Shown here in pieces: positions 1 through 64,000 of a stretch of DNA of 64,000 bases. Origin of the DNA: Patescibacteria group bacterium (GTDB taxonomy: Bacteria; Patescibacteriota; Microgenomatia; UBA12405); contig JAHIPV010000001.1 of the NCBI GenBank assembly GCA_018902845.1, positions 12,124 to 76,123 of the forward strand, in the 5' to 3' direction. Numbering within the stretch: the first letter of the stretch is position 1; every line of letters begins with the position of its first letter. The notes below the pieces were generated by a model. That model did no database searches. It was given only the letters and a program-made list of their open reading frames with translations, and was not told where the DNA came from. Both the position numbers and the translations under genes were made by a program.

Positions 1-1
1 A

Positions 2-181
2 ACAGAAATATCAAAAGAAAAGAAACCAAAAACATTTCCTGCCAACCGTCAAATTGCCAAACAAGGAGGTAAAATCGCCGGTAATACTAGGAAAGAAATA
101 GAAAAACAAACAGGAAAAAAAATTGTTTCCTCTAAAAACATCAAACAATTAAGAAGTCAGAAATTAAAAAAATTAAATTAA
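2..181 (+). CDS. C-terminal fragment of a DinD-like (DNA-damage-inducible protein D family) paralog, truncated by the window edge
   Basis: Frame-2 translation ...KKPKTFPANRQIAKQGGKIAGNTRKEIEKQTGKKIVSS... aligns to the C-terminus of ORF 8167..9009 (KKPETFKQNRQIAKKGGQIAGQARRGIEAQTG). Stop TAA at 179-181. Confidence 0.4.
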   Translation, partial: TEISKEKKPKTFPANRQIAKQGGKIAGNTRKEIEKQTGKKIVSSKNIKQLRSQKLKKLN

Positions 182-185
182 CACT

Positions 186-893
186 ATGAAGACAAAAATA
201 ATTGCCACCATTGGCCCAGCTACTTTAAACAAAGACATTTTTAACCGACTCATTGACGCCGGCGTTGATTACATCAGAATCAACAGTGCTTATGGAGACT
301 ATAATCAATACGACCAAATTTTAAACAATCTAAAAAATCACCCCAGAGCCAAACAAATTAAAACAATTTTTGATATCAAATCACCCACTGTTTTGGATTA
401 TTTTACCAAAAACAAACTTGATATTATTGCTATTTCTTTTACAGAATCCGCCAATCAAATCAAAAAAATAAAACAATTGGCTCCAAAATCTCAAATTATT
501 TCCAAAATAGAATCCAAAAATGGTCTAAAAAACTTTTGCCAAATTTTACCTGAAACTTGGGGAGTAATGGTAGCTAGGGGGGATTTGGAAAAAGCAGTTT
601 CTTTGGAAAAAGTTCCTTGTCTTCAAAAAGGTATTTGTCAACAGGCCATAGCTCAAAATAAATTTTTAGTTGTTGCCACCGAAATGCTTTTAACCATGGT
701 CAACGAAGATAATCCCACTTTAGCCGAAGCTTCTGATATTGCCAATGCTATTTTTGATAAAGTTTCGGCCGTCATGCTTTCAGAAGAAACGGCCATAGGC
801 AAATATCCGACTAAATCGGTTCAATGGATGAAAAAAATCGTCAAAAGCACCGAAGAATGCGTTTACGATTCCTGCAGTCTCATTTCTTGGTAA
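186..893 (+). CDS. Mini pyruvate kinase-like protein with the A/barrel domain only, lacking the B-lid and C-terminal domains
   Basis: N-terminus KIIATIGPAT and MVARGDLEKAV...VVATEMLLTMVNEDNPTLAEASDIANAIFDKVSAVMLSEETAIGKYP match the pyruvate kinase barrel core (IVATIGPAS, MVARGDLG, ATQMLESM, PTRAE.SDVANAV, MLSGETAKG). Only 235 aa. Confidence 0.6.
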   Translation: MKTKIIATIGPATLNKDIFNRLIDAGVDYIRINSAYGDYNQYDQILNNLKNHPRAKQIKTIFDIKSPTVLDYFTKNKLDIIAISFTESANQIKKIKQLAPKSQIISKIESKNGLKNFCQILPETWGVMVARGDLEKAVSLEKVPCLQKGICQQAIAQNKFLVVATEMLLTMVNEDNPTLAEASDIANAIFDKVSAVMLSEETAIGKYPTKSVQWMKKIVKSTEECVYDSCSLISW

Positions 894-958
894 ACAAAAA
901 CTTCCGCTTGACAACTCCATCAACTTGATTTACAATTAGTACATAAAACATACTAATT

Positions 959-1600
959 ATGAATCAAGTACAAAATCTAAAAAAACTAGAAAATCTCAGT
1001 TATTTCGATAAAAACACTCTGTCGCAATATACTGATCTTTCTGATAATTCTCTCTATACAAATATCAATCGATGGATAAAAAATGAAAAAATTATCCAAC
1101 TCAAAAAAGGTTTATATGTCACCGGTTCTTATTTCAATAAACTTGCCGACAAAGATATTTATATTGAATTTATCGCCAACAAACTCAAAACCCCTTCTTA
1201 TCTTAGTTTAGAATATGTGCTCAACAAATATAGTATTTTGACCCAAGCTATTTTTTCTCACACCTCCATTACTCTTAAATCAAAAAAAACTTTTTCAAAT
1301 AAATTTGGAACTTTTCTTTACAAAAACATAAAAGACGATCTTTTTACTGGATATCAAATAATAAAAAAGGGCCAATTTGAAATTAAACAAGCTACAAAAG
1401 CAAAAGCTCTATTTGATTATCTTTATCAAAAAACCTGTAAAACTAAAGACATTACCAAAGGTCTTTTATTATCATATAGACTAAACCTTGACGAATTTAC
1501 CAATAAAAACATAAAAGAATTTTCAATTTATTGCCAAAAAGCAAAAATCAAAAAATACGAAACTTTACCCAATTTAATAAAAGAGCTACATGATTATTAA
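959..1600 (+). CDS. AbiEi-like antitoxin (type IV TA), putative
   Basis: ~210-aa protein immediately upstream of, and overlapping by 11 nt, an AbiEii-type nucleotidyltransferase toxin gene. Call rests mainly on operon architecture. Confidence 0.45.
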   Translation: MNQVQNLKKLENLSYFDKNTLSQYTDLSDNSLYTNINRWIKNEKIIQLKKGLYVTGSYFNKLADKDIYIEFIANKLKTPSYLSLEYVLNKYSILTQAIFSHTSITLKSKKTFSNKFGTFLYKNIKDDLFTGYQIIKKGQFEIKQATKAKALFDYLYQKTCKTKDITKGLLLSYRLNLDEFTNKNIKEFSIYCQKAKIKKYETLPNLIKELHDY

Positions 1601-2402
1601 AGAACTGGAAAAGATAGTCCAAGAAGAAAAAGCAAAAAACTCACTTGGTTTATATATACGCAACCTGCTTAAAGAATATCTTCAGGTTTACATACTCTAT
1701 TATATTTACACTTCAAAAGAGTATCAAAAGAACTTAATTTTTACCGGAGGAACATGTTTACGCCATTTTTATAATCTTGAGCGTCTTTCCGAAGATCTTG
1801 ATTTTGACTATATAAAAGAATTTGACACAAAAATACTGCAACAAAGCATAACTGATTTTTTTGCCAAAAAATACAAATACAAAATCCTAAGTTCCTTAAA
1901 ACAGCAAGGTAGACAACTCCTTTTAAAATTTCCTGTTTTGCATAGTTTGGGTCTAGCAACAAAAGAAGAGAGTGATTTACTTTATGTCAAAATTGATTTA
2001 TCAAAGAACCCATCAAAACATTACAAAAGTATAGTTAGTTCAAAAAGCAAATTTGGATTTAATTTTGTTGCCATACATTATGATTTAAGTAATTTAATGA
2101 CAGGTAAAATTCATGCTATTTTAACTCGCCAATTTCTAAAAGGCAGAGATTATTTTGATTTGCTTTTTTTCTTAAAAAATTCAACTCAGCCAAATCTCAA
2201 AAGATTATCTGATATCTTAAACCAAAAGATAACAAAGAAAAAGTTAGAAAAAATTCTGGACAAAAAAGTAGAAGAATTAACCACAAAATACAAAAATCAA
2301 TTTCAATCCGATCTAGCCCCTCTTATCAAAAACCCAGATACTTTAGATCTATACATCAACAACTACAAAAACGAATACCTCCGTAATAAAAAATACACTT
2401 AA
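1590..2402 (+). CDS. AbiEii/AbiGii-family nucleotidyltransferase toxin
   Basis: Motif IFTGGTCLRHFYNLERLSEDLDFDY matches the GGTAL...R.SEDIDF signature of AbiEii toxins. Confidence 0.65.
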   Translation: MIIKELEKIVQEEKAKNSLGLYIRNLLKEYLQVYILYYIYTSKEYQKNLIFTGGTCLRHFYNLERLSEDLDFDYIKEFDTKILQQSITDFFAKKYKYKILSSLKQQGRQLLLKFPVLHSLGLATKEESDLLYVKIDLSKNPSKHYKSIVSSKSKFGFNFVAIHYDLSNLMTGKIHAILTRQFLKGRDYFDLLFFLKNSTQPNLKRLSDILNQKITKKKLEKILDKKVEELTTKYKNQFQSDLAPLIKNPDTLDLYINNYKNEYLRNKKYT

Positions 2403-2408
2403 AAATTT

Positions 2409-3572
2409 CTAAAACAACCCGCCCAATTTTTCCCAGCCAACAACTGTCCCTAGTGACCTTTTTTGCCCCTCATTTCCTCCATAAACAACAAAAGAATTTT
2501 TTGGATCAGTTTTACTTAAATTTTGCCAATAGGAAAGATTTTTAAAAAAATTAGATGAAATAGTTTGTCCTGACTTTATTTCAACAGCTTTAATTTTTCC
2601 ACCTTCTTCAATTAAGCAATCTATTTCATGTCCGCTTTTATCCCTAAAATAACTAAGATTCATTATTTTCCCTCTATTAAAACGATTTTTAACCAATTCC
2701 GATATTACAAATGTTTCAAACAAGGATCCACGCAAAGGGTGGGTAATTAATTGTCTTTTGTTTTCTATTCCCAAAAGCGAACAAGCCAAGCCGGTATCAT
2801 AAAAATATAATTTTGGTGATTTAATCAATCTTTTATTAAAGTTTTTTCTATAAGGCGGTAGTAAATAAATAATATAACTGGCCTCAAGTATCGAAAGCCA
2901 TGAATTTGCCGTATTGTGACTAATACCACAGTCATTTGCAAAAGAAGAAAGACTCAAAATTTGTCCTGTTCTGCCGGCGCAAAGTCGTAAAAACCGTTGA
3001 AATAGTCGCAAATTATTTACATTTTTAATTTGTCGCACATCGCGCTCAAGGTAAGTCTGAACATAGTTAATATACCAATCGAAAGCATTAAGTTTTTTAT
3101 CCCAAATTCGAGGATAAAAACCGGTAAATAAAACAGAATCAAGATTATTACCAAAAACAATTTTACTGTTTTTAAGTTCTTCAAATCCAAAAGGGAGAAG
3201 CGATAAAATGCCAACACGACCAGCCAGACTTTGAGAAATTTTTTCCATAAGCAAAAAATTCTGCGATCCGGAAAGAACATACATCCCGTTTTTGCCTATT
3301 TCATCTGTAAGTGTTTGTAGATACGAAAAAAGTCGAGGTACTTTTTGTATTTCATCAAAAATTACAGGTGCTGGAAAAGTAGCCAAGAATCTTTTTGGAT
3401 CTTCCTCTGCAAAAGCTCTTTTATCTGGATCTTCCAAAGAAACATAAGTTCGTTTTGGAAATAAATGTTTTAAAAGTGTTGTTTTCCCGGATTGACGCGG
3501 ACCTGTAATAGTTACAATCGGAAAAGATTTTAAATAACCTTTAATTTTTTTGCTTAATTCTCTTTTAATCAT
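2409..3572 (-). CDS. AAA-family ATPase (AAA_14 + DUF4143 type)
   Basis: Walker A TGPRQSGKTTLLK near the N-terminus. 387 aa with a typical DUF4143 C-terminal half. Confidence 0.7.
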   Translation of the reverse strand: MIKRELSKKIKGYLKSFPIVTITGPRQSGKTTLLKHLFPKRTYVSLEDPDKRAFAEEDPKRFLATFPAPVIFDEIQKVPRLFSYLQTLTDEIGKNGMYVLSGSQNFLLMEKISQSLAGRVGILSLLPFGFEELKNSKIVFGNNLDSVLFTGFYPRIWDKKLNAFDWYINYVQTYLERDVRQIKNVNNLRLFQRFLRLCAGRTGQILSLSSFANDCGISHNTANSWLSILEASYIIYLLPPYRKNFNKRLIKSPKLYFYDTGLACSLLGIENKRQLITHPLRGSLFETFVISELVKNRFNRGKIMNLSYFRDKSGHEIDCLIEEGGKIKAVEIKSGQTISSNFFKNLSYWQNLSKTDPKNSFVVYGGNEGQKRSLGTVVGWEKLGGLF

Positions 3573-3852
3573 ATAAAACGAGTATAAGCCATACTGGACA
3601 AATTGTCAATCTAATTCTCAATTTGTCCAAAACTCCAATCACAAATTTATTGCTGATAGTTTATTTGATTTATAATTACTATAAACATGAATTTAAACAA
3701 TATAAAAATCAGAATTCTAAAACAAACCAAAAAATATTTCTTTTATCGATTGTGCCAACCTTGTCGCTATAAAACATTACAACCTAGACAAAATCTTCTC
3801 CTTCGACAAATTTTATCCAAAAACCCTCCATTTTTGTTAAAATACATTCACT

Positions 3853-3923
3853 GACACGGTGGCCGAGCGGTTAGGCAATGGTCTGCAAAACCATGTAGGC
3901 GGGTTCAACTCCCGCTCGTGTCT
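3853..3923 (+). tRNA. tRNA-Cys (anticodon GCA)
   Basis: Cloverleaf with acceptor GACACGG/TCGTGTC, D arm GCC-AGCGGTTAG-GGC, anticodon arm ATGGT-CTGCAAA-ACCAT, T arm GCGGG-TTCAACT-CCCGC, discriminator T. Confidence 0.8.
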
Positions 3924-3945
3924 CATTTTTACTGTAAAATAGGCA

Positions 3946-4938
3946 ATGGTTGTTACTCCAAAAATTACCATTGGAATTGTTACCCATAATTGTCTCAAGT
4001 ACACCAAGCTGTTTCTAAAATACCTAAGACTTAATGCCGATATTCCCTACCAGCTTATTGTTATTGATAACCACTCCACTGACGGCACTGTTGATTACCT
4101 GTCCAAGCAAAAGGATCTATTGTTAGTAGCTAATAAAAGAAACTATGGTTTTGCTTATGCCAATAATCAGGCATTTAGCAGAAGCAAAACTCCTCTTTTT
4201 TTAGGGGTTAACAACGATACAGTAATTTTCCCCAGATTTTTAAGTCGATTAGTTACTTATGTTAAGAAATATCCAAGATATTCTCAATTCGGTGTCTACT
4301 CTAACTGCATTGCCGCTCTCAACCCCTATACTCGACAACCAATAGACAAAGAAATCAAACAGAGTTTTGAAGAATCTGTTTCTCCTGCAAATATTGTTAA
4401 GCAATATTACGGCGATATGAATCAATTTTCACAAAAATTTGCTCAATCTAATCCTGGTATTCAAATACTTGAGACTCCTCCACACTTTACCGGTGGCTGG
4501 TGTTTTTTGGTTCGTGCTCAAGAAGTCAAACAAGTTGGAGGTCTTTTTGATACTCGTTTTAAAATTGGTTTTTGGGAAGATGTTGATTTAAGCTGGCGTT
4601 TAGCCAAAATTGGCAAAATCGTTCATCTTAATAATCTTTATATTCATCACTTTGCTAACATCTCTTTTAAAAACAATAAACTTAAAAAATCAAATCATGC
4701 CATCAGTCGGGCTAATGCCCTCCGTTTTGCCGAAAAATGGAGCCAAGATATCAGGTCGTTTTTTAAATCAAAGTTTAGCCAAGGACTTACTCTCAAAGAC
4801 ATTACCAAGAAATATTTTATTTTTAAAGCATATTTTGGATCCGAAGACGACTTGGGTGACAAAGAAAGCAAATTAAAATCGGAATTTATCAATAGCAAGA
4901 TCGGTTTTAAAGACTTTTTGCTAAGCAGTAAGAAATAA
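3946..4938 (+). CDS. Glycosyltransferase family 2 protein
   Basis: N-terminal ITIGIVTHNCLKYTKLFLKYL...LIVIDNHSTDGT is a typical GT2 Rossmann/DXD region. Confidence 0.65.
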   Translation: MVVTPKITIGIVTHNCLKYTKLFLKYLRLNADIPYQLIVIDNHSTDGTVDYLSKQKDLLLVANKRNYGFAYANNQAFSRSKTPLFLGVNNDTVIFPRFLSRLVTYVKKYPRYSQFGVYSNCIAALNPYTRQPIDKEIKQSFEESVSPANIVKQYYGDMNQFSQKFAQSNPGIQILETPPHFTGGWCFLVRAQEVKQVGGLFDTRFKIGFWEDVDLSWRLAKIGKIVHLNNLYIHHFANISFKNNKLKKSNHAISRANALRFAEKWSQDIRSFFKSKFSQGLTLKDITKKYFIFKAYFGSEDDLGDKESKLKSEFINSKIGFKDFLLSSKK

Positions 4939-4947
4939 AGCGTCTCA

Positions 4948-5139
4948 CTATTTTCCTGTTCTCACTTTTACATTTTCCGGTCTTATTAACATTTCTCTTA
5001 ACGATTCCGCCCCAGTATTAGTGCCTCTGCATTGCGGACACACATCTCTTGGTGGAAAAATTTTTATCCCACAATCTTCACATACCTCACCAGCCAATCT
5101 GTATCTTTGTTGTTGTAATCTCCAATCCCCGATAATCAT
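4948..5139 (-). CDS. Small zinc-ribbon protein (CxxC...CxxC)
   Basis: 63 aa with CEDCG...CPQCRG. Terminal gene of the ECF sigma operon; possible anti-sigma or Zn-binding partner. Confidence 0.4.
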   Translation of the reverse strand: MIIGDWRLQQQRYRLAGEVCEDCGIKIFPPRDVCPQCRGTNTGAESLREMLIRPENVKVRTGK

Positions 5140-5145
5140 TTTTTC

Positions 5146-5499
5146 TCAAACCCCATCTACAAACAAATCAATCTGATTCCCCCCCAAAACTTTTACTGTC
5201 CAAAAAAGCAAATAAGCAAAAATCAAAACTTCAATTACCATAGTCAATCCAAAAATCATTCCCACCGAACTCAAAATTTGCCCATAAAACCAATAATCGG
5301 TTACTACTCTGGCGCTTATATACATCAACACCGGAAATAGGGCTGTAGCGCTAATCAACAAAAACTGAGATTTATCTCTTTTTGCTTTTATGGTTCTTAA
5401 GGTCAAAAAAGGTTGATAACTCAAAAGATATAAATTACAACACCAACCCCAAACCTGTCTAATTATCAACAAAACACTTAATTTAATTATTTTCTTCAT
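5146..5499 (-). CDS. Membrane protein, putative anti-sigma factor
   Basis: Multi-TM 117-aa protein. Its start overlaps the stop of the ECF sigma factor gene by 17 nt. Confidence 0.35.
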   Translation of the reverse strand: MKKIIKLSVLLIIRQVWGWCCNLYLLSYQPFLTLRTIKAKRDKSQFLLISATALFPVLMYISARVVTDYWFYGQILSSVGMIFGLTMVIEVLIFAYLLFWTVKVLGGNQIDLFVDGV

Positions 5500-5995
5500 G
5501 TATTTTTTTAAACTTTCTTCTGGCTCTTAACAACCTTGACTCCACCGCCTTAACGCTGATTTCTAATTTTTTTGCAATTTCTTTAACCTTTAACCCGTCT
5601 ATATATTTAAGTCGCAATATTTTTCTATATCCTTCGCTTACTCTTCTAAAAGTTTCTTTTATTTCTTCCTTTAACTCATTTTTAAGGCTATTTCCTTCCG
5701 GTCCTAAAGCCTTTTGTGCCACCCCCTCAATTCCGGGCATAGCCGAAAACAAAACGGTTTTTAATTTCTTTTTTCTGTAATAATCAATAATTTTATGTTT
5801 GGCAATACCACAAAGCCAGCTAAATTCGCTTGATTTTCTCGAAAAACTTGGTAGAGAATTCCATCCTGCCAAAAGTATCGTGTTTACCAATTCTTCTACA
5901 TCTTCGTCCTTGTCAACCTTTTTCCTTACAAATCCATTAATACTTTTGTAGTATTTCTCGTAAAATTCCTTCATCCCCTTGATTTTACCAACCAT
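5483..5995 (-). CDS. ECF-type RNA polymerase sigma factor (sigma-70 family)
   Basis: Region 2 (ILLAGWNSLPSF...YYRKKK) and region 4 HTH (LKYIDGLKVKEIAKKLEISVKAVESRLLRARRKFKK). Confidence 0.75.
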   Translation of the reverse strand: MVGKIKGMKEFYEKYYKSINGFVRKKVDKDEDVEELVNTILLAGWNSLPSFSRKSSEFSWLCGIAKHKIIDYYRKKKLKTVLFSAMPGIEGVAQKALGPEGNSLKNELKEEIKETFRRVSEGYRKILRLKYIDGLKVKEIAKKLEISVKAVESRLLRARRKFKKIHEENN

Positions 5996-6027
5996 TCAAT
6001 GCTTTAATTACTAAGAAAGGGAATATT

Positions 6028-6303
6028 ATGGGAAACTTAATGAGTATAAGCAGTAATTTTGATATCGCTTTTTTTTCTCGCACTCTTCTTTTGGGTTTCA
6101 TCATATTTGGCCTCATGCTCATCATAATGACTATTCTTTTTGGCCTTTCTATTAAAGAAATCAACAACAAAAAAAACAGAATAATAGTTTCAATTATTCT
6201 TTGTCTCTCTCTTTCCTTTTTGATTAACCGTTTAAACAGTCCAAATCACTTTTCCTCTAAAGCCACTGATCAGCCACCAATTCCTGACATACAGACACCT
6301 TAA
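6028..6303 (+). CDS. Small hypothetical membrane protein
   Basis: 91-aa ORF with two predicted TM segments in the divergent intergenic position. No recognisable family. Confidence 0.3.
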   Translation: MGNLMSISSNFDIAFFSRTLLLGFIIFGLMLIIMTILFGLSIKEINNKKNRIIVSIILCLSLSFLINRLNSPNHFSSKATDQPPIPDIQTP

Positions 6304-6327
6304 CCTTTTTCAATGTAATATTAATTA

Positions 6328-7194
6328 ATGAATCTCTTTTTTTCTCCGCAAACCAAAAAACTCCAAAAGTTATCATGGCAATTAAGACAAGATCTTATAG
6401 ACATGTCCTATTATGCCGGCCATATTCATATTGGCGGATCTCTCTCCGCTCTTGATCTTATTCTTTCGGTATATCTTTCGGATATTTTCAATTTTTCCCA
6501 AAACAAGCGAATGCGAAGTCCGCCTGTGGTGGACGCATCAAAGAGAACAGACGATAATTTTATTCTCTCTCCGGGCCACACTTGCCCCGCTCTTTATGTA
6601 GTTTTAGCTTATCTCAAATATTTCTCAAAAGTAGAATTAAAAAATTACAATAAAATGGGATCTATCCTACAAGGTCATGTATCAAAAGATGTCCCTGGTG
6701 TTCTTTATTCTTCCGGTTCTTTGGGGCAGGGTCTTTCTTTTGCCTCTGGTTTAGCTCTTGCCGATAAACTAGACAAGAAAAGCCGATACACCATATGTTT
6801 AACTTCTGACGGTGAACACCAAGAAGGTCAAATATGGGAAGCCCTTATGTTTGCCAATAAATATAAACTCAATAAACTAATCAACATTGTTGATTGCAAC
6901 AAATATCAAATAAATGGCTCTACCCAAGATATTATGCCCCTTGACGATCTGGCCGCCAAATATATCCATTTTGGCTGGACTGTAAAAGAAGTAAATGGTC
7001 ACGATTTTAATCAAATTACAAAAATGCTAAAACTAGCCAAACAATCAGATCGCCCCGTTTGTATTATCGCTCATACAACTTTTGGCAAAGGAATTTCTTT
7101 TATGCAGTACGATTACAACTTTCACAGTCTTGACCGTTTAACCGATTTTCAATACAAAAAAGCCCAAAAAGAAATTAAAAACCACCTTAAATAA
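6328..7194 (+). CDS. tkt: Transketolase, N-terminal (TPP-binding) subunit
   Basis: HIHIGGSLSALDLILSVY plus GHTCPALY and GSLGQGL motifs of the transketolase PP domain. Split-gene arrangement. Confidence 0.85.
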   Translation: MNLFFSPQTKKLQKLSWQLRQDLIDMSYYAGHIHIGGSLSALDLILSVYLSDIFNFSQNKRMRSPPVVDASKRTDDNFILSPGHTCPALYVVLAYLKYFSKVELKNYNKMGSILQGHVSKDVPGVLYSSGSLGQGLSFASGLALADKLDKKSRYTICLTSDGEHQEGQIWEALMFANKYKLNKLINIVDCNKYQINGSTQDIMPLDDLAAKYIHFGWTVKEVNGHDFNQITKMLKLAKQSDRPVCIIAHTTFGKGISFMQYDYNFHSLDRLTDFQYKKAQKEIKNHLK

Positions 7195-7195
7195 T

Positions 7196-8143
7196 ATGTC
7201 AAATAAAAAACCAACACTATCATCCACCCGCCAAGCTTTTGGTGACACTCTTAACCTTATGGCTTCCAAAAATAAAAACATTTTTGTTGTTTCGGTCGAT
7301 CTTAAATCATCTCTCAAATTATCGAAATTTGCCAAAAAATATCCAAACAGATTTATTGAATGTGGAGTAGCCGAACAAAACGCCACTGCTATAGCCGCAG
7401 GTCTGGCTAAATCAGGCAAAACTGTTTTTTTGTGTTCTTATTCTTCCTTCTCTCCGGCCATAAATTGGGCCGTTATCAAGCAATCAATTTGTTACAACAA
7501 TTGCAATGTAAAAATAATTAGTGCTCATTCTGGTCTGTTGACTTCAGCCTATGGTGCTACCCATCAAATGTTGGAAGATATTGCTCTAGTACGGGTTTTG
7601 CCAAACATGGAAGTTTTTTCTCCCTGTGATGCCATAGAGACAAAAAAAATTATCAGTGTCGTGGCCAACAGTAAAACCCCTGCTTATGTCCGTCTCGTCC
7701 GTCCCGACACTCCCTTGTTTTTTGACAAAAAACTATCTTTCACTATTGGTAAATCTCATGTATTAAAAAAAGGCAAAGACATAACTATTTTGGGCCACGG
7801 TCCAATTTTGCATTCTGCTTTTCAAATCCATAATCAATCATTAGCCAAACTTTCCTTAGAAATTATCAACTGTTCCTCCATAAAACCGCTTGATTCAAAA
7901 ACTATCCTAAAAAGTGTTAAAAAAACCGGCAGGTTGATTGTAATAGAAGATCACCAAAAAATTGGTGGATTGGGCGAGGCTATTGCACACTTGTTGCTGG
8001 AAAACAATTTATCGCCAAAATTTATTCATCTTGCCGTTGATAATCAGTTTGGTCAATCAGCCCGCCACTGTCAAGAACTTTACGATTACTATAATATTGG
8101 TATTAAAGCTTTAACATCCGCAATCAAAAAAATTATTTCTTAA
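7196..8143 (+). CDS. tkt: Transketolase, C-terminal (pyrimidine-binding) subunit
   Basis: Immediately follows the N-terminal subunit (1-nt gap). Transketolase Pyr/C-terminal domain pattern (ECGVAEQNATAIAAGLA). Confidence 0.85.
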   Translation: MSNKKPTLSSTRQAFGDTLNLMASKNKNIFVVSVDLKSSLKLSKFAKKYPNRFIECGVAEQNATAIAAGLAKSGKTVFLCSYSSFSPAINWAVIKQSICYNNCNVKIISAHSGLLTSAYGATHQMLEDIALVRVLPNMEVFSPCDAIETKKIISVVANSKTPAYVRLVRPDTPLFFDKKLSFTIGKSHVLKKGKDITILGHGPILHSAFQIHNQSLAKLSLEIINCSSIKPLDSKTILKSVKKTGRLIVIEDHQKIGGLGEAIAHLLLENNLSPKFIHLAVDNQFGQSARHCQELYDYYNIGIKALTSAIKKIIS

Positions 8144-8166
8144 TTCTTAATTTTTCATAAAACATC

Positions 8167-9009
8167 ATGAGCAAAAAAGACAACTCAGCCATTTTTTTCA
8201 ATCAAAAACACATTCGTCGTCATTGGGATCAAAACAAAGAATTATGGTATTTTTCGATTATAGATATAATTGAAATTTTGACAGACAGCCCAAGACCAAG
8301 GAAATACTGGCACGCTTTGAAAATCAAATTAAAGGGAGAAGGAAGTCAACTGTCCCAAAAAATGGGACAGTTGAAAATGAAAGCCCAAGATGGAAAAATG
8401 AGGCCAACTGATGTTTTGGACACCGAAAATCTTTTAAGACTTATCCAGTCCATTCCTTCTCCTAAGGTCGAACCGTTTAAACTCTGGCTAGCCAAGGTTG
8501 GTTATCAAAGAATTGAAGAAACCGAAGACCCAGAACTAGCCATTAATAGGGCTATGCAAACTTACCTCAAAAAAGGCTATTCCAAAGACTGGATTAATCA
8601 AAGATTAAAGACAATTGAAGTTAGAAAAGAATTGACCAATGAATGGCAAAACAGAGGCGTCAATCAAGGAATGGAATTTGCTATTTTAACTGATGAAATC
8701 ACCAAGGCATGGTCAGGTAAATCAGTTAAGCAGTATAAACAATTTAAAAAACTCAAAAAACAAAATCTTAGAGATAATATGACCAATTTAGAGTTAATTT
8801 TAAACATGTTGGCCGAAGCTACGACAACAGAAATTTCCAAAAAAAAGAAACCTGAAACCTTTAAACAAAATCGTCAAATAGCTAAAAAAGGAGGCCAAAT
8901 AGCCGGACAAGCCAGACGGGGTATTGAAGCCCAAACTGGACATAGTTTAATCTCTCCCAAAAACACTAATCATTTACAGCTTTCAAATTTAAAAAAAATT
9001 AACCCTTAA
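8167..9009 (+). CDS. DinD-like (DNA-damage-inducible protein D family) protein
   Basis: Bro-N/DinD-like N-terminus and conserved central block KTIEVRKELTNEWQNRG...EFAILTDEITKAWSG. Has a partial paralog at window start. Confidence 0.5.
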   Translation: MSKKDNSAIFFNQKHIRRHWDQNKELWYFSIIDIIEILTDSPRPRKYWHALKIKLKGEGSQLSQKMGQLKMKAQDGKMRPTDVLDTENLLRLIQSIPSPKVEPFKLWLAKVGYQRIEETEDPELAINRAMQTYLKKGYSKDWINQRLKTIEVRKELTNEWQNRGVNQGMEFAILTDEITKAWSGKSVKQYKQFKKLKKQNLRDNMTNLELILNMLAEATTTEISKKKKPETFKQNRQIAKKGGQIAGQARRGIEAQTGHSLISPKNTNHLQLSNLKKINP

Positions 9010-9040
9010 CCCTTATTTTTTTAATTCTTAATTAATCACT

Positions 9041-9874
9041 ATGCTTTCTCTAAATCAACTCTTAAACCAATATAAACAAGAAAAAAAAGCCATATCTGCT
9101 TTTAACATCGATTGTTTTGAAATTTATCAAGCAATCGAAGAAGTTGTTGCCGAAACAAATCTTCCCTGCATAGTCCAACTGTCTCCCAATCAGGATCAAT
9201 TTATCCAAGCCGAACGCCTTTTTTTACTTGTCAAAAAAGCCAACATCGAAGGTTTGCCTATTTATCTTAATATGGATCACGGTAAAGACCCGGCTAGATT
9301 GGAAAAATTAGCCAAGCTTGGTTTTGATATGATTCACTTTGATGGTTCAATTTTTGATTATGACAAAAATTTAGATCTTGCCAAAACCTTAATAGATAAA
9401 ATTAAAAGTTTGTCTTTAAACACAATCGTTGAAGTCGAATTTAATAGGATAAAAGCCATAGATAATTCAACTTCTCAAGATATATTTACCAAACCTGATC
9501 AGGCCAAAGATTTTATTTTAAAATCAAAGGCCAATCTTTTGGCAGTTTCCATTGGCAATCTTCATGGTGTAAATATAAATCGACCGGAACAGCTAGATAT
9601 TTCTCTTTTATCAAAAATTGCCACCAATTTTCCAACAAATTCTTTTTTTACTCTTCATGGCGGTTCCGGCATTCCCCAAGATCAAATTAAACAAGCCATA
9701 AACTTAGGGGTTGTAAAAGTAAACATCAATACCGATCTTCGGCTTAAATTTAGAGACTCACTTCGCAATTCCATAAACAACACTAACTCCGAAAAAATTT
9801 ATGAATACATGACTCCAGTAATAAACGATCTTAAAGAAATCATTAAGGAAAAATTAATACAACTGTCATCGTGA
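9041..9874 (+). CDS. fba: Class II fructose-bisphosphate aldolase family protein
   Basis: LNMDHGKD, IHFDGS, GNLHG and TLHGGSGIP motifs of class II (metal-dependent) FBA/tagatose-bisphosphate aldolases. Confidence 0.8.
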   Translation: MLSLNQLLNQYKQEKKAISAFNIDCFEIYQAIEEVVAETNLPCIVQLSPNQDQFIQAERLFLLVKKANIEGLPIYLNMDHGKDPARLEKLAKLGFDMIHFDGSIFDYDKNLDLAKTLIDKIKSLSLNTIVEVEFNRIKAIDNSTSQDIFTKPDQAKDFILKSKANLLAVSIGNLHGVNINRPEQLDISLLSKIATNFPTNSFFTLHGGSGIPQDQIKQAINLGVVKVNINTDLRLKFRDSLRNSINNTNSEKIYEYMTPVINDLKEIIKEKLIQLSS

Positions 9875-9985
9875 GCATAGCATGGCGATCTAATCGGGAA
9901 ACAGCTGTCATTGCGAGGAAATCACGTTTAAATTTCTTAATTTATTACGTGACGACGTGGCAATCCCGTCGGAATCGAAAACTAT
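9863..9985. repeat. GC-rich palindromic element (family A), intergenic; supplies the fba stop codon
   Basis: ctgtcatcgtgagca...ggcgatctaatcggg and ctgtcattgcgaggaa...cgtgacgacgtggcaatcccgtcgg. Same core as the elements at 17245, 57280 and 28930. Confidence 0.7.
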
Positions 9986-10025
9986 ATTATTAATTTATAT
10001 TTTAGATTTGTGATTTAATTACATT

Positions 10026-11006
10026 ATGCTCGACACAATCTCCATCGGCGCCGCCACTGTCGATATTTTTATAAAATCCGAAAGTTTCTCTGTTCAGGAT
10101 AATTCATCCTGCTCAAATAACCTGTCTCTTGTTTTACCTTATGCTTCAAAGGAGGAGATAAACCAAAGCCTGATTTGTTCCGGTGGTGGTGCCACTAACT
10201 CATCAGTTGCTTTTTCTCGTCTAGGCCTAAAGTCAGCCTGTGTCTCTCTTTTTGGTCAAGATAACTTAAGTAATTATGTTTTAACAGATTTAAAAAACGA
10301 AAAAGTAAATTACAAACATTCAATTCGTTTGAAAAAAGATAATACTGATTTTTCTGTTATTATTATCGCTCCGGATGGCGCCCGTACCATTCTTGTTAAC
10401 AGGGGTAGTTCTTGCTTGGAAAAACAGCACATAGACTGGGATTTTTTAAAAAAAACTAAATGGCTTTATATTACATCCCTAGAAGGCAATCTTGATCTTT
10501 TGGAAAACTTAATTGGTTTTGGCACAGAGAACAATATCAAAATTTCTCTTAATCCGGGTTCCCGCGAATTAGCTCAAAAAAAACTTCTCAAAAGCTTTTT
10601 GCCTTATATAGATTTTCTTTTACTAAACAAAGAAGAATCGGAAACACTTGCTGGTCTCAAATCAGATCATCGGGATTTTTGGTCGGAATTAAAGTCAACT
10701 GGTTCAAAAATCACAGCGGTTACAAAAGGGCGTAACGGGGCCTATATTATCTCAGATTCTCAAACTATTTTTTCTCCTATCATTAGTACTGTTCCGCAAG
10801 ATGAAACAGGAGCGGGGGATTCCTTTGGCTCCGCCTTTGTTGCCGGATTAATTCACCAGCAAGACATTCAAACCTGTCTTAATTGGGCTATCCACAATTC
10901 TGCTTCTGTGGTTTCTCATTTGGGCGCCAAAACCGGCCTTCTCACCCTTTCCAAAATCAAAAAACAAACTAAACTAAACCGCCCCCAAGTCTCATTTCCC
11001 GAATAG
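10026..11006 (+). CDS. PfkB-family carbohydrate kinase (ribokinase-like)
   Basis: N-terminal ISIGAATVDIF, GGGATNS and the C-terminal GAGDSFGSAFVAGL PfkB signature. Confidence 0.75.
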   Translation: MLDTISIGAATVDIFIKSESFSVQDNSSCSNNLSLVLPYASKEEINQSLICSGGGATNSSVAFSRLGLKSACVSLFGQDNLSNYVLTDLKNEKVNYKHSIRLKKDNTDFSVIIIAPDGARTILVNRGSSCLEKQHIDWDFLKKTKWLYITSLEGNLDLLENLIGFGTENNIKISLNPGSRELAQKKLLKSFLPYIDFLLLNKEESETLAGLKSDHRDFWSELKSTGSKITAVTKGRNGAYIISDSQTIFSPIISTVPQDETGAGDSFGSAFVAGLIHQQDIQTCLNWAIHNSASVVSHLGAKTGLLTLSKIKKQTKLNRPQVSFPE

Positions 11007-11330
11007 TAAATCATTGTGCTCTTCCTACTACTCTCGTCATATCATTCCCTGTCGGTAGCACCTTTTTAGGTGAAGCACTTTCTACCGGTTGTGGCCTTCT
11101 TAGCTCCGTACCCCCTCTATCTCCTACATCAGTCTCTACTCTCCCAAGCCTAAACGGCGGAAGAAAAGCTTCACATCTTCCCACTACTCCTTTCATCATA
11201 GCCATAAGTAATTATACATTATCTTTTATCTTTTTTCTCTTTTCTTCACCCCACTCCAAATTAATCAAAAACTTATCAATCTTCCTATCTTGCTTGAAAG
11301 AGTAGAGCTTTTAATTGATAATCAATTAAA

Positions 11331-12044
11331 ATGCTTCTCACCAAAGAAAAAATCAATCAAAAAAAGGGAATAAAAGCCGAACAGACGGATCTTGTCGAAA
11401 CTATTTCAAAAGTCGATAAAACCAGCAAAAACCGTCGTTTTGTTATCATCGCTCTTTTAGTTACCATTGGCTTGTCCGCCATTTTTGCAATTTATGACCT
11501 AGTTAAAAAAACAACCCAAAACGGTAAATATACTGATTTTTTGTCAAAAATTTCCCTCTCTAAACCTCAAACCGATATACCAACAAAAGATATCTCAACA
11601 CCAAACATTGACATATCTAGCCTTATTGAAGAAAAAATTATCAATCATCAGGGTGTTTGGTCTTTTTACATCAAATATTATTCCTTCGCCTCGCCACAGC
11701 CTTCAGCGTCGGCGGGTTCTGATTCGGAAAAAATTATTTACACCAGAAACGAATCTGTTTTTTTCTCTAAAAACAATCCAAGCGAAATTTTAAAATCTCT
11801 AAAAGACCCAGATGATAAACAGGCAAAAATATTTACAAAAAACTTACCGGACGGTTTAGAAATCTATGAAAAAAATCAATCAACAGAAAATTCAATCGAA
11901 TCGCATCTTCTTATCATTCTTCCAAACAATAAACAAATCTTTATTCTTATTAAGACTACCGAAGTTAAAGACAATTCTCAGCTCCCATCCCTTATATCTC
12001 AACTCGTATCTGATATCTACTGGTCCCTCCTTCAATCAGACTAA
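11331..12044 (+). CDS. Hypothetical membrane-anchored protein
   Basis: 237-aa ORF with a single N-terminal TM (FVIIALLVTIGLSAIFAIY). No family recognised. Confidence 0.4.
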   Translation: MLLTKEKINQKKGIKAEQTDLVETISKVDKTSKNRRFVIIALLVTIGLSAIFAIYDLVKKTTQNGKYTDFLSKISLSKPQTDIPTKDISTPNIDISSLIEEKIINHQGVWSFYIKYYSFASPQPSASAGSDSEKIIYTRNESVFFSKNNPSEILKSLKDPDDKQAKIFTKNLPDGLEIYEKNQSTENSIESHLLIILPNNKQIFILIKTTEVKDNSQLPSLISQLVSDIYWSLLQSD

Positions 12045-14284
12045 TTTATTGTTGGTGTCGGGGTTGTTTTGGGCAAACATCTGACTCCATTCTCTGTTCC
12101 CTTAACAAAATAACCTTCTTTTCCACAAACCGTTGTCTTAACTATTCCCTCGGGCATTTGCCACTTCTCTTCTTCACGATTTTCTAGTATTTCCGTCATT
12201 ATTCTATTCCAAATCGGTGTTGCTCCCGAAATTCCCGAAGCTACCCAGCTCATCGGGCTACCATCGTTATTGCCTACCCAGCTGGCTACTAGCACTGACG
12301 GTGTCCATCCTATACACCAATTGTCTTTTAAATTATTAGTTGTACCGGTTTTTACCGCCACAGTCCTTTCCGGAATTTTTAACTTGGAATTAAAACCAAA
12401 AATAGGAGCCCTGGCCGTATCGTCACTCAAGGCTTCATTTATCAAAAAAGCTAATTCACTGGAAACAACCCTATTTTTGTCCGTCTCCTTTTCGTAAATT
12501 CTTTCGCCTAAATAATTTTCAACTCTTAAGATGGGATTAACTTCATTTTTTTTTCCTTCATTGGCAAAAATGCTATACGCCTCAGCCAGTTCAGTCATTT
12601 TTACTTCTCCCGCTCCCAGTGCCAAAGACAATCCAAATCTACTTCTATCTTTCCAGCTAGTGATCCCCATTTCTTCGGCCAAATCTATCATATCCATTAC
12701 TCCGTTTTTTTCTAGTAATTTTACCGACGGAATATTTAAAGACGAAGCTAGGGCGATTTTTAAAGTAACAGTTCCCATGTATTTCCCGTTGTAATTTTGT
12801 GGAGAATAGGGATCTTGTCCGGCAATTTGGTAAGTGATACGGTCATCGTCTATCAGTGAAGATAGTGTCCATCCTTTTTTCAAAGCTAAAAGGTAATTAA
12901 TCGGCTTAATTGAAGACCCCGGTTGTCTCAATGCCACTGTTACGTTGAATTTTCCGTCAACATCGTTCGTATAATAATCTTTTGATCCCACCATTGACAA
13001 TATATCTCCGTTTTTTGTGTCTATGATTAATACTGCTCCGTTGCTGATTTTCAATTTTAAGACTTTTGCTATTTCCTCTTTCACAATTTTTTCTGCCATT
13101 AATTGTTTTTCTCTGTCTAAGCTTGTAACAATTCTAAGTCCTGATTTTTCAATATTTTCAAAATTTAGTTTTTCTTCTAGATACTTTTTGACATAAAAAA
13201 CAAAATGTGGAAATTCTATATTTTTAATATTATTTTTTATTTTTATTTCTTCTCCTGACACCTTTTTTGCTATCTCTTCATTTATAAAACCGGCCTTCAC
13301 CATTTCATCTAACACTCTTTTTTGTCTTAACAATGCAAATTCCGGATTTTTTCCATAAGGAGAATAAGAGCTTGGCGCCGCTGGTAATCCTGCCAAAAAA
13401 GCTGCTTCAGCCAAATTTATTTCCCAAACGTTCTTATCAAAATATTTAAGAGATGCTTCTTGCACTCCGTAACTTTCTCCTCCATAAGCCACTTGGTTAA
13501 AATATCGTTCTAGTATTTCATTTTTTGGCAGTTTCCATTCCAAAGCTATCGCCAAAACTGCTTCTTTCAATTTTCTCTTCCATGTTTTTTCACTACCCAA
13601 AAATACATTTTTAACTACCTGTTGGGTTATGGTAGATCCTCCTCTTGGTGGGAACTGGTCTTTTCTTAAGTTGTAAAGTATCGCCTGAAAAACCCCTTTT
13701 AAAGAAAATCCCGAATGGCGGTAAAAATCTTTGTCTTCAATAGAAATTGTTGCCCATACTAAAGTTTGTGGAATTTTAGACAGGGGAATCCAAGTTCTAT
13801 TTTCATCTTCATAAAATTTGTAAAGTAAACTCCCGTCTCTATCCACTATTTTGCTTGACATTGGTGGGGGAGTATAAATTTTTTCAATATCGGGTAAATC
13901 AATCAAAATTTCTTTATAGAATATATAAATTCCAAAACTAAAAACTCCCATCAACAGCGACCCCAGTAACCAAACAATCCACATCCAATTTGCTTTTTTC
14001 TTTGCCTCGCCATTAATCCTTTTCTTTAATCTTTTCTCTTTGCCTCGCCAAAGTTTCCAACGACGGCGGGTTTTCCTCTTCTTCATTTTTCTTTTAAAAC
14101 AATTTTCCCAATTATTAAATTTCTTTATTCGTTTACTTATCTTGTTTTTCTTTGTTTTTTTATAATTCTTAATTCTTAACTCGTAATTCTTAATTAATAT
14201 CATTAACAGTCCAACAATAAGTTTTATTATCCTGTAAATCGGCCTTCCCATCCTTATCAAAAAACTTCTTATCCAAACAAACAT
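12041..14284 (-). CDS. Class A penicillin-binding protein (PBP1A-type transglycosylase/transpeptidase)
   Basis: GT51 motifs EDKDFYRHSGF, GGSTITQQ and RKLKEA; transpeptidase SSIKP...SLN...KTGT. Start uncertain: a basic N-terminal extension suggests an alternative start near 14086. Confidence 0.8.
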   Translation of the reverse strand: MFVWIRSFLIRMGRPIYRIIKLIVGLLMILIKNYELRIKNYKKTKKNKISKRIKKFNNWENCFKRKMKKRKTRRRWKLWRGKEKRLKKRINGEAKKKANWMWIVWLLGSLLMGVFSFGIYIFYKEILIDLPDIEKIYTPPPMSSKIVDRDGSLLYKFYEDENRTWIPLSKIPQTLVWATISIEDKDFYRHSGFSLKGVFQAILYNLRKDQFPPRGGSTITQQVVKNVFLGSEKTWKRKLKEAVLAIALEWKLPKNEILERYFNQVAYGGESYGVQEASLKYFDKNVWEINLAEAAFLAGLPAAPSSYSPYGKNPEFALLRQKRVLDEMVKAGFINEEIAKKVSGEEIKIKNNIKNIEFPHFVFYVKKYLEEKLNFENIEKSGLRIVTSLDREKQLMAEKIVKEEIAKVLKLKISNGAVLIIDTKNGDILSMVGSKDYYTNDVDGKFNVTVALRQPGSSIKPINYLLALKKGWTLSSLIDDDRITYQIAGQDPYSPQNYNGKYMGTVTLKIALASSLNIPSVKLLEKNGVMDMIDLAEEMGITSWKDRSRFGLSLALGAGEVKMTELAEAYSIFANEGKKNEVNPILRVENYLGERIYEKETDKNRVVSSELAFLINEALSDDTARAPIFGFNSKLKIPERTVAVKTGTTNNLKDNWCIGWTPSVLVASWVGNNDGSPMSWVASGISGATPIWNRIMTEILENREEEKWQMPEGIVKTTVCGKEGYFVKGTENGVRCLPKTTPTPTIN

Positions 14285-14333
14285 CTATCTTATTTTAACT
14301 CACTCACACTACCCTTTAAATACCCAAAAGCAA

Positions 14334-16439
14334 TCAATCTGTTTTTTCTACAACTGGACAATCTAAGCAAATAAAATAGCCTCCCGCATCTTCTATTACT
14401 GTTCTTTCTTGCCATTCTGCGTTGGGAATATCTTCTCCCTCTTTAACAATTTGACCGGTATCTTTATTAACCACCACTGTTCTTTTTGTAGGCATACTTT
14501 TTGTAGGCAAAAATTCTTGTTTAAAATATTCATATCTCGAATCACATCCTTCTTCCGGAATCAGTCCTCCGGTTAAGTTACAGATATGCATACCAACTAT
14601 ACTAGCGGGCATTACCGGCTTTTTAACCAACTTATCTTCCAGTATTTTTGTCATAACATCATTCCAAATCGGTGAAGCTCCAGTTATTCCGGATACCACC
14701 CATCCCATTTTTGAATTATCATTATTTCCTACCCAGCTAGATACTACATAATCAGCAGTAAAACCTATTGTCCAGTTATCTCTCATATCGTTAGTTGTAC
14801 CCGTTTTCACTGCCACTTCCGGATGGTCTTTTATGTTCAACAATGATCCTCTACCAAATACCATTGATCTGGCGCCATCATCAGATAAGATATGTTGAAT
14901 CAAAAAAGCCGTTTCTCTAGACAAAACTCTTTCTCCTGGTATATATTCATACTCGTCAATCACCTCTCCGTTCCTATCCCTTACTTCCAAGACATAATTT
15001 AAGTCTTGCTTGATTCCCATGTTAGCAAAAACACCAAAAGCGGTATTCATATCTATCATCTGCACTTCTCCTCCTCCTAAAGTTAACGACAAACCATAAT
15101 TAGAGGCATCTTTAAAGGTACTGATTCCCATGCTTCTAGCAAAATCTACAAAAGTTTCTACTCCGTTTATTTCTAGCATTTTTACTGCCGGAATATTTAA
15201 TGAATTTCCCAAACAATTTCTCAAAGATTGTATTCCATAATAAGACCAACCGTAATTAGTCGGGCAATAATCTTTTTGGTTTATCATCTTAAAACAAGTC
15301 TCTTTATCACCAAAAACCGATGCCGCCGTTACATTTCCAAGTTCCAATCCCAAAGCATAATTCAGTGGTTTGATCGAGGAACCGGGTTGTCTTAATGCTG
15401 TTGTCACATTAAACTGCCCATTAATATCATTGGCAAAATAATCTTTTGACCCCACCATTGCCAGCACTTGTCCGGTTTTAGCCTCTGTCACCAACACTGC
15501 CCCGTTCGTTACATCGTATTTTTCGATTTTAGCAATTTCAGAGGCTACACTTGTTTGTACATAATCCTGCAATTCCATATCTAAGGTAGTTGTCACTTTC
15601 AAGCCTCCTTCCTGGATTTTTTTTAGTCCATATTTTTCAGTCAATTTTTCTCGCACCAAAAGTACAAAATGAGGAGCCAATATTCCTTTTTTCGAGACGA
15701 AGTATTTAAGTTCCCCTGTTTTGGCATTTTCCATTTCTTCTTTGCTTATAAATCCTTCTTCGTTCATTCTTTGCAAAACCAATTCTTGTCTTTTTTTTGC
15801 CGCTTCAGGATGAGCAAAAGGGGAGTATTGTGTCGGTGATGCCGGCAATCCGGCAATCAAAGCTGACTCGGCTAAATTTAATTCTGATACGTTTTTGTCA
15901 AAAATACCTTTTGCCGCCGCTTGTGCTCCCCAAAGAGTTCCGCCATATGGAGTTTGGTTGAAATACATTTCAAGAATTTGATTTTTCGAATACAAAATCT
16001 CCACCATCCCGGTTAACAGCGCCTCTTTGATTTTTCGCTTTATTGTTCTTTCTGGAGTTAGTAAGGCATTTTTTACTAATTGCTGGGTTATGGTCGATCC
16101 CCCTTGCAATCTTTTTTTAAAAATCGTTCTATATAATCCTCTGGCAATTCCTTTCAGATCGAATCCAAAATGTTTGTAAAATTTAGTGTCCTCAATCGCC
16201 AGAGTTGCGTTTTTTAAATCTTTTGGTATCTGGTCCAAATCTACCGGAACCCTATTCTTGTCAGAGAATATCTCATACAAAAGTTTTCCTTTTCTGTCAA
16301 AAATTAGGGATGACTCAGGGTATTCGTGTGTAGATAATTTTCTCGGACTTGGTAAATCTCTAAGCAAAAAAACAACCAACAAAAAAACCAACCCCAATAC
16401 TCCCAAATATATCCACCTCTTTTTTTTACTCTTCTTCAT
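14334..16439 (-). CDS. Class A penicillin-binding protein (PBP1A-type), second tandem copy
   Basis: EDTKFYKHFGF, GGSTITQQ, SSIKP, SLN and KTGTT motifs. N-terminal TM anchor. Confidence 0.85.
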   Translation of the reverse strand: MKKSKKKRWIYLGVLGLVFLLVVFLLRDLPSPRKLSTHEYPESSLIFDRKGKLLYEIFSDKNRVPVDLDQIPKDLKNATLAIEDTKFYKHFGFDLKGIARGLYRTIFKKRLQGGSTITQQLVKNALLTPERTIKRKIKEALLTGMVEILYSKNQILEMYFNQTPYGGTLWGAQAAAKGIFDKNVSELNLAESALIAGLPASPTQYSPFAHPEAAKKRQELVLQRMNEEGFISKEEMENAKTGELKYFVSKKGILAPHFVLLVREKLTEKYGLKKIQEGGLKVTTTLDMELQDYVQTSVASEIAKIEKYDVTNGAVLVTEAKTGQVLAMVGSKDYFANDINGQFNVTTALRQPGSSIKPLNYALGLELGNVTAASVFGDKETCFKMINQKDYCPTNYGWSYYGIQSLRNCLGNSLNIPAVKMLEINGVETFVDFARSMGISTFKDASNYGLSLTLGGGEVQMIDMNTAFGVFANMGIKQDLNYVLEVRDRNGEVIDEYEYIPGERVLSRETAFLIQHILSDDGARSMVFGRGSLLNIKDHPEVAVKTGTTNDMRDNWTIGFTADYVVSSWVGNNDNSKMGWVVSGITGASPIWNDVMTKILEDKLVKKPVMPASIVGMHICNLTGGLIPEEGCDSRYEYFKQEFLPTKSMPTKRTVVVNKDTGQIVKEGEDIPNAEWQERTVIEDAGGYFICLDCPVVEKTD

Positions 16440-17067
16440 GCCACTCTTCCAATTCTACAATCAATTCCTCTAATTCACTTTTTTGATTTTTTGTACTGGT
16501 TGCCATACTTCTCAAAACCTCTTCATTCTCAAGATCCTCTAAATTTCTTTTAAATACTTCTCTATAAACCAAACGGGCATCGTCTAGCTGGGAATCTATT
16601 AATTTTTTTTCACTCTCCTCTATCTTTAGCGACCATTCTTTTGATTTTTTTAATTTTTTAACAGCATCTCGTGCTGATTTCAAGGACAAGCTTGTTTTAT
16701 TTTTTTCCATCAGTAACAAGCTCTCTGATATCCTTTTATCGGCCAAAAATAATAGCAATTTTGATTTATCCACCGGCTCTCTGGCTAGTTTTAACCATAG
16801 ATAATTCCTTATTTCTTTAAAACCATAAAAAAAATTGTCCGGCAGGGTTTTTATCTCTGGTAGTTTGTAATTTATTTTTACCCTCCTTCCTTCTTTGTTT
16901 ACCTTTTCTACACTTATTGGTTTAACTCGGTAACTATCATAATTTTTTTCACTAGCCAACACTTCCCATGACGTTGCCACCAGAGAAACGAATAAAATCC
17001 CTAAAGATACAAAAAAACACATCAATACATAATAAACATACCCACTTCCTAGATTAATCTTTTTCAT
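16426..17067 (-). CDS. Hypothetical membrane-anchored coiled-coil protein
   Basis: N-terminal TM then a charged coiled-coil region. Overlaps the PBP start by 14 nt, suggesting an operon. Confidence 0.4.
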   Translation of the reverse strand: MKKINLGSGYVYYVLMCFFVSLGILFVSLVATSWEVLASEKNYDSYRVKPISVEKVNKEGRRVKINYKLPEIKTLPDNFFYGFKEIRNYLWLKLAREPVDKSKLLLFLADKRISESLLLMEKNKTSLSLKSARDAVKKLKKSKEWSLKIEESEKKLIDSQLDDARLVYREVFKRNLEDLENEEVLRSMATSTKNQKSELEELIVELEEWHEEE

Positions 17068-17101
17068 TGGTCTCTTATTCTATCAAATTACACAAACTAT
17101 C

Positions 17102-17764
17102 TCACAATTTTCCACTTTCCCTTTTTCCATGAAAAAAAGCATATCCTAATCCCACTTTTTCCCCTTTCATTTTTGGCTTCATATATAAATATTGCCCCCC
17201 GAAAGCCACCAGGTTCACCAACCACCAGAACAAATTAAACCGTTTGTCATCCCGAGCACGGTCGAGGGATCCAGTTGGAAATGTAAAAAGATCTAATTTA
17301 TGCCTCCATCGGGATTGCCACGTCACTTCGTTCCTCGCAATGACGGTTTGGTCTACCCATCTTTTATTTTCCCCCACAAACTTTTCATAAATATTTTCTT
17401 TATTTAAAACTGCTTTCAAAAACATTAAATCACTCGCACTTATTTTTGTCTGCTTAAACTTTGGTAGTTCCAAACTACTTTCATCCAGCCACATATTAAA
17501 ACAAAACTCATCTTTTCTTTCTTTTTTTCCAACTCTTCGGTGGGGGATTTTCTTAAACCTTATATAAAAGTTCAAAAACAATCTAGTCATCCACAGCCTA
17601 TTTTTCTTCGTTATTACTAATATGTCTATATCATCATTTTTCTTTGCCCCGCCGGCTCCAACCGACCCGCTCACACCCACAAACAAAATATTTTTAAATC
17701 CCAACAAATGCTTTTTTACTAGATTCTCTGTCTTTTTTAGTTTATTTTTACTATATTTATTCAC
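17102..17764 (-). CDS. Nucleotidyltransferase-domain protein (Pol-beta superfamily) with an in-frame repeat insertion
   Basis: GVSGSVGAGGAKKNDDIDILVI minimal nucleotidyltransferase motif. Segment ...DLFTFPTGSLDRARDDKR... is encoded by the GC-rich element at 17245-17347. Confidence 0.5.
   Translation of the reverse strand: MNKYSKNKLKKTENLVKKHLLGFKNILFVGVSGSVGAGGAKKNDDIDILVITKKNRLWMTRLFLNFYIRFKKIPHRRVGKKERKDEFCFNMWLDESSLELPKFKQTKISASDLMFLKAVLNKENIYEKFVGENKRWVDQTVIARNEVTWQSRWRHKLDLFTFPTGSLDRARDDKRFNLFWWLVNLVAFGGQYLYMKPKMKGEKVGLGYAFFHGKRESGKL
17245..17347. repeat. GC-rich palindromic element (family A) inside a CDS, in-frame
   Basis: tgtcatcccgagcacggtcgagggatccagttggaaatgtaaaaag joined to the reverse complement of tgtcattgcgaggaacgaagtgacgtggcaatcccgatgg. 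Ends are inverted copies of TGTCATYSCGAG. Confidence 0.75.
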
Positions 17765-17846
17765 CCAATCTATTCTAAATCATCTTTTCACCTCGTACGT
17801 CTATTCCCATCAAACACATACTATAATATCTAACTAGCATATTTCT

Positions 17847-19346
17847 ATGAACAAAAACAGCAAAATTTATCGTCTTTGGGAAATGATTCCAGGCTTTTTT
17901 GCCTGGGTAGTAATTCTTTTTCCTATTGTCGGTTCTTTTATTATGCCAAAAGCCGTTGCTTATTTTGTTATCGCTTTTTTAATTTATTGGATTTATCAAT
18001 CCTTTAAATCTGCCATATTAGCCGTTATCGGTTATTTTAAGATTAAAAAATTTACCCAAATCAATTGGAAAAAAAGATTTTTTAAAAACAAGGACAAAAA
18101 CTTTTTACCATATGACAAAATAAATCACGTAATAATAATTCCATCATACAAAGAACCTATAGATATCATTGATATGGCTTTCGGCAGTTTGGCCAAACAA
18201 ACCGACATTAGTTTAAAAAAACTTCATGTAATTTTGGCCCAAGAAAGTCGAGCCGGTAAAGAAAATAACCAGAAAACCAAAAAATATTTCAAACAAAAAT
18301 ATAAAGACACTTTTGGAAATCTTGTTTTTACAGAACATCCACCCGGCTTACCAGGTGAAACCATAGGTAAGCACAGTAACGAAGCTTGGGCCGCCAAATA
18401 TTTCAAAAAAAATTACATAGACAAAAGAAAAGATTTAAATTTTAACTGCACCACTCTTACTACTTGCGACGTCGATACTATATTTAACCCAAAATATTTT
18501 TCAGCCCTAACTTATTTTTTTGCCTCAACCGAGAACAGATATTACAAATTTTGGCAATCACCAATTTTTTGGCATCACAATATAGACAAAGTTCCAGCGC
18601 CTATAAGAATAGTTGGTACCATGGGAAACATAATTCATATTGCTAACATTCAGGAGCCGGATGGTCTGTTTTTTAATTATTCTTGCTATTCCTCGTCATA
18701 TAGGCAAATTCATCTGGTCGGTTATTGGGATTTAGATGTTATTCCGGAAGATTGGCATATTTTTTTACAGTCATTTTTTGGCACTGGAGGCAGAAGTTCG
18801 GTGGACCCAATTTTTCTTCCAACCATAGTTGACGCTCCCAGCGGAACAAATTATTTCAATGCTCTAAAAAATCGTTACAATCAATGTCTTCGTCATGCTT
18901 GGGGAGCTACAGATATTGCTTATGCCATCGAACAAGCTCGCATTCACAAAGAAATTCCTTTACTCACTCGTATTTTAAGAATTTACAAACTTATAAAAAC
19001 CCATCTGATTTGGTCCAGTAATTGGTTTATTTTGACTCTGGGAACCAGTCTTCCTTCTATTTTAAATCCCAGGTTTTTCCAAACCTCTTTTGGTTACAAC
19101 TTACCCAAAATAGCCAATATAATCCTAACTATTTGTTTATTACCGCTTCTCGTCCTTATAATTTTGGATTGGAAATTAAGACCAAGGGATACAAAAAAAA
19201 CTTTTACTGATTGGTTCAAAAATTTGATTCAATGGCCGTTGATGCCAATTGCCACCCTAACCATGTCAGTTCTTCCCGGACTTCATTCCCATACCCGTCT
19301 TTTTTTTAACAAACGTCTTGAATATCAAACCACCAAGAAAAGCTAA
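17847..19346 (+). CDS. Putative membrane glycosyltransferase (GT2-like catalytic core flanked by TM helices)
   Basis: IIIPSYKEPIDII (GT2-like), CDVDTI (DXD) and QSPIFW (QxxRW-like), with N- and C-terminal TM segments. Confidence 0.45.
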   Translation: MNKNSKIYRLWEMIPGFFAWVVILFPIVGSFIMPKAVAYFVIAFLIYWIYQSFKSAILAVIGYFKIKKFTQINWKKRFFKNKDKNFLPYDKINHVIIIPSYKEPIDIIDMAFGSLAKQTDISLKKLHVILAQESRAGKENNQKTKKYFKQKYKDTFGNLVFTEHPPGLPGETIGKHSNEAWAAKYFKKNYIDKRKDLNFNCTTLTTCDVDTIFNPKYFSALTYFFASTENRYYKFWQSPIFWHHNIDKVPAPIRIVGTMGNIIHIANIQEPDGLFFNYSCYSSSYRQIHLVGYWDLDVIPEDWHIFLQSFFGTGGRSSVDPIFLPTIVDAPSGTNYFNALKNRYNQCLRHAWGATDIAYAIEQARIHKEIPLLTRILRIYKLIKTHLIWSSNWFILTLGTSLPSILNPRFFQTSFGYNLPKIANIILTICLLPLLVLIILDWKLRPRDTKKTFTDWFKNLIQWPLMPIATLTMSVLPGLHSHTRLFFNKRLEYQTTKKS

Positions 19347-19387
19347 TAAATCTACAATCCGACACAAAAATAATCTATAATAAATTT

Positions 19388-20695
19388 GTGAACCAACTAA
19401 ATGTTAGTCTATGGGGAGATGAAGCTTGGGCCGCCACCTTAATCAACAAAACTCCACTCAATATTATCAAATTTGTTTCTCACGATACTTCTCCTCCTTT
19501 TTATTACCTTTTCACTCATTTTTGGACACGAATTTTTGGCATGAGCGAAATCGGCCTAAGAACCTCAAGTCTCTTTTTTTGGTTTCTTACCGCTGTTTTT
19601 ACTGCTCTGATTGCTCATCAACTTTGGAAAAATAAAAAAACAACCTTTTTAGCTTTTTTGTTGGTTTTACTTAATCCCTTTCTTTTTCAATATGCCTTTG
19701 AGGCTAGAATGTATGCAATTTTAGCCTTAATGTCTACAATGGCTACCTATTTTTTTGTAGCCAAAAAATGGCCTGCTTATGTTATTTCGGCCACTGTGTC
19801 GCTTTATTGTCATCATTTTTCCTTGTTTATCATTTTTATACATTTTCTTTGGACAATTCTGGAATTTATCAAAAAACCCCAAAAACAGAACTTTTGGAAA
19901 AAAATCAGGCCTTTTATATTTATAGGATTCCTTTATCTTCCTTGGATTCCGGCTATGTATAAACAAACAAAGATGGTAACCGATAAGGGTTTTTGGTTGG
20001 GCAAGCCTGTACCAAAAGATTTAATTGAGCTCATCTTGAAATTTATTAAAGGTTTAAACAAGCACGTCTATCAAAAATATTTAGTAATAATAGCTGTTTT
20101 TATACTCTTGCTAAGAAAGTGGAAACTAAAAGATTCAAAAACTAATTTTCTGCTCCTTTCCTTATTTCTTCCGATTTTTATTGTTTACATAATCAGTCAT
20201 GTTGCTCAGTCGATTTTTTACGACCGTTACATGATTAATTTAATTCCGGTTTTTGTTTTAATCTTGGTCAGCAACAGAAGAAAAACTTTTTCTTTTCCCT
20301 TTTTTTTAGTTTTTATTTTCTTTCTCCTTAGGCTTAATTTTTGGTTTTTTACTAATCCCGATAAAAGACCGTTTAAACAACTTGCGTCTTACGTCAAGCA
20401 AACTCGCCAGCAGGGAGATACTCTTATTAACTGGAGCGGTAAGGCACATCACCTTTTCGAAAGCAAATATTATGGTGTTTATGCCCCAATCTATACTCCC
20501 GATGGCCCTCTGCCTTTTTATACCGGTACTGCCCTTATGGAAAGCTTTGATCAAATTGAAGAATTGCCCGACTCCGAAAGAATTGGTGTCATGACTAGTG
20601 AGCCGATAGAAACAATAAATCTTGAGTCGTATATTAAGACAGACCGGCAACAATTTGGTTCCTTATCATTTTCTTGGTGGGAAAGGAAAAAATGA
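19388..20695 (+). CDS. Glycosyltransferase family 39 / PMT_2 (ArnT-like) membrane protein
   Basis: N-terminal LWGDEAW...FYYLFTHFW pattern of PMT_2/ArnT-type GT-C enzymes. Polytopic. Confidence 0.6.
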   Translation: MNQLNVSLWGDEAWAATLINKTPLNIIKFVSHDTSPPFYYLFTHFWTRIFGMSEIGLRTSSLFFWFLTAVFTALIAHQLWKNKKTTFLAFLLVLLNPFLFQYAFEARMYAILALMSTMATYFFVAKKWPAYVISATVSLYCHHFSLFIIFIHFLWTILEFIKKPQKQNFWKKIRPFIFIGFLYLPWIPAMYKQTKMVTDKGFWLGKPVPKDLIELILKFIKGLNKHVYQKYLVIIAVFILLLRKWKLKDSKTNFLLLSLFLPIFIVYIISHVAQSIFYDRYMINLIPVFVLILVSNRRKTFSFPFFLVFIFFLLRLNFWFFTNPDKRPFKQLASYVKQTRQQGDTLINWSGKAHHLFESKYYGVYAPIYTPDGPLPFYTGTALMESFDQIEELPDSERIGVMTSEPIETINLESYIKTDRQQFGSLSFSWWERKK

Positions 20696-22161
20696 TAAAA
20701 AATAATTTTATTTTTAAATTTTTTTGCAAAAACAAATTCTTACTTTGTATTTTGCTTTTAAATCTCATCTTAAGAATCCCTTCATTTTTTGAACCCAATC
20801 GCTATGCTGATGAGGACATATATTTAAGCCTAGGGCAAAGCTTAAGAAAAGGACAAGTCTTTTACCGCGATATTCACGACAACAAACCCCCGCTTTTATA
20901 TGTCATCGCCGCCATGGCTGGATCTGTCTCGGCTTTTAGGTTTATTCTCTTTCTTTGGCATTCAGTTAACATTTATTTCTTTTGGCTTTTGGCCAAAAAA
21001 TTATTCAGTTCATCTTTCTTTTATAATTTTTCTACTTTATTTTTTACCGTTCTTTCAACCATTCCGATGATGGAGGGTAACATAGCCAATGGTGAAATTT
21101 TTATGATCATGCCAGCTACTATAGCGGTCTTTCTCATTTTTACCAAACAAAAAAACTTTGCCTTGGCTGGTCTTCTTTTTGCCATTGCTTTTCTTTTAAA
21201 AATTCCAATTATTTTTGATTTTTTTGCCATCTTTCTTTTTTTTCTAGTTTTTAAACCAAAAAACATAAAAACCTCGATACAAACCCTTTTTTCACCAAAA
21301 ATAATTTTCATGCTTTTAGCATTCGCATTTCCCATAGTTTTGAGTATTGTTTATTACTATCTCCTTGGGGCAGGTGAGCCTTATGTAAAAGCCGCTTTGA
21401 TGCAAAACGTTGGTTATTTATCTTCTTGGGAGGGGGGTGTCTCTAGGCCGATTTATCAATCTGGGCTCTTTCAAAGGTTAGTTATTTTTATCGTTTCTAT
21501 TGTTCTTCTTTTTAGTTTCAAAAAAAGACTTAACCAAAAATTCCTTCCAATATCATTGTGGTTTCTTGGCGCTCTTTTTGGTTCTTTTCTGTCTGGCCGG
21601 CCTTATCCTCACTATCTTATAGAAGTTTTGCCACCCTTTTGTCTTCTATTTTTCTTCTTATTGTCGGCAAAAAGCAAGATAACTGACAGGTTGATAATTG
21701 TCTTTTTATTTTCACTTATGGCCCTTGGTATTCACCAATACAAGTTTTGGAATTATCAAAACTGGCCATATTACAAAAATTTTATTCAATATGTCTTAAA
21801 GACCAAAAACAAACAAGAATATTGGAACTTTTGGGGTGATTATGTCACCAATAATTTCCAGACAGCTCAATACATCAAAAAAAATACCAGTAAAAACGAC
21901 AAAATTTTTGTTTGGGGAACAGAGCCTTCCATTTATGTTATGTCGCAAAAATCTCCGGTTGGTAGATATACCGTTGCATACCACGTAGCTGATTTTAATG
22001 GTTTTGATGAAACAATACGAAAAATAAAAATCAGTTTGCCTAAATTTATTGTTTACTGTCAAAACAACAAAATTCCCTTCCCTCAGCTGGACTCTGTTCT
22101 GTCGGACTATTATTATCTAAATCAAATTTTTGGAAATAATCTAGTTTTTAGGTTAAGATAA
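20674..22161 (+). CDS. GT-C fold glycosyltransferase (GT39/PMT-like), second copy
   Basis: N-terminal loop NRYADEDIYLSLGQSL (DE motif) followed by >10 TM helices. Confidence 0.5.
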   Translation: MVGKEKMIKNNFIFKFFCKNKFLLCILLLNLILRIPSFFEPNRYADEDIYLSLGQSLRKGQVFYRDIHDNKPPLLYVIAAMAGSVSAFRFILFLWHSVNIYFFWLLAKKLFSSSFFYNFSTLFFTVLSTIPMMEGNIANGEIFMIMPATIAVFLIFTKQKNFALAGLLFAIAFLLKIPIIFDFFAIFLFFLVFKPKNIKTSIQTLFSPKIIFMLLAFAFPIVLSIVYYYLLGAGEPYVKAALMQNVGYLSSWEGGVSRPIYQSGLFQRLVIFIVSIVLLFSFKKRLNQKFLPISLWFLGALFGSFLSGRPYPHYLIEVLPPFCLLFFFLLSAKSKITDRLIIVFLFSLMALGIHQYKFWNYQNWPYYKNFIQYVLKTKNKQEYWNFWGDYVTNNFQTAQYIKKNTSKNDKIFVWGTEPSIYVMSQKSPVGRYTVAYHVADFNGFDETIRKIKISLPKFIVYCQNNKIPFPQLDSVLSDYYYLNQIFGNNLVFRLR

Positions 22162-22167
22162 CTTTCA

Positions 22168-22551
22168 GTGCCTCTATCAAGACAGATAATAATAAGCTCT
22201 ATCTCACGCTTTGGTGCCTATTGGCAAAAAAAAAGCAACCGTCAAATTTTAAGATGGAACATTTTACTAATACTAGTACAATTTATTTTGTTGATTTATC
22301 GGTTTAACAGTCTTCCTCCGCAAGTTCCCTTTTTTTATAGTCTTCCTTGGGGTTCAGCTCAGTTAACTTCTGCTTCTTATCTTTTTCTTCTGCCTGTTTT
22401 TTCTTTCCTTGTTCTTTTGCTAAATAGTTTTTTGGCTACAGTTTTTGATTCTGGTTCCGTATTGCTTTCATATTTGCTAAATATTTCTTCTCTTCTTTTT
22501 TCATTGTTTGCTTTAACTACCTTGTCAAAAATTATTCTTCTTATTTCTTGA
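22168..22551 (+). CDS. Small hypothetical membrane protein
   Basis: 127 aa with 3-4 TM segments, located between the GT39 and WecA-like genes. Confidence 0.3.
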   Translation: MPLSRQIIISSISRFGAYWQKKSNRQILRWNILLILVQFILLIYRFNSLPPQVPFFYSLPWGSAQLTSASYLFLLPVFSFLVLLLNSFLATVFDSGSVLLSYLLNISSLLFSLFALTTLSKIILLIS

Positions 22552-22561
22552 TATTACAAAA

Positions 22562-23653
22562 ATGCTTTTAAATTTTTTACTCTCAATTATAGTTTCCTTT
22601 TTTATAAGTTTTATCATTACTCCCTTGGTAAAAAATTTTTTTATCAAAAAAGCCTGGGTCGAAGATATTGTTGCCAAACAAAAAAAAACACATAACGTAA
22701 CTTCTCTTGTTCCAATTCCTCGCGGTGGAGGTATCCCGATTTTTATTGCCGTTGCACTAACGACACTTTTTTTTCTCACCATAGACAAACATCTTGTTGG
22801 TATTCTCTTGGCTGCTTTTTTCGCCCTAGTTATTGGTCTTTGGGATGATATAAAAGACATTAGCCCTCGTTTTCGTCTCCTCACTAACATTATTACAGCC
22901 TTAATCGTTATTTTTTCGGGTATTGGTATTAGTTTTTTATCTAATCCTTTTGGTGGAATAATTGACTTGTCACATTTTCAAATAAACTTTACTTTTTTCG
23001 GATCTCATTCAATTTGGATATTTTCGGATCTTCTAGCTCTTGTTTGGATTGTTTCTTGTATGAACATAGTTGGCTGGTCGGCCGGAATAGAGGGGCAACT
23101 TCCCGGTTTTGTGTCTATTTCTGCCATTTTTATAAGCGTCTTAGCCCTAAAACATTCGGCAGATATTACCCAGTGGCCTGTTATTATTTTAGCCGGTGCC
23201 ATAACCGGTGCCTATCTTGGTTTTCTACCCTTTAATTTTTTTCCTCAAAAAATTCAACCGGGCTATAGTGGAAAAAGTCTTGCCGGCTTTTTTTTAGCTA
23301 TTCTAGCCATCCTTTCCGGAGCCAAGCTTGCCACCGTTATCTTTCTTTTGGGAGTACCCATCTTAGACGCAGTCTTTACCATTATCAGAAGAATCTTAAA
23401 CAAAAAATCTCTACTCTTGTCAGACGGTCAGCATCTTCATCATCAATTGCTCAAACTCGGTTGGTCTCGCAAAAAAATAGCCATAACCTATTGGTTTTTT
23501 TCTTTACTCTTGGGGTCTATTACCCTTTTTCTTAATAGCCGTCAAAAATTCTATGTTTTCATCGGATTGTCATTGATATTTTTCTTTTTTCTCACTCAAA
23601 TTTATCAACATACATCTCCGAAACCCAACCGGTCTCATCGTCATCAAGTTTAA
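22562..23653 (+). CDS. Polyprenyl-phosphate N-acetylhexosamine-1-phosphate transferase (WecA/MraY family, GT4)
   Basis: Polytopic protein with GLWDDIKDISPRFRL (DDxxD motif) and the WecA/MraY family topology. Confidence 0.7.
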   Translation: MLLNFLLSIIVSFFISFIITPLVKNFFIKKAWVEDIVAKQKKTHNVTSLVPIPRGGGIPIFIAVALTTLFFLTIDKHLVGILLAAFFALVIGLWDDIKDISPRFRLLTNIITALIVIFSGIGISFLSNPFGGIIDLSHFQINFTFFGSHSIWIFSDLLALVWIVSCMNIVGWSAGIEGQLPGFVSISAIFISVLALKHSADITQWPVIILAGAITGAYLGFLPFNFFPQKIQPGYSGKSLAGFFLAILAILSGAKLATVIFLLGVPILDAVFTIIRRILNKKSLLLSDGQHLHHQLLKLGWSRKKIAITYWFFSLLLGSITLFLNSRQKFYVFIGLSLIFFFFLTQIYQHTSPKPNRSHRHQV

Positions 23654-24437
23654 TTTCACACCAACCGGCTTCTTCACTTACTAGTTTGTATTCTTCACCC
23701 GGATTAGCTTTTTTAATTTCTTCAAAATCACTTCCGGCTCCTTTTCTGACTCGTAACCAGCCTGTTTCAGTTTCTTTTATTTTTACATAAGGTCTGGCGG
23801 ATTCTGTTGATTCAGTTGTTTTTTCCATCACTAATTCTTTTTCAATTTCTAGTTCTATGTCATCGGTAATTTCACTTTTAGCCAATTTTGCATCTACTAC
23901 TAATTGAAAACCGTCGGTAAATTTAACAAATAAACTTTTGTTTTTATAGGCAGGAAAAGATAAATCAATTTGTTTATCTCCGCTTTCTATTCTTTGTATT
24001 TGTGTCGGAGAAAACCCCTTTACTTCTCCGTCAATCTTAATAGCAGAATCGGCCGGATCTACATTTACAATCAACGAAGATTCCTCTTTATTTCCCGCTT
24101 CTTCCATAAACAAAACGTAACCGGAAGACTCATCTTCTTTTTCACCGAATTCCCAGTCGACCACTGTTGTACTAAGATTGTGCAAGCTTACTTTTCTTGA
24201 CCATTCTTTGAGTTTTTCGTCTTCGGGAACCAGCTTAAGAGATATTTCTCCGGGTTTTAGTGAGTTGTTTTTATAGGGAGTCATACCGGCTTCCCTGTTA
24301 TCAATAAAAACCCTTACACTAGGATAAGTTACTATCTCAATCGCTGCCTTTTGCGGTTTTAAATTGCATCCTCCCATCATTACGGCAAACAAAATCAATA
24401 CCAATATTCTCTTAATCATTTCCTTAATTATATACAA
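23592..24437 (-). CDS. Lipoprotein with PEGA-like and C-terminal SH3b domains
   Basis: Lipobox LFAVMMGGC. C-terminal GWLRVRKGAGSDFEEI...GWCEIKLDD.TGWVSEMYV bacterial SH3 pattern. Confidence 0.5.
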   Translation of the reverse strand: MYIIKEMIKRILVLILFAVMMGGCNLKPQKAAIEIVTYPSVRVFIDNREAGMTPYKNNSLKPGEISLKLVPEDEKLKEWSRKVSLHNLSTTVVDWEFGEKEDESSGYVLFMEEAGNKEESSLIVNVDPADSAIKIDGEVKGFSPTQIQRIESGDKQIDLSFPAYKNKSLFVKFTDGFQLVVDAKLAKSEITDDIELEIEKELVMEKTTESTESARPYVKIKETETGWLRVRKGAGSDFEEIKKANPGEEYKLVSEEAGWCEIKLDDDETGWVSEMYVDKFE

Positions 24438-24448
24438 TCCATTCTTTA

Positions 24449-25018
24449 CTAAACCTTCTTCAACACATCCAGTACTTTTTTTGGACTATCGGCAATTTCG
24501 TAAACCATCTTTTCTTTGCTGGTAATCACCAGTTTTTCGACAATACTATTAATTATTTTTCTCCAGAAATTTCCATAAAAAACTATCGGTTCGTGGTAAC
24601 CATAATTCAATTTGGCCAGCCCCCACACCATTCCCAGCTCAGAAATAGTGCCGGTTCCACCTTTAAAAATCACATAAGCATCTGCAATATCAATCAATTT
24701 TTCTACTCTGTCCTCATAGCTTTTTTCTACGTATTTTTTATCCGATAGGGAAGTGTTGTCTATCAATTCTCCCTCAAACTCTGTTGTTGTTTTCTTTTTT
24801 TCCCAAATCACTGTTTCTACTTTACCTCCCGCGCTTTTAGCCCCTAGTGTGCTAGCCAGCATCACTCCGGGCCCGCCACCATTAACAATTATGTAACCAT
24901 TTTCTGCCAATAATAGTGCTACCTCAAAGGCATCTTTAAAATGCCTGCTTTTTTTTCCGGCCTCTGCATCTCCAAAAAAAGCCACCCTTTTTATTTTTTT
25001 TGTCGTTTTCCCAATCAT
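24449..25018 (-). CDS. LOG-family protein (TIGR00730 Rossmann-fold, cytokinin riboside 5'-monophosphate phosphoribohydrolase-like)
   Basis: IVNGGGPGVM and KGGTGTISELG motifs. Confidence 0.7.
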   Translation of the reverse strand: MIGKTTKKIKRVAFFGDAEAGKKSRHFKDAFEVALLLAENGYIIVNGGGPGVMLASTLGAKSAGGKVETVIWEKKKTTTEFEGELIDNTSLSDKKYVEKSYEDRVEKLIDIADAYVIFKGGTGTISELGMVWGLAKLNYGYHEPIVFYGNFWRKIINSIVEKLVITSKEKMVYEIADSPKKVLDVLKKV

Positions 25019-25719
25019 TTTATTAATTCTTCAAAATATTTTCCACTATAAACAATATCCACTCCGGCTTCCTCTAGTAATTTTATATTATCAGTATTCA
25101 CTCCGCCATCAACAGCAATTTTAAATCTTATTTTTTCGTCATCCCGAATTTGTTTCAATAACTTTATCTTCCCCAAAACTTTTTCATTAAACTCATATTC
25201 TCCGAATCCTGCCTTTCTTCCCATTAACAAAACCACATCAGTTTCTGTTGGTATGTCTCTGTCAATTTTGGTATCAATATCATAAGCCAAGCCAGCTTCC
25301 ATTTCTCCATCCTTAACCATTTTTACAAACTCTTCTCTGTCACTCATCATTTCCACCTGTCCGATAATGCGCGATGCATTTACAAATTTGCATTTGTTAA
25401 TCCACCTGGCGGGCTGATTAACAAGCAAATGGATATCCAGTAAATTTTCCTTGATATCTACATCCATTCTTTTTACCAGTTCCAATTCAAAGCTTTTACC
25501 ATAAACAAACTTTCCGTCAATCACATCAATCTGAATCCAGCTAGTCAAATCCTTGACTGTCTCTAATCTTTCTTCTGCCTTTTCAAAGCTCTTTTCAAGT
25601 ATCGTTGGTATTATCTGTATTTTTTTTAAACCATATTTTTCTGCCAATAATATCCCTGCTTTTTCTCTTACAACCTCAATGGGTACATATTTTACTTTCC
25701 CTGTTTTTCCATTTTTCAT
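25015..25719 (-). CDS. rpe: Ribulose-phosphate 3-epimerase
   Basis: IIPTILEKSF...IQIDVIDGKFV and the C-terminal VDGGVN...AGVDIVYSG pattern of Rpe. Confidence 0.8.
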   Translation of the reverse strand: MKNGKTGKVKYVPIEVVREKAGILLAEKYGLKKIQIIPTILEKSFEKAEERLETVKDLTSWIQIDVIDGKFVYGKSFELELVKRMDVDIKENLLDIHLLVNQPARWINKCKFVNASRIIGQVEMMSDREEFVKMVKDGEMEAGLAYDIDTKIDRDIPTETDVVLLMGRKAGFGEYEFNEKVLGKIKLLKQIRDDEKIRFKIAVDGGVNTDNIKLLEEAGVDIVYSGKYFEELIK

Positions 25720-25823
25720 TTTTTCAACTTTCTTTTTATTTACAAATCTTATTTTTCAATTTGTTTATAATTTGCAATATTGGTTATGTTTATTGAAAAT
25801 TGAATTTTGAAAATTAATCTTGC

Positions 25824-26867
25824 TTATTGGCTATTATTACCTATATACATTGCCATTTCGATCAGTCTACAGGCATATCCATATTCATTGTCGTACCAAG
25901 CTCCAATTGAAACCATATCGTCGCTAACAACTTTTGTCATCCGGCTATCGATAATGCAGGAAGCAGAGTTACCAATAATATCACTGGAAACCAAAGATTC
26001 ATAAGAAACCCGCAACTTTCCCACCAATTCACTTGATACAGCCGCTTCTTCAAAAATCTGGTTTACCTCCTCAACAGTACTTTTTCGTACTAATTTAAAG
26101 GTCAAATCGGAGTAACTGCCACATATCACCGGCACTCTAATGGCAGTTCCGGCAAACCGACCAGAAGCTTCTGGATAAACACCAATAACTGATTTAGCCG
26201 CACCTGTAGTAGTCGGTACTATATTAACTGCTCCGGCTCTGGCTCTTCTTAAATCAGAATGACTTCCATCTACTATGTTTTGGTCGGCGGTGTAAGCGTG
26301 GATTGTTGTCAATACTCCTTCCTGAAAACCAATTTTTTCATCTATTAATTTCACAATCGGGGCTACACAATTAGTGGTACAAGAACCATTAGAAATTAAT
26401 TTTTCCCCTTTGTAATTATTCTCGTTAACCCCCAACACAAACAGTGGTATTTTTGCATCTTTGGCTGGTGCGCTCAACACTACTTTTTTGGCTCCAGCCT
26501 TAACATGATCCAGTGCTTTTGCGTCTCTAAACACACCGGTACATTCCAATACCACGTCAACTCCGTACCTTTTCCAGGCAATATTTTTTGGCTCTCTTTC
26601 AGCCAAAACTGGATACTCCATCTCCCCAACCATCATCCTTCCAATTTCTCCAGCTCCACCGGCCTCCTTGGCCCCAACAGAATAGGGGATACGGCCGTAT
26701 ACTGAGTCATACTTAAACAGGTGGGCGATTCCGTTAATATCCATTTTTCCGCTGGTGTTTATCGCCACAACCTCAACGTCATATTTTTCCATTAACACCG
26801 ATCTCAAAACTACCGACCCAATTCTCCCAAATCCATTTATTCCGATTCTTAATTTTTTCTTATTCAT
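25824..26867 (-). CDS. gap: Glyceraldehyde-3-phosphate dehydrogenase, type I
   Basis: IGINGFGRIG NAD-binding motif and the SCTTNC active site. Confidence 0.9.
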   Translation of the reverse strand: MNKKKLRIGINGFGRIGSVVLRSVLMEKYDVEVVAINTSGKMDINGIAHLFKYDSVYGRIPYSVGAKEAGGAGEIGRMMVGEMEYPVLAEREPKNIAWKRYGVDVVLECTGVFRDAKALDHVKAGAKKVVLSAPAKDAKIPLFVLGVNENNYKGEKLISNGSCTTNCVAPIVKLIDEKIGFQEGVLTTIHAYTADQNIVDGSHSDLRRARAGAVNIVPTTTGAAKSVIGVYPEASGRFAGTAIRVPVICGSYSDLTFKLVRKSTVEEVNQIFEEAAVSSELVGKLRVSYESLVSSDIIGNSASCIIDSRMTKVVSDDMVSIGAWYDNEYGYACRLIEMAMYIGNNSQ

Positions 26868-26888
26868 AAATTAATAATAGACCATTAC

Positions 26889-27929
26889 TTATTCCCATGC
26901 TGGTAATGTTCTTTTTGTCAAAAACTCCAAAAGTACCCCGCCTCCCGAACAAACAAAATCCATATTTTCCACTAGTTCTAGCAAGGAAAGGGAAGATTCC
27001 GTGTCTCCTCCGCCGATTACTTTATAAGCAGAACTCTTTGCCATTGCCTCGGCAATTTCTTTTGTTCCCTTCCTGTTTTCTTCGTTTTCAAATTTTCCTA
27101 TTGCTCCCACCCATATTATTGTTCCAGCCGTACCAATCATTTCTTTGAATTTTTCAATCGTTTCATCGCTAATATCCATTCCGCTAATATCTAGTTTGCC
27201 TATCATTATTTTATCCATCTTGCCGGCAATTTCTTCTGTAAACATTTCATCAATAAAATTAGGTAATTTTCCTCCTATCAATACATTATCGGCAATATCA
27301 GTCAATTTTTCCAAATAATTTAATTTATCTTTTTTACTTCCCCCCAATATAATCAATACCGGCTTTGAAGGATTATCCAAAAGCGTCCTCATTTTTTCGA
27401 TTTCTTCAATAAAACTCAAACCATAATAGGTGTCCATACTCTTGTGAAGCATTACCGAAGCAGTTTTCCGATGTGCGGTTGCTATTGAATCATTGACAAA
27501 GGCCTGACAGATAAAACTTAGGCTGGATAAGAATTCAGGATCACAGTTATCTTCTCCGGGCCAAAATCTCAAATTTTCCAAAAAAACAATTTGATTATTT
27601 CTCAAAGCATCTTTAATTTTTTCACTGTCTGTTACATCATCAACAAACACGCTACTTATATCAAATTCTTCGTTTCCATTCCTTAACAAGGACATTAGCT
27701 CAGCGTAAACCGGTCTCAGGGATAAGTTTAAATCCATCCCTTGGGGGCGATCTCTATATCCCAATATGATCAATTTACAATTTTTGCTCAACAATAAATT
27801 TATGGTAGAAACCGATTTGACCAATCTACTATTATCAAGAATTTTTCCTTCTTCTATTGGCAAGTCACTATCAATTCTCAAAATAACGTTCAAATCTCGG
27901 TCAATTTTTTCAACTCCTCTCAAGTTCAT
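26889..27929 (-). CDS. pgk: Phosphoglycerate kinase
   Basis: N-terminal LNVILRIDSDLPIEEGKILDNSRL (the PGK VRVDFNVP..G.I.D..RI pattern) and C-terminal GGGDT...GGGVLLEF. Confidence 0.8.
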   Translation of the reverse strand: MNLRGVEKIDRDLNVILRIDSDLPIEEGKILDNSRLVKSVSTINLLLSKNCKLIILGYRDRPQGMDLNLSLRPVYAELMSLLRNGNEEFDISSVFVDDVTDSEKIKDALRNNQIVFLENLRFWPGEDNCDPEFLSSLSFICQAFVNDSIATAHRKTASVMLHKSMDTYYGLSFIEEIEKMRTLLDNPSKPVLIILGGSKKDKLNYLEKLTDIADNVLIGGKLPNFIDEMFTEEIAGKMDKIMIGKLDISGMDISDETIEKFKEMIGTAGTIIWVGAIGKFENEENRKGTKEIAEAMAKSSAYKVIGGGDTESSLSLLELVENMDFVCSGGGVLLEFLTKRTLPAWE

Positions 27930-28422
27930 ATTTTTTTATTTTTCCAATTCTTCTTATGTGTCGTTCACTGCTGGAAAAAACAGTGTTTAAAAACATTTTA
28001 ACAATTTTTTTATTCATTTTTTCGTCTACCGAATACGCCGACAGGCACAACACATTAGCATCCTCATCTTCACGCGATTTTCTTGCTTGTTTTTCAGTAG
28101 TACACAATGCCGCCCTTACCCCTTTTACTTTATTTGCTACGATGCTTACTCCAACCCCCGATCCGCACAACAAAATACCAATACCTTTTTCTATCACTAC
28201 TTTTCCAGCCACCTTTAGGGCAAAACCCACATAATCATCACCTTTGTCGTATTTATCATTTCCCAAATCCCTATACTCCACCTCCCATTCTTCTAACCAT
28301 TCCTTAATCACTTCTTTTAGTTTGTATCCTCTGTGATCCGCTCCTAAATAAATCATATCCACTATTATCTTATACAATAAGTCATCCATGAAGCAAATAA
28401 ACATAAATAACAAACCTTTCAC
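27910..28422 (-). CDS. rpiB: Ribose-5-phosphate isomerase B (RpiB/LacAB family)
   Basis: IYLGADHRGYKLK...GILLCGSGVGVSIVANKVKGVRAA...ANVLCL. True start probably the internal Met (MIYLGADH). Confidence 0.8.
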   Translation of the reverse strand: MKGLLFMFICFMDDLLYKIIVDMIYLGADHRGYKLKEVIKEWLEEWEVEYRDLGNDKYDKGDDYVGFALKVAGKVVIEKGIGILLCGSGVGVSIVANKVKGVRAALCTTEKQARKSREDEDANVLCLSAYSVDEKMNKKIVKMFLNTVFSSSERHIRRIGKIKKYELERS

Positions 28423-29245
28423 TTATCAAATCAAGCGCAAGTCGATTCATTCCATTCACCTCCATATTAAGGGCAAAAATTCTTTCTATATTTCTTGCCC
28501 ATACCTCACCCCCAATTTTGTCATAAATAGATTTATTATAAAAAATTCTACCTGGATATTAAAAAACTCAAAAAAAATCTTTAGCTGCCCTAAACTCTCG
28601 CAACTCAAAAATCTAGGTATTTTAGGCAAAAAATATAAAATAAATATCACTAAATCCCCCAAAAATAGTTTTAGTATTAATCACAATACCAGCGTCATTC
28701 AGGTAACTGCCAATACGCTTTATCAACACCATCTCAAAAAACTTTTTGAAAAAAATCTCCGCCCTCTGGCTCTAGATTTAATCAAAAAAGAAATTAATGC
28801 TGTCATTCCCAATTCTTTTGTAGGGGCGACCCTTGCGGTCGCCCGCAGACATGGCAACCTGTCCGCCGTCAAAGAATCCCCCGCCTGCAACGTTGTAGCA
28901 ACTGCGGGCAGGCGTCGGAAAAAACCTGTCATCCCGAGCGTAGTCGAGGGATCCCGTCGGAACTGTAAAAGCTCACTCCTTCGTCCCACCAAAATTTCCG
29001 TTCGTAATCAAAAAACTCGTTTTGGATCCTGTTCAGCCAAGGGCAGTCTTTCCTTCAATTGGCAAATAATTTTTTTTCCGTCCGACAAATTCCGCCACAT
29101 TGTTCTTCATGAACTGGTTCATCTAAAAATAAAAAATCATTCCAAAAATTACTGGCACGCTCTCTCCCTTCTGGATCCCAACTGCAAAATCAACAATAAA
29201 TGGCTAAAAACTCACGGCAACCACCACTTTCTCATCAAGCCCTAA
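28388..29245 (+). CDS. YgjP-like (DUF45/SprT-like) metal-dependent hydrolase with a ~55-aa in-frame repeat insertion
   Basis: RFGSCSAKGSLSFNW...HIVLHELVHLKIKNHSKNYW (the WGSCS / HEL.H..NHS motifs of the YgjP family). Central segment ...GATLAVARRHGNLSAVKESPACNVVATAGRRRKKPVIPSVVEGSRRNCKSS... is encoded by the GC-rich element at 28799-28972. Confidence 0.6.
   Translation: MKQININNKPFTYQIKRKSIHSIHLHIKGKNSFYISCPYLTPNFVINRFIIKNSTWILKNSKKIFSCPKLSQLKNLGILGKKYKINITKSPKNSFSINHNTSVIQVTANTLYQHHLKKLFEKNLRPLALDLIKKEINAVIPNSFVGATLAVARRHGNLSAVKESPACNVVATAGRRRKKPVIPSVVEGSRRNCKSSLLRPTKISVRNQKTRFGSCSAKGSLSFNWQIIFFPSDKFRHIVLHELVHLKIKNHSKNYWHALSLLDPNCKINNKWLKTHGNHHFLIKP
28799..28972. repeat. Composite GC-rich palindromic element (family A) inside a CDS, in-frame
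   Basis: Hairpins ggcgacccttgcggtcgcc and cgcctgcaacgttgtagcaactgcgggcaggcg, followed by the core cctgtcatcccgagcgtagtcgagggatcccgtcggaactgtaaaag. Confidence 0.75.
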
Positions 29246-30041
29246 TTTCAATTCCAACCGGACAATGATCCGATCCTAATACTTCCGGCATTATAAAAGC
29301 CTTTTTAATCTTATTTTTTAAACTTTTATCAATAAAAAAATAATCTATCCGCCAGCCCACATTTCTCCCCCTAGCCCCACTTCTTTGACTCCACCACGAA
29401 TATTGCCCTGCTTCTTTACAAAACAATCTAAAACTATCCAAGTATCCATTTTTAATTACTTTATCAATCCATTTTCTTTCTATTTCCAAAAAACCGGAAG
29501 TATTTACATTATCTTTTGGTCTAGCCAGATCAATCTCTTTGTGTGCTGTGTTTACATCCCCGCAAAAAATTATCTTTTCTCCATTTTTCCGCAATTCGTT
29601 AATATATTTCAAAAAATGTTCATAAAAATCCAATTTATACTTCAATCTACCCTTATCTCGTTTTCCGTTGGGGAAGTAAACATTAAGTAGCGTAAAATTA
29701 TCAAATTTCGTTACCACCATTCTACCTTCTTTATCATAAAAATCACTATTTTCAGGGTCATTGATAATCATTCTTGGTTCTAATTTAGTGAAAGTAGCTA
29801 CTCCTGAATATCCGGCTTTTTCAGCCTCATTCCAATATGAAAAATAATCATTAGGCGATCCTTCGGCTTGCTCTGCCTTAGCCCTAGTTTCTTGAAAACA
29901 ATATATATCAGCTTTATCCTTTTTTGCAAATTCCCACAATCCCTTTCTCACTGCCGCTCGTATCCCGTTCACATTCCAAGAAATGATACGAATAGTTTTG
30001 GTCATAAATTTATTATAGCCTCTTGCAAGTATAAACTTCAT
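29235..30041 (-). CDS. xth: Exodeoxyribonuclease III (AP endonuclease, Xth family)
   Basis: IRIISWNVNGIRA...YCFQETR...FYDKEGRMV...SDHCPV. Probable true start at the internal Met (MTKTIRIISWNVNG, ~30005). Confidence 0.85.
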   Translation of the reverse strand: MKFILARGYNKFMTKTIRIISWNVNGIRAAVRKGLWEFAKKDKADIYCFQETRAKAEQAEGSPNDYFSYWNEAEKAGYSGVATFTKLEPRMIINDPENSDFYDKEGRMVVTKFDNFTLLNVYFPNGKRDKGRLKYKLDFYEHFLKYINELRKNGEKIIFCGDVNTAHKEIDLARPKDNVNTSGFLEIERKWIDKVIKNGYLDSFRLFCKEAGQYSWWSQRSGARGRNVGWRIDYFFIDKSLKNKIKKAFIMPEVLGSDHCPVGIEIRA

Positions 30042-30087
30042 GTTTAAACAACTTGACTAAACATAAAATAATTTTTATAATCAAAAC

Positions 30088-30381
30088 ATGCACACACAAA
30101 CAGTAAAATTACAAAAAATAGGCAATTCTTTTATGGCTACCATCCCCATAGATTTGGTTAGGGCTAGTAAATTATCAATCGGAGACGATCTTGTTTTTAG
30201 TAAAGCCAAAAAATACAGTGATAAGTTATTGGGTTTCAATATCAAAATAAAAAAAGTTCGCAAAAAGAAACCAAAACTCAAAAGCTTTGCACAAGCAAAC
30301 AGCAAGCCAACTCTTTCAATTCCAAATTTTAGTATGAAACAAGTTCTAAAATGGAAACATGAGGCGCGCTATGATCGATAA
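30088..30381 (+). CDS. AbrB/MazE/SpoVT-family antitoxin (VapB-like)
   Basis: TVKLQKIGNSFMATIPIDLVRASKLSIGDDLVF looped-hinge-helix (swapped-hairpin) motif. Overlaps the downstream PIN gene. Confidence 0.55.
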   Translation: MHTQTVKLQKIGNSFMATIPIDLVRASKLSIGDDLVFSKAKKYSDKLLGFNIKIKKVRKKKPKLKSFAQANSKPTLSIPNFSMKQVLKWKHEARYDR

Positions 30382-30787
30382 AATTTATCTTGACGCTAGT
30401 TTTTTTGTCGCTCTTCAAATAAAAGAACACATTTTTTATCAGAAAGCTTGGAAGAAAATTAACAAAAGCCAATCTATAAAAATTTATTTTTCCTTATTCA
30501 CCCTAGATGAAGCAATTCATGTTTTAAAAAAATATAAGCTAAGTAAAAGTAAAATTATAAAAATCGTAAAAGATAAGTTAATAAACACAAACAAAAGCAT
30601 ACTTATCTCTTATAAAGATGACAAAAAAACATCGCTAAAATACTTAAATCTGTGGCAAAAATATAATCTAAGACCAATAGATTCGGTTCATCTCTTTTTA
30701 ATGAAACAACACAAAATAAAAACCATTGCCACCTTCGACAATGACTTCATAAAAAACAAAAAACAACTAGGTATCAAAGTTTTATAA
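30359..30787 (+). CDS. PIN-domain toxin (VapC-like)
   Basis: IYLDASFFVAL N-terminal PIN acidic motif and C-terminal TFDNDF. Confidence 0.65.
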   Translation: MRRAMIDKIYLDASFFVALQIKEHIFYQKAWKKINKSQSIKIYFSLFTLDEAIHVLKKYKLSKSKIIKIVKDKLINTNKSILISYKDDKKTSLKYLNLWQKYNLRPIDSVHLFLMKQHKIKTIATFDNDFIKNKKQLGIKVL

Positions 30788-30836
30788 ACAAAAACCCTGT
30801 CTTCTTCATCCTTTTTCTGTTATAATTTTTCCCAAT

Positions 30837-30908
30837 CCAGCGGTAGCAAAGCGGTTATGCAATGGTCTGTAAAACCATCCTAGGTAGGTTCGACTCCTAC
30901 CCGCTGGA
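30837..30908 (+). tRNA. tRNA with anticodon GUA (Tyr), class I (short variable loop)
   Basis: Acceptor CCAGCGG/CCGCTGG, anticodon arm ATGGT-CTGTAAA-ACCAT, variable loop CCTAG, T arm GTAGG-TTCGACT-CCTAC. The anticodon arm differs from the tRNA-Cys at 3853 by a single C->T. Confidence 0.6.
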
Positions 30909-30951
30909 CAAAAGTCATTTTTCTCTTTTTTTCTGTATAATTAACTCCACT

Positions 30952-31788
30952 ATGTCTCCTGCCATAATCCCAAAAAAATATTGTCAAATAGGTAAATCTC
31001 GTATCGCTTATATCGAAGCAGGTGACCAAAACTTACCTCATCTTTTGTTTATCCACGCTTGGCCTTCCTCCTCCGATATGTTTATCCCTGTTATTCATAA
31101 GCTTTCAAGAAAATTTAATATTCTTGCTCCGGATTTACCGGGTTTTGGCCGTTCTCAGGGTTTCAAAAAAAAATACACTTACAAATCATTTGTCGTTTTT
31201 ATAAAAAAATTCTTAAAAGCAAAAAACATCGAAAAAACCCACCTTTGTGGCTCTTCTCTTGGTGGTGCAATAGCTTTGGAATTTGCCTATCGCTACCCCA
31301 AAAAAGTAAACAAGTTAATTTTAAACGCCCCGCCTCTTTATCTTTATCCATTTCACAAAAACAAAAGTGAAATAGTTAGTTTCATCAGCAAAAAATTTCC
31401 ATCCTTGACCAATAATTTTTTAAACAAAATCAAAAAAAACAAACTTACTTATGTCTATTTCCTTCTTCGGGATCATTATCAGGGTATCGACAGAAATTTT
31501 ATTAAATACATTTTTGAGGAAGCTGTCAAAAGCAAAAATAAGGCGGTTCTAGATATTCTTAAAGAAATAGTAAACAGGGATTTGCGTCCTCATGTTTCCA
31601 AAATTAAAGCCAAAACATTAATAATTACAGGCAAAGATGATTATCCGGAACTTGTAAAAGATACTATGTACCTAAAAAAACACATTTCAAATTCCAAGTT
31701 ATTTTTGATAAAAAACAGCAACCATCGCTTGTCTGTCTGTAAGTCAGATATTTTCTCTCAAACCATATTCGGCTTCCTCCAAAAATAA
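30952..31788 (+). CDS. Alpha/beta-fold hydrolase
   Basis: LLFIHAWPSSS...GFGRS...HLCGSSLGGAIALEFA (nucleophile elbow GxSxG). Start placed at MSPAII; upstream ORF residues overlap the tRNA. Confidence 0.6.
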   Translation: MSPAIIPKKYCQIGKSRIAYIEAGDQNLPHLLFIHAWPSSSDMFIPVIHKLSRKFNILAPDLPGFGRSQGFKKKYTYKSFVVFIKKFLKAKNIEKTHLCGSSLGGAIALEFAYRYPKKVNKLILNAPPLYLYPFHKNKSEIVSFISKKFPSLTNNFLNKIKKNKLTYVYFLLRDHYQGIDRNFIKYIFEEAVKSKNKAVLDILKEIVNRDLRPHVSKIKAKTLIITGKDDYPELVKDTMYLKKHISNSKLFLIKNSNHRLSVCKSDIFSQTIFGFLQK

Positions 31789-31809
31789 TACCTTTGTTAC
31801 AATACTTTT

Positions 31810-32874
31810 GTGTTTCTAAATTCCCTAAATTTACAAAATTTCCGTTCCTACTCATCAAAGTCTGTTGATTTTCTTTCCAATGTCAACCTAATATTTGGCC
31901 CCAACGGTTCGGGGAAAACTAATATTTTAGAAGCCATATTTCTTCTTTCGGGGGCAAATTCATTTCGGGCTTCAAGATTGGCTCAGATGATTTCTTGGCA
32001 AAAAAACTTCGCTTCAATCCAAGGAAAATTAAATAAAAATAATGAAAACAATGACCTGGAAGTCCAATTAATAAAACAAGATGCTAATAGAATTTCCGTA
32101 TCGCATCGTTTTTTGGTTCAAAAAGTTCAAAAAACCAGAAAATTTTTTTTGAGCCATCTTAAAGCCGTTCTCTTTCACCCTGGCGATATTCGTTTAGTTT
32201 CTGGTTCTCCATCTCGTCGTCGTGATTTTATAGACTCTTTTCTCTCTCGTCTAGAGTGGTCCTATGCTTCCGCCTTGTCTCAATATAATAAATCCATCAA
32301 ACACAGAAACGAGTTGTTAGATTTAATTTTTCAAAAACAAGCATCTGTAAACGAATTATTTTTTTGGGATCAATCTTTAATAAAAAATGGCAACATTTTA
32401 TATCAATATCGTAAAAAATTTTTTGAATCTGCCAATAGTTTTTTCAAACAAAACAAAAACATACAAATACAGCAAATATCACTTCAATATTTAACTTCAA
32501 TTATCAGTAAGGAAAAATTAGATTCCAATCTTAATTTTGATATTAAAAACAAAAACACTGGATTTGGTCCGCATCGTGATGATTATCAGTTTGATAATAT
32601 TTCTTTTCCTTCAGAAGACAAAAATTTAGCCAATTGGGGGAGTGGTGGACAGCAAAGATTAGCCGTTTTAGCCTTAAAACTCGCCCAAGTTAATTATATT
32701 GAAAGCAATTACAACCAAACACCTATCCTTCTTCTCGATGACATTTTTTCAGAATTAGACCAAGACCATCGCCATCTGGTTGTAAGTCTTTGCAAAAATC
32801 ATCAGGTCTTTATCACTACCTCCAGTCCTCGAGTCCAAAAACTTTTGCCTAGTGCAAAAGCATTTTATTTATAA
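31810..32874 (+). CDS. recF: DNA replication and repair protein RecF
   Basis: LNLQNFRSYSS...NLIFGPNGSGKTNILEAIFLLS Walker A, and the C-terminal LLLDDIFSELD signature. Confidence 0.8.
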   Translation: MFLNSLNLQNFRSYSSKSVDFLSNVNLIFGPNGSGKTNILEAIFLLSGANSFRASRLAQMISWQKNFASIQGKLNKNNENNDLEVQLIKQDANRISVSHRFLVQKVQKTRKFFLSHLKAVLFHPGDIRLVSGSPSRRRDFIDSFLSRLEWSYASALSQYNKSIKHRNELLDLIFQKQASVNELFFWDQSLIKNGNILYQYRKKFFESANSFFKQNKNIQIQQISLQYLTSIISKEKLDSNLNFDIKNKNTGFGPHRDDYQFDNISFPSEDKNLANWGSGGQQRLAVLALKLAQVNYIESNYNQTPILLLDDIFSELDQDHRHLVVSLCKNHQVFITTSSPRVQKLLPSAKAFYL

Positions 32875-33532
32875 TATAATACCTCCACACTTAACTTACT
32901 GTTGCCTAATTGCAAAAAACCTCCAAAAGATTTCCAAATCCGAGGAGTTTTTAATTTGTCTAAAGCAACTAAGTTAAAAGTACCTTAACATCAATCAATG
33001 TGCGTTTTCATTAGTCATGATTGTTAGTATCAGAGGATGAAATCCTGATGATTTTGTTTACAAAATCTATTAGGATATTTTTTCAAAACTTTTTTCAGTT
33101 TATTTAAAACTGAACCCCTTGCAGATTAAAACCTGTCAAGGGTTGATACTAAGAGTTTGATCGTGGCTCAGGGTGAACGCTGGCGACGTGCCTAAGACAT
33201 GCAAGTCGAACGAGATTCGTATTTTACATAAGGAAATTACATAATAATTTTCTTGTGTAGAATACGATGACAGTGGCGAACGGGTGAGTAATAAGTACGA
33301 ACGTACCTCTAAGTGGAGCATAGCCTCGAGAAATCGTGGATAATACTCCATAGTCCTCGTATTTCATACAAGGAAATTCAAAGCACTAATATCTAAACTC
33401 AAAACTTTTTTGTTTTGGATTTTGAATATTTAGATTTTAAATTTATTTAGGATTTCGATATTAGAATTTAGGATTTTCTCGCATGGAATGCGAGGTAAAG
33501 ATTTATCGCTTAGAGAGCGGCGTACTCGCTAC

Positions 33533-33565
<33 letters not shown>

Positions 33566-34750
33566 GATGACGGCTACCGGCTCTTAGCGGAGGGTCCGGC
33601 ACAATGGGACTGAGACACGGCCCATACACCTACGGGTGGCAGCAGTTAGGAATATTGCGCAATGGACGAAAGTCTGACGCAGCGACGTCGCGTGTGGGAT
33701 GACGGCCTTCGGGTTGTAAACCACTTTTATTTCGTCATCATGGCGAGATGAATAAACAGCTACTAATTACGTGCCAGCAGTCGCGGTAATACGTAAGCTG
33801 TAAGCGTTACCCGGTTTTATTGGGCGTAAAGGGTCTGTAGGTGGTTTTTTAAGTCCTATTTCAAAGACTCCGACTTAATCGGAGAAAGGGGTAGGATACT
33901 GAAAGACTAGAGTTATATCGGGGTTACTGGAATTTATAGCGTAGGGGTAAAATCCGTGGATACTATAAAGAACACCAAGGGCGAAGGCGGGTAACTAGGT
34001 ATACACTGACACTGAAAGACGAAAGCTAGGGGAGCAAATCAGATTAGAGACCTGAGTAGTCCTAGCTGTAAACGATGTCTGTTAGTTCTACGAGCTTATG
34101 CTTGTGGGATGTAAGCTAACGCGTTAAACAGACCGCCTGGGGAGTATAGCCGCAAGGCCGAAACTCAAACGAATTGGCGGGGAGGCGCACAACCAGTGGA
34201 GCATGTGGTTTAATTCGATACGAAGCGATGAACCTTACCTGGGCTTGAAATCCTGTTTATGTTTTTCCCGAAAAGGAAAAACTCAGTGGCAGGACAGCTG
34301 TTGCATGGCTGTCGTCAGCTCGTGACGTGAGTTGTTCTCTTAAGTGAGGTAACGAGCGCAACCCCTATTCTGTGTTATTTTTTCACAGAAGACTGCTCAG
34401 CATTATTTTTGTTGGGAGGAAGGAGGGGACGACGTCAAGTCAGCATGATGCTTATGTCCAGGGCGACACACATCCTACAATGGGAAGTACAATGAGTTGC
34501 AATACCGCGAGGTGGAGCTAATCTATAAAACTTCCCTCAGTTGGGATTGCAGGCTGAAATTCGCCTGCATGAACTTGGAATTGGTAGTAATCGCAGATCA
34601 GCAGACTGCGGTGAATACGTTCTCGCCTCTTGCACACACAGCCCGTCAAATCAGCAAAGTTGAGGGTGCCCGAAGGACTCCGATCAATCGGAGGACTAAG
34701 GTAAATTCAGCGATGAGGGTTAAGTCGTAAATTGTTGCGACTCATGGAAG

Positions 34751-35471
34751 TAATTCCATGAACAAATCTGGCTGTATCGGGGAAATCTAAGTCCTAGTGT
34801 TAAAATTAGGATATGACAACCGCGAGGGAACCCGACCGTTTTTCTAAAAAACAACCGGGACTCCGTAGAGACTATACGCCAGCGCCTCAAATCAGTAAAT
34901 CTTATTTACTTGGAATTTTGCACGACGCCACAGAAAGAAAAACAACTTTTAGAATTAGTCAAAAAAGTGAAATTTTTGTCAAATTTATTGCCAAAGAAAT
35001 CAAAAGACTTGGTTCTGGAGCTTGGGTCTATAAAGAAGGGAAAAACAGAAATGTCTACGTTGTAGAATTTTCAAAAAGTTTTCTTAAAGGATTCAAGATA
35101 AAAACCAGACAAGACAAAATTGACTACATTCGAGGTTATTTTGATTCTGAGGGAGGTATTGCACATCATCCAAAAGTTCGTTTTTATATTTATTTTTCTC
35201 AAAAAGATATAAATGATCTTAAGGAAGTTAAGCAATGTCTCAAAGAATTAAATATTTCTTGTGGAAAAACGCATAATCCAAGCAAAAAAGTAGATCCTGA
35301 TTATTGGCGATTTTATATTTTAAGCAAATCTTACAAAGATTTTGCTAAAATTATTGGGTCCTTCCACCCAATCAAGAATCGTCTTTTGAGGATGAAGAGA
35401 TAGTCCGTACCCTTGGAAACAAGGGAATCGATTTTATTAGTTTTTTTAATAATTAAGTAAAATCAAATGAA
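34751..35471 (+). mobile_element. Intervening sequence (probable group I intron) in 16S rRNA at the E. coli ~1506 site, carrying a homing endonuclease ORF
   Basis: Insertion between conserved ...GGTTAAGTCGTAA and CAAGGTATCCGTACTGGAAGGTGCGGATGGATCACCTCCTT. Contains ORF 34813..35403. Confidence 0.6.
34813..35403 (+). CDS. LAGLIDADG-family homing endonuclease (intron-encoded)
   Basis: LLGILHDATE and IRGYFDSEGG are the two LAGLIDADG motifs of a single-chain homing endonuclease. The ORF lies wholly within the 16S insertion. Confidence 0.65.
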   Translation: MTTAREPDRFSKKQPGLRRDYTPAPQISKSYLLGILHDATERKTTFRISQKSEIFVKFIAKEIKRLGSGAWVYKEGKNRNVYVVEFSKSFLKGFKIKTRQDKIDYIRGYFDSEGGIAHHPKVRFYIYFSQKDINDLKEVKQCLKELNISCGKTHNPSKKVDPDYWRFYILSKSYKDFAKIIGSFHPIKNRLLRMKR

Positions 35472-35583
35472 CAAGGTATCCGTACTGGAAGGTGCGGATG
35501 GATCACCTCCTTTGAGGTTAACTCAAAATCCCTCTGATACTAACAATTTTGACTAATAGCACATTGATTGATAACAAAAAATT

Positions 35584-35613
35584 TTAAATCCCGATATTTT
35601 ATCGGGATTTTTT
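35584..35613 (+). terminator. Rho-independent terminator downstream of 16S
   Basis: aaatcccgatattttatcgggattttttg: 10-bp stem, 4-5 nt loop, T-run. Confidence 0.5.
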
Positions 35614-35652
35614 GTTTGACATTTATACATACGTCAAATATACTATGTATAT

Positions 35653-35937
35653 ATGTCCACTGCAGTAATAAATATCAGAACCAACACTCATCTTAAACAA
35701 GAAGCAAAAAAAATTCTTGAGGAATTTGGTTTAACGCTAACATCGTTCATAAACGCTAAACTAAAAAAACTTGTTCGTAGCAGATCTATAGTTTTTTCCC
35801 TTAACAAAGAAGAAACCCTAACTCCTTGGGCGATTAAACAACTTAAAGAATCAGAAACAGATTACAAAAAAGGTAGAATTTCTCCGTCTTTTACCTCAGC
35901 CAAAGATGCGATAAAATGGCTTGAGCCAGATGAATAA
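35653..35937 (+). CDS. RelB/DinJ-family antitoxin
   Basis: AVINIRTNTHLKQEAKKILEEFGLTLTSFINAKLKKLV matches the DinJ N-terminal RHH-like region. Overlaps the toxin gene. Confidence 0.65.
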   Translation: MSTAVINIRTNTHLKQEAKKILEEFGLTLTSFINAKLKKLVRSRSIVFSLNKEETLTPWAIKQLKESETDYKKGRISPSFTSAKDAIKWLEPDE

Positions 35938-36208
35938 ACTTAAACTAAATTTTTCCAAAAAATTTCGCAAAAGTTATCAAAAATCTCCGACAAAAATCAA
36001 AAAACAATTCCAAAAAAGACTTAAAATTTTTGTTAAAAATCCACTTAATCCATCGCTCAAAAACCACCGTCTTACAGGAAAATATAAAGTTTATCGAAGT
36101 ATTAATATAACTGGTGATTGGAGAGCTTTATTTTCAACACAAAACCTCAAAAAAAGTTTAATCATTGAATTTAAATTTTTCGGAACACATAGTCAGCTGT
36201 ATGGATAA
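35921..36208 (+). CDS. YafQ/RelE-family mRNA interferase toxin
   Basis: KNHRLTGKYKVYRSINITGDWRALF (H.L.G....R...I..DwR). Probable true start MNKLKLNF at ~35933. Confidence 0.65.
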   Translation: MSQMNKLKLNFSKKFRKSYQKSPTKIKKQFQKRLKIFVKNPLNPSLKNHRLTGKYKVYRSINITGDWRALFSTQNLKKSLIIEFKFFGTHSQLYG

Positions 36209-36247
36209 TTTCAGAATGAATTTGTAATATAATTCGACTAAATAAGT

Positions 36248-36982
36248 ATGAATAAAAAAATCTCACCATTTCTAACCAAATTAAAAATAGATCCAAAAGA
36301 ACTTCCTAAGCATATCGGCATAATTATGGATGGCAATCGCCGTTGGGCTAAAGCCAGAGGGTTAAATGCCATAGACGGCCATACTGCCGGAGCTAAAAAT
36401 TTAGAAGCAATCATCGAGCATTGCGGAAAAATAGGTATCAAGCATTTAACTATTTATGCCTTGTCTACCGAAAATTGGCGCAAGAGATCAAAAGAAGAGG
36501 TCAAGGGTATTTTTAATCTACTCCTAGAAATTTTTAAAAGATGGAAAAAAGATTATAAAACTAAAGGTGTCAAATTTTTTGTTTTAGGTAACTTTCAGGC
36601 TCTCCCTCTTAGAGTACGTGACGCTATCAAAAACACGCTAAAAATAGTTTTAGACAAAGAAAGAATTAAGTTTAATGTAGCTCTCAACTATGGTGGCAGA
36701 GATGAAATAGTCATGGCTATAAAAAATATCATTAAAGATGGTGTCCCTGCCAGCAAAGTTAACGAAAAACTGGTTTCAAATTATCTTTATACCAAAGGAC
36801 AACCAGATCCGGACATGATTATTCGACCAGGTGGAGAATTTAGACTTTCAAATTTTTTACTTTGGCAAATGTCATATGCTGAACTCTATTTTACCGATGT
36901 TCTTTGGCCCGATTTCGGACCTAAAAAACTAGAAAAAGCTATTTACTGGTATCAGCAAAGAGACAGAAGAAAAGGAAAGTAA
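36248..36982 (+). CDS. uppS: Isoprenyl transferase (undecaprenyl-diphosphate synthase)
   Basis: HIGIIMDGNRRWAK, TIYALSTENWRR and RPGGEFRLSNFLLWQ UppS motifs. Confidence 0.9.
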   Translation: MNKKISPFLTKLKIDPKELPKHIGIIMDGNRRWAKARGLNAIDGHTAGAKNLEAIIEHCGKIGIKHLTIYALSTENWRKRSKEEVKGIFNLLLEIFKRWKKDYKTKGVKFFVLGNFQALPLRVRDAIKNTLKIVLDKERIKFNVALNYGGRDEIVMAIKNIIKDGVPASKVNEKLVSNYLYTKGQPDPDMIIRPGGEFRLSNFLLWQMSYAELYFTDVLWPDFGPKKLEKAIYWYQQRDRRKGK

Positions 36983-36984
36983 AA

Positions 36985-37275
36985 TCACAACACGCTTACT
37001 CCAAACATTGTTTCTACTACTTGCATAATTATATAACTCAAAAATATCAACAAAAACCCAACTACACCTGCTGTAATTTTCCCGTATCCTGCTTTAGTTC
37101 TAGCCGGATCGCCGGCCGCAGTCATCAGTTGTATTCCACCAGCAATCAACATCACAAACATTGACAATCCTGCTATAACGTAAACATACGGCAAGGCATC
37201 GCTAATTACATCACCCAGATCTCGGTTTGAAAATTTAAAAGCAGTACCTTGATAGCCTGGTAATGTTACTGCCAT
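36985..37275 (-). CDS. VirB2/TrbC-like pilin, second tandem paralog (start uncertain)
   Basis: AGGIQLMTAAGDPARTKAGYGKITAGVVGFLLIFLSYII parallels LATSGGDPKKVQGAKETLTSAVTGLLLSIFALFI of the upstream gene. The listed ORF extends into the upstream gene in another frame, so the start was placed at the internal Met. Confidence 0.4.
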   Translation of the reverse strand: MAVTLPGYQGTAFKFSNRDLGDVISDALPYVYVIAGLSMFVMLIAGGIQLMTAAGDPARTKAGYGKITAGVVGFLLIFLSYIIMQVVETMFGVSVL

Positions 37276-37277
37276 AC

Positions 37278-37700
37278 TTAGTTTAATCCTGGAATTTTTA
37301 ATATATCGACCGCAATTAACTTTAGTATAAACAAAGCAAAAATCGACAGCAATAAGCCGGTTACTGCCGATGTTAAAGTTTCCTTTGCCCCTTGGACTTT
37401 TTTTGGATCTCCGCCGGATGTAGCTAACAAGATAAAACTGTATACCATCAACAAAAAAGAAATTCCACCTATAATACCAAACAAATATGGCAAAAGCCAA
37501 GCAACTAATCCATCAATTTGTACCGGTATGCATCCAAGGGCAGTATTAACTTGTGGATCAGTGCTGTCAGCTCCGTGTCCCGTCGAATCACAAAACTCCT
37601 TGTCTTGAGCAAGCACTTTTTGTGGTAAAAATTTATTTAAAGTTACTCCTACCAACAAAAATCCCACCAGAAATACCAAAAAACTTTGCCACAATTTCAT
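37278..37700 (-). CDS. TrbC/VirB2-family pilin-like protein
   Basis: Signal peptide plus two hydrophobic helices around a G-rich SGGDPKK loop, typical of the T4SS-type pilins common in CPR genomes. Confidence 0.5.
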   Translation of the reverse strand: MKLWQSFLVFLVGFLLVGVTLNKFLPQKVLAQDKEFCDSTGHGADSTDPQVNTALGCIPVQIDGLVAWLLPYLFGIIGGISFLLMVYSFILLATSGGDPKKVQGAKETLTSAVTGLLLSIFALFILKLIAVDILKIPGLN

Positions 37701-37736
37701 AAATTTAAGTATAACACAAAATGCTAGAATGAATTT

Positions 37737-39476
37737 GTGATTAAAAAAATTTTTTCTCTTTTTTCTTTTTTATTTTTTTTACTAATCACGGTTTACAGTT
37801 TTTTCATTGCTAATTTTGCATTTGCCACTACCATCGATCAAGAAATTGCAGAAATCACCAAAAGAATATCAGAACTAGAAACAGCCATAGGGCCTCTCAA
37901 AGAAGAATCAGTTGATATTCAAAAAAAGATTAAATCGGCCAAAGATCAAATCTATCTAACCGAAGAACAAATAAAAAACACCGATCAAAAACTTATTGAC
38001 AAAGAAGCTGACTTGGAAGTTCAAAAACTGCTTCTTTCAGAAAGGGTCAAAAGGCTTTACAAAAACACCAAAAAATTCAACCCTTTACTGATATTTTTTT
38101 CAACTTCGCAAGGATCCAGTCTAATCCGCCAGTATTCCTGGTACCAATCCATAATCAACCAAGACACAAAACTTATCACCAGTTTCAATAAGGAAATTTT
38201 TGATCTTAACAACAACAAGGCAGAATTAAAAAAACAAAAAATCAAAATAGACGCCATCAAAAAAACTCTTGAAGACCGTTTTGGTTTTCTGTCGGGAGAA
38301 ATAAAAAAAGCTGAAGATTACAAAGCCGAGTTAACCAAAAAGCAACAATCTCTTATTGCCGAAAAAACAGCCATGTTTAATACCTCGGTTGGTGATGTTT
38401 CTTCATCTCAAGATCCAGCTTCCCGCGCTGATTATAATCCGGGTTTTGCTCCCGCCTTTGCTGTCTTTTCCTTTGGTGCTCCTCATCGCAAGGGCATGAG
38501 TCAATTTGGTGCTTTTGGTAGAAGTAAGCAAGGACAAGGTTATGAAAATATACTAAAAGCCTATTATGGCAATATCAGAATTGAAACGGTTGATACCCCC
38601 GGGTCAATTAGCACTTCTGTTGGAAGTTTGCCTTTTGAAGACAATTATCTTATTGGAATTGCCGAAATGCCAGCCAAATGGGGAGGGGAAGGGGGTATGG
38701 AGGCTCTAAGAGCTCAAGCAATTGCCGCCAGAACCTACGCCCTGTCTTATATTGGTTGGCGAATGGCAAATCGCAATGCCATCGGTTCTATTTGCACTAC
38801 CGAAGCCTGTCAGGTCTATTCGTCTTCTCGTCTTAATAATCCTGGTCTTTGGAAGCAGGCAGTCCAGGAAACTAGAGGCAAAATAATAGTCAGCAATGCT
38901 ACCAATGATGTTTTCTCTACTATGTATGCCTCTACTGCCGGTGGCGCTCTTTATTCTTATTCGTCCCTCGGTCATTCCACTCCTCAAGTTTGGGACACCA
39001 GTTGCAATAATCAATCTTGTTGGCCAAATGATGCTTATGAAAAAGTCTCTGATTCTCCCTGGTATTACAAAGGTTGGTACAAAACCAGAAGTAATCTCTC
39101 ATGTGGTCGTTCTCATCCCTGGCTTAATCAAAACGAGTTTACCGATGTTCTAAATGCTGTTTTGTATTACTCACAAACGTCTGATTCCTCCCATCTTTCC
39201 CAAACAAATTCCGGTGGTTGCTTCGGTGGCGATGATCCTAATGCCTGGAATTATGACGAACTTCGTCGTCAAACCGAAAGCCACGGTGGTCCGATTTCAG
39301 CCATCAATTCTATTCATGTCGATTATTCTACTGGTGGTTATACTCACAAAGTTAGGGTTGAAACAGACAAGGGTGGCTTTACCTTCGACGGTGAAGATTT
39401 CAAAAAAATCTTTATCCTCCGCGCCCCCGGAGCCATAACCATCAAATCCGGTCTATTTAACATAGAAAAAAAATAA
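37737..39476 (+). CDS. SpoIID/LytB-domain protein with an N-terminal coiled coil
   Basis: N-terminal TM then EnvC-like coiled coil. Then AEMPAKWGGEGGMEALRAQAIAARTYA SpoIID/LytB signature. Confidence 0.65.
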   Translation: MIKKIFSLFSFLFFLLITVYSFFIANFAFATTIDQEIAEITKRISELETAIGPLKEESVDIQKKIKSAKDQIYLTEEQIKNTDQKLIDKEADLEVQKLLLSERVKRLYKNTKKFNPLLIFFSTSQGSSLIRQYSWYQSIINQDTKLITSFNKEIFDLNNNKAELKKQKIKIDAIKKTLEDRFGFLSGEIKKAEDYKAELTKKQQSLIAEKTAMFNTSVGDVSSSQDPASRADYNPGFAPAFAVFSFGAPHRKGMSQFGAFGRSKQGQGYENILKAYYGNIRIETVDTPGSISTSVGSLPFEDNYLIGIAEMPAKWGGEGGMEALRAQAIAARTYALSYIGWRMANRNAIGSICTTEACQVYSSSRLNNPGLWKQAVQETRGKIIVSNATNDVFSTMYASTAGGALYSYSSLGHSTPQVWDTSCNNQSCWPNDAYEKVSDSPWYYKGWYKTRSNLSCGRSHPWLNQNEFTDVLNAVLYYSQTSDSSHLSQTNSGGCFGGDDPNAWNYDELRRQTESHGGPISAINSIHVDYSTGGYTHKVRVETDKGGFTFDGEDFKKIFILRAPGAITIKSGLFNIEKK

Positions 39477-39480
39477 AACA

Positions 39481-39990
39481 GTGATCTTAGTCTATGCTTT
39501 TTCAAACAGGTGGTCAACCAACATTTCATCAAGAACACTTCTTGATCTTCAAAGATCGTCAGACCAATCCAAAAATATCACTTTTCAAAAAATTTTTTTC
39601 CATCCAAATCAATTTTTTCAAAGACATATCAAAAACAAAAATTATTCTTTAATAATCGGGCTGGGTGATTTTTTTGGCCAATTGCAAAGAATAAAGATAG
39701 AAACACAGGCAAAAAACCAATACGGCAAAAAAAATATTTCTCCCTCCTCGCCCTTTTCATTAAAACTAAGCTTGCCATTATTAACAGATGTTGACAAAAG
39801 TAAATTTTTGCTCAGTTCAAATATGGGTATCTACAACTGTAATTGGATAGCTTATCAGACCCAACTATATTTAAATCAAAAACATCCCCAAACAAAACAC
39901 ATCTTTTTCCATCTTCCAAAAAAACAAAAACCACTTTTTTTATCAAAAAGCATTTTTGATTTATTAACAACCAATCAAATGTTAAAATAA
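39481..39990 (+). CDS. Low-complexity hypothetical ORF (possibly a decayed gene) whose 3' end is duplicated downstream of the MNT-HEPN cassette
   Basis: No family match. Its C-terminus NQMLK* (aatcaaatgttaaaataa) recurs at 40703-40720. Confidence 0.25.
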   Translation: MILVYAFSNRWSTNISSRTLLDLQRSSDQSKNITFQKIFFHPNQFFQRHIKNKNYSLIIGLGDFFGQLQRIKIETQAKNQYGKKNISPSSPFSLKLSLPLLTDVDKSKFLLSSNMGIYNCNWIAYQTQLYLNQKHPQTKHIFFHLPKKQKPLFLSKSIFDLLTTNQMLK

Positions 39991-39993
39991 CCT

Positions 39994-40314
39994 GTGGACA
40001 AAGCCAGCAAATCACGCATTATTTTGACAGACAAAGAACTCAAGCAGGTTACTGGAATTGTTAAAAAGCACATCAACCTAAAAAAGTATAAAGCCTTTAT
40101 TTTTGGATCCAGAGTAATCGGCAACGCTCAAAAATATTCAGACATAGATATTGGCATTAAAGGCCATAGTCCTTTGCCTGTTATTACCAAGTTTAATCTT
40201 GAAGATGACTTTGAAAATTCAAAATTACCTTATTTGGTTGATGTTGTAGATTTTTTTTCTGTTTCAAAAGATTTTGAAAAATTAGCCAAATCAAGTATGA
40301 TTCAAATAGAATAA
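39994..40314 (+). CDS. Minimal nucleotidyltransferase (MNT) antitoxin-like protein
   Basis: FIFGSRVIGNAQKYSDIDIGI (GS..G...SDID). Confidence 0.7.
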   Translation: MDKASKSRIILTDKELKQVTGIVKKHINLKKYKAFIFGSRVIGNAQKYSDIDIGIKGHSPLPVITKFNLEDDFENSKLPYLVDVVDFFSVSKDFEKLAKSSMIQIE

Positions 40315-40703
40315 TGACAAAAAAAGATATTCTACTCCAGCAACTTGTCGCAGCAAAAAACAAGCTCAAAGAAGCGTTAAATCTAGAGCCTACAGAGTTC
40401 CACAAATTAGCTACTATACAAATTTTTGAAATTACTTTTGAATTATCATGGAAATATATTCAGCAGATCTTGCAATTTTCTGGAGTAATACCATTCAATA
40501 GCCCTAGAAAAATTATAAGGCAAGCAGGCAAGGTCGGTTTAGTCGATGATGTTACTGCATGGCTTAATTTAGTAGATGCTCGAAATATTACTGTCCATAC
40601 TTACGACGAATATTCGGCTAATCAGGTCTACAAAAAACTAAACTCAGTACCAGAGCTGGTTGACAAATTACTACAAAAAGCAAAAGAATTTAATCAATCC
40701 TAA
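40314..40703 (+). CDS. HEPN-domain protein (HI0074-family nucleotidyltransferase substrate-binding protein)
   Basis: DARNITVHTY HEPN Rx4-6H motif. Immediately follows the MNT gene with start/stop overlap. Confidence 0.7.
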   Translation: MTKKDILLQQLVAAKNKLKEALNLEPTEFHKLATIQIFEITFELSWKYIQQILQFSGVIPFNSPRKIIRQAGKVGLVDDVTAWLNLVDARNITVHTYDEYSANQVYKKLNSVPELVDKLLQKAKEFNQS

Positions 40704-40722
40704 TCAAATGTTAAAATAAGTC

Positions 40723-41457
40723 ATGCCTCGTACAAAAGATCTCGATACAGTTGCCCCAGATGATCTAATTTCTGCCTCTCCCCGTAAGCCAAACAAGCCA
40801 AAGCGCAGTCACCCGCAAGGGGGGAAACCAAAAAAACAAACATCAAAATCTGCCGATCAGCAATATCGCCAAAAAGTTTACAAACTAATCGGGCACACCA
40901 AGCATCCCTTGTCTTCATTCTTGGCTCGGCCTAAAGTCTTTGATTTTGATGATCGCGACGGAGAAGAAGAAATCATACTCGTTTTACGTCGTCACTGGTT
41001 TACTAATTTAAACTGGATCTTGGTTTTCACTCTTATGCTGATTTTTCCATCTTTTCTTGATTTTGTCCCTCTCTTGGAATCATTTCCACCTCGCTATAAT
41101 CTGCTTTTTGTAATTTTTTGGTATTTAATTTCTTTCGCCGTTGCTTTCGAAAATTTTTTATCTTGGTATTTTAATGTTTTTATAGTCACGGAAGAAAGAG
41201 TGGTAGATATAGATTTTAATAATCTTCTTAACAAAGAAATTTCCGATGCCAAAATATCCATGATTCAAGACGTTACCTACACTGTCACCGGCGTCAGTCA
41301 AACCATTTTTAACTATGGTGATGTTTTCATTCAAACCGCCGCAGAAATACCCGTTATCGAGATAAGCCAGATTCCTAATCCAAACACTGTTGCCAAAATA
41401 TTACAGCAAATGAGATTAGAAGAAGAGCAGGAAGCATTGGAAGGGAGGATAAAATGA
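40723..41457 (+). CDS. Membrane protein with a bacterial PH-like (DUF304/YdbT-like) domain, putative
   Basis: Basic N-terminal tail, two TM helices, then a beta-rich segment (VTEERVVDIDF...VTYTVTGVSQTIFNYGDVFIQT) reminiscent of bPH_2. Confidence 0.4.
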   Translation: MPRTKDLDTVAPDDLISASPRKPNKPKRSHPQGGKPKKQTSKSADQQYRQKVYKLIGHTKHPLSSFLARPKVFDFDDRDGEEEIILVLRRHWFTNLNWILVFTLMLIFPSFLDFVPLLESFPPRYNLLFVIFWYLISFAVAFENFLSWYFNVFIVTEERVVDIDFNNLLNKEISDAKISMIQDVTYTVTGVSQTIFNYGDVFIQTAAEIPVIEISQIPNPNTVAKILQQMRLEEEQEALEGRIK

Positions 41458-41672
41458 CGAACTTGTTTGGTGCTTATATCTTAACAACAGCCAAGTTTTT
41501 ATCTATCTTTGGGTCTGTCTTGTATTCTATTTTTGCTTTTGTTGTTGTTCGCCAGGTTACCCTTATGTGTAAAAATGTTTACGACAAATTCAACTCTATA
41601 CTAATTACCTTTTCTTACATCCATTTTTTCACCGCCCTTCTCCTCATCCCTCTTACTCTCATTTTCCTATAG
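41454..41672 (+). CDS. Small hypothetical membrane protein
   Basis: 72 aa, two TM helices. Translationally coupled (4-nt overlap) to the upstream gene. Confidence 0.3.
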   Translation: MTNLFGAYILTTAKFLSIFGSVLYSIFAFVVVRQVTLMCKNVYDKFNSILITFSYIHFFTALLLIPLTLIFL

Positions 41673-41698
41673 TTCCTTTCTTGTTGTAATATTAATTA

Positions 41699-43528
41699 AT
41701 GTACTATACCTGCCGTTCGTTTATTGGAGCAGTTTCTGACAACAATTGGTCCCGCTATTGGGAAAACGAACCCGACGATCCTTTAATCGCTTCGTCAAAA
41801 GGACATCTTTTTGCTCTGCTTTCTTTAAGCAACAAATCAGCCCTAATTCCACAAGACAACATTGCCTCAATTGGCCATAAATTAACGGAAAAACTTAACC
41901 AAATATATTTTTTCGATTCCGAAACAAATATAGAAGTATGTCTCAAGCAAGCTGTTACTGATCTTTGTAATCAATCTTCAGGCGATTTTGACATAAGCTT
42001 AATCGTAGCCGTAGTTCATCAAAACACTTTTTATGCCTGTACTTACAATTCAGGCAATATCTCTATAATTCGCCAAAATCAAATCAGCCAGATTCTTGCC
42101 TCAAAAGATCAAGACATTACTTTCGTATCCGGACCGCTTCAGGACAAAGATAAATTTTTCTTTTATAACAACGATATTATTGATCTAATAACATGGCCAA
42201 AAATAAAAAAAATTCTATCACTCAACAAGCTTGAACTTATAGAGGAAAATCTTCTTCCTTCCCTCTATTCGGACAAAAACGAATTTTTCCCTGCCGCCGC
42301 CATTATAGAAATACACCAGCCGGAAGAAGAAAGTAAAAAACAAGAAATAGAAATTCCGCTTAAAAGTCACCCCAAAACACCTTTTTTCAAAAAAATTTTT
42401 AAACCAAAAAACATTATTGTATCTCCTCACCAATTAACCCAGATCAGTAAAAGGCGCCGGCTTAACTTGATCATTGTTTTTCTTTCTCTTTTAGGCCTTG
42501 CCGCCAGTACTTACTTTGGTTATCAAAAAAACTCTCAGAACAAAACAGAATCCAGTTTCCAGTCTTTAAAAGGGGACTTAGAGAAAAAAATCACCGACAT
42601 TCTAGCTATAAAAACTATTAATTTAGATACAGCCTCCCAGCTTTCACTTCAAGCTCAGTTAGTTCTGGACAAAATGAAAGAGCTAGAAATTCATCAAGAC
42701 GAAGTAAGCAAATATCAGCAAACGATTACTTCTCTGCTTTCTCAAACCGGCTCTTCCAATGCATTTCAACCGGACTCATTTTTCGACCTTTCTCTGATCG
42801 TAAGTCAGCCGTCCTTTTCAAAAATGATCTTACATCAGGACAAAATTTATTTATTGGATAATCAAAAAGCTCGTATAGATTCAGTAGATATTTTTCAAAA
42901 ATCAATCGATAACATTTCCATGGATGACAAAATCAAACAAACTCAAAATATTTTTATAAACAACAACAAAGTTTTTGCTCAAAATCCAGATACTATTTAT
43001 CAGCTTTCCAAAAATAATTGGCAGGCAAAAATTAACCTAAAAGAAAGCCAGCCGGATCTAAATATTATTGATATTCAGTCCTGGAACAATGCTATTTATC
43101 TATTGGATTCAAACACTCCTTCTGTTTGGAAATTTAATCCCAGCGCAGACTCCTTTGGGTCAATTCAAAACTGGATAAAAGAAGATAATTTTTCCAATCA
43201 AGCAACCTCAATAGCTATAAACGGAAAAATTTGGATTCTAAAAAAAGACGGAACCATTCTTTCATATTTAAGAGGAGAAGAGGATCCATACAAACAGAAC
43301 AAGGAAGGGGATTTCAAAGATACCTCTAATTTGCTTACCACTCCTGACACTAATCTCTTGGTTTTTACAGATGACTCGGTCATTATTTATGTCTACGACA
43401 AAGAAGGCCAATCAATTGCTAAATACAATCTGGGAGATAAAAAAATCCACGATATCTGTATTCACCAAAGCAGTAATATCCTTTTTGTTCTATGTCACGA
43501 CCAAAAAATCTACAAAATTGCGCTATAA
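41699..43528 (+). CDS. Large hypothetical protein: N-terminal PP2C-like (possibly degenerate) domain, one TM helix, C-terminal beta-rich (propeller-like) region
   Basis: GHLFALLSLS...ISLIVAVVHQNTFYACTYNSGNISIIRQNQ resembles PPM phosphatase motifs. TM LNLIIVFLSLLGLAASTYFGY. C-terminal repeated WxxxIYLLD / IWILKKDGTI blocks. Confidence 0.4.
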   Translation: MYYTCRSFIGAVSDNNWSRYWENEPDDPLIASSKGHLFALLSLSNKSALIPQDNIASIGHKLTEKLNQIYFFDSETNIEVCLKQAVTDLCNQSSGDFDISLIVAVVHQNTFYACTYNSGNISIIRQNQISQILASKDQDITFVSGPLQDKDKFFFYNNDIIDLITWPKIKKILSLNKLELIEENLLPSLYSDKNEFFPAAAIIEIHQPEEESKKQEIEIPLKSHPKTPFFKKIFKPKNIIVSPHQLTQISKRRRLNLIIVFLSLLGLAASTYFGYQKNSQNKTESSFQSLKGDLEKKITDILAIKTINLDTASQLSLQAQLVLDKMKELEIHQDEVSKYQQTITSLLSQTGSSNAFQPDSFFDLSLIVSQPSFSKMILHQDKIYLLDNQKARIDSVDIFQKSIDNISMDDKIKQTQNIFINNNKVFAQNPDTIYQLSKNNWQAKINLKESQPDLNIIDIQSWNNAIYLLDSNTPSVWKFNPSADSFGSIQNWIKEDNFSNQATSIAINGKIWILKKDGTILSYLRGEEDPYKQNKEGDFKDTSNLLTTPDTNLLVFTDDSVIIYVYDKEGQSIAKYNLGDKKIHDICIHQSSNILFVLCHDQKIYKIAL

Positions 43529-43538
43529 TTCCCCTTAA

Positions 43539-43955
43539 ATGAATTATTTCAACAAAAATTCACTAGACTATAAATTTATAGAAAAGTTCGAGGCTGGTTT
43601 AGTTTTAACCGGCTCAGACGCAAAATCATTGCGCACCCAAGGTATTCAATTTGGTGCCGTCAAAGTCGAGATAATAAACAACCGTCCTTTTTTGATTAAC
43701 TTAGATATTCCACTTTATAAATTCACCTCAAAAAATACTCTCTACGATACTACCCGCAATCGCGCCTTGCTCTTAAATTACAAACAAATCGCCAAACTAA
43801 TTTCCTACCGCAAGCAAAAATATATGATTATACCCATCTCAATTTACATCAAAAACAATTTCTTCAAAGCCGAAATTGGCATTGGCCGCAAAATGCGTAA
43901 ATACGAAAAACGCCAAAAAATAAAAGACAAAGAAATGAAGAAAAAACTTGGTTAA
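43539..43955 (+). CDS. smpB: SsrA-binding protein SmpB
   Basis: FEAGLVLTGSDAKSLR...TTRNRALLLNYKQI...KAEIGIGRKMRKYEKRQ SmpB signature blocks. Confidence 0.8.
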   Translation: MNYFNKNSLDYKFIEKFEAGLVLTGSDAKSLRTQGIQFGAVKVEIINNRPFLINLDIPLYKFTSKNTLYDTTRNRALLLNYKQIAKLISYRKQKYMIIPISIYIKNNFFKAEIGIGRKMRKYEKRQKIKDKEMKKKLG

Positions 43956-44057
43956 TCCAATAATTCATGTTTCTTCAAAAAAGCTTTCCCGGAACCCGTT
44001 TTTAAGTACTTCTCAAATTTAATAGCAACTTTTCTGTCCGCTCCCAGTCTATCAAAA

Positions 44058-44132
44058 AAAAAGAGGACCTGTCCTGTAGTTAAAAACGAAAAGAGGACCT
44101 GTCCTCCGTAGCTCCAGTTCACTGGAGCGAAG
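44058..44132 (-). terminator. Tandem intrinsic terminators for the minus-strand transcript
   Basis: Two copies of AAAGAGGACCTGTCCT. On the minus strand each forms a GAGGA-CAGG-TCCTC hairpin followed by a T-run; a CTCCAGTGAACTGGAG hairpin lies just upstream. Confidence 0.45.
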
Positions 44133-44464
44133 GAGGAGATGCTCAGGTATGACCCGAGGTCCAAAAAACGATTTAAAAAACTTACTACAAGCTTAACTTG
44201 CTTAAAACTTAATCTTTGAAAAACAAAACAAGTCAATTTTTCCAAAGTGTCGATTGTTTGTGATTCTACTCACTCTTAAATAATTCAAGAATCGAGACTC
44301 AAATTATCGTGTTCCAGTTTAGTTGACACCCTTACTTATTCCCTCTGGAATAGAAAATAAAAGGATGACTCTCTCGCTTAAGCCTAAGCTACAGCAAGAT
44401 TTAAATTGAAATTGCTACCGGTAGAATAACCGACACCACTTTCAACTCTCGAAAGATTAGCCCC
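44085..44464 (-). ncRNA. ssrA: Candidate tmRNA (ssrA), tentative
   Basis: Minus-strand 5' end GGGGCTAATCTTTCGAGAGTTG resembles the tmRNA 5' tRNA-like end. It is followed ~50 nt later by a short reading frame AAT TTC AAT TTA AAT CTT GCT GTA GCT TAG GCT TAA (tag ...NFNLNLAVA with tandem stops). Convergent with smpB. The 3' tRNA-like end could not be identified. Confidence 0.25.
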
Positions 44465-44633
44465 AGCAAGAGCTAGGACATTTCTTAAAGCACTGCCGAA
44501 TGTATTGGCATGTTTTTTTTGATTTTGTTTTACGGCTGTTAATCAAAGCCGGCTTGCAGTTTTTTAAAGTGCATTTTCTGTCGATGCAATTACATCTCCT
44601 TGAGCACAAATTATACCAAAAATTTCGCCAAAG

Positions 44634-45683
44634 TCAATCCTTTATGTCTCTTTCCATTCTATCCAGTCCTATCCATATTATTATATTAAAAATCAGTCCA
44701 AACACAGCTGAAAATTGCTCAAAATAAAATCTAAAAATAGACGATAAAAATATACTTACCAACAATCCTCTCTGAAAAAACCCTAATCCTTCTCTTTTTT
44801 GTTTTCTCCAAATCAACACTAATCCAGCCACAAACATCCCCGCAATCAAAGTATCAGAAAATATCTTCATCGTTAGCATCAAGCCATGTGTTTTTGAAAA
44901 CATAAAAGTATTTTTATAGATATTTACCGCTTCTCCCGGGTCAAAATGAAGAAATATTCCAACAGTGCTAAATAATCCTTCTAAGATATATCCGGCAGAC
45001 AAAAGCAGTAACAAACTCGTTATTGTCTTTCTTTTAAAAATTTTATGATATCCGAAGAATTTTAATTTTTTCCACAATAGATTTGAAGATCTAATTTTTT
45101 TATTTTTTTTACTTGGCAGTTCCACTATCATTTTTCTCAAAGCTATAGAAAGATTATTTATTTTTCCACTTGTTTTTCTCTCCAGTTCTCCCAGCTTTTC
45201 TAATATTTCCTTTTTTTCTCTATTTTCAAAATCTCTTTCTGCAATTTCTTCTAACCCGTTAATTATTTGATAAAGCAGGCTTTTTACGTCTTTTGTCTGT
45301 ATTTTTTCAAAATATCTATATAGCAAAAACATCAATATAAAAAATACATACATAAACACAATTGCAGGTTGAAAAAAATAATCATTATCATGTGATAAAA
45401 ATTTACCTATTTCATCAATAAACCATCCCAAACCAACCCCAAAAATTATCGACGCTTTTTTTCTGGTTTTTTCTCCATGAAAAACCAAAGTCAATATCAT
45501 TCCAACAACCATTGCTAATCCTCCCCACAAAACATGGGCAACGTGCCATTTTTCATTACTGATTTCCGGATATCCGGTTAATTCCAAAAATAATCGTGTT
45601 CCCAGTAAACTGCCAACGGCCGAGATCATTATTATCAACAACATTTTGCTTCCGCTTTCTCTCTTTACCAATTTCAACTTCAT
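44634..45683 (-). CDS. Hypothetical polytopic membrane protein
   Basis: 349 aa, >6 predicted TM helices plus a central charged cytoplasmic segment. No family recognised. Confidence 0.45.
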   Translation of the reverse strand: MKLKLVKRESGSKMLLIIMISAVGSLLGTRLFLELTGYPEISNEKWHVAHVLWGGLAMVVGMILTLVFHGEKTRKKASIIFGVGLGWFIDEIGKFLSHDNDYFFQPAIVFMYVFFILMFLLYRYFEKIQTKDVKSLLYQIINGLEEIAERDFENREKKEILEKLGELERKTSGKINNLSIALRKMIVELPSKKNKKIRSSNLLWKKLKFFGYHKIFKRKTITSLLLLLSAGYILEGLFSTVGIFLHFDPGEAVNIYKNTFMFSKTHGLMLTMKIFSDTLIAGMFVAGLVLIWRKQKREGLGFFQRGLLVSIFLSSIFRFYFEQFSAVFGLIFNIIIWIGLDRMERDIKD

Positions 45684-45738
45684 ACCTTCATTCTAACTGC
45701 TTATTGAAAATTGTAAATTGAAAATTGAAAATTAACTC

Positions 45739-46425
45739 ATGTCTTTTTTTCTGGATTTTTTATTTCCGTCTCGCTGTTATTCCTGTCAAAAAATCGGTCA
45801 GTATATTTGTCCAAAATGTCGGGTAAAACTAATTAACAAAGGCATTGATCCTTTTTTATCAAAAAAACTAGAAGCCTCTCTGTCTCTTTTTAAATATCAC
45901 CCGCCTCTAATCAAAGTTCTTCAAGATTTAAAATATCATTTTATTACCCATTTGGCCGATGAATTAGTTGAAATCGCAGTCAAAGAAATAGAAACAAGAT
46001 ATCCTTCCCTGCTCAAATACTGGCAAGCAAATAACTACCTATTAATTCCAATTCCATTACATCAAAAACGTCTAAACTGGCGCGGTTTTAATCAATCAGC
46101 CTTGCTGGCAAAAAAACTTGCTTACAATCTCAAGCTCCAATACTCAGACCAAATCCTTTTTAGGCTTAAATATACTCAACCACAAGCAAAAATCAAAAAT
46201 AAAAGTTTTCGCGCCACTAATATTTCCAATTCCTTTTCAGTTAGCACACTTGTCACCCCGCCGTGGCGGGGTCCCGTCGGAAATGTAAAAATTACATTTT
46301 CTCAATTTACTAACATAATTCTTTTTGACGATATTATCACCACCGGTTCCACCATAAAATCTGCCGTAGATACTCTAACAAAACACAATTTTAAATCAAT
46401 TTGGGCTCTTTCTTTGGCTGGTTAA
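45739..46425 (+). CDS. comFC: ComF-family protein (ComFC-like phosphoribosyltransferase with N-terminal zinc ribbon) carrying an in-frame repeat insertion
   Basis: CYSCQKIGQYICPKCR zinc ribbon and C-terminal PRTase motif ILFDDIITTGSTIKSA. Segment VSTLVTPPWRGPVGNVKITFSQF is encoded by the GC-rich element at 46250-46293. Confidence 0.65.
   Translation: MSFFLDFLFPSRCYSCQKIGQYICPKCRVKLINKGIDPFLSKKLEASLSLFKYHPPLIKVLQDLKYHFITHLADELVEIAVKEIETRYPSLLKYWQANNYLLIPIPLHQKRLNWRGFNQSALLAKKLAYNLKLQYSDQILFRLKYTQPQAKIKNKSFRATNISNSFSVSTLVTPPWRGPVGNVKITFSQFTNIILFDDIITTGSTIKSAVDTLTKHNFKSIWALSLAG
46250..46293. repeat. GC-rich palindromic element (family A) inside comFC, in-frame
   Basis: ttgtcaccccgccgtggcggggtcccgtcggaaatgtaaaaa. 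Compare gtcatcccgagcg..gtcgagggatcccgtcggaactgtaaaag at 28930. Confidence 0.7.
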
Positions 46426-47090
46426 AGCAAATTTCCACTCAAACCTCTTTGGCTCCTTATCTCTTCAGCATTTTTTGGCATTCCTGTTTCCATTTTTAAT
46501 TCACTTCCACTTTCCACCACTTCTCCGTCAATCGGTGTAAGCGAGCTTAAATAAAAATTATCTACAAAAAGTCCATGTGGTTGCAGTGATTCTCTCAGTT
46601 CTTCCTTGACTTCGTCTTCTATCTTGCTTCTACTGGTTGCCAAGGCATTATTTAGAGTGTAATTAGTTAGCACCTTTCTAATTCTGCTTCTTGTCACCGG
46701 TCTTACTACTTTAGACACAAAATTTTCACCAATATTTTGCCATATCTCAGGTAATCTCTCTGTATCTAGTTTAATCAAGACGGTTGCTTCTACGTTTACA
46801 AACTTATTGTCAGCAGTAACGGCATTAATTACCTCATCGCCCATAATTTCCTTATTGTCTTTCAAGCTCACGTCTTTAGAAATCGTATATTCAATCAGTT
46901 GAGCGTTAAACAGTTTGGCTCTGTGTATCAAGGGTATCTTAAAATGCATTCCCGGATACCACACATTTTTCAAAACTCCTCTAAAAATACTATAAATACA
47001 ACCAACATGTCCGGGAGGAACAGTTACCAAAAATCCGCCCACAACCTCGTCAACAAAAAGCGACACTAGTAAATTATCTATCGATGCCAT
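46422..47090 (-). CDS. SPFH/band-7 (prohibitin/HflKC-like) domain protein
   Basis: N-terminal hydrophobic anchor then a band-7 core (YTISKDVSLKDNKEIMGDEVINAVTADNKFVNVEATVLIKL...). Confidence 0.6.
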   Translation of the reverse strand: MASIDNLLVSLFVDEVVGGFLVTVPPGHVGCIYSIFRGVLKNVWYPGMHFKIPLIHRAKLFNAQLIEYTISKDVSLKDNKEIMGDEVINAVTADNKFVNVEATVLIKLDTERLPEIWQNIGENFVSKVVRPVTRSRIRKVLTNYTLNNALATSRSKIEDEVKEELRESLQPHGLFVDNFYLSSLTPIDGEVVESGSELKMETGMPKNAEEIRSQRGLSGNLL

Positions 47091-47114
47091 ATTTTTCTAA
47101 ATTATAACAAAATC

Positions 47115-47795
47115 TCAACAAACTTTCTTAAATCCTTCAATCATTTCTTTTAATTCTTTTTCCGGATCATCGGCGCAAACTATATCACTTGCCACCAAAA
47201 CTCCCTTAGCTCCCAATTTTAAGGCAATTTCGACATCTTTCTTGTTTTTTACACCAGCCCCAACTAAAACCGGTATCTTGCCACACATTTTAACCAATCT
47301 TTTTACCGCCTCAGGTTTTTCGCTGGATACGGATCTGTCTTTGCTGGCAATCAAATACGAGGGTTCATAGGCAATAAAATCCGGTTTTGTTTTTAATGCC
47401 CATTTTTCTGCTTGACCAATCGATCGTACACACAAAACAATTTCAAAACCCTTCCTCTTGTTTTTCAAAATTTTTTTTACTTTCCCGGGTGGAATTTTAT
47501 GCTCTGAATGATTCAAAAGGGTTCCGCTTGCTCCGGCCTTTTTCATTTGATTTGCCGAAATCCAACCAGTCCATCTACCGTCTTCGTATTCGTCTATGTT
47601 TTGACAATACAGTTTTAATCCGGTTTCCTTCTTGATTTTATAAATATCAACAGGGGAAACAGCCAAAACAACCTCAATCTTGCTTTCATCCATCACTTTC
47701 TTACAGATTTTTGCCAATTTTAAGGCCCCTTTCCCAAAAGTGTTTTTATAAAGTTTAAAATTTATAATTATCATATTTTTTGTCATTCCGACCAA
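47115..47795 (-). CDS. tpiA: Triosephosphate isomerase (short archaeal-type)
   Basis: IIINFKLYKN, LAVSP, LLNHSEHK (catalytic His), AYEPSYLI (catalytic Glu) and VLVGAGV phosphate loop. ~220 aa. True start probably the internal Met at ~47774. Confidence 0.75.
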   Translation of the reverse strand: MVGMTKNMIIINFKLYKNTFGKGALKLAKICKKVMDESKIEVVLAVSPVDIYKIKKETGLKLYCQNIDEYEDGRWTGWISANQMKKAGASGTLLNHSEHKIPPGKVKKILKNKRKGFEIVLCVRSIGQAEKWALKTKPDFIAYEPSYLIASKDRSVSSEKPEAVKRLVKMCGKIPVLVGAGVKNKKDVEIALKLGAKGVLVASDIVCADDPEKELKEMIEGFKKVC

Positions 47796-47879
47796 AGTGG
47801 AGGAATCTCTGAACTTGTTTCAGAAATCCTGCTACCGCAGAATACCTCAGACAAGCTGAGAGATCTCTCGGCTTTGCTC
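47770..47879. repeat. GC-rich palindromic element (family A), intergenic
   Basis: tttgtcattccgaccaaagtggaggaatctc...gagagatctctcggctttgctcgagatgacatt with inverted termini TGTCAT/ATGACA. Confidence 0.7.
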
Positions 47880-47890
47880 GAGATGACATT

Positions 47891-49492
47891 TTAATCATCT
47901 AATCGATACATTTCGATAACCCTGTTAATTCCGTTTTGTAAATCTGGCATTATTCCCTGAACAGAAGCATTACTAACTACTATTTTATTAACTGCATCTT
48001 TAAAATACTTATTCATTTGGTCATTTAAGCCATTGTCCCACGTATAAGAAGACAGATAACCGGATTCTGACCAATCAGCCACTGCCACAAAAGGAGCTAT
48101 TTTTTCATTTTCACTCATTGAAGACATCATACTTTTTCGCGGACTAATTTCGCCAAAACTTCTGATTTGAGTTGCTGTCAAAAACATTTTTTCCATCCCT
48201 TCTTTTGAGGCCAAAAAAGATAAAAATTCAAAAGCCTCTTTCTGTTTTAAGCTTTTTTTGTTTACTCCTTCCACCCAATAAGTTGCCCAATTTATTTTTG
48301 TCAAATTAGCTTCAATCTCCCCATCTTCAATTTGTTTGGGATCCAACCCTTCTAGTGTGGGCATTTGTGGAACAACGCCAATGCCAAAATTTAAATTAGG
48401 ATTAAGCATTTCAATATCAAAGACTCTCCACGATGGTGCAAAACAAAGGGCCAGTTTGCCATTAGCAAAATATACGATAGAAGGAGGCAAGGTTTCGTCC
48501 CATGTTTCATATTTTGTTCTAAAAAGAGTATAAAAAGTTAATATATCCTCTATTTTTTTTAAATTATCAGAACTCCCGTCTGTTAAGTTGACGCCATTTT
48601 GCATCATCATCAAACCCAGTATGTCACTCCAATGATCAATATTTTCCGCCAAACCCATTGCCACACCTGCTACTTTAATTTTGTTGTCTATTCCTCTGAC
48701 AGTTAAGTCTTTTGCTAAATCACTCAATCCCCACCAGGTTTTTGGTAATCTTTTTCCGGCTGAATCCAAAATATCCTTGTTATAAAAAAGAGAAAGCCCG
48801 TCATACATCAAAGGAATAGCCAGATAAGAGCCATCTACCTTCAAATCTTTTTTATAAACATCATAAAAATCTTCATCCAATTGCAAACTCGTACTAATTT
48901 CTTTTGGAACCCTTGCTAAATTTTCTTCAAGCATTGGTATCCAGCTGGAATGAATTCTAAAAATATCAGGAACATCAGTTCCTTCCTCTCCTTTTTCTAG
49001 CTTGGCCTGAAGTCGACTTCGATAATCATCCTTCTGATGTTTTCTATATTCTATTTTTATTCCGGGGTTTTTACTCTCAAAATCCATTATCAAACCTTCT
49101 ATAACAGTTGGTTCTTCCCACAAACCCCAATAATTCACTACCACCTTCTCACTATTCGCATCTTTCTTTCTCAATCTGGGTAAAATTACCTTAAAAATTA
49201 ACAAAAACAATAAAAATACAACTACAATTATTCCGATTATTTTTAATAAATTACCACTCACCTTTTTTGATTCAGTCGGTCTGGATACCAAGTTACCGGA
49301 AACATTATCTGTTGCGCTGTCTTTTTGGTCTACCCGTGATATTACCGGTTCTGCCCTCCCTTTAAATTCTCTTGCCGGCAATGGAGATTTAATATTGTCT
49401 AAGTTTGAATCTTCTTCACCCATATCTCTATCATACCTTAAATTTTCAAATATTCGCCATAAAATAACTTTTTTTTGATAATATAAAGTCAT
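47891..49492 (-). CDS. Extracellular solute-binding protein (ABC transporter SBP family 1-like)
   Basis: N-terminal TM/signal anchor, then VNYWGLWEE...IEYRKHQKDDYRSRLQAKL...DIFRIHSSWIPML typical of sugar-type SBPs. Confidence 0.6.
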   Translation of the reverse strand: MTLYYQKKVILWRIFENLRYDRDMGEEDSNLDNIKSPLPAREFKGRAEPVISRVDQKDSATDNVSGNLVSRPTESKKVSGNLLKIIGIIVVVFLLFLLIFKVILPRLRKKDANSEKVVVNYWGLWEEPTVIEGLIMDFESKNPGIKIEYRKHQKDDYRSRLQAKLEKGEEGTDVPDIFRIHSSWIPMLEENLARVPKEISTSLQLDEDFYDVYKKDLKVDGSYLAIPLMYDGLSLFYNKDILDSAGKRLPKTWWGLSDLAKDLTVRGIDNKIKVAGVAMGLAENIDHWSDILGLMMMQNGVNLTDGSSDNLKKIEDILTFYTLFRTKYETWDETLPPSIVYFANGKLALCFAPSWRVFDIEMLNPNLNFGIGVVPQMPTLEGLDPKQIEDGEIEANLTKINWATYWVEGVNKKSLKQKEAFEFLSFLASKEGMEKMFLTATQIRSFGEISPRKSMMSSMSENEKIAPFVAVADWSESGYLSSYTWDNGLNDQMNKYFKDAVNKIVVSNASVQGIMPDLQNGINRVIEMYRLDD

Positions 49493-49904
49493 GAAACTAT
49501 CTATCTACACCGACGGTGGAGCCAGAGGCAATCCGGGCCCTGCCGGTTGTGGTTTTGTTTGTATTGACGAAAACGGCCTTCAAATCCATCAGTATTCTGA
49601 ATTTTTAGGAACAAAAACAAACAACGAAGCCGAATATATTGGTCTTATAACCGCTCTTAAATGGTTAATAAACAACCAAACCATCCACAAAATTACAAAA
49701 ACCACAATATTTATGGACTCCCAATTGATTGTTCGTCAAATGCAGGGTAAGTACAAAGTTAAAGCTCCCAATCTCAAAATCTATTATCAACAAGCCATAA
49801 CTCTTCTGTCGAAAGTTGTATCACCGTTAAATTTTCAGGATATAACACGGGACAAAAATAACACAGCCGATGCCTTGGCCAACCAAGCCATGGATAGGGG
49901 TTAA
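49491..49904 (+). CDS. rnhA: Ribonuclease HI
   Basis: KLSIYTDGGARGNPGPAGCGFV, NNEAEY, IFMDSQLIV and NNTADALAN RNase H catalytic motifs (DEDD). Confidence 0.75.
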   Translation: MKLSIYTDGGARGNPGPAGCGFVCIDENGLQIHQYSEFLGTKTNNEAEYIGLITALKWLINNQTIHKITKTTIFMDSQLIVRQMQGKYKVKAPNLKIYYQQAITLLSKVVSPLNFQDITRDKNNTADALANQAMDRG

Positions 49905-49918
49905 GGCTTAATCTAATC

Positions 49919-51634
49919 ATGAAAAACAAATCACTTTTTTTAATTAGCATTTTACTTTCGCTTGCAATACTTTCTCCTCCGGTCTTTTTTTTTGGCAAAA
50001 TCTATTTTTCTCCCCAAACCCTACCCAAAACCTTTTTAGTAACCAGGGATTTTTCTAATTTAACCGTTCGGCAAGCCTCAGAAAAATTCGATTCCGAATT
50101 CAGACTGCCAAGTTCTCTTATCCTTTCTCACCTTCAAGCAGAAACGGAACTAAGACTATCTTCAATTTCTGCTTCTATCAACAAAAAAGAAACTCTAGAG
50201 CAATTATTTCCGCAAAGATTCCAGCCCTTATCTTCTTTTTTCAAAGACAAAAATCACTTACTAAAAATTAAATTTGATCAATCTTTGCTGGATACTTTTA
50301 TTTCCACATTTTCTGCCCAAATAGAAAAACCTTTTATTCCTACCGAAATCAGTTTAAATTCTTACTCAAAATTGGAAAGCAAAAAAGGAAGTCTGGGTTA
50401 TCAGCTAAACGAGGATGGGCTCAAGTCTAATGTCATTCACTATCTTTCATACTTCAAGCCAGACGCCCACATACCCGTTCCTGTTGAAAAAATCGGTTAT
50501 CTTCCTACTGATTTGCAAGTAGAGGATACTCTAAAAAAAGCTCAAAATTTAATCGGCAAGTCTTTGATTCTAAACAATACTGATTATTACATTGATGACA
50601 TAATAATTGATGACAAAACTTTAATTTCCTGGCTTGAATTCAACGGGTCGCTAAAAACCGAATTGCTAACCCTCTACATAGACGGAGTAAACCAAAGCAT
50701 AAAAAAAGACCCGGTCAATGCCATTTTTAGGTTTGAAGAGCAAGTGGTAAAGGAATTCAAACCAGCCAAAAACGGTTTTTTCATTGATCAAGGCAAGTTA
50801 CTCCAATTGATTGAAGAAAATTTTTCAAAAATTTCAAAAGAAAACGACAAAGATCCCGTAAAAATATTTATTCCCCTGCAGATAATCGAGCCGATCGTTC
50901 GAACTCAAGATGTCAATAATTTAGGCATAAAAGAACTTCTTGGCCGTGGTACCTCCACTTTTAACCATTCCAGTCAAATTAGAAACATGAACATAGAAAA
51001 AGGGTCTTCGGTTATCAGTGGTATCCTTGTTCCTTCGGGTGAAACTTTTTCTTTTGTAGAAAGCCTAGGAGAAGTTACTCTGGCCACCGGTTATCAAAAA
51101 GCTTATATAATTAGAGAAGGTAGAACTGAGCTTGATGTTGGAGGTGGAATTTGTCAGGTTTCCACTACTCTTTTTAGAGCCATGCTTGATGCCGGTATGG
51201 ACATTATCGAAAGACAACCTCATGCTTTCCGTGTTTCTTATTACGAAGAAGATTCTCTTCCGGGTTACGATGCAACTGTTTTTATCCCAAAGCCGGATCT
51301 AAGGTTTATAAACGATACCGCTAACCATGTTTTAATCCAAAGCACTTACGATGGTATCAACAAAAAACTAATTTACGAAATATATGGAACTAGTGATGGT
51401 CGCCAAGTAGAGATTGGTAATTACAAAAAATGGGGACACTCAGCCCCACCGCCGACAAAATATATAGACGATTCCACTCTTCCGCCGGGAGAATTAGTTA
51501 GGGAGGAATATGCTGTCGCTGGTCTAAAAACTGCTTTTGACTGGAAAGTTACACGAGGCGATCAGGTTATTCACCAAAAAACTTTTTCATCTTCCTATGT
51601 TCCTTGGCCCGCCGTCTTTAGACGTGGAATCTAA
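49919..51634 (+). CDS. VanW-family protein
   Basis: N-terminal TM plus C-terminal VanW domain (STFNHSSQIRNMNIEKGSSVISGILVPSGETFSF...DVGGGICQVSTTLFRAM). Confidence 0.7.
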   Translation: MKNKSLFLISILLSLAILSPPVFFFGKIYFSPQTLPKTFLVTRDFSNLTVRQASEKFDSEFRLPSSLILSHLQAETELRLSSISASINKKETLEQLFPQRFQPLSSFFKDKNHLLKIKFDQSLLDTFISTFSAQIEKPFIPTEISLNSYSKLESKKGSLGYQLNEDGLKSNVIHYLSYFKPDAHIPVPVEKIGYLPTDLQVEDTLKKAQNLIGKSLILNNTDYYIDDIIIDDKTLISWLEFNGSLKTELLTLYIDGVNQSIKKDPVNAIFRFEEQVVKEFKPAKNGFFIDQGKLLQLIEENFSKISKENDKDPVKIFIPLQIIEPIVRTQDVNNLGIKELLGRGTSTFNHSSQIRNMNIEKGSSVISGILVPSGETFSFVESLGEVTLATGYQKAYIIREGRTELDVGGGICQVSTTLFRAMLDAGMDIIERQPHAFRVSYYEEDSLPGYDATVFIPKPDLRFINDTANHVLIQSTYDGINKKLIYEIYGTSDGRQVEIGNYKKWGHSAPPPTKYIDDSTLPPGELVREEYAVAGLKTAFDWKVTRGDQVIHQKTFSSSYVPWPAVFRRGI

Positions 51635-51636
51635 AA

Positions 51637-52113
51637 TTAAAACGGTTTTATCACTTTTATTTTTCTTTCCAATCCTTCAAAATCTTTTATATTCAAACTA
51701 AAGAGATTTGAAATTCCATTATCATTTAATACAGCTACCAAATAAATATCAAAAACATCCCTTCTTTTGGCTTTCAAAAAAAAGTCATGATAAGTATTTA
51801 AACTGGAAGGAAATGGACAAATTATTTTTATATTGAAACCTTCTAAAATATCTTCAATCGCACTTATAACACTTTTTTTATTTTGTTTATACAAGCTTAT
51901 CAATACTTTTTCTGCTTCTACTACATTTTGCTGAGCAACTACTAGATGGGTTTTTTTCTCATCCATTTTTCTAAAAAACTCAATAGTTTTTCCATAAAAT
52001 GGTGATTTCTTATCCAAAAAATACACCAGAAAATGGGAATCAATTGCCCATTGTTTTTTCCAGTCTATTTTCATACAATTCAGATCTTTTTTTATAAATT
52101 TTACCAATGCCAA
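51637..52113 (-). CDS. PIN-domain toxin (VapC-like)
   Basis: AIDSHFLVYFLD N-terminal PIN motif and C-terminal LNIKDF. Start probably internal (MKIDWKK) to reduce overlap with the upstream antitoxin. Confidence 0.55.
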   Translation of the reverse strand: MALVKFIKKDLNCMKIDWKKQWAIDSHFLVYFLDKKSPFYGKTIEFFRKMDEKKTHLVVAQQNVVEAEKVLISLYKQNKKSVISAIEDILEGFNIKIICPFPSSLNTYHDFFLKAKRRDVFDIYLVAVLNDNGISNLFSLNIKDFEGLERKIKVIKPF

Positions 52114-52300
52114 TACTAAATTTACCTGCTACCAAAAAAGGATCTTGTAGCTTTTTTTTCTTTTTACTAACTTTTACTTTCTCTTGCAACACACCGCTTA
52201 GGTAACTACTAAAACTTTTTTTGTTGTAAGCAGCCAAAATTCTTGTTTGCATATAAATATCTTCTGGTATTGTTACTGTCGTTCTCATCAAATTACTCAT
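52040..52300 (-). CDS. Ribbon-helix-helix (CopG/VapB-like) antitoxin
   Basis: TTVTIPEDIYMQTRILAA RHH beta-strand/helix motif. Directly upstream of the PIN gene. Confidence 0.5.
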   Translation of the reverse strand: MSNLMRTTVTIPEDIYMQTRILAAYNKKSFSSYLSGVLQEKVKVSKKKKKLQDPFLVAGKFSIGIGKIYKKRSELYENRLEKTMGN

Positions 52301-52320
52301 ACTATATGATAATCATACTA

Positions 52321-53472
52321 TCATACTTTGTCAAGAACCAACTCCAATCTTGCCTCTCTTTCCAATTTATCAATATTTTTCACAAATTCACCTTTTTTGG
52401 CTTTACAATATCCTGCAATTCCAACCATGGCCGCATTATCGGTATTTAATTCTTTTTTAAACGGCATAAAAATCTGTAAATCATTTTTTCTTGCTAATTT
52501 TCTCAAATCCTTTCTTAATCTCAAATTCGCCATCACTCCACCCGCCCCCATCAAGCTTTTCGGCTTAGTCATATCAATAGCCCTTTGAAGTTTTATTAGC
52601 AAACAATCAAAAACCGCCCTCTGATAACTTGACGCCAAATCATAAATTTTTTCTGCCACTCTCTCTTCTTTCCACTTTCTGATTTTGTAATAAAAACTGG
52701 TTTTTAATCCGGAAAATGAAAAATTGCAATTTTTGAATTTGCTCATTGGTCTTGGTAAATCCAAAAAATTTTCATCTCCATCTTCAGCTAACTTTTCTAT
52801 TATTGGTCCTCCCGGATATCCTAACCCCAACATTTTTGCCGCCTTATCCAAAGCCTCTCCGGCCGCATCATCTAGCGTTTCTCCAATAATTTCATATTTT
52901 CCAATCCCTTTCATCAAAACAAGTTTTGTATGTCCGCCAGAAACTGTTAATACCAAGGAGGGGAATTTTATTTTTCTTTCTGGTTTTCCTCTACTGTTTT
53001 TCAAAAAATTAGACAAAATATGTCCTTCGACATGGTTAACGGCTACTATTTTTTTACCGTATTTTTTAGCTAATTCTTTTGCTACCTCAATTCCCACCCC
53101 CAAAGCAATAGCCAGCCCCGGTCCTTGTGTCACTGCCACCACATCAATTTTTTCCATTCTCTCGTCAATTATTTTTCTTATTTTTTCATTTGCTTGCCCG
53201 CCGTAGCCTTTGGCGAAGGAGGGTAAATTAGAATTTGTTTGTAATTTGAGATTTGGTGCTTGTGATTTACAGGATATGGCCAGTTTTAAGGCTTGTCCTA
53301 AAACTGGCCATATCCTGTCCCTGTGCGCTCTTTTGGCAATATCCGGCACCACTCCTCCCCATTTTTTGTACAAATCTACTTGTGATGAAATCACATTAGA
53401 CAAAATTCTGTCATTTTCCAAGACTGCCACACAAGTATCATCGCAACTGGTTTCAATGGCCAATATTCTCAT
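52321..53472 (-). CDS. tsaD: tRNA N6-adenosine threonylcarbamoyltransferase TsaD (Kae1/YgjD family), with an in-frame ~35-aa insertion
   Basis: MRILAIETSCDDTCVAVLE, VAVNHVEGH and GGVMAN motifs. Extra segment ...KLQTNSNLPSFAKGYGGQANEK... coincides with the repeat element at 53205-53340. Confidence 0.85.
   Translation of the reverse strand: MRILAIETSCDDTCVAVLENDRILSNVISSQVDLYKKWGGVVPDIAKRAHRDRIWPVLGQALKLAISCKSQAPNLKLQTNSNLPSFAKGYGGQANEKIRKIIDERMEKIDVVAVTQGPGLAIALGVGIEVAKELAKKYGKKIVAVNHVEGHILSNFLKNSRGKPERKIKFPSLVLTVSGGHTKLVLMKGIGKYEIIGETLDDAAGEALDKAAKMLGLGYPGGPIIEKLAEDGDENFLDLPRPMSKFKNCNFSFSGLKTSFYYKIRKWKEERVAEKIYDLASSYQRAVFDCLLIKLQRAIDMTKPKSLMGAGGVMANLRLRKDLRKLARKNDLQIFMPFKKELNTDNAAMVGIAGYCKAKKGEFVKNIDKLEREARLELVLDKV
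53205..53340. repeat. Family B element (GCGAAGGAGG + AT-rich tail + 20-bp inverted repeat) inside tsaD, in-frame
   Basis: gcctttggcgaaggagggtaaattagaatttgtttgtaatttgagatttgg followed by the perfect inverted repeat acaggatatggccagtttta / taaaactggccatatcctgt. Related copy at 54300-54400. Confidence 0.6.
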
Positions 53473-53509
53473 GTTGGAAATTATACTACTTATGGTTTAT
53501 TATTAATCT

Positions 53510-54082
53510 ATGCCTGTTCAAAAAAACAAACAATCTTTTTTCTTTCTTTTTCTAATTGCCCTTTTTTTTATTCTTTCTTCTATTTATGTCTATTCCTATC
53601 TTTCTTCAAAAATATCAAAAGAAATGGTTGTTGATAACAGTTCAAGTTTTTATATCCCAACTGTCACCAACATTCCGGAGCCATCCATCTTTCCGTCTAT
53701 TACGCCAGCCGGTATAACCGGACCATATCTAAAAACTTTTTATTCAGATATTGACAATTTTGAAATCACATATTTTTCTACTCGCCAATTATATGAAGAC
53801 AAAGATGGCACCTCTAACCGCTATGTTTTTGCCAAAACCGGAGGTACAAACTTTGTAGTTCATGTTGGTGAAAGTTGGTCATGGATTCATCCGGACAGGC
53901 AATTTACCAATGATTTAAAAATTGCCGGCTTTGACACTTTCAGATACGATACAACTTCTCAGACAATTTTTGATTTACAAAAAGACGATACAAAATATAC
54001 TCTTCAATGCATTCACAATGGTATTGAGTCTCTCAAATCCGAATGCCTCGATTTTGTCCAAAGCTTCAAGCTAACAAACTAA
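53510..54082 (+). CDS. Hypothetical membrane-anchored protein
   Basis: N-terminal TM (FFFLFLIALFFILSSIYVYSYL) and ~150-aa extracytoplasmic domain. No family recognised. Confidence 0.4.
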   Translation: MPVQKNKQSFFFLFLIALFFILSSIYVYSYLSSKISKEMVVDNSSSFYIPTVTNIPEPSIFPSITPAGITGPYLKTFYSDIDNFEITYFSTRQLYEDKDGTSNRYVFAKTGGTNFVVHVGESWSWIHPDRQFTNDLKIAGFDTFRYDTTSQTIFDLQKDDTKYTLQCIHNGIESLKSECLDFVQSFKLTN

Positions 54083-55301
54083 ACCCAATCTCTCTTTTTC
54101 TTTTTCCTTTATACTCAAACTCAACTTTCACAATTCTTGCTTTTTTCTTTAATTTTCTAAAATTTTTATCTCCCATATTCTCCGGCCATTCAACACAGGC
54201 AATCACGCCGGTTTTAAATAAATCCAAAAATCCAATCTCATCAAACTCAAATTCCTTACTTAATCTATACAAATCCATATGCAAAAATCTTTTATAGTTT
54301 TGCTTGTCCTCCATAGCTTTAGCGAAGGAGGAAATTTTAATATTTGAATTTTGAAGTTGTTTTGAATTTGAGATTTTAGATTTTAGATTTAATTTGTATT
54401 CATTACAAATAGTAAAAGTAGGGGACACAATCCTTTTTTTTATCCCCAAAATTTTTCCAATCGCTCTGCTAAAAACTGTTTTTCCTGCTCCTAGCTCTCC
54501 ACTCAAACAAAACACAACCAGCCGACTGTCATTCCGACCGAATCCGCCAGCTGGCAAAAAAGGATCACCCTGAGCCCCCCCAGCGTCATCCTGAGCGTAG
54601 CGAAGGATCCCCCCGGACAACATCTTCTTAAAAATAAACCTCGCAATTCTCCCTGTTTCTTTTTCTGAATTCGATATAAATTTTTTGGCCGAGCCAATTA
54701 CCATGTCTCCTTTTCTCAAAACTTTCACTTCCGCTTCGGTTGCATCAATCACCGTTGACGGTTTATTCCTTGGTAATCTTCCTGCATCCGCTACTAGATC
54801 AACCATATTTTTTTTCTTTTTTGACAAAATATTCAAAAACGATTTAACCGAATAATGCGGTGATCTCCCCGAAAGATTAGCCGATGTTGCCGTAATTGGT
54901 TTTTTTAAAATATTTACTAAATCCAAAATATATTTACTCTCGGGGATTCTTATTCCCAAAGTCCCATCTTCCGCCTCTATTCCCTTTGCAACTTTTCGTT
55001 TTCCTTTATTCACCACCGTAAAAGGCCCGGGTAATAAATTCTTATAAATTCTTTTAGCCATTTCTGATAAATCCACATATTCTTCGGCCATTTTTTGGCT
55101 AGTTACTGCTATCGAAATTGCCTTTCCTGTCCATCTATTCTTAAAAGCCAGTAATTTATCTACGGCTTTTTGGTTACAAGCATCCACGGCCAAAATATAA
55201 ACAGTATCCGAAGGAAACAGCACCAATCCTCCGTTTTTTATCACTCTAATCGTTTCTTTCAAAACACTTTTATGGTTTTTTGCTATATCCAAAATTTTCA
55301 C
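54066..55301 (-). CDS. Fused L-threonylcarbamoyladenylate synthase (TsaC/YrdC domain) - TsaE (YjeE P-loop ATPase) protein, with two in-frame repeat insertions
   Basis: N-terminal YrdC domain (NGGLVLFPSDTVYILAVDACNQKAVDKL...GIRIP...ATSANLSG). C-terminal TsaE domain (LSGELGAGKTVFSRAIGK...SPTFTI). The linker ...RYAQDDAGGAQGDPFLPAGGFGRNDSRL... is encoded by element 54536-54618, and ...NSNIKISSFAKAMEDKQ... by the AT-tailed element 54300-54400. Confidence 0.7.
   Translation of the reverse strand: MKILDIAKNHKSVLKETIRVIKNGGLVLFPSDTVYILAVDACNQKAVDKLLAFKNRWTGKAISIAVTSQKMAEEYVDLSEMAKRIYKNLLPGPFTVVNKGKRKVAKGIEAEDGTLGIRIPESKYILDLVNILKKPITATSANLSGRSPHYSVKSFLNILSKKKKNMVDLVADAGRLPRNKPSTVIDATEAEVKVLRKGDMVIGSAKKFISNSEKETGRIARFIFKKMLSGGILRYAQDDAGGAQGDPFLPAGGFGRNDSRLVVFCLSGELGAGKTVFSRAIGKILGIKKRIVSPTFTICNEYKLNLKSKISNSKQLQNSNIKISSFAKAMEDKQNYKRFLHMDLYRLSKEFEFDEIGFLDLFKTGVIACVEWPENMGDKNFRKLKKKARIVKVEFEYKGKRKREIGFSLLA
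54300..54400. repeat. Family B element (GCGAAGGAGG + tandem gattttagattt tail) inside tsaC-tsaE, in-frame
   Basis: gctttagcgaaggaggaaattttaatatttgaattttgaagttgttttgaatttgagattttagattttagattt. Compare 53205-53260 and the 16S V2 expansion 33395-33470. Confidence 0.6.
54536..54618. repeat. GC-rich palindromic element (family A) inside tsaC-tsaE, in-frame
   Basis: ctgtcattccgaccgaatccgccagctggc...caccctgagcccccccagcgtcatcctgagcgtagcgaaggatccccccgg. Confidence 0.75.
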
Positions 55302-55325
55302 AAAAGAATTTTACCATTTATCCCC

Positions 55326-55334
55326 GCTTTTCCA
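55326..55334 (+). promoter_or_regulatory. Extended -10 promoter element (TGcTAAAAT) for valS, implying a very short or leaderless 5' UTR
   Basis: catgctaaaat lies 17 nt upstream of the valS ATG. No Shine-Dalgarno sequence. Confidence 0.35.
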
Positions 55335-55350
55335 TGCTAAAATAAAGGCT

Positions 55351-57645
55351 ATGGACAAGCGATACGATCCCGGTTCCGAACAAAAAATTTACCGGCTTTG
55401 GGAAAAATCGGGCGCATTCACTCCCACGGTACCAAAAAACAAGGCAAGGCAAAGCCCTCCTTTTACCATAATCCTTCCCTTACCAAACGCCAGCGATCCA
55501 ATGCACATGGGTCATGCTATGTTTGTTATCCAAGATATACTTTGTCGTTGGCATCGCATGATGGGTGAGCCGGTTTTGTGGCTTCCGGGTGCAGACCATG
55601 CCGGTATCGAAACCCAATATATTTTTGAAAAAAGATTATCGGAAACAGGCAAATCCAGATTCGATTATGATAGAAAAACTCTTTATAAGCTGATTTGGGA
55701 TTATGTTGAAGAAAACCGAAAAATTAATCAGTTTCAGTTAAAGGAACTTGGTTTTTCTTTGGACTGGACTCGTTATCATTACAGTTTAGAACCAAACATT
55801 GTCAATCAAGTCTTAAAAACTTTTAGGAAACTTTACCAAGACGACTTGCTTTATAGGGCCGAAAGAATCGTTAATTATTGCACTCATTGCGGTACTGCTT
55901 TTTCCGATTTGGAAATTGACCACGTCGAAAGAGATGATTTTCTCTATTATCTTGATTACGGTCCTATAAAAATTGCCACCACTAGGCCCGAGACTATTTT
56001 TGTCGACGTAGCGGTGGCTGTCAATCCAAAAGACAAAAGATACAAAAACTTGATTGGCAAAAAAGCTATCATTCCCCTGATAAACAAAGAAATTCCCATT
56101 ATAGCCGATGATCTGGTTGAGATTGATTTTGGCACCGGTGCCCTAAAAATTACTCCGGCTCATGACTCTACCGATTTTGAAATCGGTCAAAAACACCAGC
56201 TACCAACTATTTCCTGCATAAAACTTTCGGGAAAGATGGTAAACACTATTCCTGAAATTGACGAACTCTATCCCTCCCAAGCCCGAAAAAAAACAATCGA
56301 AATGCTGGAAAAACAAGCCAAGCTAGTCAAAACCGAACCCTTGCATCACACCATTGGTATTTGTTATCGCTGTAAAAACGTTATAGAATCTTTACCGGTT
56401 CCTCAATGGTATGTAAAAACAAAACCCTTAGCCAAGCCGGCCATAGAGTCAGTCAAAAAGGGAGAAACCAAAATTTTTCCGCCAAGATTCAAAAAAACTT
56501 ATCTCGATTGGATGGAAAACATCCGAGATTGGAACATTAGCCGTCAAATTGTTTGGGGTCCACAAATTCCGGCCTATTATTGTCTTGATTGTAATCCGAC
56601 TATCCAGATCAATTTCATCGACAAAAAAGGAAAAATTATTTCCGGTTTATATCAGGATCTAAAAAATAAATATCAATTCCAGCAAATCAAAAAAGGCCTA
56701 CAAACCCTAAATGCTCCTATTACGGCGGATTATTTCTTAAAAAATTCAAAAAACATTTGTCCCAAATGCAAGGTTAGTCACGTTTTGCAAGAAACCGACA
56801 CCTTTGACACTTGGTTTTTATCCGGACAATGGCCCCTAACTACCTTAGGATTCAACGTCGACAATCCGGCCAACAGCTCGCCAGATTTTGACTATTTTTA
56901 CCCCACCAGTGTTTTAGACACTCTTTGGGATATTTTATTTTTTTGGGTTGGCAGAATGATGATTTTTGGTTTTTATTTAGCAAAAAAAACACCTTTCAAA
57001 ACCGTTCACCTGCACGCCAAAGTAACAGATGAAAAAGGTCAAAAAATGAGCAAGTCAAAAGGCAATGTTATTAATCCCAGTAGTACGGTTCAAAAATACG
57101 GCGCCGATGCTTTGCGTTTGGCCTTAGTTTATGGCACGGCTCCAGCTAGCAATATCTCTCTTTCAGACAAAAAAATCGAAGCTATGAGGAATTTTACTAA
57201 CAAAATTTGGAATGCTTCCCGTTTTGTCAAAATCATTATCAACCGCTTCAAAGAGCAAAACCCAAACTTAGAAATCAATCTGTCATTGCGAGGACTCCGA
57301 CTTCACGTCGGAGGACGTGGCAATCCCGATGATGATGAAATCCTGTCTAATCTAAACCAAATCATCAAATCAACTACTGCCAATCTAGAAAAATACCGTT
57401 TTGGTCAAGCCTCAGAAGACTTATATCAATTTTTTTGGCATCAATTTTGTGATGTTTACATAGAAAAAATCAAAGACAGAAAAGAAGATGTAATTCCAGT
57501 TTTGATGCATGTCCTAATAACCAGTCTCAAACTTCTTCATCCCTTTATTCCTTTTGTCACCGAAACTATTTATCAGGATTTCAAACAAGAATTTAGTTTA
57601 AAAAAGGATTTATTAATCACTTCTCTGTGGCCAAAAGCAAAATGA
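55351..57645 (+). CDS. valS: Valine--tRNA ligase (compact form) with an in-frame repeat insertion
   Basis: HMGHA (HIGH), PGADHAGIETQ and KMSKSKGNVI motifs. Segment EINLSLRGLRLHVGGRGNPDDDEIL is encoded by element 57280-57327. Confidence 0.8.
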   Translation: MDKRYDPGSEQKIYRLWEKSGAFTPTVPKNKARQSPPFTIILPLPNASDPMHMGHAMFVIQDILCRWHRMMGEPVLWLPGADHAGIETQYIFEKRLSETGKSRFDYDRKTLYKLIWDYVEENRKINQFQLKELGFSLDWTRYHYSLEPNIVNQVLKTFRKLYQDDLLYRAERIVNYCTHCGTAFSDLEIDHVERDDFLYYLDYGPIKIATTRPETIFVDVAVAVNPKDKRYKNLIGKKAIIPLINKEIPIIADDLVEIDFGTGALKITPAHDSTDFEIGQKHQLPTISCIKLSGKMVNTIPEIDELYPSQARKKTIEMLEKQAKLVKTEPLHHTIGICYRCKNVIESLPVPQWYVKTKPLAKPAIESVKKGETKIFPPRFKKTYLDWMENIRDWNISRQIVWGPQIPAYYCLDCNPTIQINFIDKKGKIISGLYQDLKNKYQFQQIKKGLQTLNAPITADYFLKNSKNICPKCKVSHVLQETDTFDTWFLSGQWPLTTLGFNVDNPANSSPDFDYFYPTSVLDTLWDILFFWVGRMMIFGFYLAKKTPFKTVHLHAKVTDEKGQKMSKSKGNVINPSSTVQKYGADALRLALVYGTAPASNISLSDKKIEAMRNFTNKIWNASRFVKIIINRFKEQNPNLEINLSLRGLRLHVGGRGNPDDDEILSNLNQIIKSTTANLEKYRFGQASEDLYQFFWHQFCDVYIEKIKDRKEDVIPVLMHVLITSLKLLHPFIPFVTETIYQDFKQEFSLKKDLLITSLWPKAK
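57280..57327. repeat. GC-rich palindromic element (family A) inside valS, in-frame
   Basis: tgtcattgcgaggactccgacttcacgtcggaggacgtggcaatcccg. Near-identical core to 9905-9975 and 17300-17345. Confidence 0.8.
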
Positions 57646-58100
57646 AATTTAAGTATTTTTTTTCAAAAAACACACCGCAAATAACCATACTGTTAATCAT
57701 CGGCGCATTTGTTGTTGTTTTGCTTCAAAATCAGCTTTTTAAAATCAATATCAAACTTTTTTCTCTTTCATCTGGAGACAGATACGTAAACAAGCTTGCC
57801 CTGTGGCGCTATTACGCCAGTAACGATCTTTGGGATCAAGCCCTTAACCTTGAATCTGCCATTGACCCTATTGATATAGTCAATCAAAAAAACAGCAACT
57901 ATCCGCCCATAATCAAACAAGAAATTAACAAGCTCATTTTCAAAAACGATAAGTCCGTCGATGATTTCATCGAAATAGCCAAGTTTTATTCCAAGTTAAA
58001 TCGTCCCGATGAAACAAAATACTATCTTCTAGAAGCAAAAAAAAACGACCCGATTAGAGATGATATTCAATCTCTCTTAAACAGTCTTAACTCAAATTAG
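57627..58100 (+). CDS. Hypothetical membrane-anchored protein
   Basis: 157 aa, N-terminal TM (ITILLIIGAFVVVLL). Overlaps the valS stop. Confidence 0.35.
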   Translation: MAKSKMKFKYFFSKNTPQITILLIIGAFVVVLLQNQLFKINIKLFSLSSGDRYVNKLALWRYYASNDLWDQALNLESAIDPIDIVNQKNSNYPPIIKQEINKLIFKNDKSVDDFIEIAKFYSKLNRPDETKYYLLEAKKNDPIRDDIQSLLNSLNSN

Positions 58101-58810
58101 TCTTTCTTTTCTTCTTTTTCCTCTTCTACCTCTTCTTCTCCCTCTTTCTTCTCGCCTTCCTCGCCTTCAGTCTCGGTGGGTTCACCTTTTACTGCCTCTT
58201 CAACCGCTTCAATTACTTCTTTCTTAGCTTCCTCAACTTTAACAATGGCTTGATCCTTACTGGTTTTTATCTCTACTTTTGAATCAGTGGTTGGCAAATC
58301 GGATACGGTCAAAACATCGCCAATTTCCTTCAATCCGGAAATATCAATTTCCATTTTTTCAGGTAAATCAGCCGGTAACGCCTCAACTTCAATCGAATCA
58401 GATATTGGCACCAATACGGCTCCCAATTTTACAGCCTCTGATTCACCAATAAGCACCACAGGTATCTCGGCTACAATCTTTTGGCTCAAATCAACTTTGT
58501 GTAAATCAATATGAATCAAGATATCACTGACTGGATGATATTGCGGATTTTTAAACAATACTGGAATATTCTCGTCTCCAAGTTTTAAGTCAAACAAACC
58601 CGCAGTTCCGATATCAGAAAACAATTTTTCTACATCTGTTTGTAAAAATTTAATAGATACTGACTCAAAACCTTTTCCATAAACACTGGCGGGCAGATAA
58701 CCATCTTTTCTTAATCGTTTTACTTTTCTTCCCAGAATCTTTCTAACTTCGGCTTTTAAACTTGGTCTTTTAATTGTCATTTTTTTTGTTAAGCAGTTAT
58801 GCATAAACAA
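58097..58810 (-). CDS. rplY: 50S ribosomal protein L25 (general stress protein Ctc form) with an acidic C-terminal tail
   Basis: RKILGRKVKRLRKDGYLPASVYGKG...IPVLFKNPQYHPVSDILIHIDLHKV. Poly-Glu C-terminus. Probable start at the internal Met MTIKRP (~58780). Confidence 0.75.
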   Translation of the reverse strand: MFMHNCLTKKMTIKRPSLKAEVRKILGRKVKRLRKDGYLPASVYGKGFESVSIKFLQTDVEKLFSDIGTAGLFDLKLGDENIPVLFKNPQYHPVSDILIHIDLHKVDLSQKIVAEIPVVLIGESEAVKLGAVLVPISDSIEVEALPADLPEKMEIDISGLKEIGDVLTVSDLPTTDSKVEIKTSKDQAIVKVEEAKKEVIEAVEEAVKGEPTETEGEEGEKKEGEEEVEEEKEEKKD

Positions 58811-58866
58811 TTAACTTATCTTGCATACTAACACAAAAACCACCACACAACAATAAACTTTTATTT

Positions 58867-59124
58867 TTAATACACTTCTTCGTGTTTTCCAATTCTTAAC
58901 AAAAAAATTTTCTTTCTCCAAAAATGAATAATGATTTTAATGGACATGTCAACAGAAACAGAATAATTTTTGGAACCGCTTAATTTATGTAATCTTAACG
59001 ATGGGTAATTCAAGTCATTTTTCATCAATTTCACACATTTATTTATCCTCTTATTATATTTTGGATTCTTTTTCAGTAGTTTTTTTAACTCTCTGTCGAA
59101 CTTTTCACTTACAAACAATTTCAT
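58867..59124 (-). CDS. RelE/ParE-family toxin
   Basis: 85 aa. LRLHKLSGSKNYSVSVDMSIKIIIHF...LLRIGKHEEVY matches the RelE/ParE fold pattern. Downstream of an RHH antitoxin gene. Confidence 0.55.
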   Translation of the reverse strand: MKLFVSEKFDRELKKLLKKNPKYNKRINKCVKLMKNDLNYPSLRLHKLSGSKNYSVSVDMSIKIIIHFWRKKIFLLRIGKHEEVY

Positions 59125-59136
59125 AAGTTCCTATTC

Positions 59137-59379
59137 TTATTTTAACGAATCAAAATATTCGTCAATATCCTTATCACTCTCTAAAATCTTGCCTTTTTTC
59201 AATTTATACTCGCTTTTAGCTTCTTTAGCCCAAACATCATACTTTGATTCTGACAACAACTTTCTCAAAGCAGTTCTGACCAAATCGCTAAATGAGGCAT
59301 AAAAACCCTCATTTACAAGGTCTTTTGCTTGTACTTGTAGTTGTAATGGCAAAGAAATGTTTACAGTATTCATATACAA
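59137..59379 (-). CDS. ParD/RHH-type antitoxin
   Basis: NISLPLQLQVQAKDLVNEGFYASFSDLVRTALRKLL (ParD/COG3609-like). Confidence 0.5.
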   Translation of the reverse strand: MYMNTVNISLPLQLQVQAKDLVNEGFYASFSDLVRTALRKLLSESKYDVWAKEAKSEYKLKKGKILESDKDIDEYFDSLK

Positions 59380-59527
59380 ACATTATACAACAATTATACA
59401 ACAAATCAACAACTTGGTGGTGCTCTTGCTAACCCAAAAGCGGGCTTGTCCACCATAGCTTTATGTGAAGGTGGAAGAATGTTTTAAGGTTATAAACCTT
59501 TTCCTTTTTTGTCGCTTTCGCCTTACT

Positions 59528-59572
59528 CGTCATCCTGAGCCTGTCGAAGGATCCCCTAGGAATTGAAAAACC
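59528..59572. repeat. GC-rich palindromic element (family A), intergenic upstream of trpS
   Basis: cgtcatcctgagcctgtcgaaggatcccctaggaattgaaaaacc. Compare 62207-62246 and 54580-54618. Confidence 0.75.
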
Positions 59573-59680
59573 GAAAAATAGTTATTTAAACTCATCAACC
59601 CGCGCTAGCGAGTTTTTTAGTACCCAAAGTCCCAAGCCCATCTGCCTAAACTTAAATGTTAAAATTTAAACAACAAAACT

Positions 59681-60715
59681 ATGAACAAATTAAACAATAA
59701 AAAAAAATCATCTATCTCGAATAAACCTCGTATTCTCACTGGCGACAGGCCTACCGGCCCCATGCACTTAGGCCATTACGTTGGCTCACTAAAAAATCGC
59801 GTCAAGTTACAAGATACTTACGACTGTTTTTTTATCATTGCTGATCTTCACATGTTAACCACTACTCTTAGTAAAGAAAAAACGTCAAAAATCAACCAGT
59901 TAAGCAGGGGATTAGTTCTTGATTATTTATCTGTTGGTATTGATCCGGAAAAATGTGTAATTTATCAGCAAAGCAAAGTTCCAGAAGTAGCCTATCTTTC
60001 CCTTCTTTTTTCTATGTTAGTCACAGTTCCCCGTTGTCAGCGTGTCCCCACTCTAAAAGATGTTATGCATGATTTGAAAATCAAAAAACCATCTCTTGGC
60101 CTTTTAACTTATCCGGTTTTGCAAGCCGCCGATATTCTTATGGTCAAAGGTAATCTGGTTCCGGTAGGCAAAGATCAAGAAAGCCATGTCGAAATCAGCA
60201 GAGAAATTGCCAAAGCTTTTAATAAAATGTATGGAGAAGTTTTTCCAGTCCCAAAAGCACTCATAGGCGATACCGGCACATTGATCGGCACCGATGGTCA
60301 AGCCAAAATGAGTAAATCAATCGGTAATTGTATTTATCTTTCCGACGATCAAGAAACTGTCAACCAAAAAGTCATGGGTATGTATACCGATCCTAACCGC
60401 ATTCACCCGACAGATCCAGGAAAGGCCATAGGCAATCCCGTTTTTATTTATCACGATGCTTTTAACACTAACAAAGGTGAAGTTGAGGATCTTAAAGATA
60501 GATACAAAAAAGGTAAAGTTGGCGATGTAGAAGTTAAGCAAAAATTAGCCAAGGCTATAAACAATTTTCTTGATCCAATCAGAAAAAAACGAGCCAAATA
60601 CGAAAGAAAAACAGATCTAATTAATCAGATTATCAAACAAGGTTCCCAAAAAGCCCGCCTGGAAGCACAACAAACCTTAAACCAAGTTCTCAAGACCATG
60701 GGAATTAAAAACTAA
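59681..60715 (+). CDS. trpS: Tryptophan--tRNA ligase
   Basis: [20 protein letters not shown] (HIGH region) and KMSKSIGN (KMSKS). ~340 aa class Ic. Confidence 0.85.
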
Positions 60716-60833
60716 ACACATCTAAACAGACACCAAGAAATAAATTATTTAGAGACAAGATATTAAATTTTTTGTTATATTTTTAACAAAGAAAGGTCAA
60801 TCACTGTAAGGTGATTGGCGTGAAAAAATTAAG

Positions 60834-61826
60834 ATGAACAAAAATAAGCAAAAATCTCAAATTATTATTTACCAAACTGATGATGGAAAAACCCGGGTTG
60901 AGGTTCGTCTTGAGCATCAAAACGTCTGGTTGACGCAAAAACTTATCGCAAAACTGTTTAAGACAACAGTGGCGAATATTAATATTCATCTTAAAAACAT
61001 TTTCAAAACAGGAGAACTTCAACAAAATTCAGTTATTAAGGATTTCTTAATAACTGCCTCGGACGGAAAAAAATACAAGACTAAGATGTACGGGATAGAA
61101 GTTATCGTAGCTATTGGCTATCGGGTTAATTCGAAGCGTGGCACACTTTTCCGCCAATGGGCAACAGATCGTTTAAAGGAATATATGGTTAAGGGATTTG
61201 CGATGGATGATGTACGTTTGAAGCAGGGCGGTCATAAATCACGCTTTTTTGAGGAATTATTGGAACGTATCCGAGATATTCGATCAAGCGAGAGAATGTT
61301 ATACCAAAAAGTGACAGATATCTATGCAACCGGTATTGACTATCACAAAAATGCTAAAGAAACAGAACTTTTTTTTAAGACGGTTCAAAATAAGATACAT
61401 TTCGCAGTCAGCGGGAAAACTGCTACAGAATTAATCACAGAGCGTGCCGATAACAAAAAACCACTGATGGGACTTACAAATTTTTCAGGTCTTCGCCCAA
61501 TTCAGCGTGATATTTACATCGCGAAAAACTACTTGAACAAAAATGAGCTGAAGATGCTCAATCGTATTGTTGATGCATATTTATCGTTTGCTGAGATTCA
61601 AGCCAAAACTGAACATGCCATGACCATGAAAGATTGGATAAATAAACTTAATGAGTATTTGACCCTTTTGGGGAAAGGTGTTCTAGAAAATGCGGGTACG
61701 GTGCGAGCAAAAGAAGCTGAAGAAAAAGCTAACAGGGAATATAAAATATATAAAAAAGAACAAAATAAGAATTATATTTCCGACTTTGATAGAGTTGCTA
61801 AAAAGTATCTACGTGCCAGTAAATAA
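60834..61826 (+). CDS. RhuM-family (virulence/prophage-associated) protein
   Basis: IIIYQTDDGKTRVEVRLEHQNVWLTQKLIAKLFKTTVANINIHLKNIF... is the characteristic RhuM N-terminal block. Confidence 0.6.
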   Translation: MNKNKQKSQIIIYQTDDGKTRVEVRLEHQNVWLTQKLIAKLFKTTVANINIHLKNIFKTGELQQNSVIKDFLITASDGKKYKTKMYGIEVIVAIGYRVNSKRGTLFRQWATDRLKEYMVKGFAMDDVRLKQGGHKSRFFEELLERIRDIRSSERMLYQKVTDIYATGIDYHKNAKETELFFKTVQNKIHFAVSGKTATELITERADNKKPLMGLTNFSGLRPIQRDIYIAKNYLNKNELKMLNRIVDAYLSFAEIQAKTEHAMTMKDWINKLNEYLTLLGKGVLENAGTVRAKEAEEKANREYKIYKKEQNKNYISDFDRVAKKYLRASK

Positions 61827-62148
61827 AATAAACCATAATTAATTAAAAAACCGATCAAAAACAAGAATTTAAAGAAAAGTTTAGTAAGGAAGTAATGAAA
61901 TCGGCGGTTGCTTTTGCTAATTCTGATGGAGGAATTATTTTAATTGGCACTACTGATAATAAAAAATATTTACTAAATAAGCACTCGTGCCAAACTCGTG
62001 CCAAAAATGCTAAAATAAATTATGAACCAATATAAAATCGGAGTTTAGGATTGCCACACTTTTCTCGCGATGACGGTGGAAATTTCCGGAGTGGATGTTT
62101 AACCCACTTTATTTTTTTGCTATATTTTTAACAAAATATTGCCTTCAT

Positions 62149-64000
62149 TCATTCCTGTTCTTCATCTCCAATCTCAATAAGTTCTCCAAAAACCCAACCT
62201 TCAACTTGCCCTGAGCCTGTCGAAGGATCAAGTTGGATTTTTACCCAGCCATCTTTTTCTTCTAAAGAAGGGAAACTTTGACCATCAGTCACCTTGGCTA
62301 AAACCTCTCCTTTCAAAGACGGCTCGCTTCTTACCACAACCCAACTTCCCTCATCGGCAGTAATCGTCGCCAGAGTTTCTCCGGCAACCGCGCCTTTGAC
62401 TTTTCCCTCTTCTTTTTCCGGAGTGTTGAAAGTATAGTAAGCATCATAAACATAGTTTTTGTTTTGGGACATGACTTCAAAATAATAAAGTTTTCCGGGT
62501 TCCAAATCTTTCAGCTCCATCCGGTGTTCCTTTACCCGTTTGTCGGATTGAATTTTTTTGCCGTATGAGGTGTTAAGACCGTAGTTAACCACTGAAGTAG
62601 CGTAGTGGTTGGTTCCCCAAACAACCATTGCTGAGGTTGAGTTAACCTCTTCTATTTTTACAAAAAGAATCTTGGTTGGTTCGTTGTCAAAGACAATGGC
62701 TATAAATGTGCTGGTGGCGATCCTTAAACGGGTGGCTAAATTCTGGGCTTCTTCCGAAGCCGGCTTGCGGATTGATTCTCTACCGGTTTGCCAGGCAGTT
62801 GCCAGCCTGGATGTTTGTTGGCTGATTGTTTTTACTCCTTCTCCAACATTAGAGGCTAAAGCCTTAACTCCGTCAGTCGTCTTGTTGATGGTATTTCCTA
62901 CTGTCCTATTAACAACCTCCGCTCCATTAGCCAGAGCTAAAAGTCCATCTCTAATTACCCCCGATGTTTTTTGGGTCAGATTAAAGTAGCCCCTGGCCAA
63001 AAACAGCTTTCGTTCTTCATTTTTTTGTTTTCTTGAGGCAAGGAACTGGTTGGTTGTTTTGCCAACCGCACCAGCCACAGCACTAACGCCATTCTTTATC
63101 TGATTGCCGACAAAAGCCAGTCCCTGGCCGATTTTTCCGGCTAAGAATTTAGCGCTATCAACTGTTTTCCACCAAAGATTGGCAATTCCGGTAAAAATTT
63201 TACCAATCGCTTCGGCAATTACGGATGGTTCTTGTAACTCTTCAGGGATAACAATACCCTGTTCTTTGATAACTTCTTCTATCTTTTCTCTGGGAATCCC
63301 TTCTTTTTCCAATTCTTCAATTACTTCTTCAACTTCAGGAATTTGAGCAATCTCTTCATAAGTTTTAATGGTTAAAGTAAAAGAAGAAGAACTACCTCCA
63401 TTACTTGCTTTATCTTTGCCGGTTAAAGTTATTCTGTAAACACCCAAAGGCAAGTCGGTTGTGGGCGTGTAGGAAAAGCTGGAATATTTATTACTGGTTT
63501 GTTTGCTGTTATCAGTGATTTTTGAACCATCACTACTCCAATAAAGTTCACTGATATTAACCGTCGCCAAAGTATGGAGGTTGTAAACTCCAAGATAATT
63601 TCTTTTTTCAAATTTAATTTCTACCTCTTTAGGTCCTGAAGCAACTTTCAAACCATCCCCTGTCAGCGAGTCGGTTGTTTTTCCATAAATAGTCGGTGTT
63701 TTATCAGTGGTAGCTAGGCTATCAGCAGAAGAAGTGTCATTTATTTGTGTTGCTTCAACGCTCGGCCCGTTTCTGTCAACAAACAAAGTTCTTGATTCTT
63801 CTTTCTCATTGCCGGCGTTATCCACCGCCTTGACTTTCCAATATCTTTTGCCCTCTTTTAATTTGCCATCATTATTTCCTGAATTGGAATCAGAACTCCA
63901 ATCGTTTGAAGATTTAGTGTAAACAGAAATATAATTGTTGGTGGTATCAGAATCACTAAAGTTTTCATAATGAATTAAATATTTACTGGTTTCATAATCG
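62149..64000 (-). CDS. Large secreted/surface protein with Ig-like/FN3-like repeats and a C-terminal SH3b domain; 5'-partial, with an in-frame repeat insertion
   Basis: Listed ORF starts with GTG at 63825, but the frame stays open to 64000 (...YWKVKAVDNAGNE..., typical of Ig-like surface repeats). C-terminal GWVKIQLDP...GWVFGELI SH3b-like. STGSGQVEG is encoded by element 62207-62246. Confidence 0.55.
   Translation of the reverse strand, partial: DYETSKYLIHYENFSDSDTTNNYISVYTKSSNDWSSDSNSGNNDGKLKEGKRYWKVKAVDNAGNEKEESRTLFVDRNGPSVEATQINDTSSADSLATTDKTPTIYGKTTDSLTGDGLKVASGPKEVEIKFEKRNYLGVYNLHTLATVNISELYWSSDGSKITDNSKQTSNKYSSFSYTPTTDLPLGVYRITLTGKDKASNGGSSSSFTLTIKTYEEIAQIPEVEEVIEELEKEGIPREKIEEVIKEQGIVIPEELQEPSVIAEAIGKIFTGIANLWWKTVDSAKFLAGKIGQGLAFVGNQIKNGVSAVAGAVGKTTNQFLASRKQKNEERKLFLARGYFNLTQKTSGVIRDGLLALANGAEVVNRTVGNTINKTTDGVKALASNVGEGVKTISQQTSRLATAWQTGRESIRKPASEEAQNLATRLRIATSTFIAIVFDNEPTKILFVKIEEVNSTSAMVVWGTNHYATSVVNYGLNTSYGKKIQSDKRVKEHRMELKDLEPGKLYYFEVMSQNKNYVYDAYYTFNTPEKEEGKVKGAVAGETLATITADEGSWVVVRSEPSLKGEVLAKVTDGQSFPSLEEKDGWVKIQLDPSTGSGQVEGWVFGELIEIGDEEQE
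62207..62246. repeat. GC-rich palindromic element (family A) inside the surface-protein gene, in-frame
   Basis: cttgccctgagcctgtcgaaggatcaagttggatttttac. Confidence 0.7.

Follow-up and report, generated by a model that had tools for sequence, protein, structure and literature searches.

In-frame selfish repeats in essential genes have so far been regarded as a peculiarity of Rickettsia. As summarized in a paper that cites Ogata et al. (PMC10969869), Rickettsia palindromic elements (RPEs) are found in frame in unrelated and often essential genes, and are translated as surface segments that are compatible with the protein fold. Similar in-frame behaviour is seen here for a 30-nucleotide hairpin that is nearly unchanged across many phyla. 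Like RPEs, it is a short repeat that lies in frame within coding genes and leaves the host frame open. However, RPEs are roughly 100-150 bp long, palindromic throughout and confined to Rickettsia, whereas the present unit comprises 30 nucleotides with a 6-bp stem, crosses phyla, is linked to heptamers and has tails that are not palindromic; the two are set apart by description.

The REP/BIME elements, which are associated with RAYT transposases, also consist of GC-rich imperfect palindromes of 20-40 nucleotides that are dispersed, in some cases grouped or tandem, and commonly close to gene ends, and they share the tetranucleotide GTAG with the present element. In REPs, GTAG is located 5' of the hairpin, whereas here it is part of an internal loop. 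Moreover, REPs are largely extragenic and species-specific, in contrast to an element that is conserved across phyla and has nearly half of its copies in ORFs.

GC clusters of the AT-rich mitochondrial genomes of yeasts are palindromic, mobile, horizontally exchanged and prone to merging, and occur in spacers and sometimes in genes (PMC4478555). The AT-rich genome studied here likewise contains dispersed short GC-rich hairpins. In 2014, Lang et al. reportedly related the 'byp' elements to palindromic GC clusters. Both of these are organellar and have other sequences, and byps are skipped by the ribosome, whereas the open frames described below argue for translation.

Heptanucleotide arrays, which include the cyanobacterial STRR sequences and the TAACTGA repeats of Beggiatoaceae, Cyanobacteria and Bacteroidetes, have a patchy distribution across phyla, and the mechanism of their origin is unknown (PMC4679880, PMC4692102). 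The tails and the 16S V2 arm in our sequence are period-7 arrays as well. However, the published arrays are mostly intergenic and have no conserved hairpin linked to them, whereas arrays here run in register with the ends of a 30-nucleotide element, and two lie in open coding frames and are probably translated.

Finally, helices h6 and h10 of Escherichia coli 16S rRNA accept insertions without a growth defect, and are the sites of the eukaryotic expansion segments es1 and es3 (PMC2441807). Insertions of at least 100 nucleotides are found in 42% of CPR 16S genes (PMC9297842). In our sequence, the tip of h6 and helix h10 each hold a 16S expansion. Introns of at least 0.5 kb are believed to account for most CPR insertions, whereas these expansions comprise 36 and 121 nucleotides and have no coding capacity.

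Composite inserts in tsaD and tsaC-tsaE

The analysed window is a 64-kb stretch from a groundwater Patescibacteria genome in which tsaD and tsaC-tsaE, two essential tRNA-modification genes, are neighbours. The tsaD gene (52321..53472, minus strand) encodes 383 aa including insert 1, matches the Pfam TsaD family in two stretches (E = 9e-79), and aligns with TsaD from the PDB over aa 1-58 and 106-363. The tsaC-tsaE fusion (54066..55301, minus strand) encodes 411 aa, in which a Sua5_yciO_yrdC domain (aa 20-198) precedes a TsaE domain that is matched in two stretches; the gene carries insert 2 and additional words in its linker. Both domains are present in 120/120 relatives listed, so the fusion is clade-wide.

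The first-pass annotation proposed that one AT-tailed element family interrupts both genes and leaves them open. Our analysis bears this out: the in-frame inserts in tsaD and in the TsaE part of the fusion are copies of one repeat family, and both ORFs are open. Comparison with orthologues delimits both segments as insertions, given a base TsaD of 341 aa and a base TsaE loop of 4-6 residues. The inserts add 28-35 aa of low complexity that contain no Pfam domain. Inteins are rejected as an explanation, in view of this size and of the Hint domain of at least 130 aa with conserved junction residues that characterizes them. We infer from the open frames that the inserts are translated.

Each insert is composed of a GC-rich core and an AT-rich period-7 tail. 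The core motif GCYTTWGCGAAGGAGGR has two matches in the window, at 53207-53223 (where a 1-nucleotide indel is counted as two mismatches) and 54316-54332, against 0.05 expected. Full core coordinates were set by a covariance model, R1. Core copy 1 (53192..53223; hairpin on the plus strand; 43.3 bits, E = 3e-10) reads PSFAKGYGGQA on the minus strand, and its tail (53224..53268, plus strand; lag-7 autocorrelation 0.45) reads KSQAPNLKLQTNSNL on that strand. Core copy 2 (54302..54332, plus strand; 55.6 bits, E = 8.5e-14) reads SSFAKAMEDKQ on the minus strand. Its tail (54333..54395, plus strand; lag-7 autocorrelation 0.62) is among the four strict period-7 arrays of the window and runs in register with the end of the core (AAATTTT AATATTT GAATTTT ... 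AGATTTT AGATTTT). Insert 2 as a whole spans 54291-54395, and the tails end at about 53268 in tsaD and about 54395 in tsaE.

Judged by their sequences, the two inserts are paralogues in both tail and core. Aligned without gaps, the window tsaD tail and the tsaE tail of L001, the closest species, agree at 35/42 positions (score 49; null maximum 35). Structure modelling shows both inserts as predicted disordered surface loops, at sites that vary in length across the clade: TsaD residues 69-91 and TsaC-TsaE residues 308-332 (insert 2) and 231-257 (linker) have pLDDT below 50, and the rest of each fold is confident. Among relatives, L012 lacks the TsaE insert, L001 and L004 have it without the core, and strain L011 has it in identical form. 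The tsaD gene of L001 is without the tail and most of the core, and still has TAATTTACGCTC..GCAAGGCT at that position (13/15, p ~0.003).

Contigs that carry the exact TsaD protein number at least 14; they come from several samples and assemblers (ENA, NCBI, JGI and Logan assemblies), and four of them show 100% identity to the window along 3.4 kb. The occurrence of the same sequence on at least 14 independent contigs excludes an assembly artefact, and the inserts are real; a chimera or low-coverage region, the possibility under which the earlier claim would fall, retains practically no probability. Variation in repeat copy number through slippage had also been proposed, but six strain-level assemblies are identical across both tails at the assembly level. 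With the repeat number unchanged among these six contigs, a phase-variable SSR (contingency locus) is rejected.

The tsaD copy is extended by a perfect 20-bp inverted repeat, as previously noticed, with arms at 53269-53288 and 53299-53318. As RNA, it forms a 22-bp helix (-37.5 kcal/mol, z = -8.6). The 53299..53318 arm holds native codons for DRIWPVL that are conserved in L001 and L012. The 53269..53288 arm is an inverted copy of native tsaD codons that is found only in the window lineage, and is absent in L001 and L012. Because orthologues have the native arm without the other, the repeat is a local inverted duplication, and not the transposition footprint that had been considered.

A 30-nucleotide hairpin conserved across phyla

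The core is not private to this genome but is a hairpin conserved across phyla. Exact copies of 30 nucleotides occur in 104 species-representative genomes from many phyla and in 12 viral contigs. The wider family extends over many bacterial phyla, the MAG of one DPANN archaeon and viral contigs, and is nearly invariant in sequence among hosts with GC contents from 28% to 69%. The consensus is about 30 nucleotides long (GCTTG-YCCKCC-RTA-GC-TTTA-GC-GAA-GGAGGR), and GTAG or ATAG within it lies inside the internal loop. The conserved unit is 30-31 nucleotides with a 6-bp stem, in which 97% of cells are paired, and the length of the apical helix ranges from 2 to 7 bp. The alignment shows a hairpin maintained by compensatory changes: stem positions vary as CG/UA/UG and as UA/GC/AU, and the observed covariation is reached by 0/500 shuffles.

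Forty-six percent of core copies are within ORFs of at least 200 codons; the locations of the others include spacers. In-frame hosts confirmed by Pfam are HSP70, UvrB, enolase, SOD, PGK, QueA and TsaD, and DnaK is among the proteins that hold the core in frame. The recurrent loop encoded by the core in housekeeping proteins is '(P/S)SFAKATEGK(P/Q)'.

Within the 64-kb window, R1 finds four core copies, two of which are beyond the tsaD and tsaE cores. Copy 3 (44097..44137, plus strand; 33.9 bits, E = 1.5e-7), whose apical helix is enlarged to 7 bp, adjoins the 3' terminus of the tmRNA gene; alignment to the tmRNA stops at 44131, and the copy is followed by a U-run on the tmRNA strand. Copy 4 (59444..59475, plus strand; 31.7 bits, E = 6e-7) is intergenic, and its stem, CCACC/GGTGG, carries a compensatory change.

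Direct repeats of 7 nucleotides (at least 6/7 identity) flank 13/112 copies (about 12%), compared with a mean of 0.5 and a maximum of 4 in permutations. They are perfect for five copies, and the best boundaries delimit exactly the 30-nucleotide unit. Most copies, including those in genes, are without a flanking 7-nucleotide repeat, and the in-gene copies look like exact 30-nucleotide additions. Tandem core copies occur spaced by one 7-mer. Heptamer arrays are about 10-fold enriched beside the core, and in a subset the core lies in phase within the array.

The core came with no evident transposase, no terminal inverted repeats and no consistent target duplication. A MITE with terminal inverted repeats is rejected, as the flanks of the copies are unrelated and there are no such repeats outside the hairpin. 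Among very close strains, no pair with a filled and an empty core site was found. Rfam has no match overlapping any core or tail at gathering or permissive thresholds (E up to 5). In annotated plasmid and phage collections, the consensus core has two weak partial matches to Sinorhizobium plasmids and none in phages, so it has no curated name in those collections. Full-text searches of the searchable literature for the core sequence, its translated words and CPR in-frame repeats found no description, and the core thus appears undescribed.

Intergenic copies are in mild excess at the 3' ends of neighbouring genes (51 vs 30) and have no polarity of orientation relative to those genes. Several core copies abut tRNA genes; at L078, where the core might have been inside a tRNA gene, ARAGORN calls no tRNA across it. 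A promoter and terminator scan of the region found nothing above shuffles at the elements.

Period-7 arrays and 16S expansions

The 16S rRNA gene in the window has, relative to the Rfam model, 121 nucleotides in place of a 4-nucleotide loop at the h10 (V2) tip and 36 in place of a 3-nucleotide loop in h6. The flanking stems are intact, and both expansions fold as hairpins. The V2 expansion (about 33365..33486, plus strand) lacks the GC core, and its 3' arm consists of RGATTTT units repeated with period 7 (lag-7 autocorrelation 0.61). This arm matches the tsaE tail at about 79% over 57 nucleotides (score 47), compared with a maximum of 31 among 359 other AT-rich windows and shuffles. The resemblance of the inserts to V2 that the first-pass annotation described therefore holds for the tsaE tail, in the form of shared heptamer units only. 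It does not extend to the tsaD tail, for which similarity is not significant, or to the core. Because V2 lacks the GC core and matches one tail only, its common origin with the inserts is unproven. The h6 and V2 expansions score 29 against each other, within the null (maximum 34). By synteny, V2 is identical in the strain contig; the sister-species contig stops 115 nucleotides into the 16S gene.

The same simple-sequence units had also been attributed to promoter-region spacers. A spacer does contain a heptamer array (TGAAAAT x4, 45686-45749), but with a different unit. In total, the window has four strict period-7 arrays, versus none in shuffles.

Origin of the inserts

The reading we favour, with a probability of roughly 0.6, is that the inserts are a composite repeat, in which a mobile hairpin module is combined with an array of AT-rich units of about 7 nucleotides, and that has spread into tolerant loops. 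The core module would be selfish, or at most mildly useful, mobile DNA, which may have entered the TsaE and TsaD loops before the window species and its sister species diverged. Given that the genes are 1 kb apart and share an orientation, one copy was probably derived from the other by local copying. Persistence of a copy would require an open frame and a site at which the 28-35 added residues can project from the protein surface, and copies would later be reshaped by indels and slippage; the evolution observed for the inserts is mainly by indels. In tsaD, a snap-back (template-switch) event may have copied 15-20 nucleotides of native codons in inverted form. Perhaps the 16S h6 and h10 expansions occupy insertion-tolerant sites for the same reason, with h10 holding the same kind of heptamer array.

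That the embedding concerns proteins of one pathway had been thought unusual. However, GC words are also read through in five further ORFs of the window, which encode ValRS, a YgjP-like peptidase, a ComF-like protein, a nucleotidyltransferase and a surface protein, and elsewhere the core is in DnaK, UvrB and enolase, so targeting of one pathway is unsupported. The pairing of tsaD and tsaE is best explained by gene adjacency and local copying. These GC words also count against an adaptive module, in which the loops or mRNA hairpins would serve the t6A machinery through a TsaD-TsaE contact or through translation or mRNA stability of both genes. TsaD and TsaE are partners in one complex (the TsaBDE system; PDB 6n9a, 6nak), both inserts are intact and identical in all strain-level contigs, the 22-bp mRNA hairpin is unusually stable, and the core loop is strongly conserved. 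Nonetheless, the loops are predicted to be disordered, in the sister species the tsaD tail and the tsaE core have decayed, and the core is in many unrelated proteins and spacers, and we regard such a role as quite unlikely. It is also improbable that AT-rich slippage expanded tolerant loops without any mobile element, such that the likeness of the inserts reflects a shared mutational bias. Both sites are length-variable hotspots in the clade with many unrelated low-complexity inserts, period-7 arrays occur elsewhere in the window, and indels predominate in insert evolution, but AT-rich slippage cannot make a GC-rich 30-nucleotide core that is a covarying hairpin and is identical in more than 100 unrelated genomes, and the match between the tsaD tail and the L001 tsaE tail exceeds what composition provides. 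For the core, this explanation is largely refuted.

That the core loop hardly varies between phyla is more suggestive of functional constraint than of pure selfishness, for example as a protein-binding RNA or DNA motif or as a terminator. The core might even be primarily a functional motif (a protein recognition site, terminator or stability element) that is useful at gene ends, with in-gene copies as by-products. In its favour, the stems covary around an unchanging GUA...GAA internal loop, and the pair counts are asymmetric (T.G 10 vs C.A 1), which suggests that a single strand is functional. The tmRNA-adjacent copy with its U-run, the excess at gene 3' ends and the copies adjoining tRNA genes are in keeping with this. 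However, inconsistent orientation to neighbouring genes, the large share of copies in long ORFs and the lack of an Rfam match argue against it, and flanking 7-nucleotide duplications and tandem copies one 7-mer apart indicate insertion events. As the primary explanation, it seems unlikely; it is compatible with mobility, not opposed to it.

Within the mobile-module reading, a tentative extension, more doubtful than probable, is that the hairpin is a very small mobile element that inserts with a 7-bp duplication and whose hosts range unusually widely, over many bacterial phyla, DPANN archaea and viruses, and that heptamer arrays, the tsaD and tsaE tails and perhaps the V2 array are its footprints. 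Repeated insertion and loss at one spot would leave tandem 7-nucleotide footprints and so give rise to arrays, including those of the STRR and TAACTGA type, with units that follow host composition. Inside genes, only rare duplication-free events of 30 nucleotides, or exactly 10 codons, would survive, and these would account for the recurrent loop in housekeeping proteins. The exact 7-nucleotide boundary repeats and in-phase arrays offer a testable route to explaining bacterial heptanucleotide repeats. These findings raise the questions of what moves the core, what fixes its sequence, and what share it has in the length variation of protein loops and rRNA helices in uncultured lineages.

Other GC words

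The linker of TsaC-TsaE contains two other GC words (54513..54624; 'family 1', GTCATYC...GGATC type; families D1/D3), which read ILRYAQDDAGGAQGDPFLPAGGFGRNDS. They are absent from strain L011, which is the only difference seen at strain level. All 50 differences in that strain fall in a patch of about 200 nucleotides, and this clustering indicates allelic replacement of the L011 linker by recombination; loss by excision is rejected on the same ground. GC words inflate and distort protein alignments and hypothetical-protein calls in MAGs, and a covariance model such as R1 can flag them. Family-2 cores co-localize with family-1 words about 4-fold, an enrichment that is driven by one locus.

Two related inserts in tsaD and tsaC-tsaE

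The tsaD gene (52321-53472, minus strand, 383 aa) and the tsaC-tsaE fusion (54066-55301, minus strand, 411 aa) flank a small plus-strand ORF. The window has a GC content of 35%, and its nearest protein matches are in Patescibacteria, chiefly Shapirobacteria-like MAGs. Each gene carries an in-frame insert comprising a GC-rich hairpin module of roughly 30 nucleotides, here called the core (53192-53223 in tsaD, 54302-54332 in tsaC-tsaE), and an adjoining AT-rich tail of period 7. The first-pass annotation had reported a motif with such a tail in both genes, and the observation is borne out: the motif GCYTTWGCGAAGGAGGR occurs twice in the window (0.05 occurrences expected by chance), each time followed by a tail, and reading of the ORFs confirms that both stay open. 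In TsaD, about 38 extra residues lie between residues 1-58 and 106-363, which are covered by alignments to TsaD structures in the PDB, and the second element divides the TsaE Pfam match into two stretches. Because both Pfam domains are present in 120 of 120 listed relatives of the fusion protein, the fusion is clade-wide.

The inserts are neither assembly chimeras nor low-coverage errors: ENA, NCBI, JGI and Logan assemblies together supply at least 14 contigs that encode the identical TsaD protein, and 4 of these are 100% identical to the window across 3.4 kb. The consensus sequences of these contigs reveal no variation in repeat number within the inserts.

Comparison with orthologues, proposed at first pass, does delimit the insertions. 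TsaD of most relatives is a 341-aa form without the insert, in which the EALKRA helix is directly joined to the IDVIAVTxGPGLA strand, and the TsaE insert is absent from a more distant relative (L012). Many other relatives have unrelated low-complexity inserts of 13-50 aa at the same TsaD spot; similar insertion hotspots are the TsaE loop following NEY and the linker between TsaC and TsaE. Both inserts are unchanged in a strain that is 99% identical at the DNA level (L011). In a sister species (L001 and L004, ~81-85% nucleotide identity to the window), the tsaD insert is only short, yet at the matching position both it and the window have TAATTTAC[C/G]CTC..GC(C)AA(A)GGCT (13/15, p ~0.003); the tsaE insert keeps its AT-rich tail and lacks the GC core. 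The sister-species tsaE tail matches the tsaD tail of the window at 35 of 42 ungapped positions (score 49; null maximum, 35). The two inserts are thus paralogous in both tail and core; they arose before the sister species and the window species diverged, and have decayed along different lines from then on. Since only 1 kb separates tsaD from tsaC-tsaE and both genes run in the same direction, the second copy would most simply come from local copying.

AlphaFold predicts confident folds for both proteins (mean pLDDT of 89 for TsaD), with pLDDT below 50 exactly at the element-encoded residues, namely 69-91 of TsaD and 308-332 of TsaC-TsaE, the latter between two strands. The inserts are thus modelled as floppy loops on otherwise intact domains. 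Values below 50 are likewise predicted for TsaC-TsaE linker residues 231-257, which are encoded by words of other short GC-rich repeat families (GC words).

The tsaD gene also contains a 20-bp inverted repeat (arms at 53269-53288 and 53299-53318), for which the first-pass annotation proposed a check for a recombination or transposition footprint. It is not an element terminus. Of its two arms, the second codes for DRIWPVL and is conserved even in orthologues without the first, which indicates that native codons were duplicated in inverted orientation. The most economical origin would be snap-back or template-switch synthesis nucleating on a pre-existing TTTTA..TAAAA. In the mRNA, the repeat is predicted to fold as a 22-bp hairpin (-37.5 kcal/mol, z = -8.6).

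The core is a hairpin found across phyla

A search pattern built from the two window copies matched 104 stretches in collections holding one genome per species. The hosts include many classes of Patescibacteria, Gamma- and Alphaproteobacteria, Bacteroidota, Verrucomicrobiota, Planctomycetota, Acidobacteriota, Kiritimatiellia, Lentisphaerae and one Nanoarchaeia MAG, and a shorter pattern matched 12 viral contigs. The loci range in GC content from 28% to 69%, and the core flanks are unrelated from genome to genome. No Rfam family matches the core, annotated plasmid and phage records provide no name for it, and full-text literature searches found no description of it.

The base before CC covaries with the base after GGAGG (C-G, 56; T-A, 35; T.G, 10; C.A, 1). 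A covariance model trained on exact copies retrieves diverged cores with stems CCGCC/GGCGG, CCACC/GGTGG and CCATCC/GGATGG and apical helices of 2 to 7 bp; the internal loop GUA...GAA is constant. In the model alignment, 97% of cells are paired and three stem positions have changes on both sides; this alignment follows the model by construction, yet the compensatory changes are evident in the raw sequences too. None of 500 shuffles reached the observed covariation.

The model places four plus-strand cores in the window, of which those at 44097-44137 and 59444-59475 are intergenic. The former adjoins the 3' end of the tmRNA gene (Rfam match of 63.5 bits, no ARAGORN call). This core, whose apical helix is 7 bp, comes directly after the tmRNA acceptor 3' strand, is followed on the tmRNA strand by CUCUUUUCGUUUUU, which is terminator-like in appearance, and has its 5' half partly duplicated at 44060-44079. 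This arrangement is echoed in other phyla, where cores lie 2 nt from a tRNA-Arg, overlap the first bases of a tRNA-Ser, touch a tRNA-Gly or lie 22 nt from another tRNA-Gly (L020 2714-2822, L049 1594-1706, L056 2441-2542 and L094 7601-7727). In one Peribacteria MAG, five cores (L028, L032, L039, L040, L083) have common, much longer flanks, ctcccttccccc|core|atggggggaagggccgggg, so the core there is part of a larger genome-specific repeat. The Nanoarchaeia MAG (L084) has three tandem cores.

Cores within genes and heptamer arrays

The core is depleted in coding sequence, yet far from excluded: 46% of copies are in ORFs of at least 200 codons, compared with 70% of random positions in the same loci. 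In most cases the hairpin strand is the antisense strand of the gene (39 versus 14), and the gene then reads (P/S)SFAKATEGK(P/Q); avoidance of an internal AAGGAGG, which resembles a Shine-Dalgarno sequence, is one possible reason. Host proteins confirmed by Pfam include HSP70 (E = 6e-191), UvrB, enolase, Fe/Mn-SOD, PGK, QueA and another TsaD. In several hosts, such as PGK (SHLGR-PSFAKATAGK-PKG), the core appears to have added exactly 10 codons ahead of a proline. Two other TsaD proteins have the core elsewhere, at residue 152 in a second loop (P0097, SSFAKATKDKG) and at residue 353 near the C-terminus (L111, LLRQSYGGQA), so TsaD was struck independently several times. Class-I aminoacyl-tRNA synthetases of two different Patescibacteria (L045 and L114) have PSFAKATEGKP at the same position (...SVHLExW|P...), which is either inherited or a recurrent target.

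Relative to control sequence of the same loci, a strong period-7 signal is ~10 times commoner beside the core; the heptamer units track host composition (gagtcgg, gactttt, ggtattg, agccaac, tcgttcg, gatttag). With boundaries placed exactly at the 30-nt unit, the flanking 7-mers are identical at six or more of seven positions in 13 of 112 copies (mean 0.5, maximum 4 among 2000 permuted pairings), and perfectly so in 5. Some such cores are outside arrays, for example gaaattt|core|gaaattt (L082), and tandem cores are separated by exactly one 7-mer. Such a pattern is expected from a 7-bp target duplication or from in-phase insertion into existing arrays. In the window, the array of the tsaE tail keeps phase with the end of its core. 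Among arrays in the window, period 7 predominates, with 4 examples; other periods have 0-2, and shuffles yield 0. Three more period-7 arrays have no core nearby: 11200-11251 (TTATCTT-like), 14144-14204 (TAATTCT) and 45686-45749 (TGAAAAT x4), the last within the spacer that precedes a ComF-like gene.

The best-supported reading of the inserts is that they derive from a small, mobile and probably selfish hairpin module. This module would travel with, or seed, heptamer arrays and persist inside genes only where frame and fold permit; indels and template switching would later reshape the inserts. A functional RNA- or protein-binding role for the core is possible and would not conflict with mobility. 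Of known repeats, those most like the module are Rickettsia palindromic elements (PMC10969869), REP elements, mitochondrial GC clusters (PMC4478555) and bacterial heptamer repeats (PMC4679880, PMC4692102), but it lacks defining features of each.

16S rRNA expansions

The 16S rRNA gene (33145-34772) has 121 extra nucleotides at the tip of helix h10 (V2) and 36 at the tip of h6, and both expansions are predicted to fold as hairpins. RGATTTT units repeated with period 7 make up the 3' arm of the V2 insert (lag-7 autocorrelation of 0.61). The first-pass annotation likened the insert tails to this expansion, which is correct for the tsaE tail, whose alignment score of 47 against this arm exceeds those of all 359 other AT-rich windows (maximum 31), but not for the tsaD tail, which has no significant match to it; the covariance model finds no GC core in 16S. 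The resemblance is thus real at the level of a shared unit type, with common descent unproven. The h6 and h10 sites correspond to eukaryotic es1 and es3, and insertions at both leave the growth of E. coli unimpaired (PMC2441807); insertions are common in CPR 16S genes (PMC9297842).

The bases of the h6 and h10 expansions (33212-33272 and 33352-33498) are alike on both arms, TCGTATTT(T)ACATAAGGAAATT versus TCGTATTTCATACAAGGAAATT, although this likeness is within the null range (score 29, maximum 34). An h6 expansion, though a diverged one, is present in the sister species (L131) as well. An ORF begins 40 nt past the 16S gene, and rRNA genes appear unlinked because no 23S or 5S rRNA is found in the remaining 29 kb of the window.

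Other GC-rich words in the window

The t6A genes are not alone in carrying such inserts: five other ORFs in the 64 kb read GC words in frame. These encode ValRS (57281-57328, between the catalytic and anticodon-binding domains), a YgjP-like peptidase (28820-28965, three consecutive words), a ComF-like protein (46250-46289), a nucleotidyltransferase (17245-17345) and an SH3/Ig surface protein (62204-62240). Further sites are at 9906-9975, 54513-54624 and 59528-59565. The families are scattered across the AT-rich window, and several are read in frame by real genes. In one, GTCATYSYGAG...GSRATCC, the stems differ between copies in a compensatory manner; two more are GGGGCGACCC..GGTCGCCC and GTCATTGCGAGG..GGCAATCC.

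The 99%-identical strain L011 (4931-4973) is without the two tsaC-tsaE linker words present at 54513-54624. Excision of these words is ruled out because all 50 nucleotide differences between the two tsaC-tsaE genes are confined to coding nucleotides 608-816, a pattern that shows a patch of ~200 nt swapped for a divergent allele by recombination.

Follow-up and report, generated by a model that had tools for sequence, protein, structure and literature searches.

The question raised by this locus is whether one open reading frame of the window, the whole 64-kb stretch of DNA analyzed here, encodes both the threonylcarbamoyl-AMP (TC-AMP) synthase TsaC and the ATPase TsaE of t6A biosynthesis and, if so, how the two came to be joined. 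Our analysis indicates that this gene, which we call tsaCE, probably encodes an ancient and genuine fusion with two t6A functions, one that is typical of a Microgenomates (CPR) clade and would act by the mechanism proposed below. The gene and its parts are as follows.

54066..55301, minus strand: tsaCE, a single ORF with a GTG start, encoding 411 aa, with TsaC N-terminal and TsaE C-terminal
54708..55244, minus strand: TsaC domain (YrdC type; threonylcarbamoyl-AMP synthase), aa 20-198, carrying the KRSN residues K54, R56, S140, and N142
54672..54707, minus strand: junction between the two domains (aa 199-210), a short beta-hairpin in the AlphaFold2 model
54078..54671, minus strand: TsaE P-loop ATPase domain (aa 211-408), with two inserts inside it and the Walker A motif GELGAGKT at 54477-54500

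The ORF list and the sequence agree on 0 internal stops, and TsaC and TsaE are here not separate polypeptides but a single 411-aa chain. In Pfam, PF01300 (Sua5_yciO_yrdC) matched aa 20-198 (E 1.9e-42; 145.2 bits, cut-off 25.1), with the tsaCE product covering positions 2-178 of the 178 in the profile and hence the whole domain, while the NCBIfam model TIGR00057 scored 161.1 bits (cut-off 123.2). The KRSN tetrad, which tells TsaC from its paralogue YciO (PMC4615747), is kept as K54 and R56 in FKNRW and as S140 and N142 in TSAN, and is invariant in 119 aligned fusions. By HMM and tetrad, the N-terminal domain is a TsaC that putatively makes TC-AMP, using threonine, bicarbonate, and ATP; its modelled fold resembles YrdC/Sua5/TsaC2 structures in Foldseek.

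The C-terminal domain is likewise recognized by PF02367 (E 1.4e-26; 93.4 bits, cut-off 26.6) and by TIGR00150 (78.8 bits, cut-off 60.1), both in two stretches, because the second of the two inserts interrupts the domain. TsaE proteins are marked by a P-loop GxxGxGKT together with SPTF, HxDxY, and EW, and the tsaCE product contains Walker A, SPTF, HxDxY, and EWPE. Within GELGAGKT (aa 268-275), G268, G271, G273, K274, and T275 are invariant in the 119 sequences, as are S293, P294, T295, H341, D343, Y345, E371, and W372. The domain model folds like the TsaE structures 5np9, 1htw, and 6n9a_E (Foldseek), and HMMs and motifs identify it as a TsaE whose ATPase is putatively stimulated by TsaB-TsaD. 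For the whole product, the AlphaFold2 model has a mean pLDDT of 84.4 and a pTM of 0.82, with pLDDT below 50 only at aa 231-257 and 310-324. The earlier note on this DNA had read TsaC and TsaE domains in one ORF from motifs (SDTVYILAVDA, ATSANLSG, GELGAGKT, and SPTFTI), all of which we found; this reading is borne out by HMM scores above curated cut-offs for both domains and by the catalytic motifs, and the failure of the C-terminal domain to score as TsaE, which the note had named as a refutation, did not occur with either PF02367 or TIGR00150.

The same note had taken the domains to be joined by a repeat-encoded linker. A repeat block is indeed present in the gene, but what joins the domains is a conserved segment of about 12 residues; the repeat is found 20 residues further downstream. 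The elements concerned are the following.

54516..54622, minus strand: insert 1, a GC-rich repeat block (aa ~229-260, GGILRYAQDDAGGAQGDPFLPAGGFGRNDSRL) after TsaE helix a1 and before the P-loop strand
54528-54544 and 54585-54609: hairpin units of insert 1, read on the plus strand, antisense to the gene
54291..54392, minus strand: insert 2 (aa ~304-337), an AT-rich repeat followed by an SFAKAMEDKQ module

Insert-free forms of the protein are 346-348 aa long, with TsaC at 20-198 and TsaE at 211-342/345, each in one HMM stretch. In P0029 and P0020, for example, the PF01300 match stops at aa 198, and that to PF02367 begins at aa 211, running unbroken over profile positions 2-127 of 128 and leaving a gap of about 12 residues. 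Because TsaE starts at aa 211 in these relatives, 12 residues after the end of TsaC, the repeat sits inside TsaE. Two of the junction residues, D199 and S210, never vary among the 119 sequences, and L200, L208, and I209 hardly do. AlphaFold2 predicts strands at 201-204 and 207-210, with a mean pLDDT of 89-91 in 10-residue blocks across the junction.

The same fusion recurs throughout the relatives that the earlier note had suggested surveying. All of the 120 best homologues are collinear two-domain proteins with TsaC preceding TsaE, and the C-then-E fusion is also found, with identities of 34-73%, in 135 of the top 150 representatives of clusters formed at 50% identity. In species-representative genomes, 414 stretches encode a relative, and 77 of the best 80 loci span both domains, the other 3 being cut by a contig end. 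The clade is labelled mostly Candidatus Shapirobacteria; these labels are borne by relatives that are only 55-58% identical.

Could the repeat nevertheless have created the fusion, by inserting between adjacent tsaC and tsaE genes and erasing their stop and start codons? The block does separate the Pfam match to TsaC from the P-loop, and its family enters other genes of this genome in frame. We consider this origin highly improbable, however, since insert-free relatives (P0020, P0028, P0029, and P0080) are already fused through the conserved 12-residue junction, the repeat lies past helix a1, within TsaE, and the closest relative, L002, is fused without the repeat: insert 1 is missing from it in the alignment, though its encoded protein is 90% identical. 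Fusions at 34-73% identity are, moreover, far older than a lineage-specific repeat that is missing from 71 of 84 sources. These comparisons contradict the earlier proposal of element-mediated joining and show the fusion to be older than the repeats. That it might be an artefact of assembly, binning, or gene calling, such as an overlooked frameshift or stop codon or a contig chimera, is scarcely credible at all. While the window is metagenomic sequence and repeats can misassemble, independent JGI contigs carry an identical protein (5 member sequences, 2 contigs), hundreds of independent assemblies (NCBI, ENA, JGI, and Logan) have the same architecture, and the junction residues are conserved.

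Downstream of tsaCE, two further genes bear on the t6A pathway or its arrangement.

52321..53472, minus strand: tsaD, the t6A transferase subunit, 383 aa (PF00814, 265 bits; TIGR03723, 361.2, cut-off 296.1)
53510..54082, plus strand: opposite-strand gene between tsaCE and tsaD, 190 aa, with a 17-nt overlap with the tsaCE 3' end

The earlier note had described a t6A cluster with tsaD 600 bp away on the same strand. The distance (593 bp) and the strand hold, and in 73 of 81 sources tsaD is likewise found downstream on that strand, but a conserved plus-strand gene intervenes, and the locus is no simple same-strand cluster. The 190-aa protein encoded by this gene has a hydrophobic N-terminal segment and a conserved C-terminal domain with two Cys but no Pfam match, and more than 60 related loci have a homologue in this position. 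With this gene between them, tsaCE and tsaD are probably not co-transcribed.

As the earlier note had stated, no TsaB homolog is visible here. No second PF00814 (TsaB/TsaD) protein was found in the 64-kb window in Pfam scans of 57 window ORFs (covering all listed ORFs of at least 150 aa outside 50-58 kb except three overlapping longer ORFs), nor did an HMM built from 120 mini-TsaBs find a mini-TsaB among all window ORFs of at least 45 aa. Neither a full-length nor a mini-TsaB was present within ±10 kb of 80 related C-then-E loci. In related Microgenomates, mini-TsaB is a protein of 104 aa and easily missed. Since no TsaB was found near any C-then-E fusion, the docking partner of the fusion protein is uncertain.

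Other Microgenomates have an operon tsaE-tsaC-miniTsaB with adjacent or overlapping genes, a reverse-order TsaE-TsaC fusion family of 52 clusters, TsaC-miniTsaB fusions, and one TsaE-TsaC-miniTsaB triple fusion. These fusions combine the same domains in the same class as that of the window and likewise suggest that TsaC operates in physical association with accessory subunits of TsaBDE, but the TsaE-TsaC proteins have the opposite order (E then C), which is explicable by stop-codon loss in a tsaE-tsaC-tsaB operon. Because such loss cannot give the C-then-E order, the window fusion is an independent event. Judged by gene order and domain content, the operon and the diverse fusions suggest a functional link between TsaC and TsaE and fit the published model of TsaE-assisted TC-AMP loading.

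In that model, Missoury et al. (2018) proposed that TsaE readies TsaD for TsaC, that TC-AMP is transferred, and that ATP hydrolysis releases TsaE (PMC6009658); the TC-AMP delivery route has been stated as unknown (PMC10484737). We propose that the TsaC domain of TsaCE would convert threonine, bicarbonate, and ATP into TC-AMP, an unstable intermediate, and that the TsaE domain would dock in an ATP-dependent manner on the dimerisation module of TsaD. Because TsaC and TsaE are one chain, TC-AMP would, in this proposal, be made at TsaD exactly while TsaE keeps TsaD open and tRNA is excluded. ATP hydrolysis would then free TsaCE, whereupon tRNA would bind and the threonylcarbamoyl would be moved to A37. 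We infer the activity of TsaCE, its complex formation, and channelling alike. According to Missoury et al., TobZ-like docking would place TsaC on the side of TsaD opposite TsaE (PMC6009658), so that the short, apparently rigid junction would need another geometry or the second TsaD of a tetramer.

A fusion that is real but mechanistically neutral seems to us rather unlikely. It would have arisen as a side effect of neighbouring genes and genome streamlining, and TsaC and TsaE would work like the separate proteins, free of channelling or coupling. The tsaE, tsaC, and tsaB genes of relatives are adjacent or overlapping, in operons of a kind that readily yields fusions, and several fusion combinations exist, as random stop-codon loss would give. 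However, the C-then-E order is unreachable by stop-codon loss alone and yet is clade-wide with a conserved junction, the occurrence of fusions in both orders argues for selection on proximity itself, and the pTM of 0.82 would suggest defined inter-domain packing. It is also unlikely that Shapirobacteria have lost TsaB, with a TsaD homodimer like that of mitochondrial Qri7, TsaC-TsaE docked on the helical bundle of TsaD2, and t6A synthesis by two polypeptides. Such a loss would account for the lack of TsaB in the window and within ±10 kb of the 80 loci, whereas relatives keep mini-tsaB directly by tsaC, and TsaB has in this class already been cut to a 104-aa half-protein; but only about 20 kb per genome is covered, a 104-aa gene elsewhere is entirely plausible, and a survey from 2015, covering 9,176 bacterial genomes, reported no case of TsaE present and TsaB absent (PMC4615747). 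The most elaborate form of this scenario, in which the t6A system of Shapirobacteria consists of two polypeptides, TsaB being lost and a rigid TsaC-TsaE docked on a Qri7-like TsaD dimer to hand over TC-AMP with tRNA excluded, is doubtful, although it would, if true, be a natural, covalently wired form of the hypothetical TsaE-assisted loading step.

Canonical t6A systems (E. coli and T. maritima; TsaC or TsaC2 plus TsaB-TsaD-TsaE) draw on the same four families and catalytic motifs, tsaD is near in the window, and the reactions, TC-AMP synthesis and then transfer to A37, are presumably shared. The window differs in having TsaC and TsaE as one chain with a short conserved junction, in that no TsaB was found nearby, whereas its class relatives have one of half size (104 aa), and in the repeat-derived loop insertions of TsaE and TsaD. 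Sua5/TsaC2 proteins, the best Foldseek matches, also have another alpha/beta domain behind an N-terminal YrdC domain, but theirs is a SUA5 domain, in contrast to the TsaE P-loop ATPase of tsaCE, whose C-terminal part has no SUA5 match in Pfam or NCBIfam. Only the YrdC domain superposes on these chains, the whole-chain rmsd being about 15 Å and the query-normalised TM-score about 0.45.

TobZ, HypF, and pandoravirus TsaN are, like TsaCE, natural fusions that bring an adenylate-forming YrdC module near the transferase step, and in TobZ and HypF the fusion forms a channel for a labile intermediate. Their partner is, however, a Kae1/TsaD-like transferase, while that of TsaCE is the regulatory ATPase TsaE; the tsaCE product has no PF00814 match, TsaD is a separate gene, and proximity to TsaD would be indirect, through docking of TsaE. 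The archaeal Kae1-Bud32 fusion (MJ1130/PRPK) also involves an ATP-hydrolysing accessory subunit, but that subunit, Bud32, is no relative of TsaE and is joined to the transferase instead of the TC-AMP synthase. This fusion, present in 25 of 53 Archaea, serves as Rosetta-stone evidence of functional linkage (PMC4615747). Among the t6A reviews and papers searched, none was found to describe a TsaC-TsaE fusion, those named being TsaC/HemK, Kae1-Bud32, TobZ/HypF, and TsaN; set against them, a single-chain TsaC-TsaE near tsaD is as noncanonical as the earlier note had held.

The clade-fixed C-then-E fusion, the independent reverse-order fusion, and the tsaE-tsaC-miniTsaB operon likewise constitute Rosetta-stone evidence, which suggests that TsaC may work in physical contact with the TsaD complex while TsaE is bound to it. 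The fusions offer stable natural constructs for structural and kinetic tests of the TsaE-assisted loading model; to our knowledge, the quaternary TsaBCDE complex so far could not be isolated. In addition, CPR bacteria may be trimming an essential t6A system in new ways, to judge from the half-size TsaB and from the possible absence of TsaB.

The GC-rich and AT-rich elements are later, lineage-specific, in-frame insertions into two length-variable TsaE loops. At the site of insert 1, the window has 51 aa, the longest among 95 homologues (mode, 21), and aa 231-257 are predicted to be disordered (pLDDT below 50, AlphaFold2). The site is polymorphic for presence and absence between orthologues, the insert being found in the window and not in L002, as expected of a mobile element; unit 1 is common to the window and L083, which is more distant than L002, and unit 2 occurs in the window only. 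The repeat family comprises 13 units in 64 kb, 8 of them within 6 ORFs and in both orientations. Copies that are intergenic or in frame in several unrelated ORFs and have hairpin potential give the family an RPE-like character. The stems differ in sequence from copy to copy yet remain complementary, although some copies came from a regex that demanded complementarity and was unspecific (20 hits versus 14 expected in shuffles), and insert 1 has a fold z-score of only -1.49. Rickettsia palindromic elements (RPEs), reportedly described by Ogata et al. in 2000, are said to be selfish repeats lying in frame in protein-coding genes. The window repeats resemble RPEs as short hairpin-capable families found between genes and, in either orientation, in frame in tolerated loops of essential genes, but they are unrelated in sequence, have shorter units (~25-45 nt), and reside in a CPR bacterium.

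Insert 2 occupies the TsaE hairpin between the SPTF-bearing and HxDxY-bearing strands, where 95 homologues have 12-47 aa (mode, 12; window, 42), and is predicted to be disordered at aa 310-324 (pLDDT below 50, AlphaFold2). A relative of it interrupts the transferase gene.

53164..53274, minus strand: TsaD insert (aa ~67-103, containing SCKSQAPNLKLQTNSNLPSFAKGYGGQANEK), of the same element family as insert 2

Its kinship to insert 2 follows from the D14 repeat pair and from sequence comparison, and it is a third repeat-derived insertion, likewise predicted to be disordered. Essential translation-related enzymes of these small genomes thus accommodate, in defined loops, peptide inserts of selfish or slippage-derived origin, and such repeat inserts should not be taken for linkers or domain boundaries in annotation. 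The TsaD site is itself variable in length, with 27 aa in 26 of 47 TsaDs and 64 aa, the longest, in the window lineage. In the homologue alignment, unrelated inserts occupy the same two TsaE sites in different lineages.

Our analysis showed that the fusion of TsaC and TsaE in a single protein, tsaCE, is genuine, conserved and old. The gene and its immediate neighbors are arranged as follows.

52321..53472, minus strand: tsaD (TIGR03723, 361.2 bits), 593 bp downstream of tsaCE
53510..54082, plus strand: gene between tsaCE and tsaD, overlapping the end of tsaCE by 17 nt
54066..55301, minus strand: tsaCE, 411 aa, GTG start

Both domains that the earlier note had read in this open reading frame (ORF) were confirmed by HMM searches, as was the nearby tsaD on the same strand. 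PF01300 (Sua5_yciO_yrdC) covered residues 20 to 198 (E 1.9e-42), and PF02367 (TsaE) matched in two separate stretches (E 1.4e-26). The NCBIfam equivalog models TIGR00057 for TsaC and TIGR00150 for TsaE scored 161.1 and 78.8 bits, above their cut-offs of 123.2 and 60.1, respectively. The gene content of the window, whose G+C is about 35%, looks like that of a small-genome CPR/Patescibacteria organism.

A survey of relatives recovered the same TsaC-then-TsaE (C-then-E) order throughout. All 120 best matches to tsaCE in a search of 5.8 billion proteins carried both Pfam domains (lengths of 337 to 425 aa), and the named ones among them belong to Candidatus Shapirobacteria or Patescibacteria. When each GTDB species was represented by one genome, a scan revealed 414 stretches encoding a relative; among the best 80 of these, the 77 loci uncut by a contig end spanned both domains, at 39 to 67% identity. 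An insert-free homologue, searched exhaustively with HMMER against 1.84 billion cluster representatives, gave 189 matches at E<=1e-30, with C-then-E proteins making up 135 of the best 150 representatives (34 to 73% identity). Since this architecture recurs so widely across proteins, species-representative genomes and cluster representatives, and since a protein identical to that of the window is present on independent JGI contigs, an artefact is excluded. These fusion proteins are already in the databases, annotated simply as L-threonylcarbamoyladenylate synthase. Within loci L003 to L082 of the related genomes, a tsaCE-tsaD locus of the Shapirobacteria type also occurs in many species-representative MAG records whose title reads "uncultured Gammaproteobacteria bacterium" (binchicken/SRP isolates), and in single records named "Candidatus Methanoperedens" and "Clostridia"; these names appear to be placeholders or misassignments.

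The two insert-free homologues P0029 (346 aa) and P0020 (348 aa) define the junction: PF01300 ends at residue 198 and PF02367 starts at residue 211, so that the true linker comprises about 12 residues. In both proteins, PF02367 is unbroken, matching as a single stretch over profile positions 2 to 127 of 128. Across 119 sequences, junction residues D199 and S210 never vary, and L200, L208 and I209 hardly do. In an AlphaFold2 model of the protein (119 sequences; mean pLDDT, 84.4; pTM, 0.82), the junction is predicted to form a beta-hairpin with strands at 201 to 204 and 207 to 210 (block-mean pLDDT, 89 to 91). Also invariant across the 119 sequences are TsaC residues K54, R56, S140 and N142, the KRSN tetrad that distinguishes TsaC from YciO (PMC4615747), together with the TsaE motifs GELGAGKT (268 to 275) and SPT (293 to 295) and residues H341, D343, Y345, E371 and W372. 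Foldseek matched the N-terminal domain to YrdC, Sua5, TsaC2 and HypF structures and the C-terminal domain to the TsaE structures 5np9, 1htw and 6n9a_E, and it found no solved chain containing both domains.

The earlier note had taken the repeat in this ORF for the linker between the domains and the fusion for a product of element-mediated joining, neither of which agrees with the positions of the repeats and their distribution among relatives.

~54516-54622, minus strand: insert 1, GC-rich block in tsaCE (residues ~229 to 260)
54291-54392, minus strand: AT-rich element in the TsaE part of tsaCE
53164-53274, minus strand: AT-rich element in tsaD

Insert 1 lies inside TsaE, after helix a1 (residues 213 to 229) and before the P-loop strand (261 to 268). 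Among 95 homologues, this site measures 21 to 51 aa; 21 is the most frequent length, and the maximum is that of the window. A second variable TsaE site, between the SPTF and FLHxDLY motifs, ranges from 12 to 47 aa in the 95 homologues (mode, 12; window, 42). At these two sites, unrelated inserts occur in different lineages (for example, those of the PPLTKGG, PSLEKGGL and SPFDKGD types), and pLDDT falls below 50 only at residues 231 to 257 (insert 1) and 310 to 324 (insert 2, the AT-rich repeat with its SFAK module). In the closest relative, L002 (90% identity), the two domains are joined without insert 1, as they are in the insert-free P0029 and P0020; the repeat did not create the fusion. The more distant L083 (78% identity) has one hairpin unit in common with the window at the insert 1 site and lacks the second. 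An element related to insert 2 occupies a variable site in TsaD; this site is 27 aa long in 26 of 47 sequences, compared with 64 aa for the lineage of the window. Both AT-rich copies consist of AAATCYMAAAT-like repeats and, after them, CCTCCTTCGCYAAAGSCTAYGGMGGRCAAGC, coding for ...SFAK(A/G)...; orientation and frame are identical in TsaE and TsaD. At 33414-33454, the 16S gene contains a similar AT-rich repeat.

The units of insert 1 belong to a GC-rich family of the form tGTCA-stem-loop-stem-TC, often followed by CCGTCGGAAnTGTAAAA. Of the 13 units in the 64-kb window, 5 are intergenic and 8 lie in frame within six ORFs, with both orientations represented.

GC-rich hairpin units:
9865-9975
17246-17344
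28928-28953
46252-46273
47782-47887
54528-54609
57282-57325
59529-59553
62204-62237

ORFs with hairpin units:
17102-17764: nucleotidyltransferase-like
28388-29245: YgjP-like
45739-46425: ORF
54066..55301, minus strand: tsaCE
55351-57645, plus strand: valS (valyl-tRNA synthetase), with the in-frame insert LSLRGLRLHVGGRGNPDDD at 57282-57325 in sense orientation
62149-63825: ORF

Stems vary between copies while complementarity is kept (ATCC/GGAT, ATCCC/GGGAT, ATTGC/GCAAT, ACCCCGC/GCGGGGT and others), although some copies were found by a regular expression that required complementarity. As the GTCA-stem-loop-stem-TC expression is unspecific (20 matches, compared with 14 +- 4 for shuffled sequence), we defined the family by repeat-finding families and the conserved tail CCGTCGGAAnTGTAAAA. 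Pattern searches allowing 3 mismatches returned only 1 to 2 copies, the divergence between copies being too great. In fold energy, insert 1 was not significantly better than shuffles (z = -1.49), and we therefore base no structural claim on energy. The window has 10 occurrences of the family motif, which is missing from 71 of 84 related sources; a literature search on in-frame palindromic elements in Patescibacteria turned up nothing relevant.

The observation in the earlier note that no TsaB is visible holds for the 64-kb window and for the 10 kb on either side of 80 related C-then-E loci. Neither full-length TsaB nor mini-TsaB, the half-size form of related Microgenomates/CPR, was found in the window by Pfam scans of 57 ORFs (all those listed of at least 150 aa outside 50 to 58 kb, minus three overlapping longer ORFs) or by HMMs, built from CPR mini-TsaBs, on all ORFs of at least 45 aa, and neither was found around the related loci. 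A phmmer search of window and locus ORFs with an approximate E. coli TsaB sequence matched TsaD ORFs only and missed the TsaD of the window, which makes it a weak negative by itself. With the TsaD of the window as the query, phmmer detected no TsaD paralogue among the window ORFs. According to a 2015 survey, most bacteria have both TsaB and TsaE, TsaE being lost in some symbionts and both proteins missing in two Mycoplasma only (PMC4615747). A small tsaB therefore probably resides elsewhere in the genome. The gene at 53510..54082 (plus strand) was considered as a disguised TsaB, since its size fits. This candidate was rejected on the features of its product: a hydrophobic segment at the N terminus, a variable linker, rich in Pro and Thr among relatives, and a C-terminal domain of about 110 aa in which two Cys are conserved (YTIQCVHNG...LKTECE). 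Pfam, PF00814 included, gave no match either. Its homologues occur in more than 60 of loci L001 to L082.

The cluster-representative search also surfaced P0269, a protein with the reverse order, TsaE then TsaC. As a query, it retrieved 52 collinear E-then-C clusters (35 to 75% identity), among them a Candidatus Curtissbacteria protein encoded on a contig of 527 kb. Also retrieved were P0321 and P0388, in which TsaC is joined to a half-size TsaB (a PF00814 segment of about 100 aa), and P0285, a triple fusion that unites TsaE, TsaC and TsaB in 446 aa. The half-size TsaB also exists as separate proteins of about 104 aa, which match the N-terminal half of TIGR03725 (positions 2 to 90 of 212) at 79.9 bits, above the cut-off of 69.3, and a profile of the mini-TsaB segment gave 1,685 matches at E<=1e-3. 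We found no paper describing a half-size TsaB. In related CPR genomes, tsaE, tsaC and mini-tsaB are adjacent, in this order, on long contigs.

L084, 6944-8315: tsaE-tsaC-mini-tsaB operon
L085, 2677-4048: tsaE-tsaC-mini-tsaB operon
L086, 6770-8312: tsaE-tsaC-mini-tsaB operon
L087, 880-2422: tsaE-tsaC-mini-tsaB operon
P0269, P0271-P0315: E-then-C proteins
P0390-P0509: mini-TsaB proteins

Loss of stop codons in this operon accounts for the E-then-C, C-then-B and E-C-B fusions but not for the C-then-E order, so the fusion in the window is an independent event.

The TsaE ATPase cycles the TsaB-TsaD complex, on which TsaE and tRNA compete for one site (PMC10484737; PMC6009658). In the scheme proposed by Missoury et al., TsaE-ATP keeps TsaD able to accept TC-AMP from TsaC, and ATP hydrolysis after this acceptance frees TsaE (PMC6009658); the literature describes the delivery route of the unstable TC-AMP as unknown (PMC10484737). 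A covalent TsaC-TsaE, the reverse-order fusion and the operon all fit TsaE-assisted loading of TC-AMP. Missoury et al. noted that TobZ-like docking would put TsaC on the side of TsaD opposite TsaE (PMC6009658), and therefore a rigid, short junction would imply either delivery in trans or a different geometry. That the fusion is neutral is a live alternative to such coupling. The t6A literature searched contains no TsaC-TsaE fusion, giving instead TsaC/HemK, Kae1-Bud32, TobZ/HypF and TsaN; the string "TsaE-TsaC" there denotes a cloning cassette rather than a natural fusion, and no paper on TsaE or t6A genes in CPR was found.

Elsewhere in the window, the 16S rRNA gene (33145-34772) measures 1,628 nt versus a 1,533-position model and thus has about 95 nt extra; a LAGLIDADG_3 homing-endonuclease-like ORF (34813-35403, plus strand) starts 41 nt past its 3' end, and no 23S rRNA gene was detected in the window. 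The tmRNA match at 44131-44599 (minus strand) spans 469 nt versus a 374-position model, with a GC-rich island at 44093-44163, and the gene probably contains an insertion. Two tandem class-A penicillin-binding-protein paralogues (transglycosylase plus transpeptidase; 12041-14284 and 14334-16439, both minus strand) share about 71 to 75% DNA identity in three segments that are in register, the spacing between the copies being 2455 to 2461 nt. Defence/mobile-element-like genes lie at 959-2402 (plus), 2409-3572 (minus) and 60834-61826 (plus); they include an AbiEii toxin (1590-2402, plus strand), whose upstream partner (959-1600) has no Pfam match, an AAA_14/DUF4143 ATPase and a RhuM-family protein.
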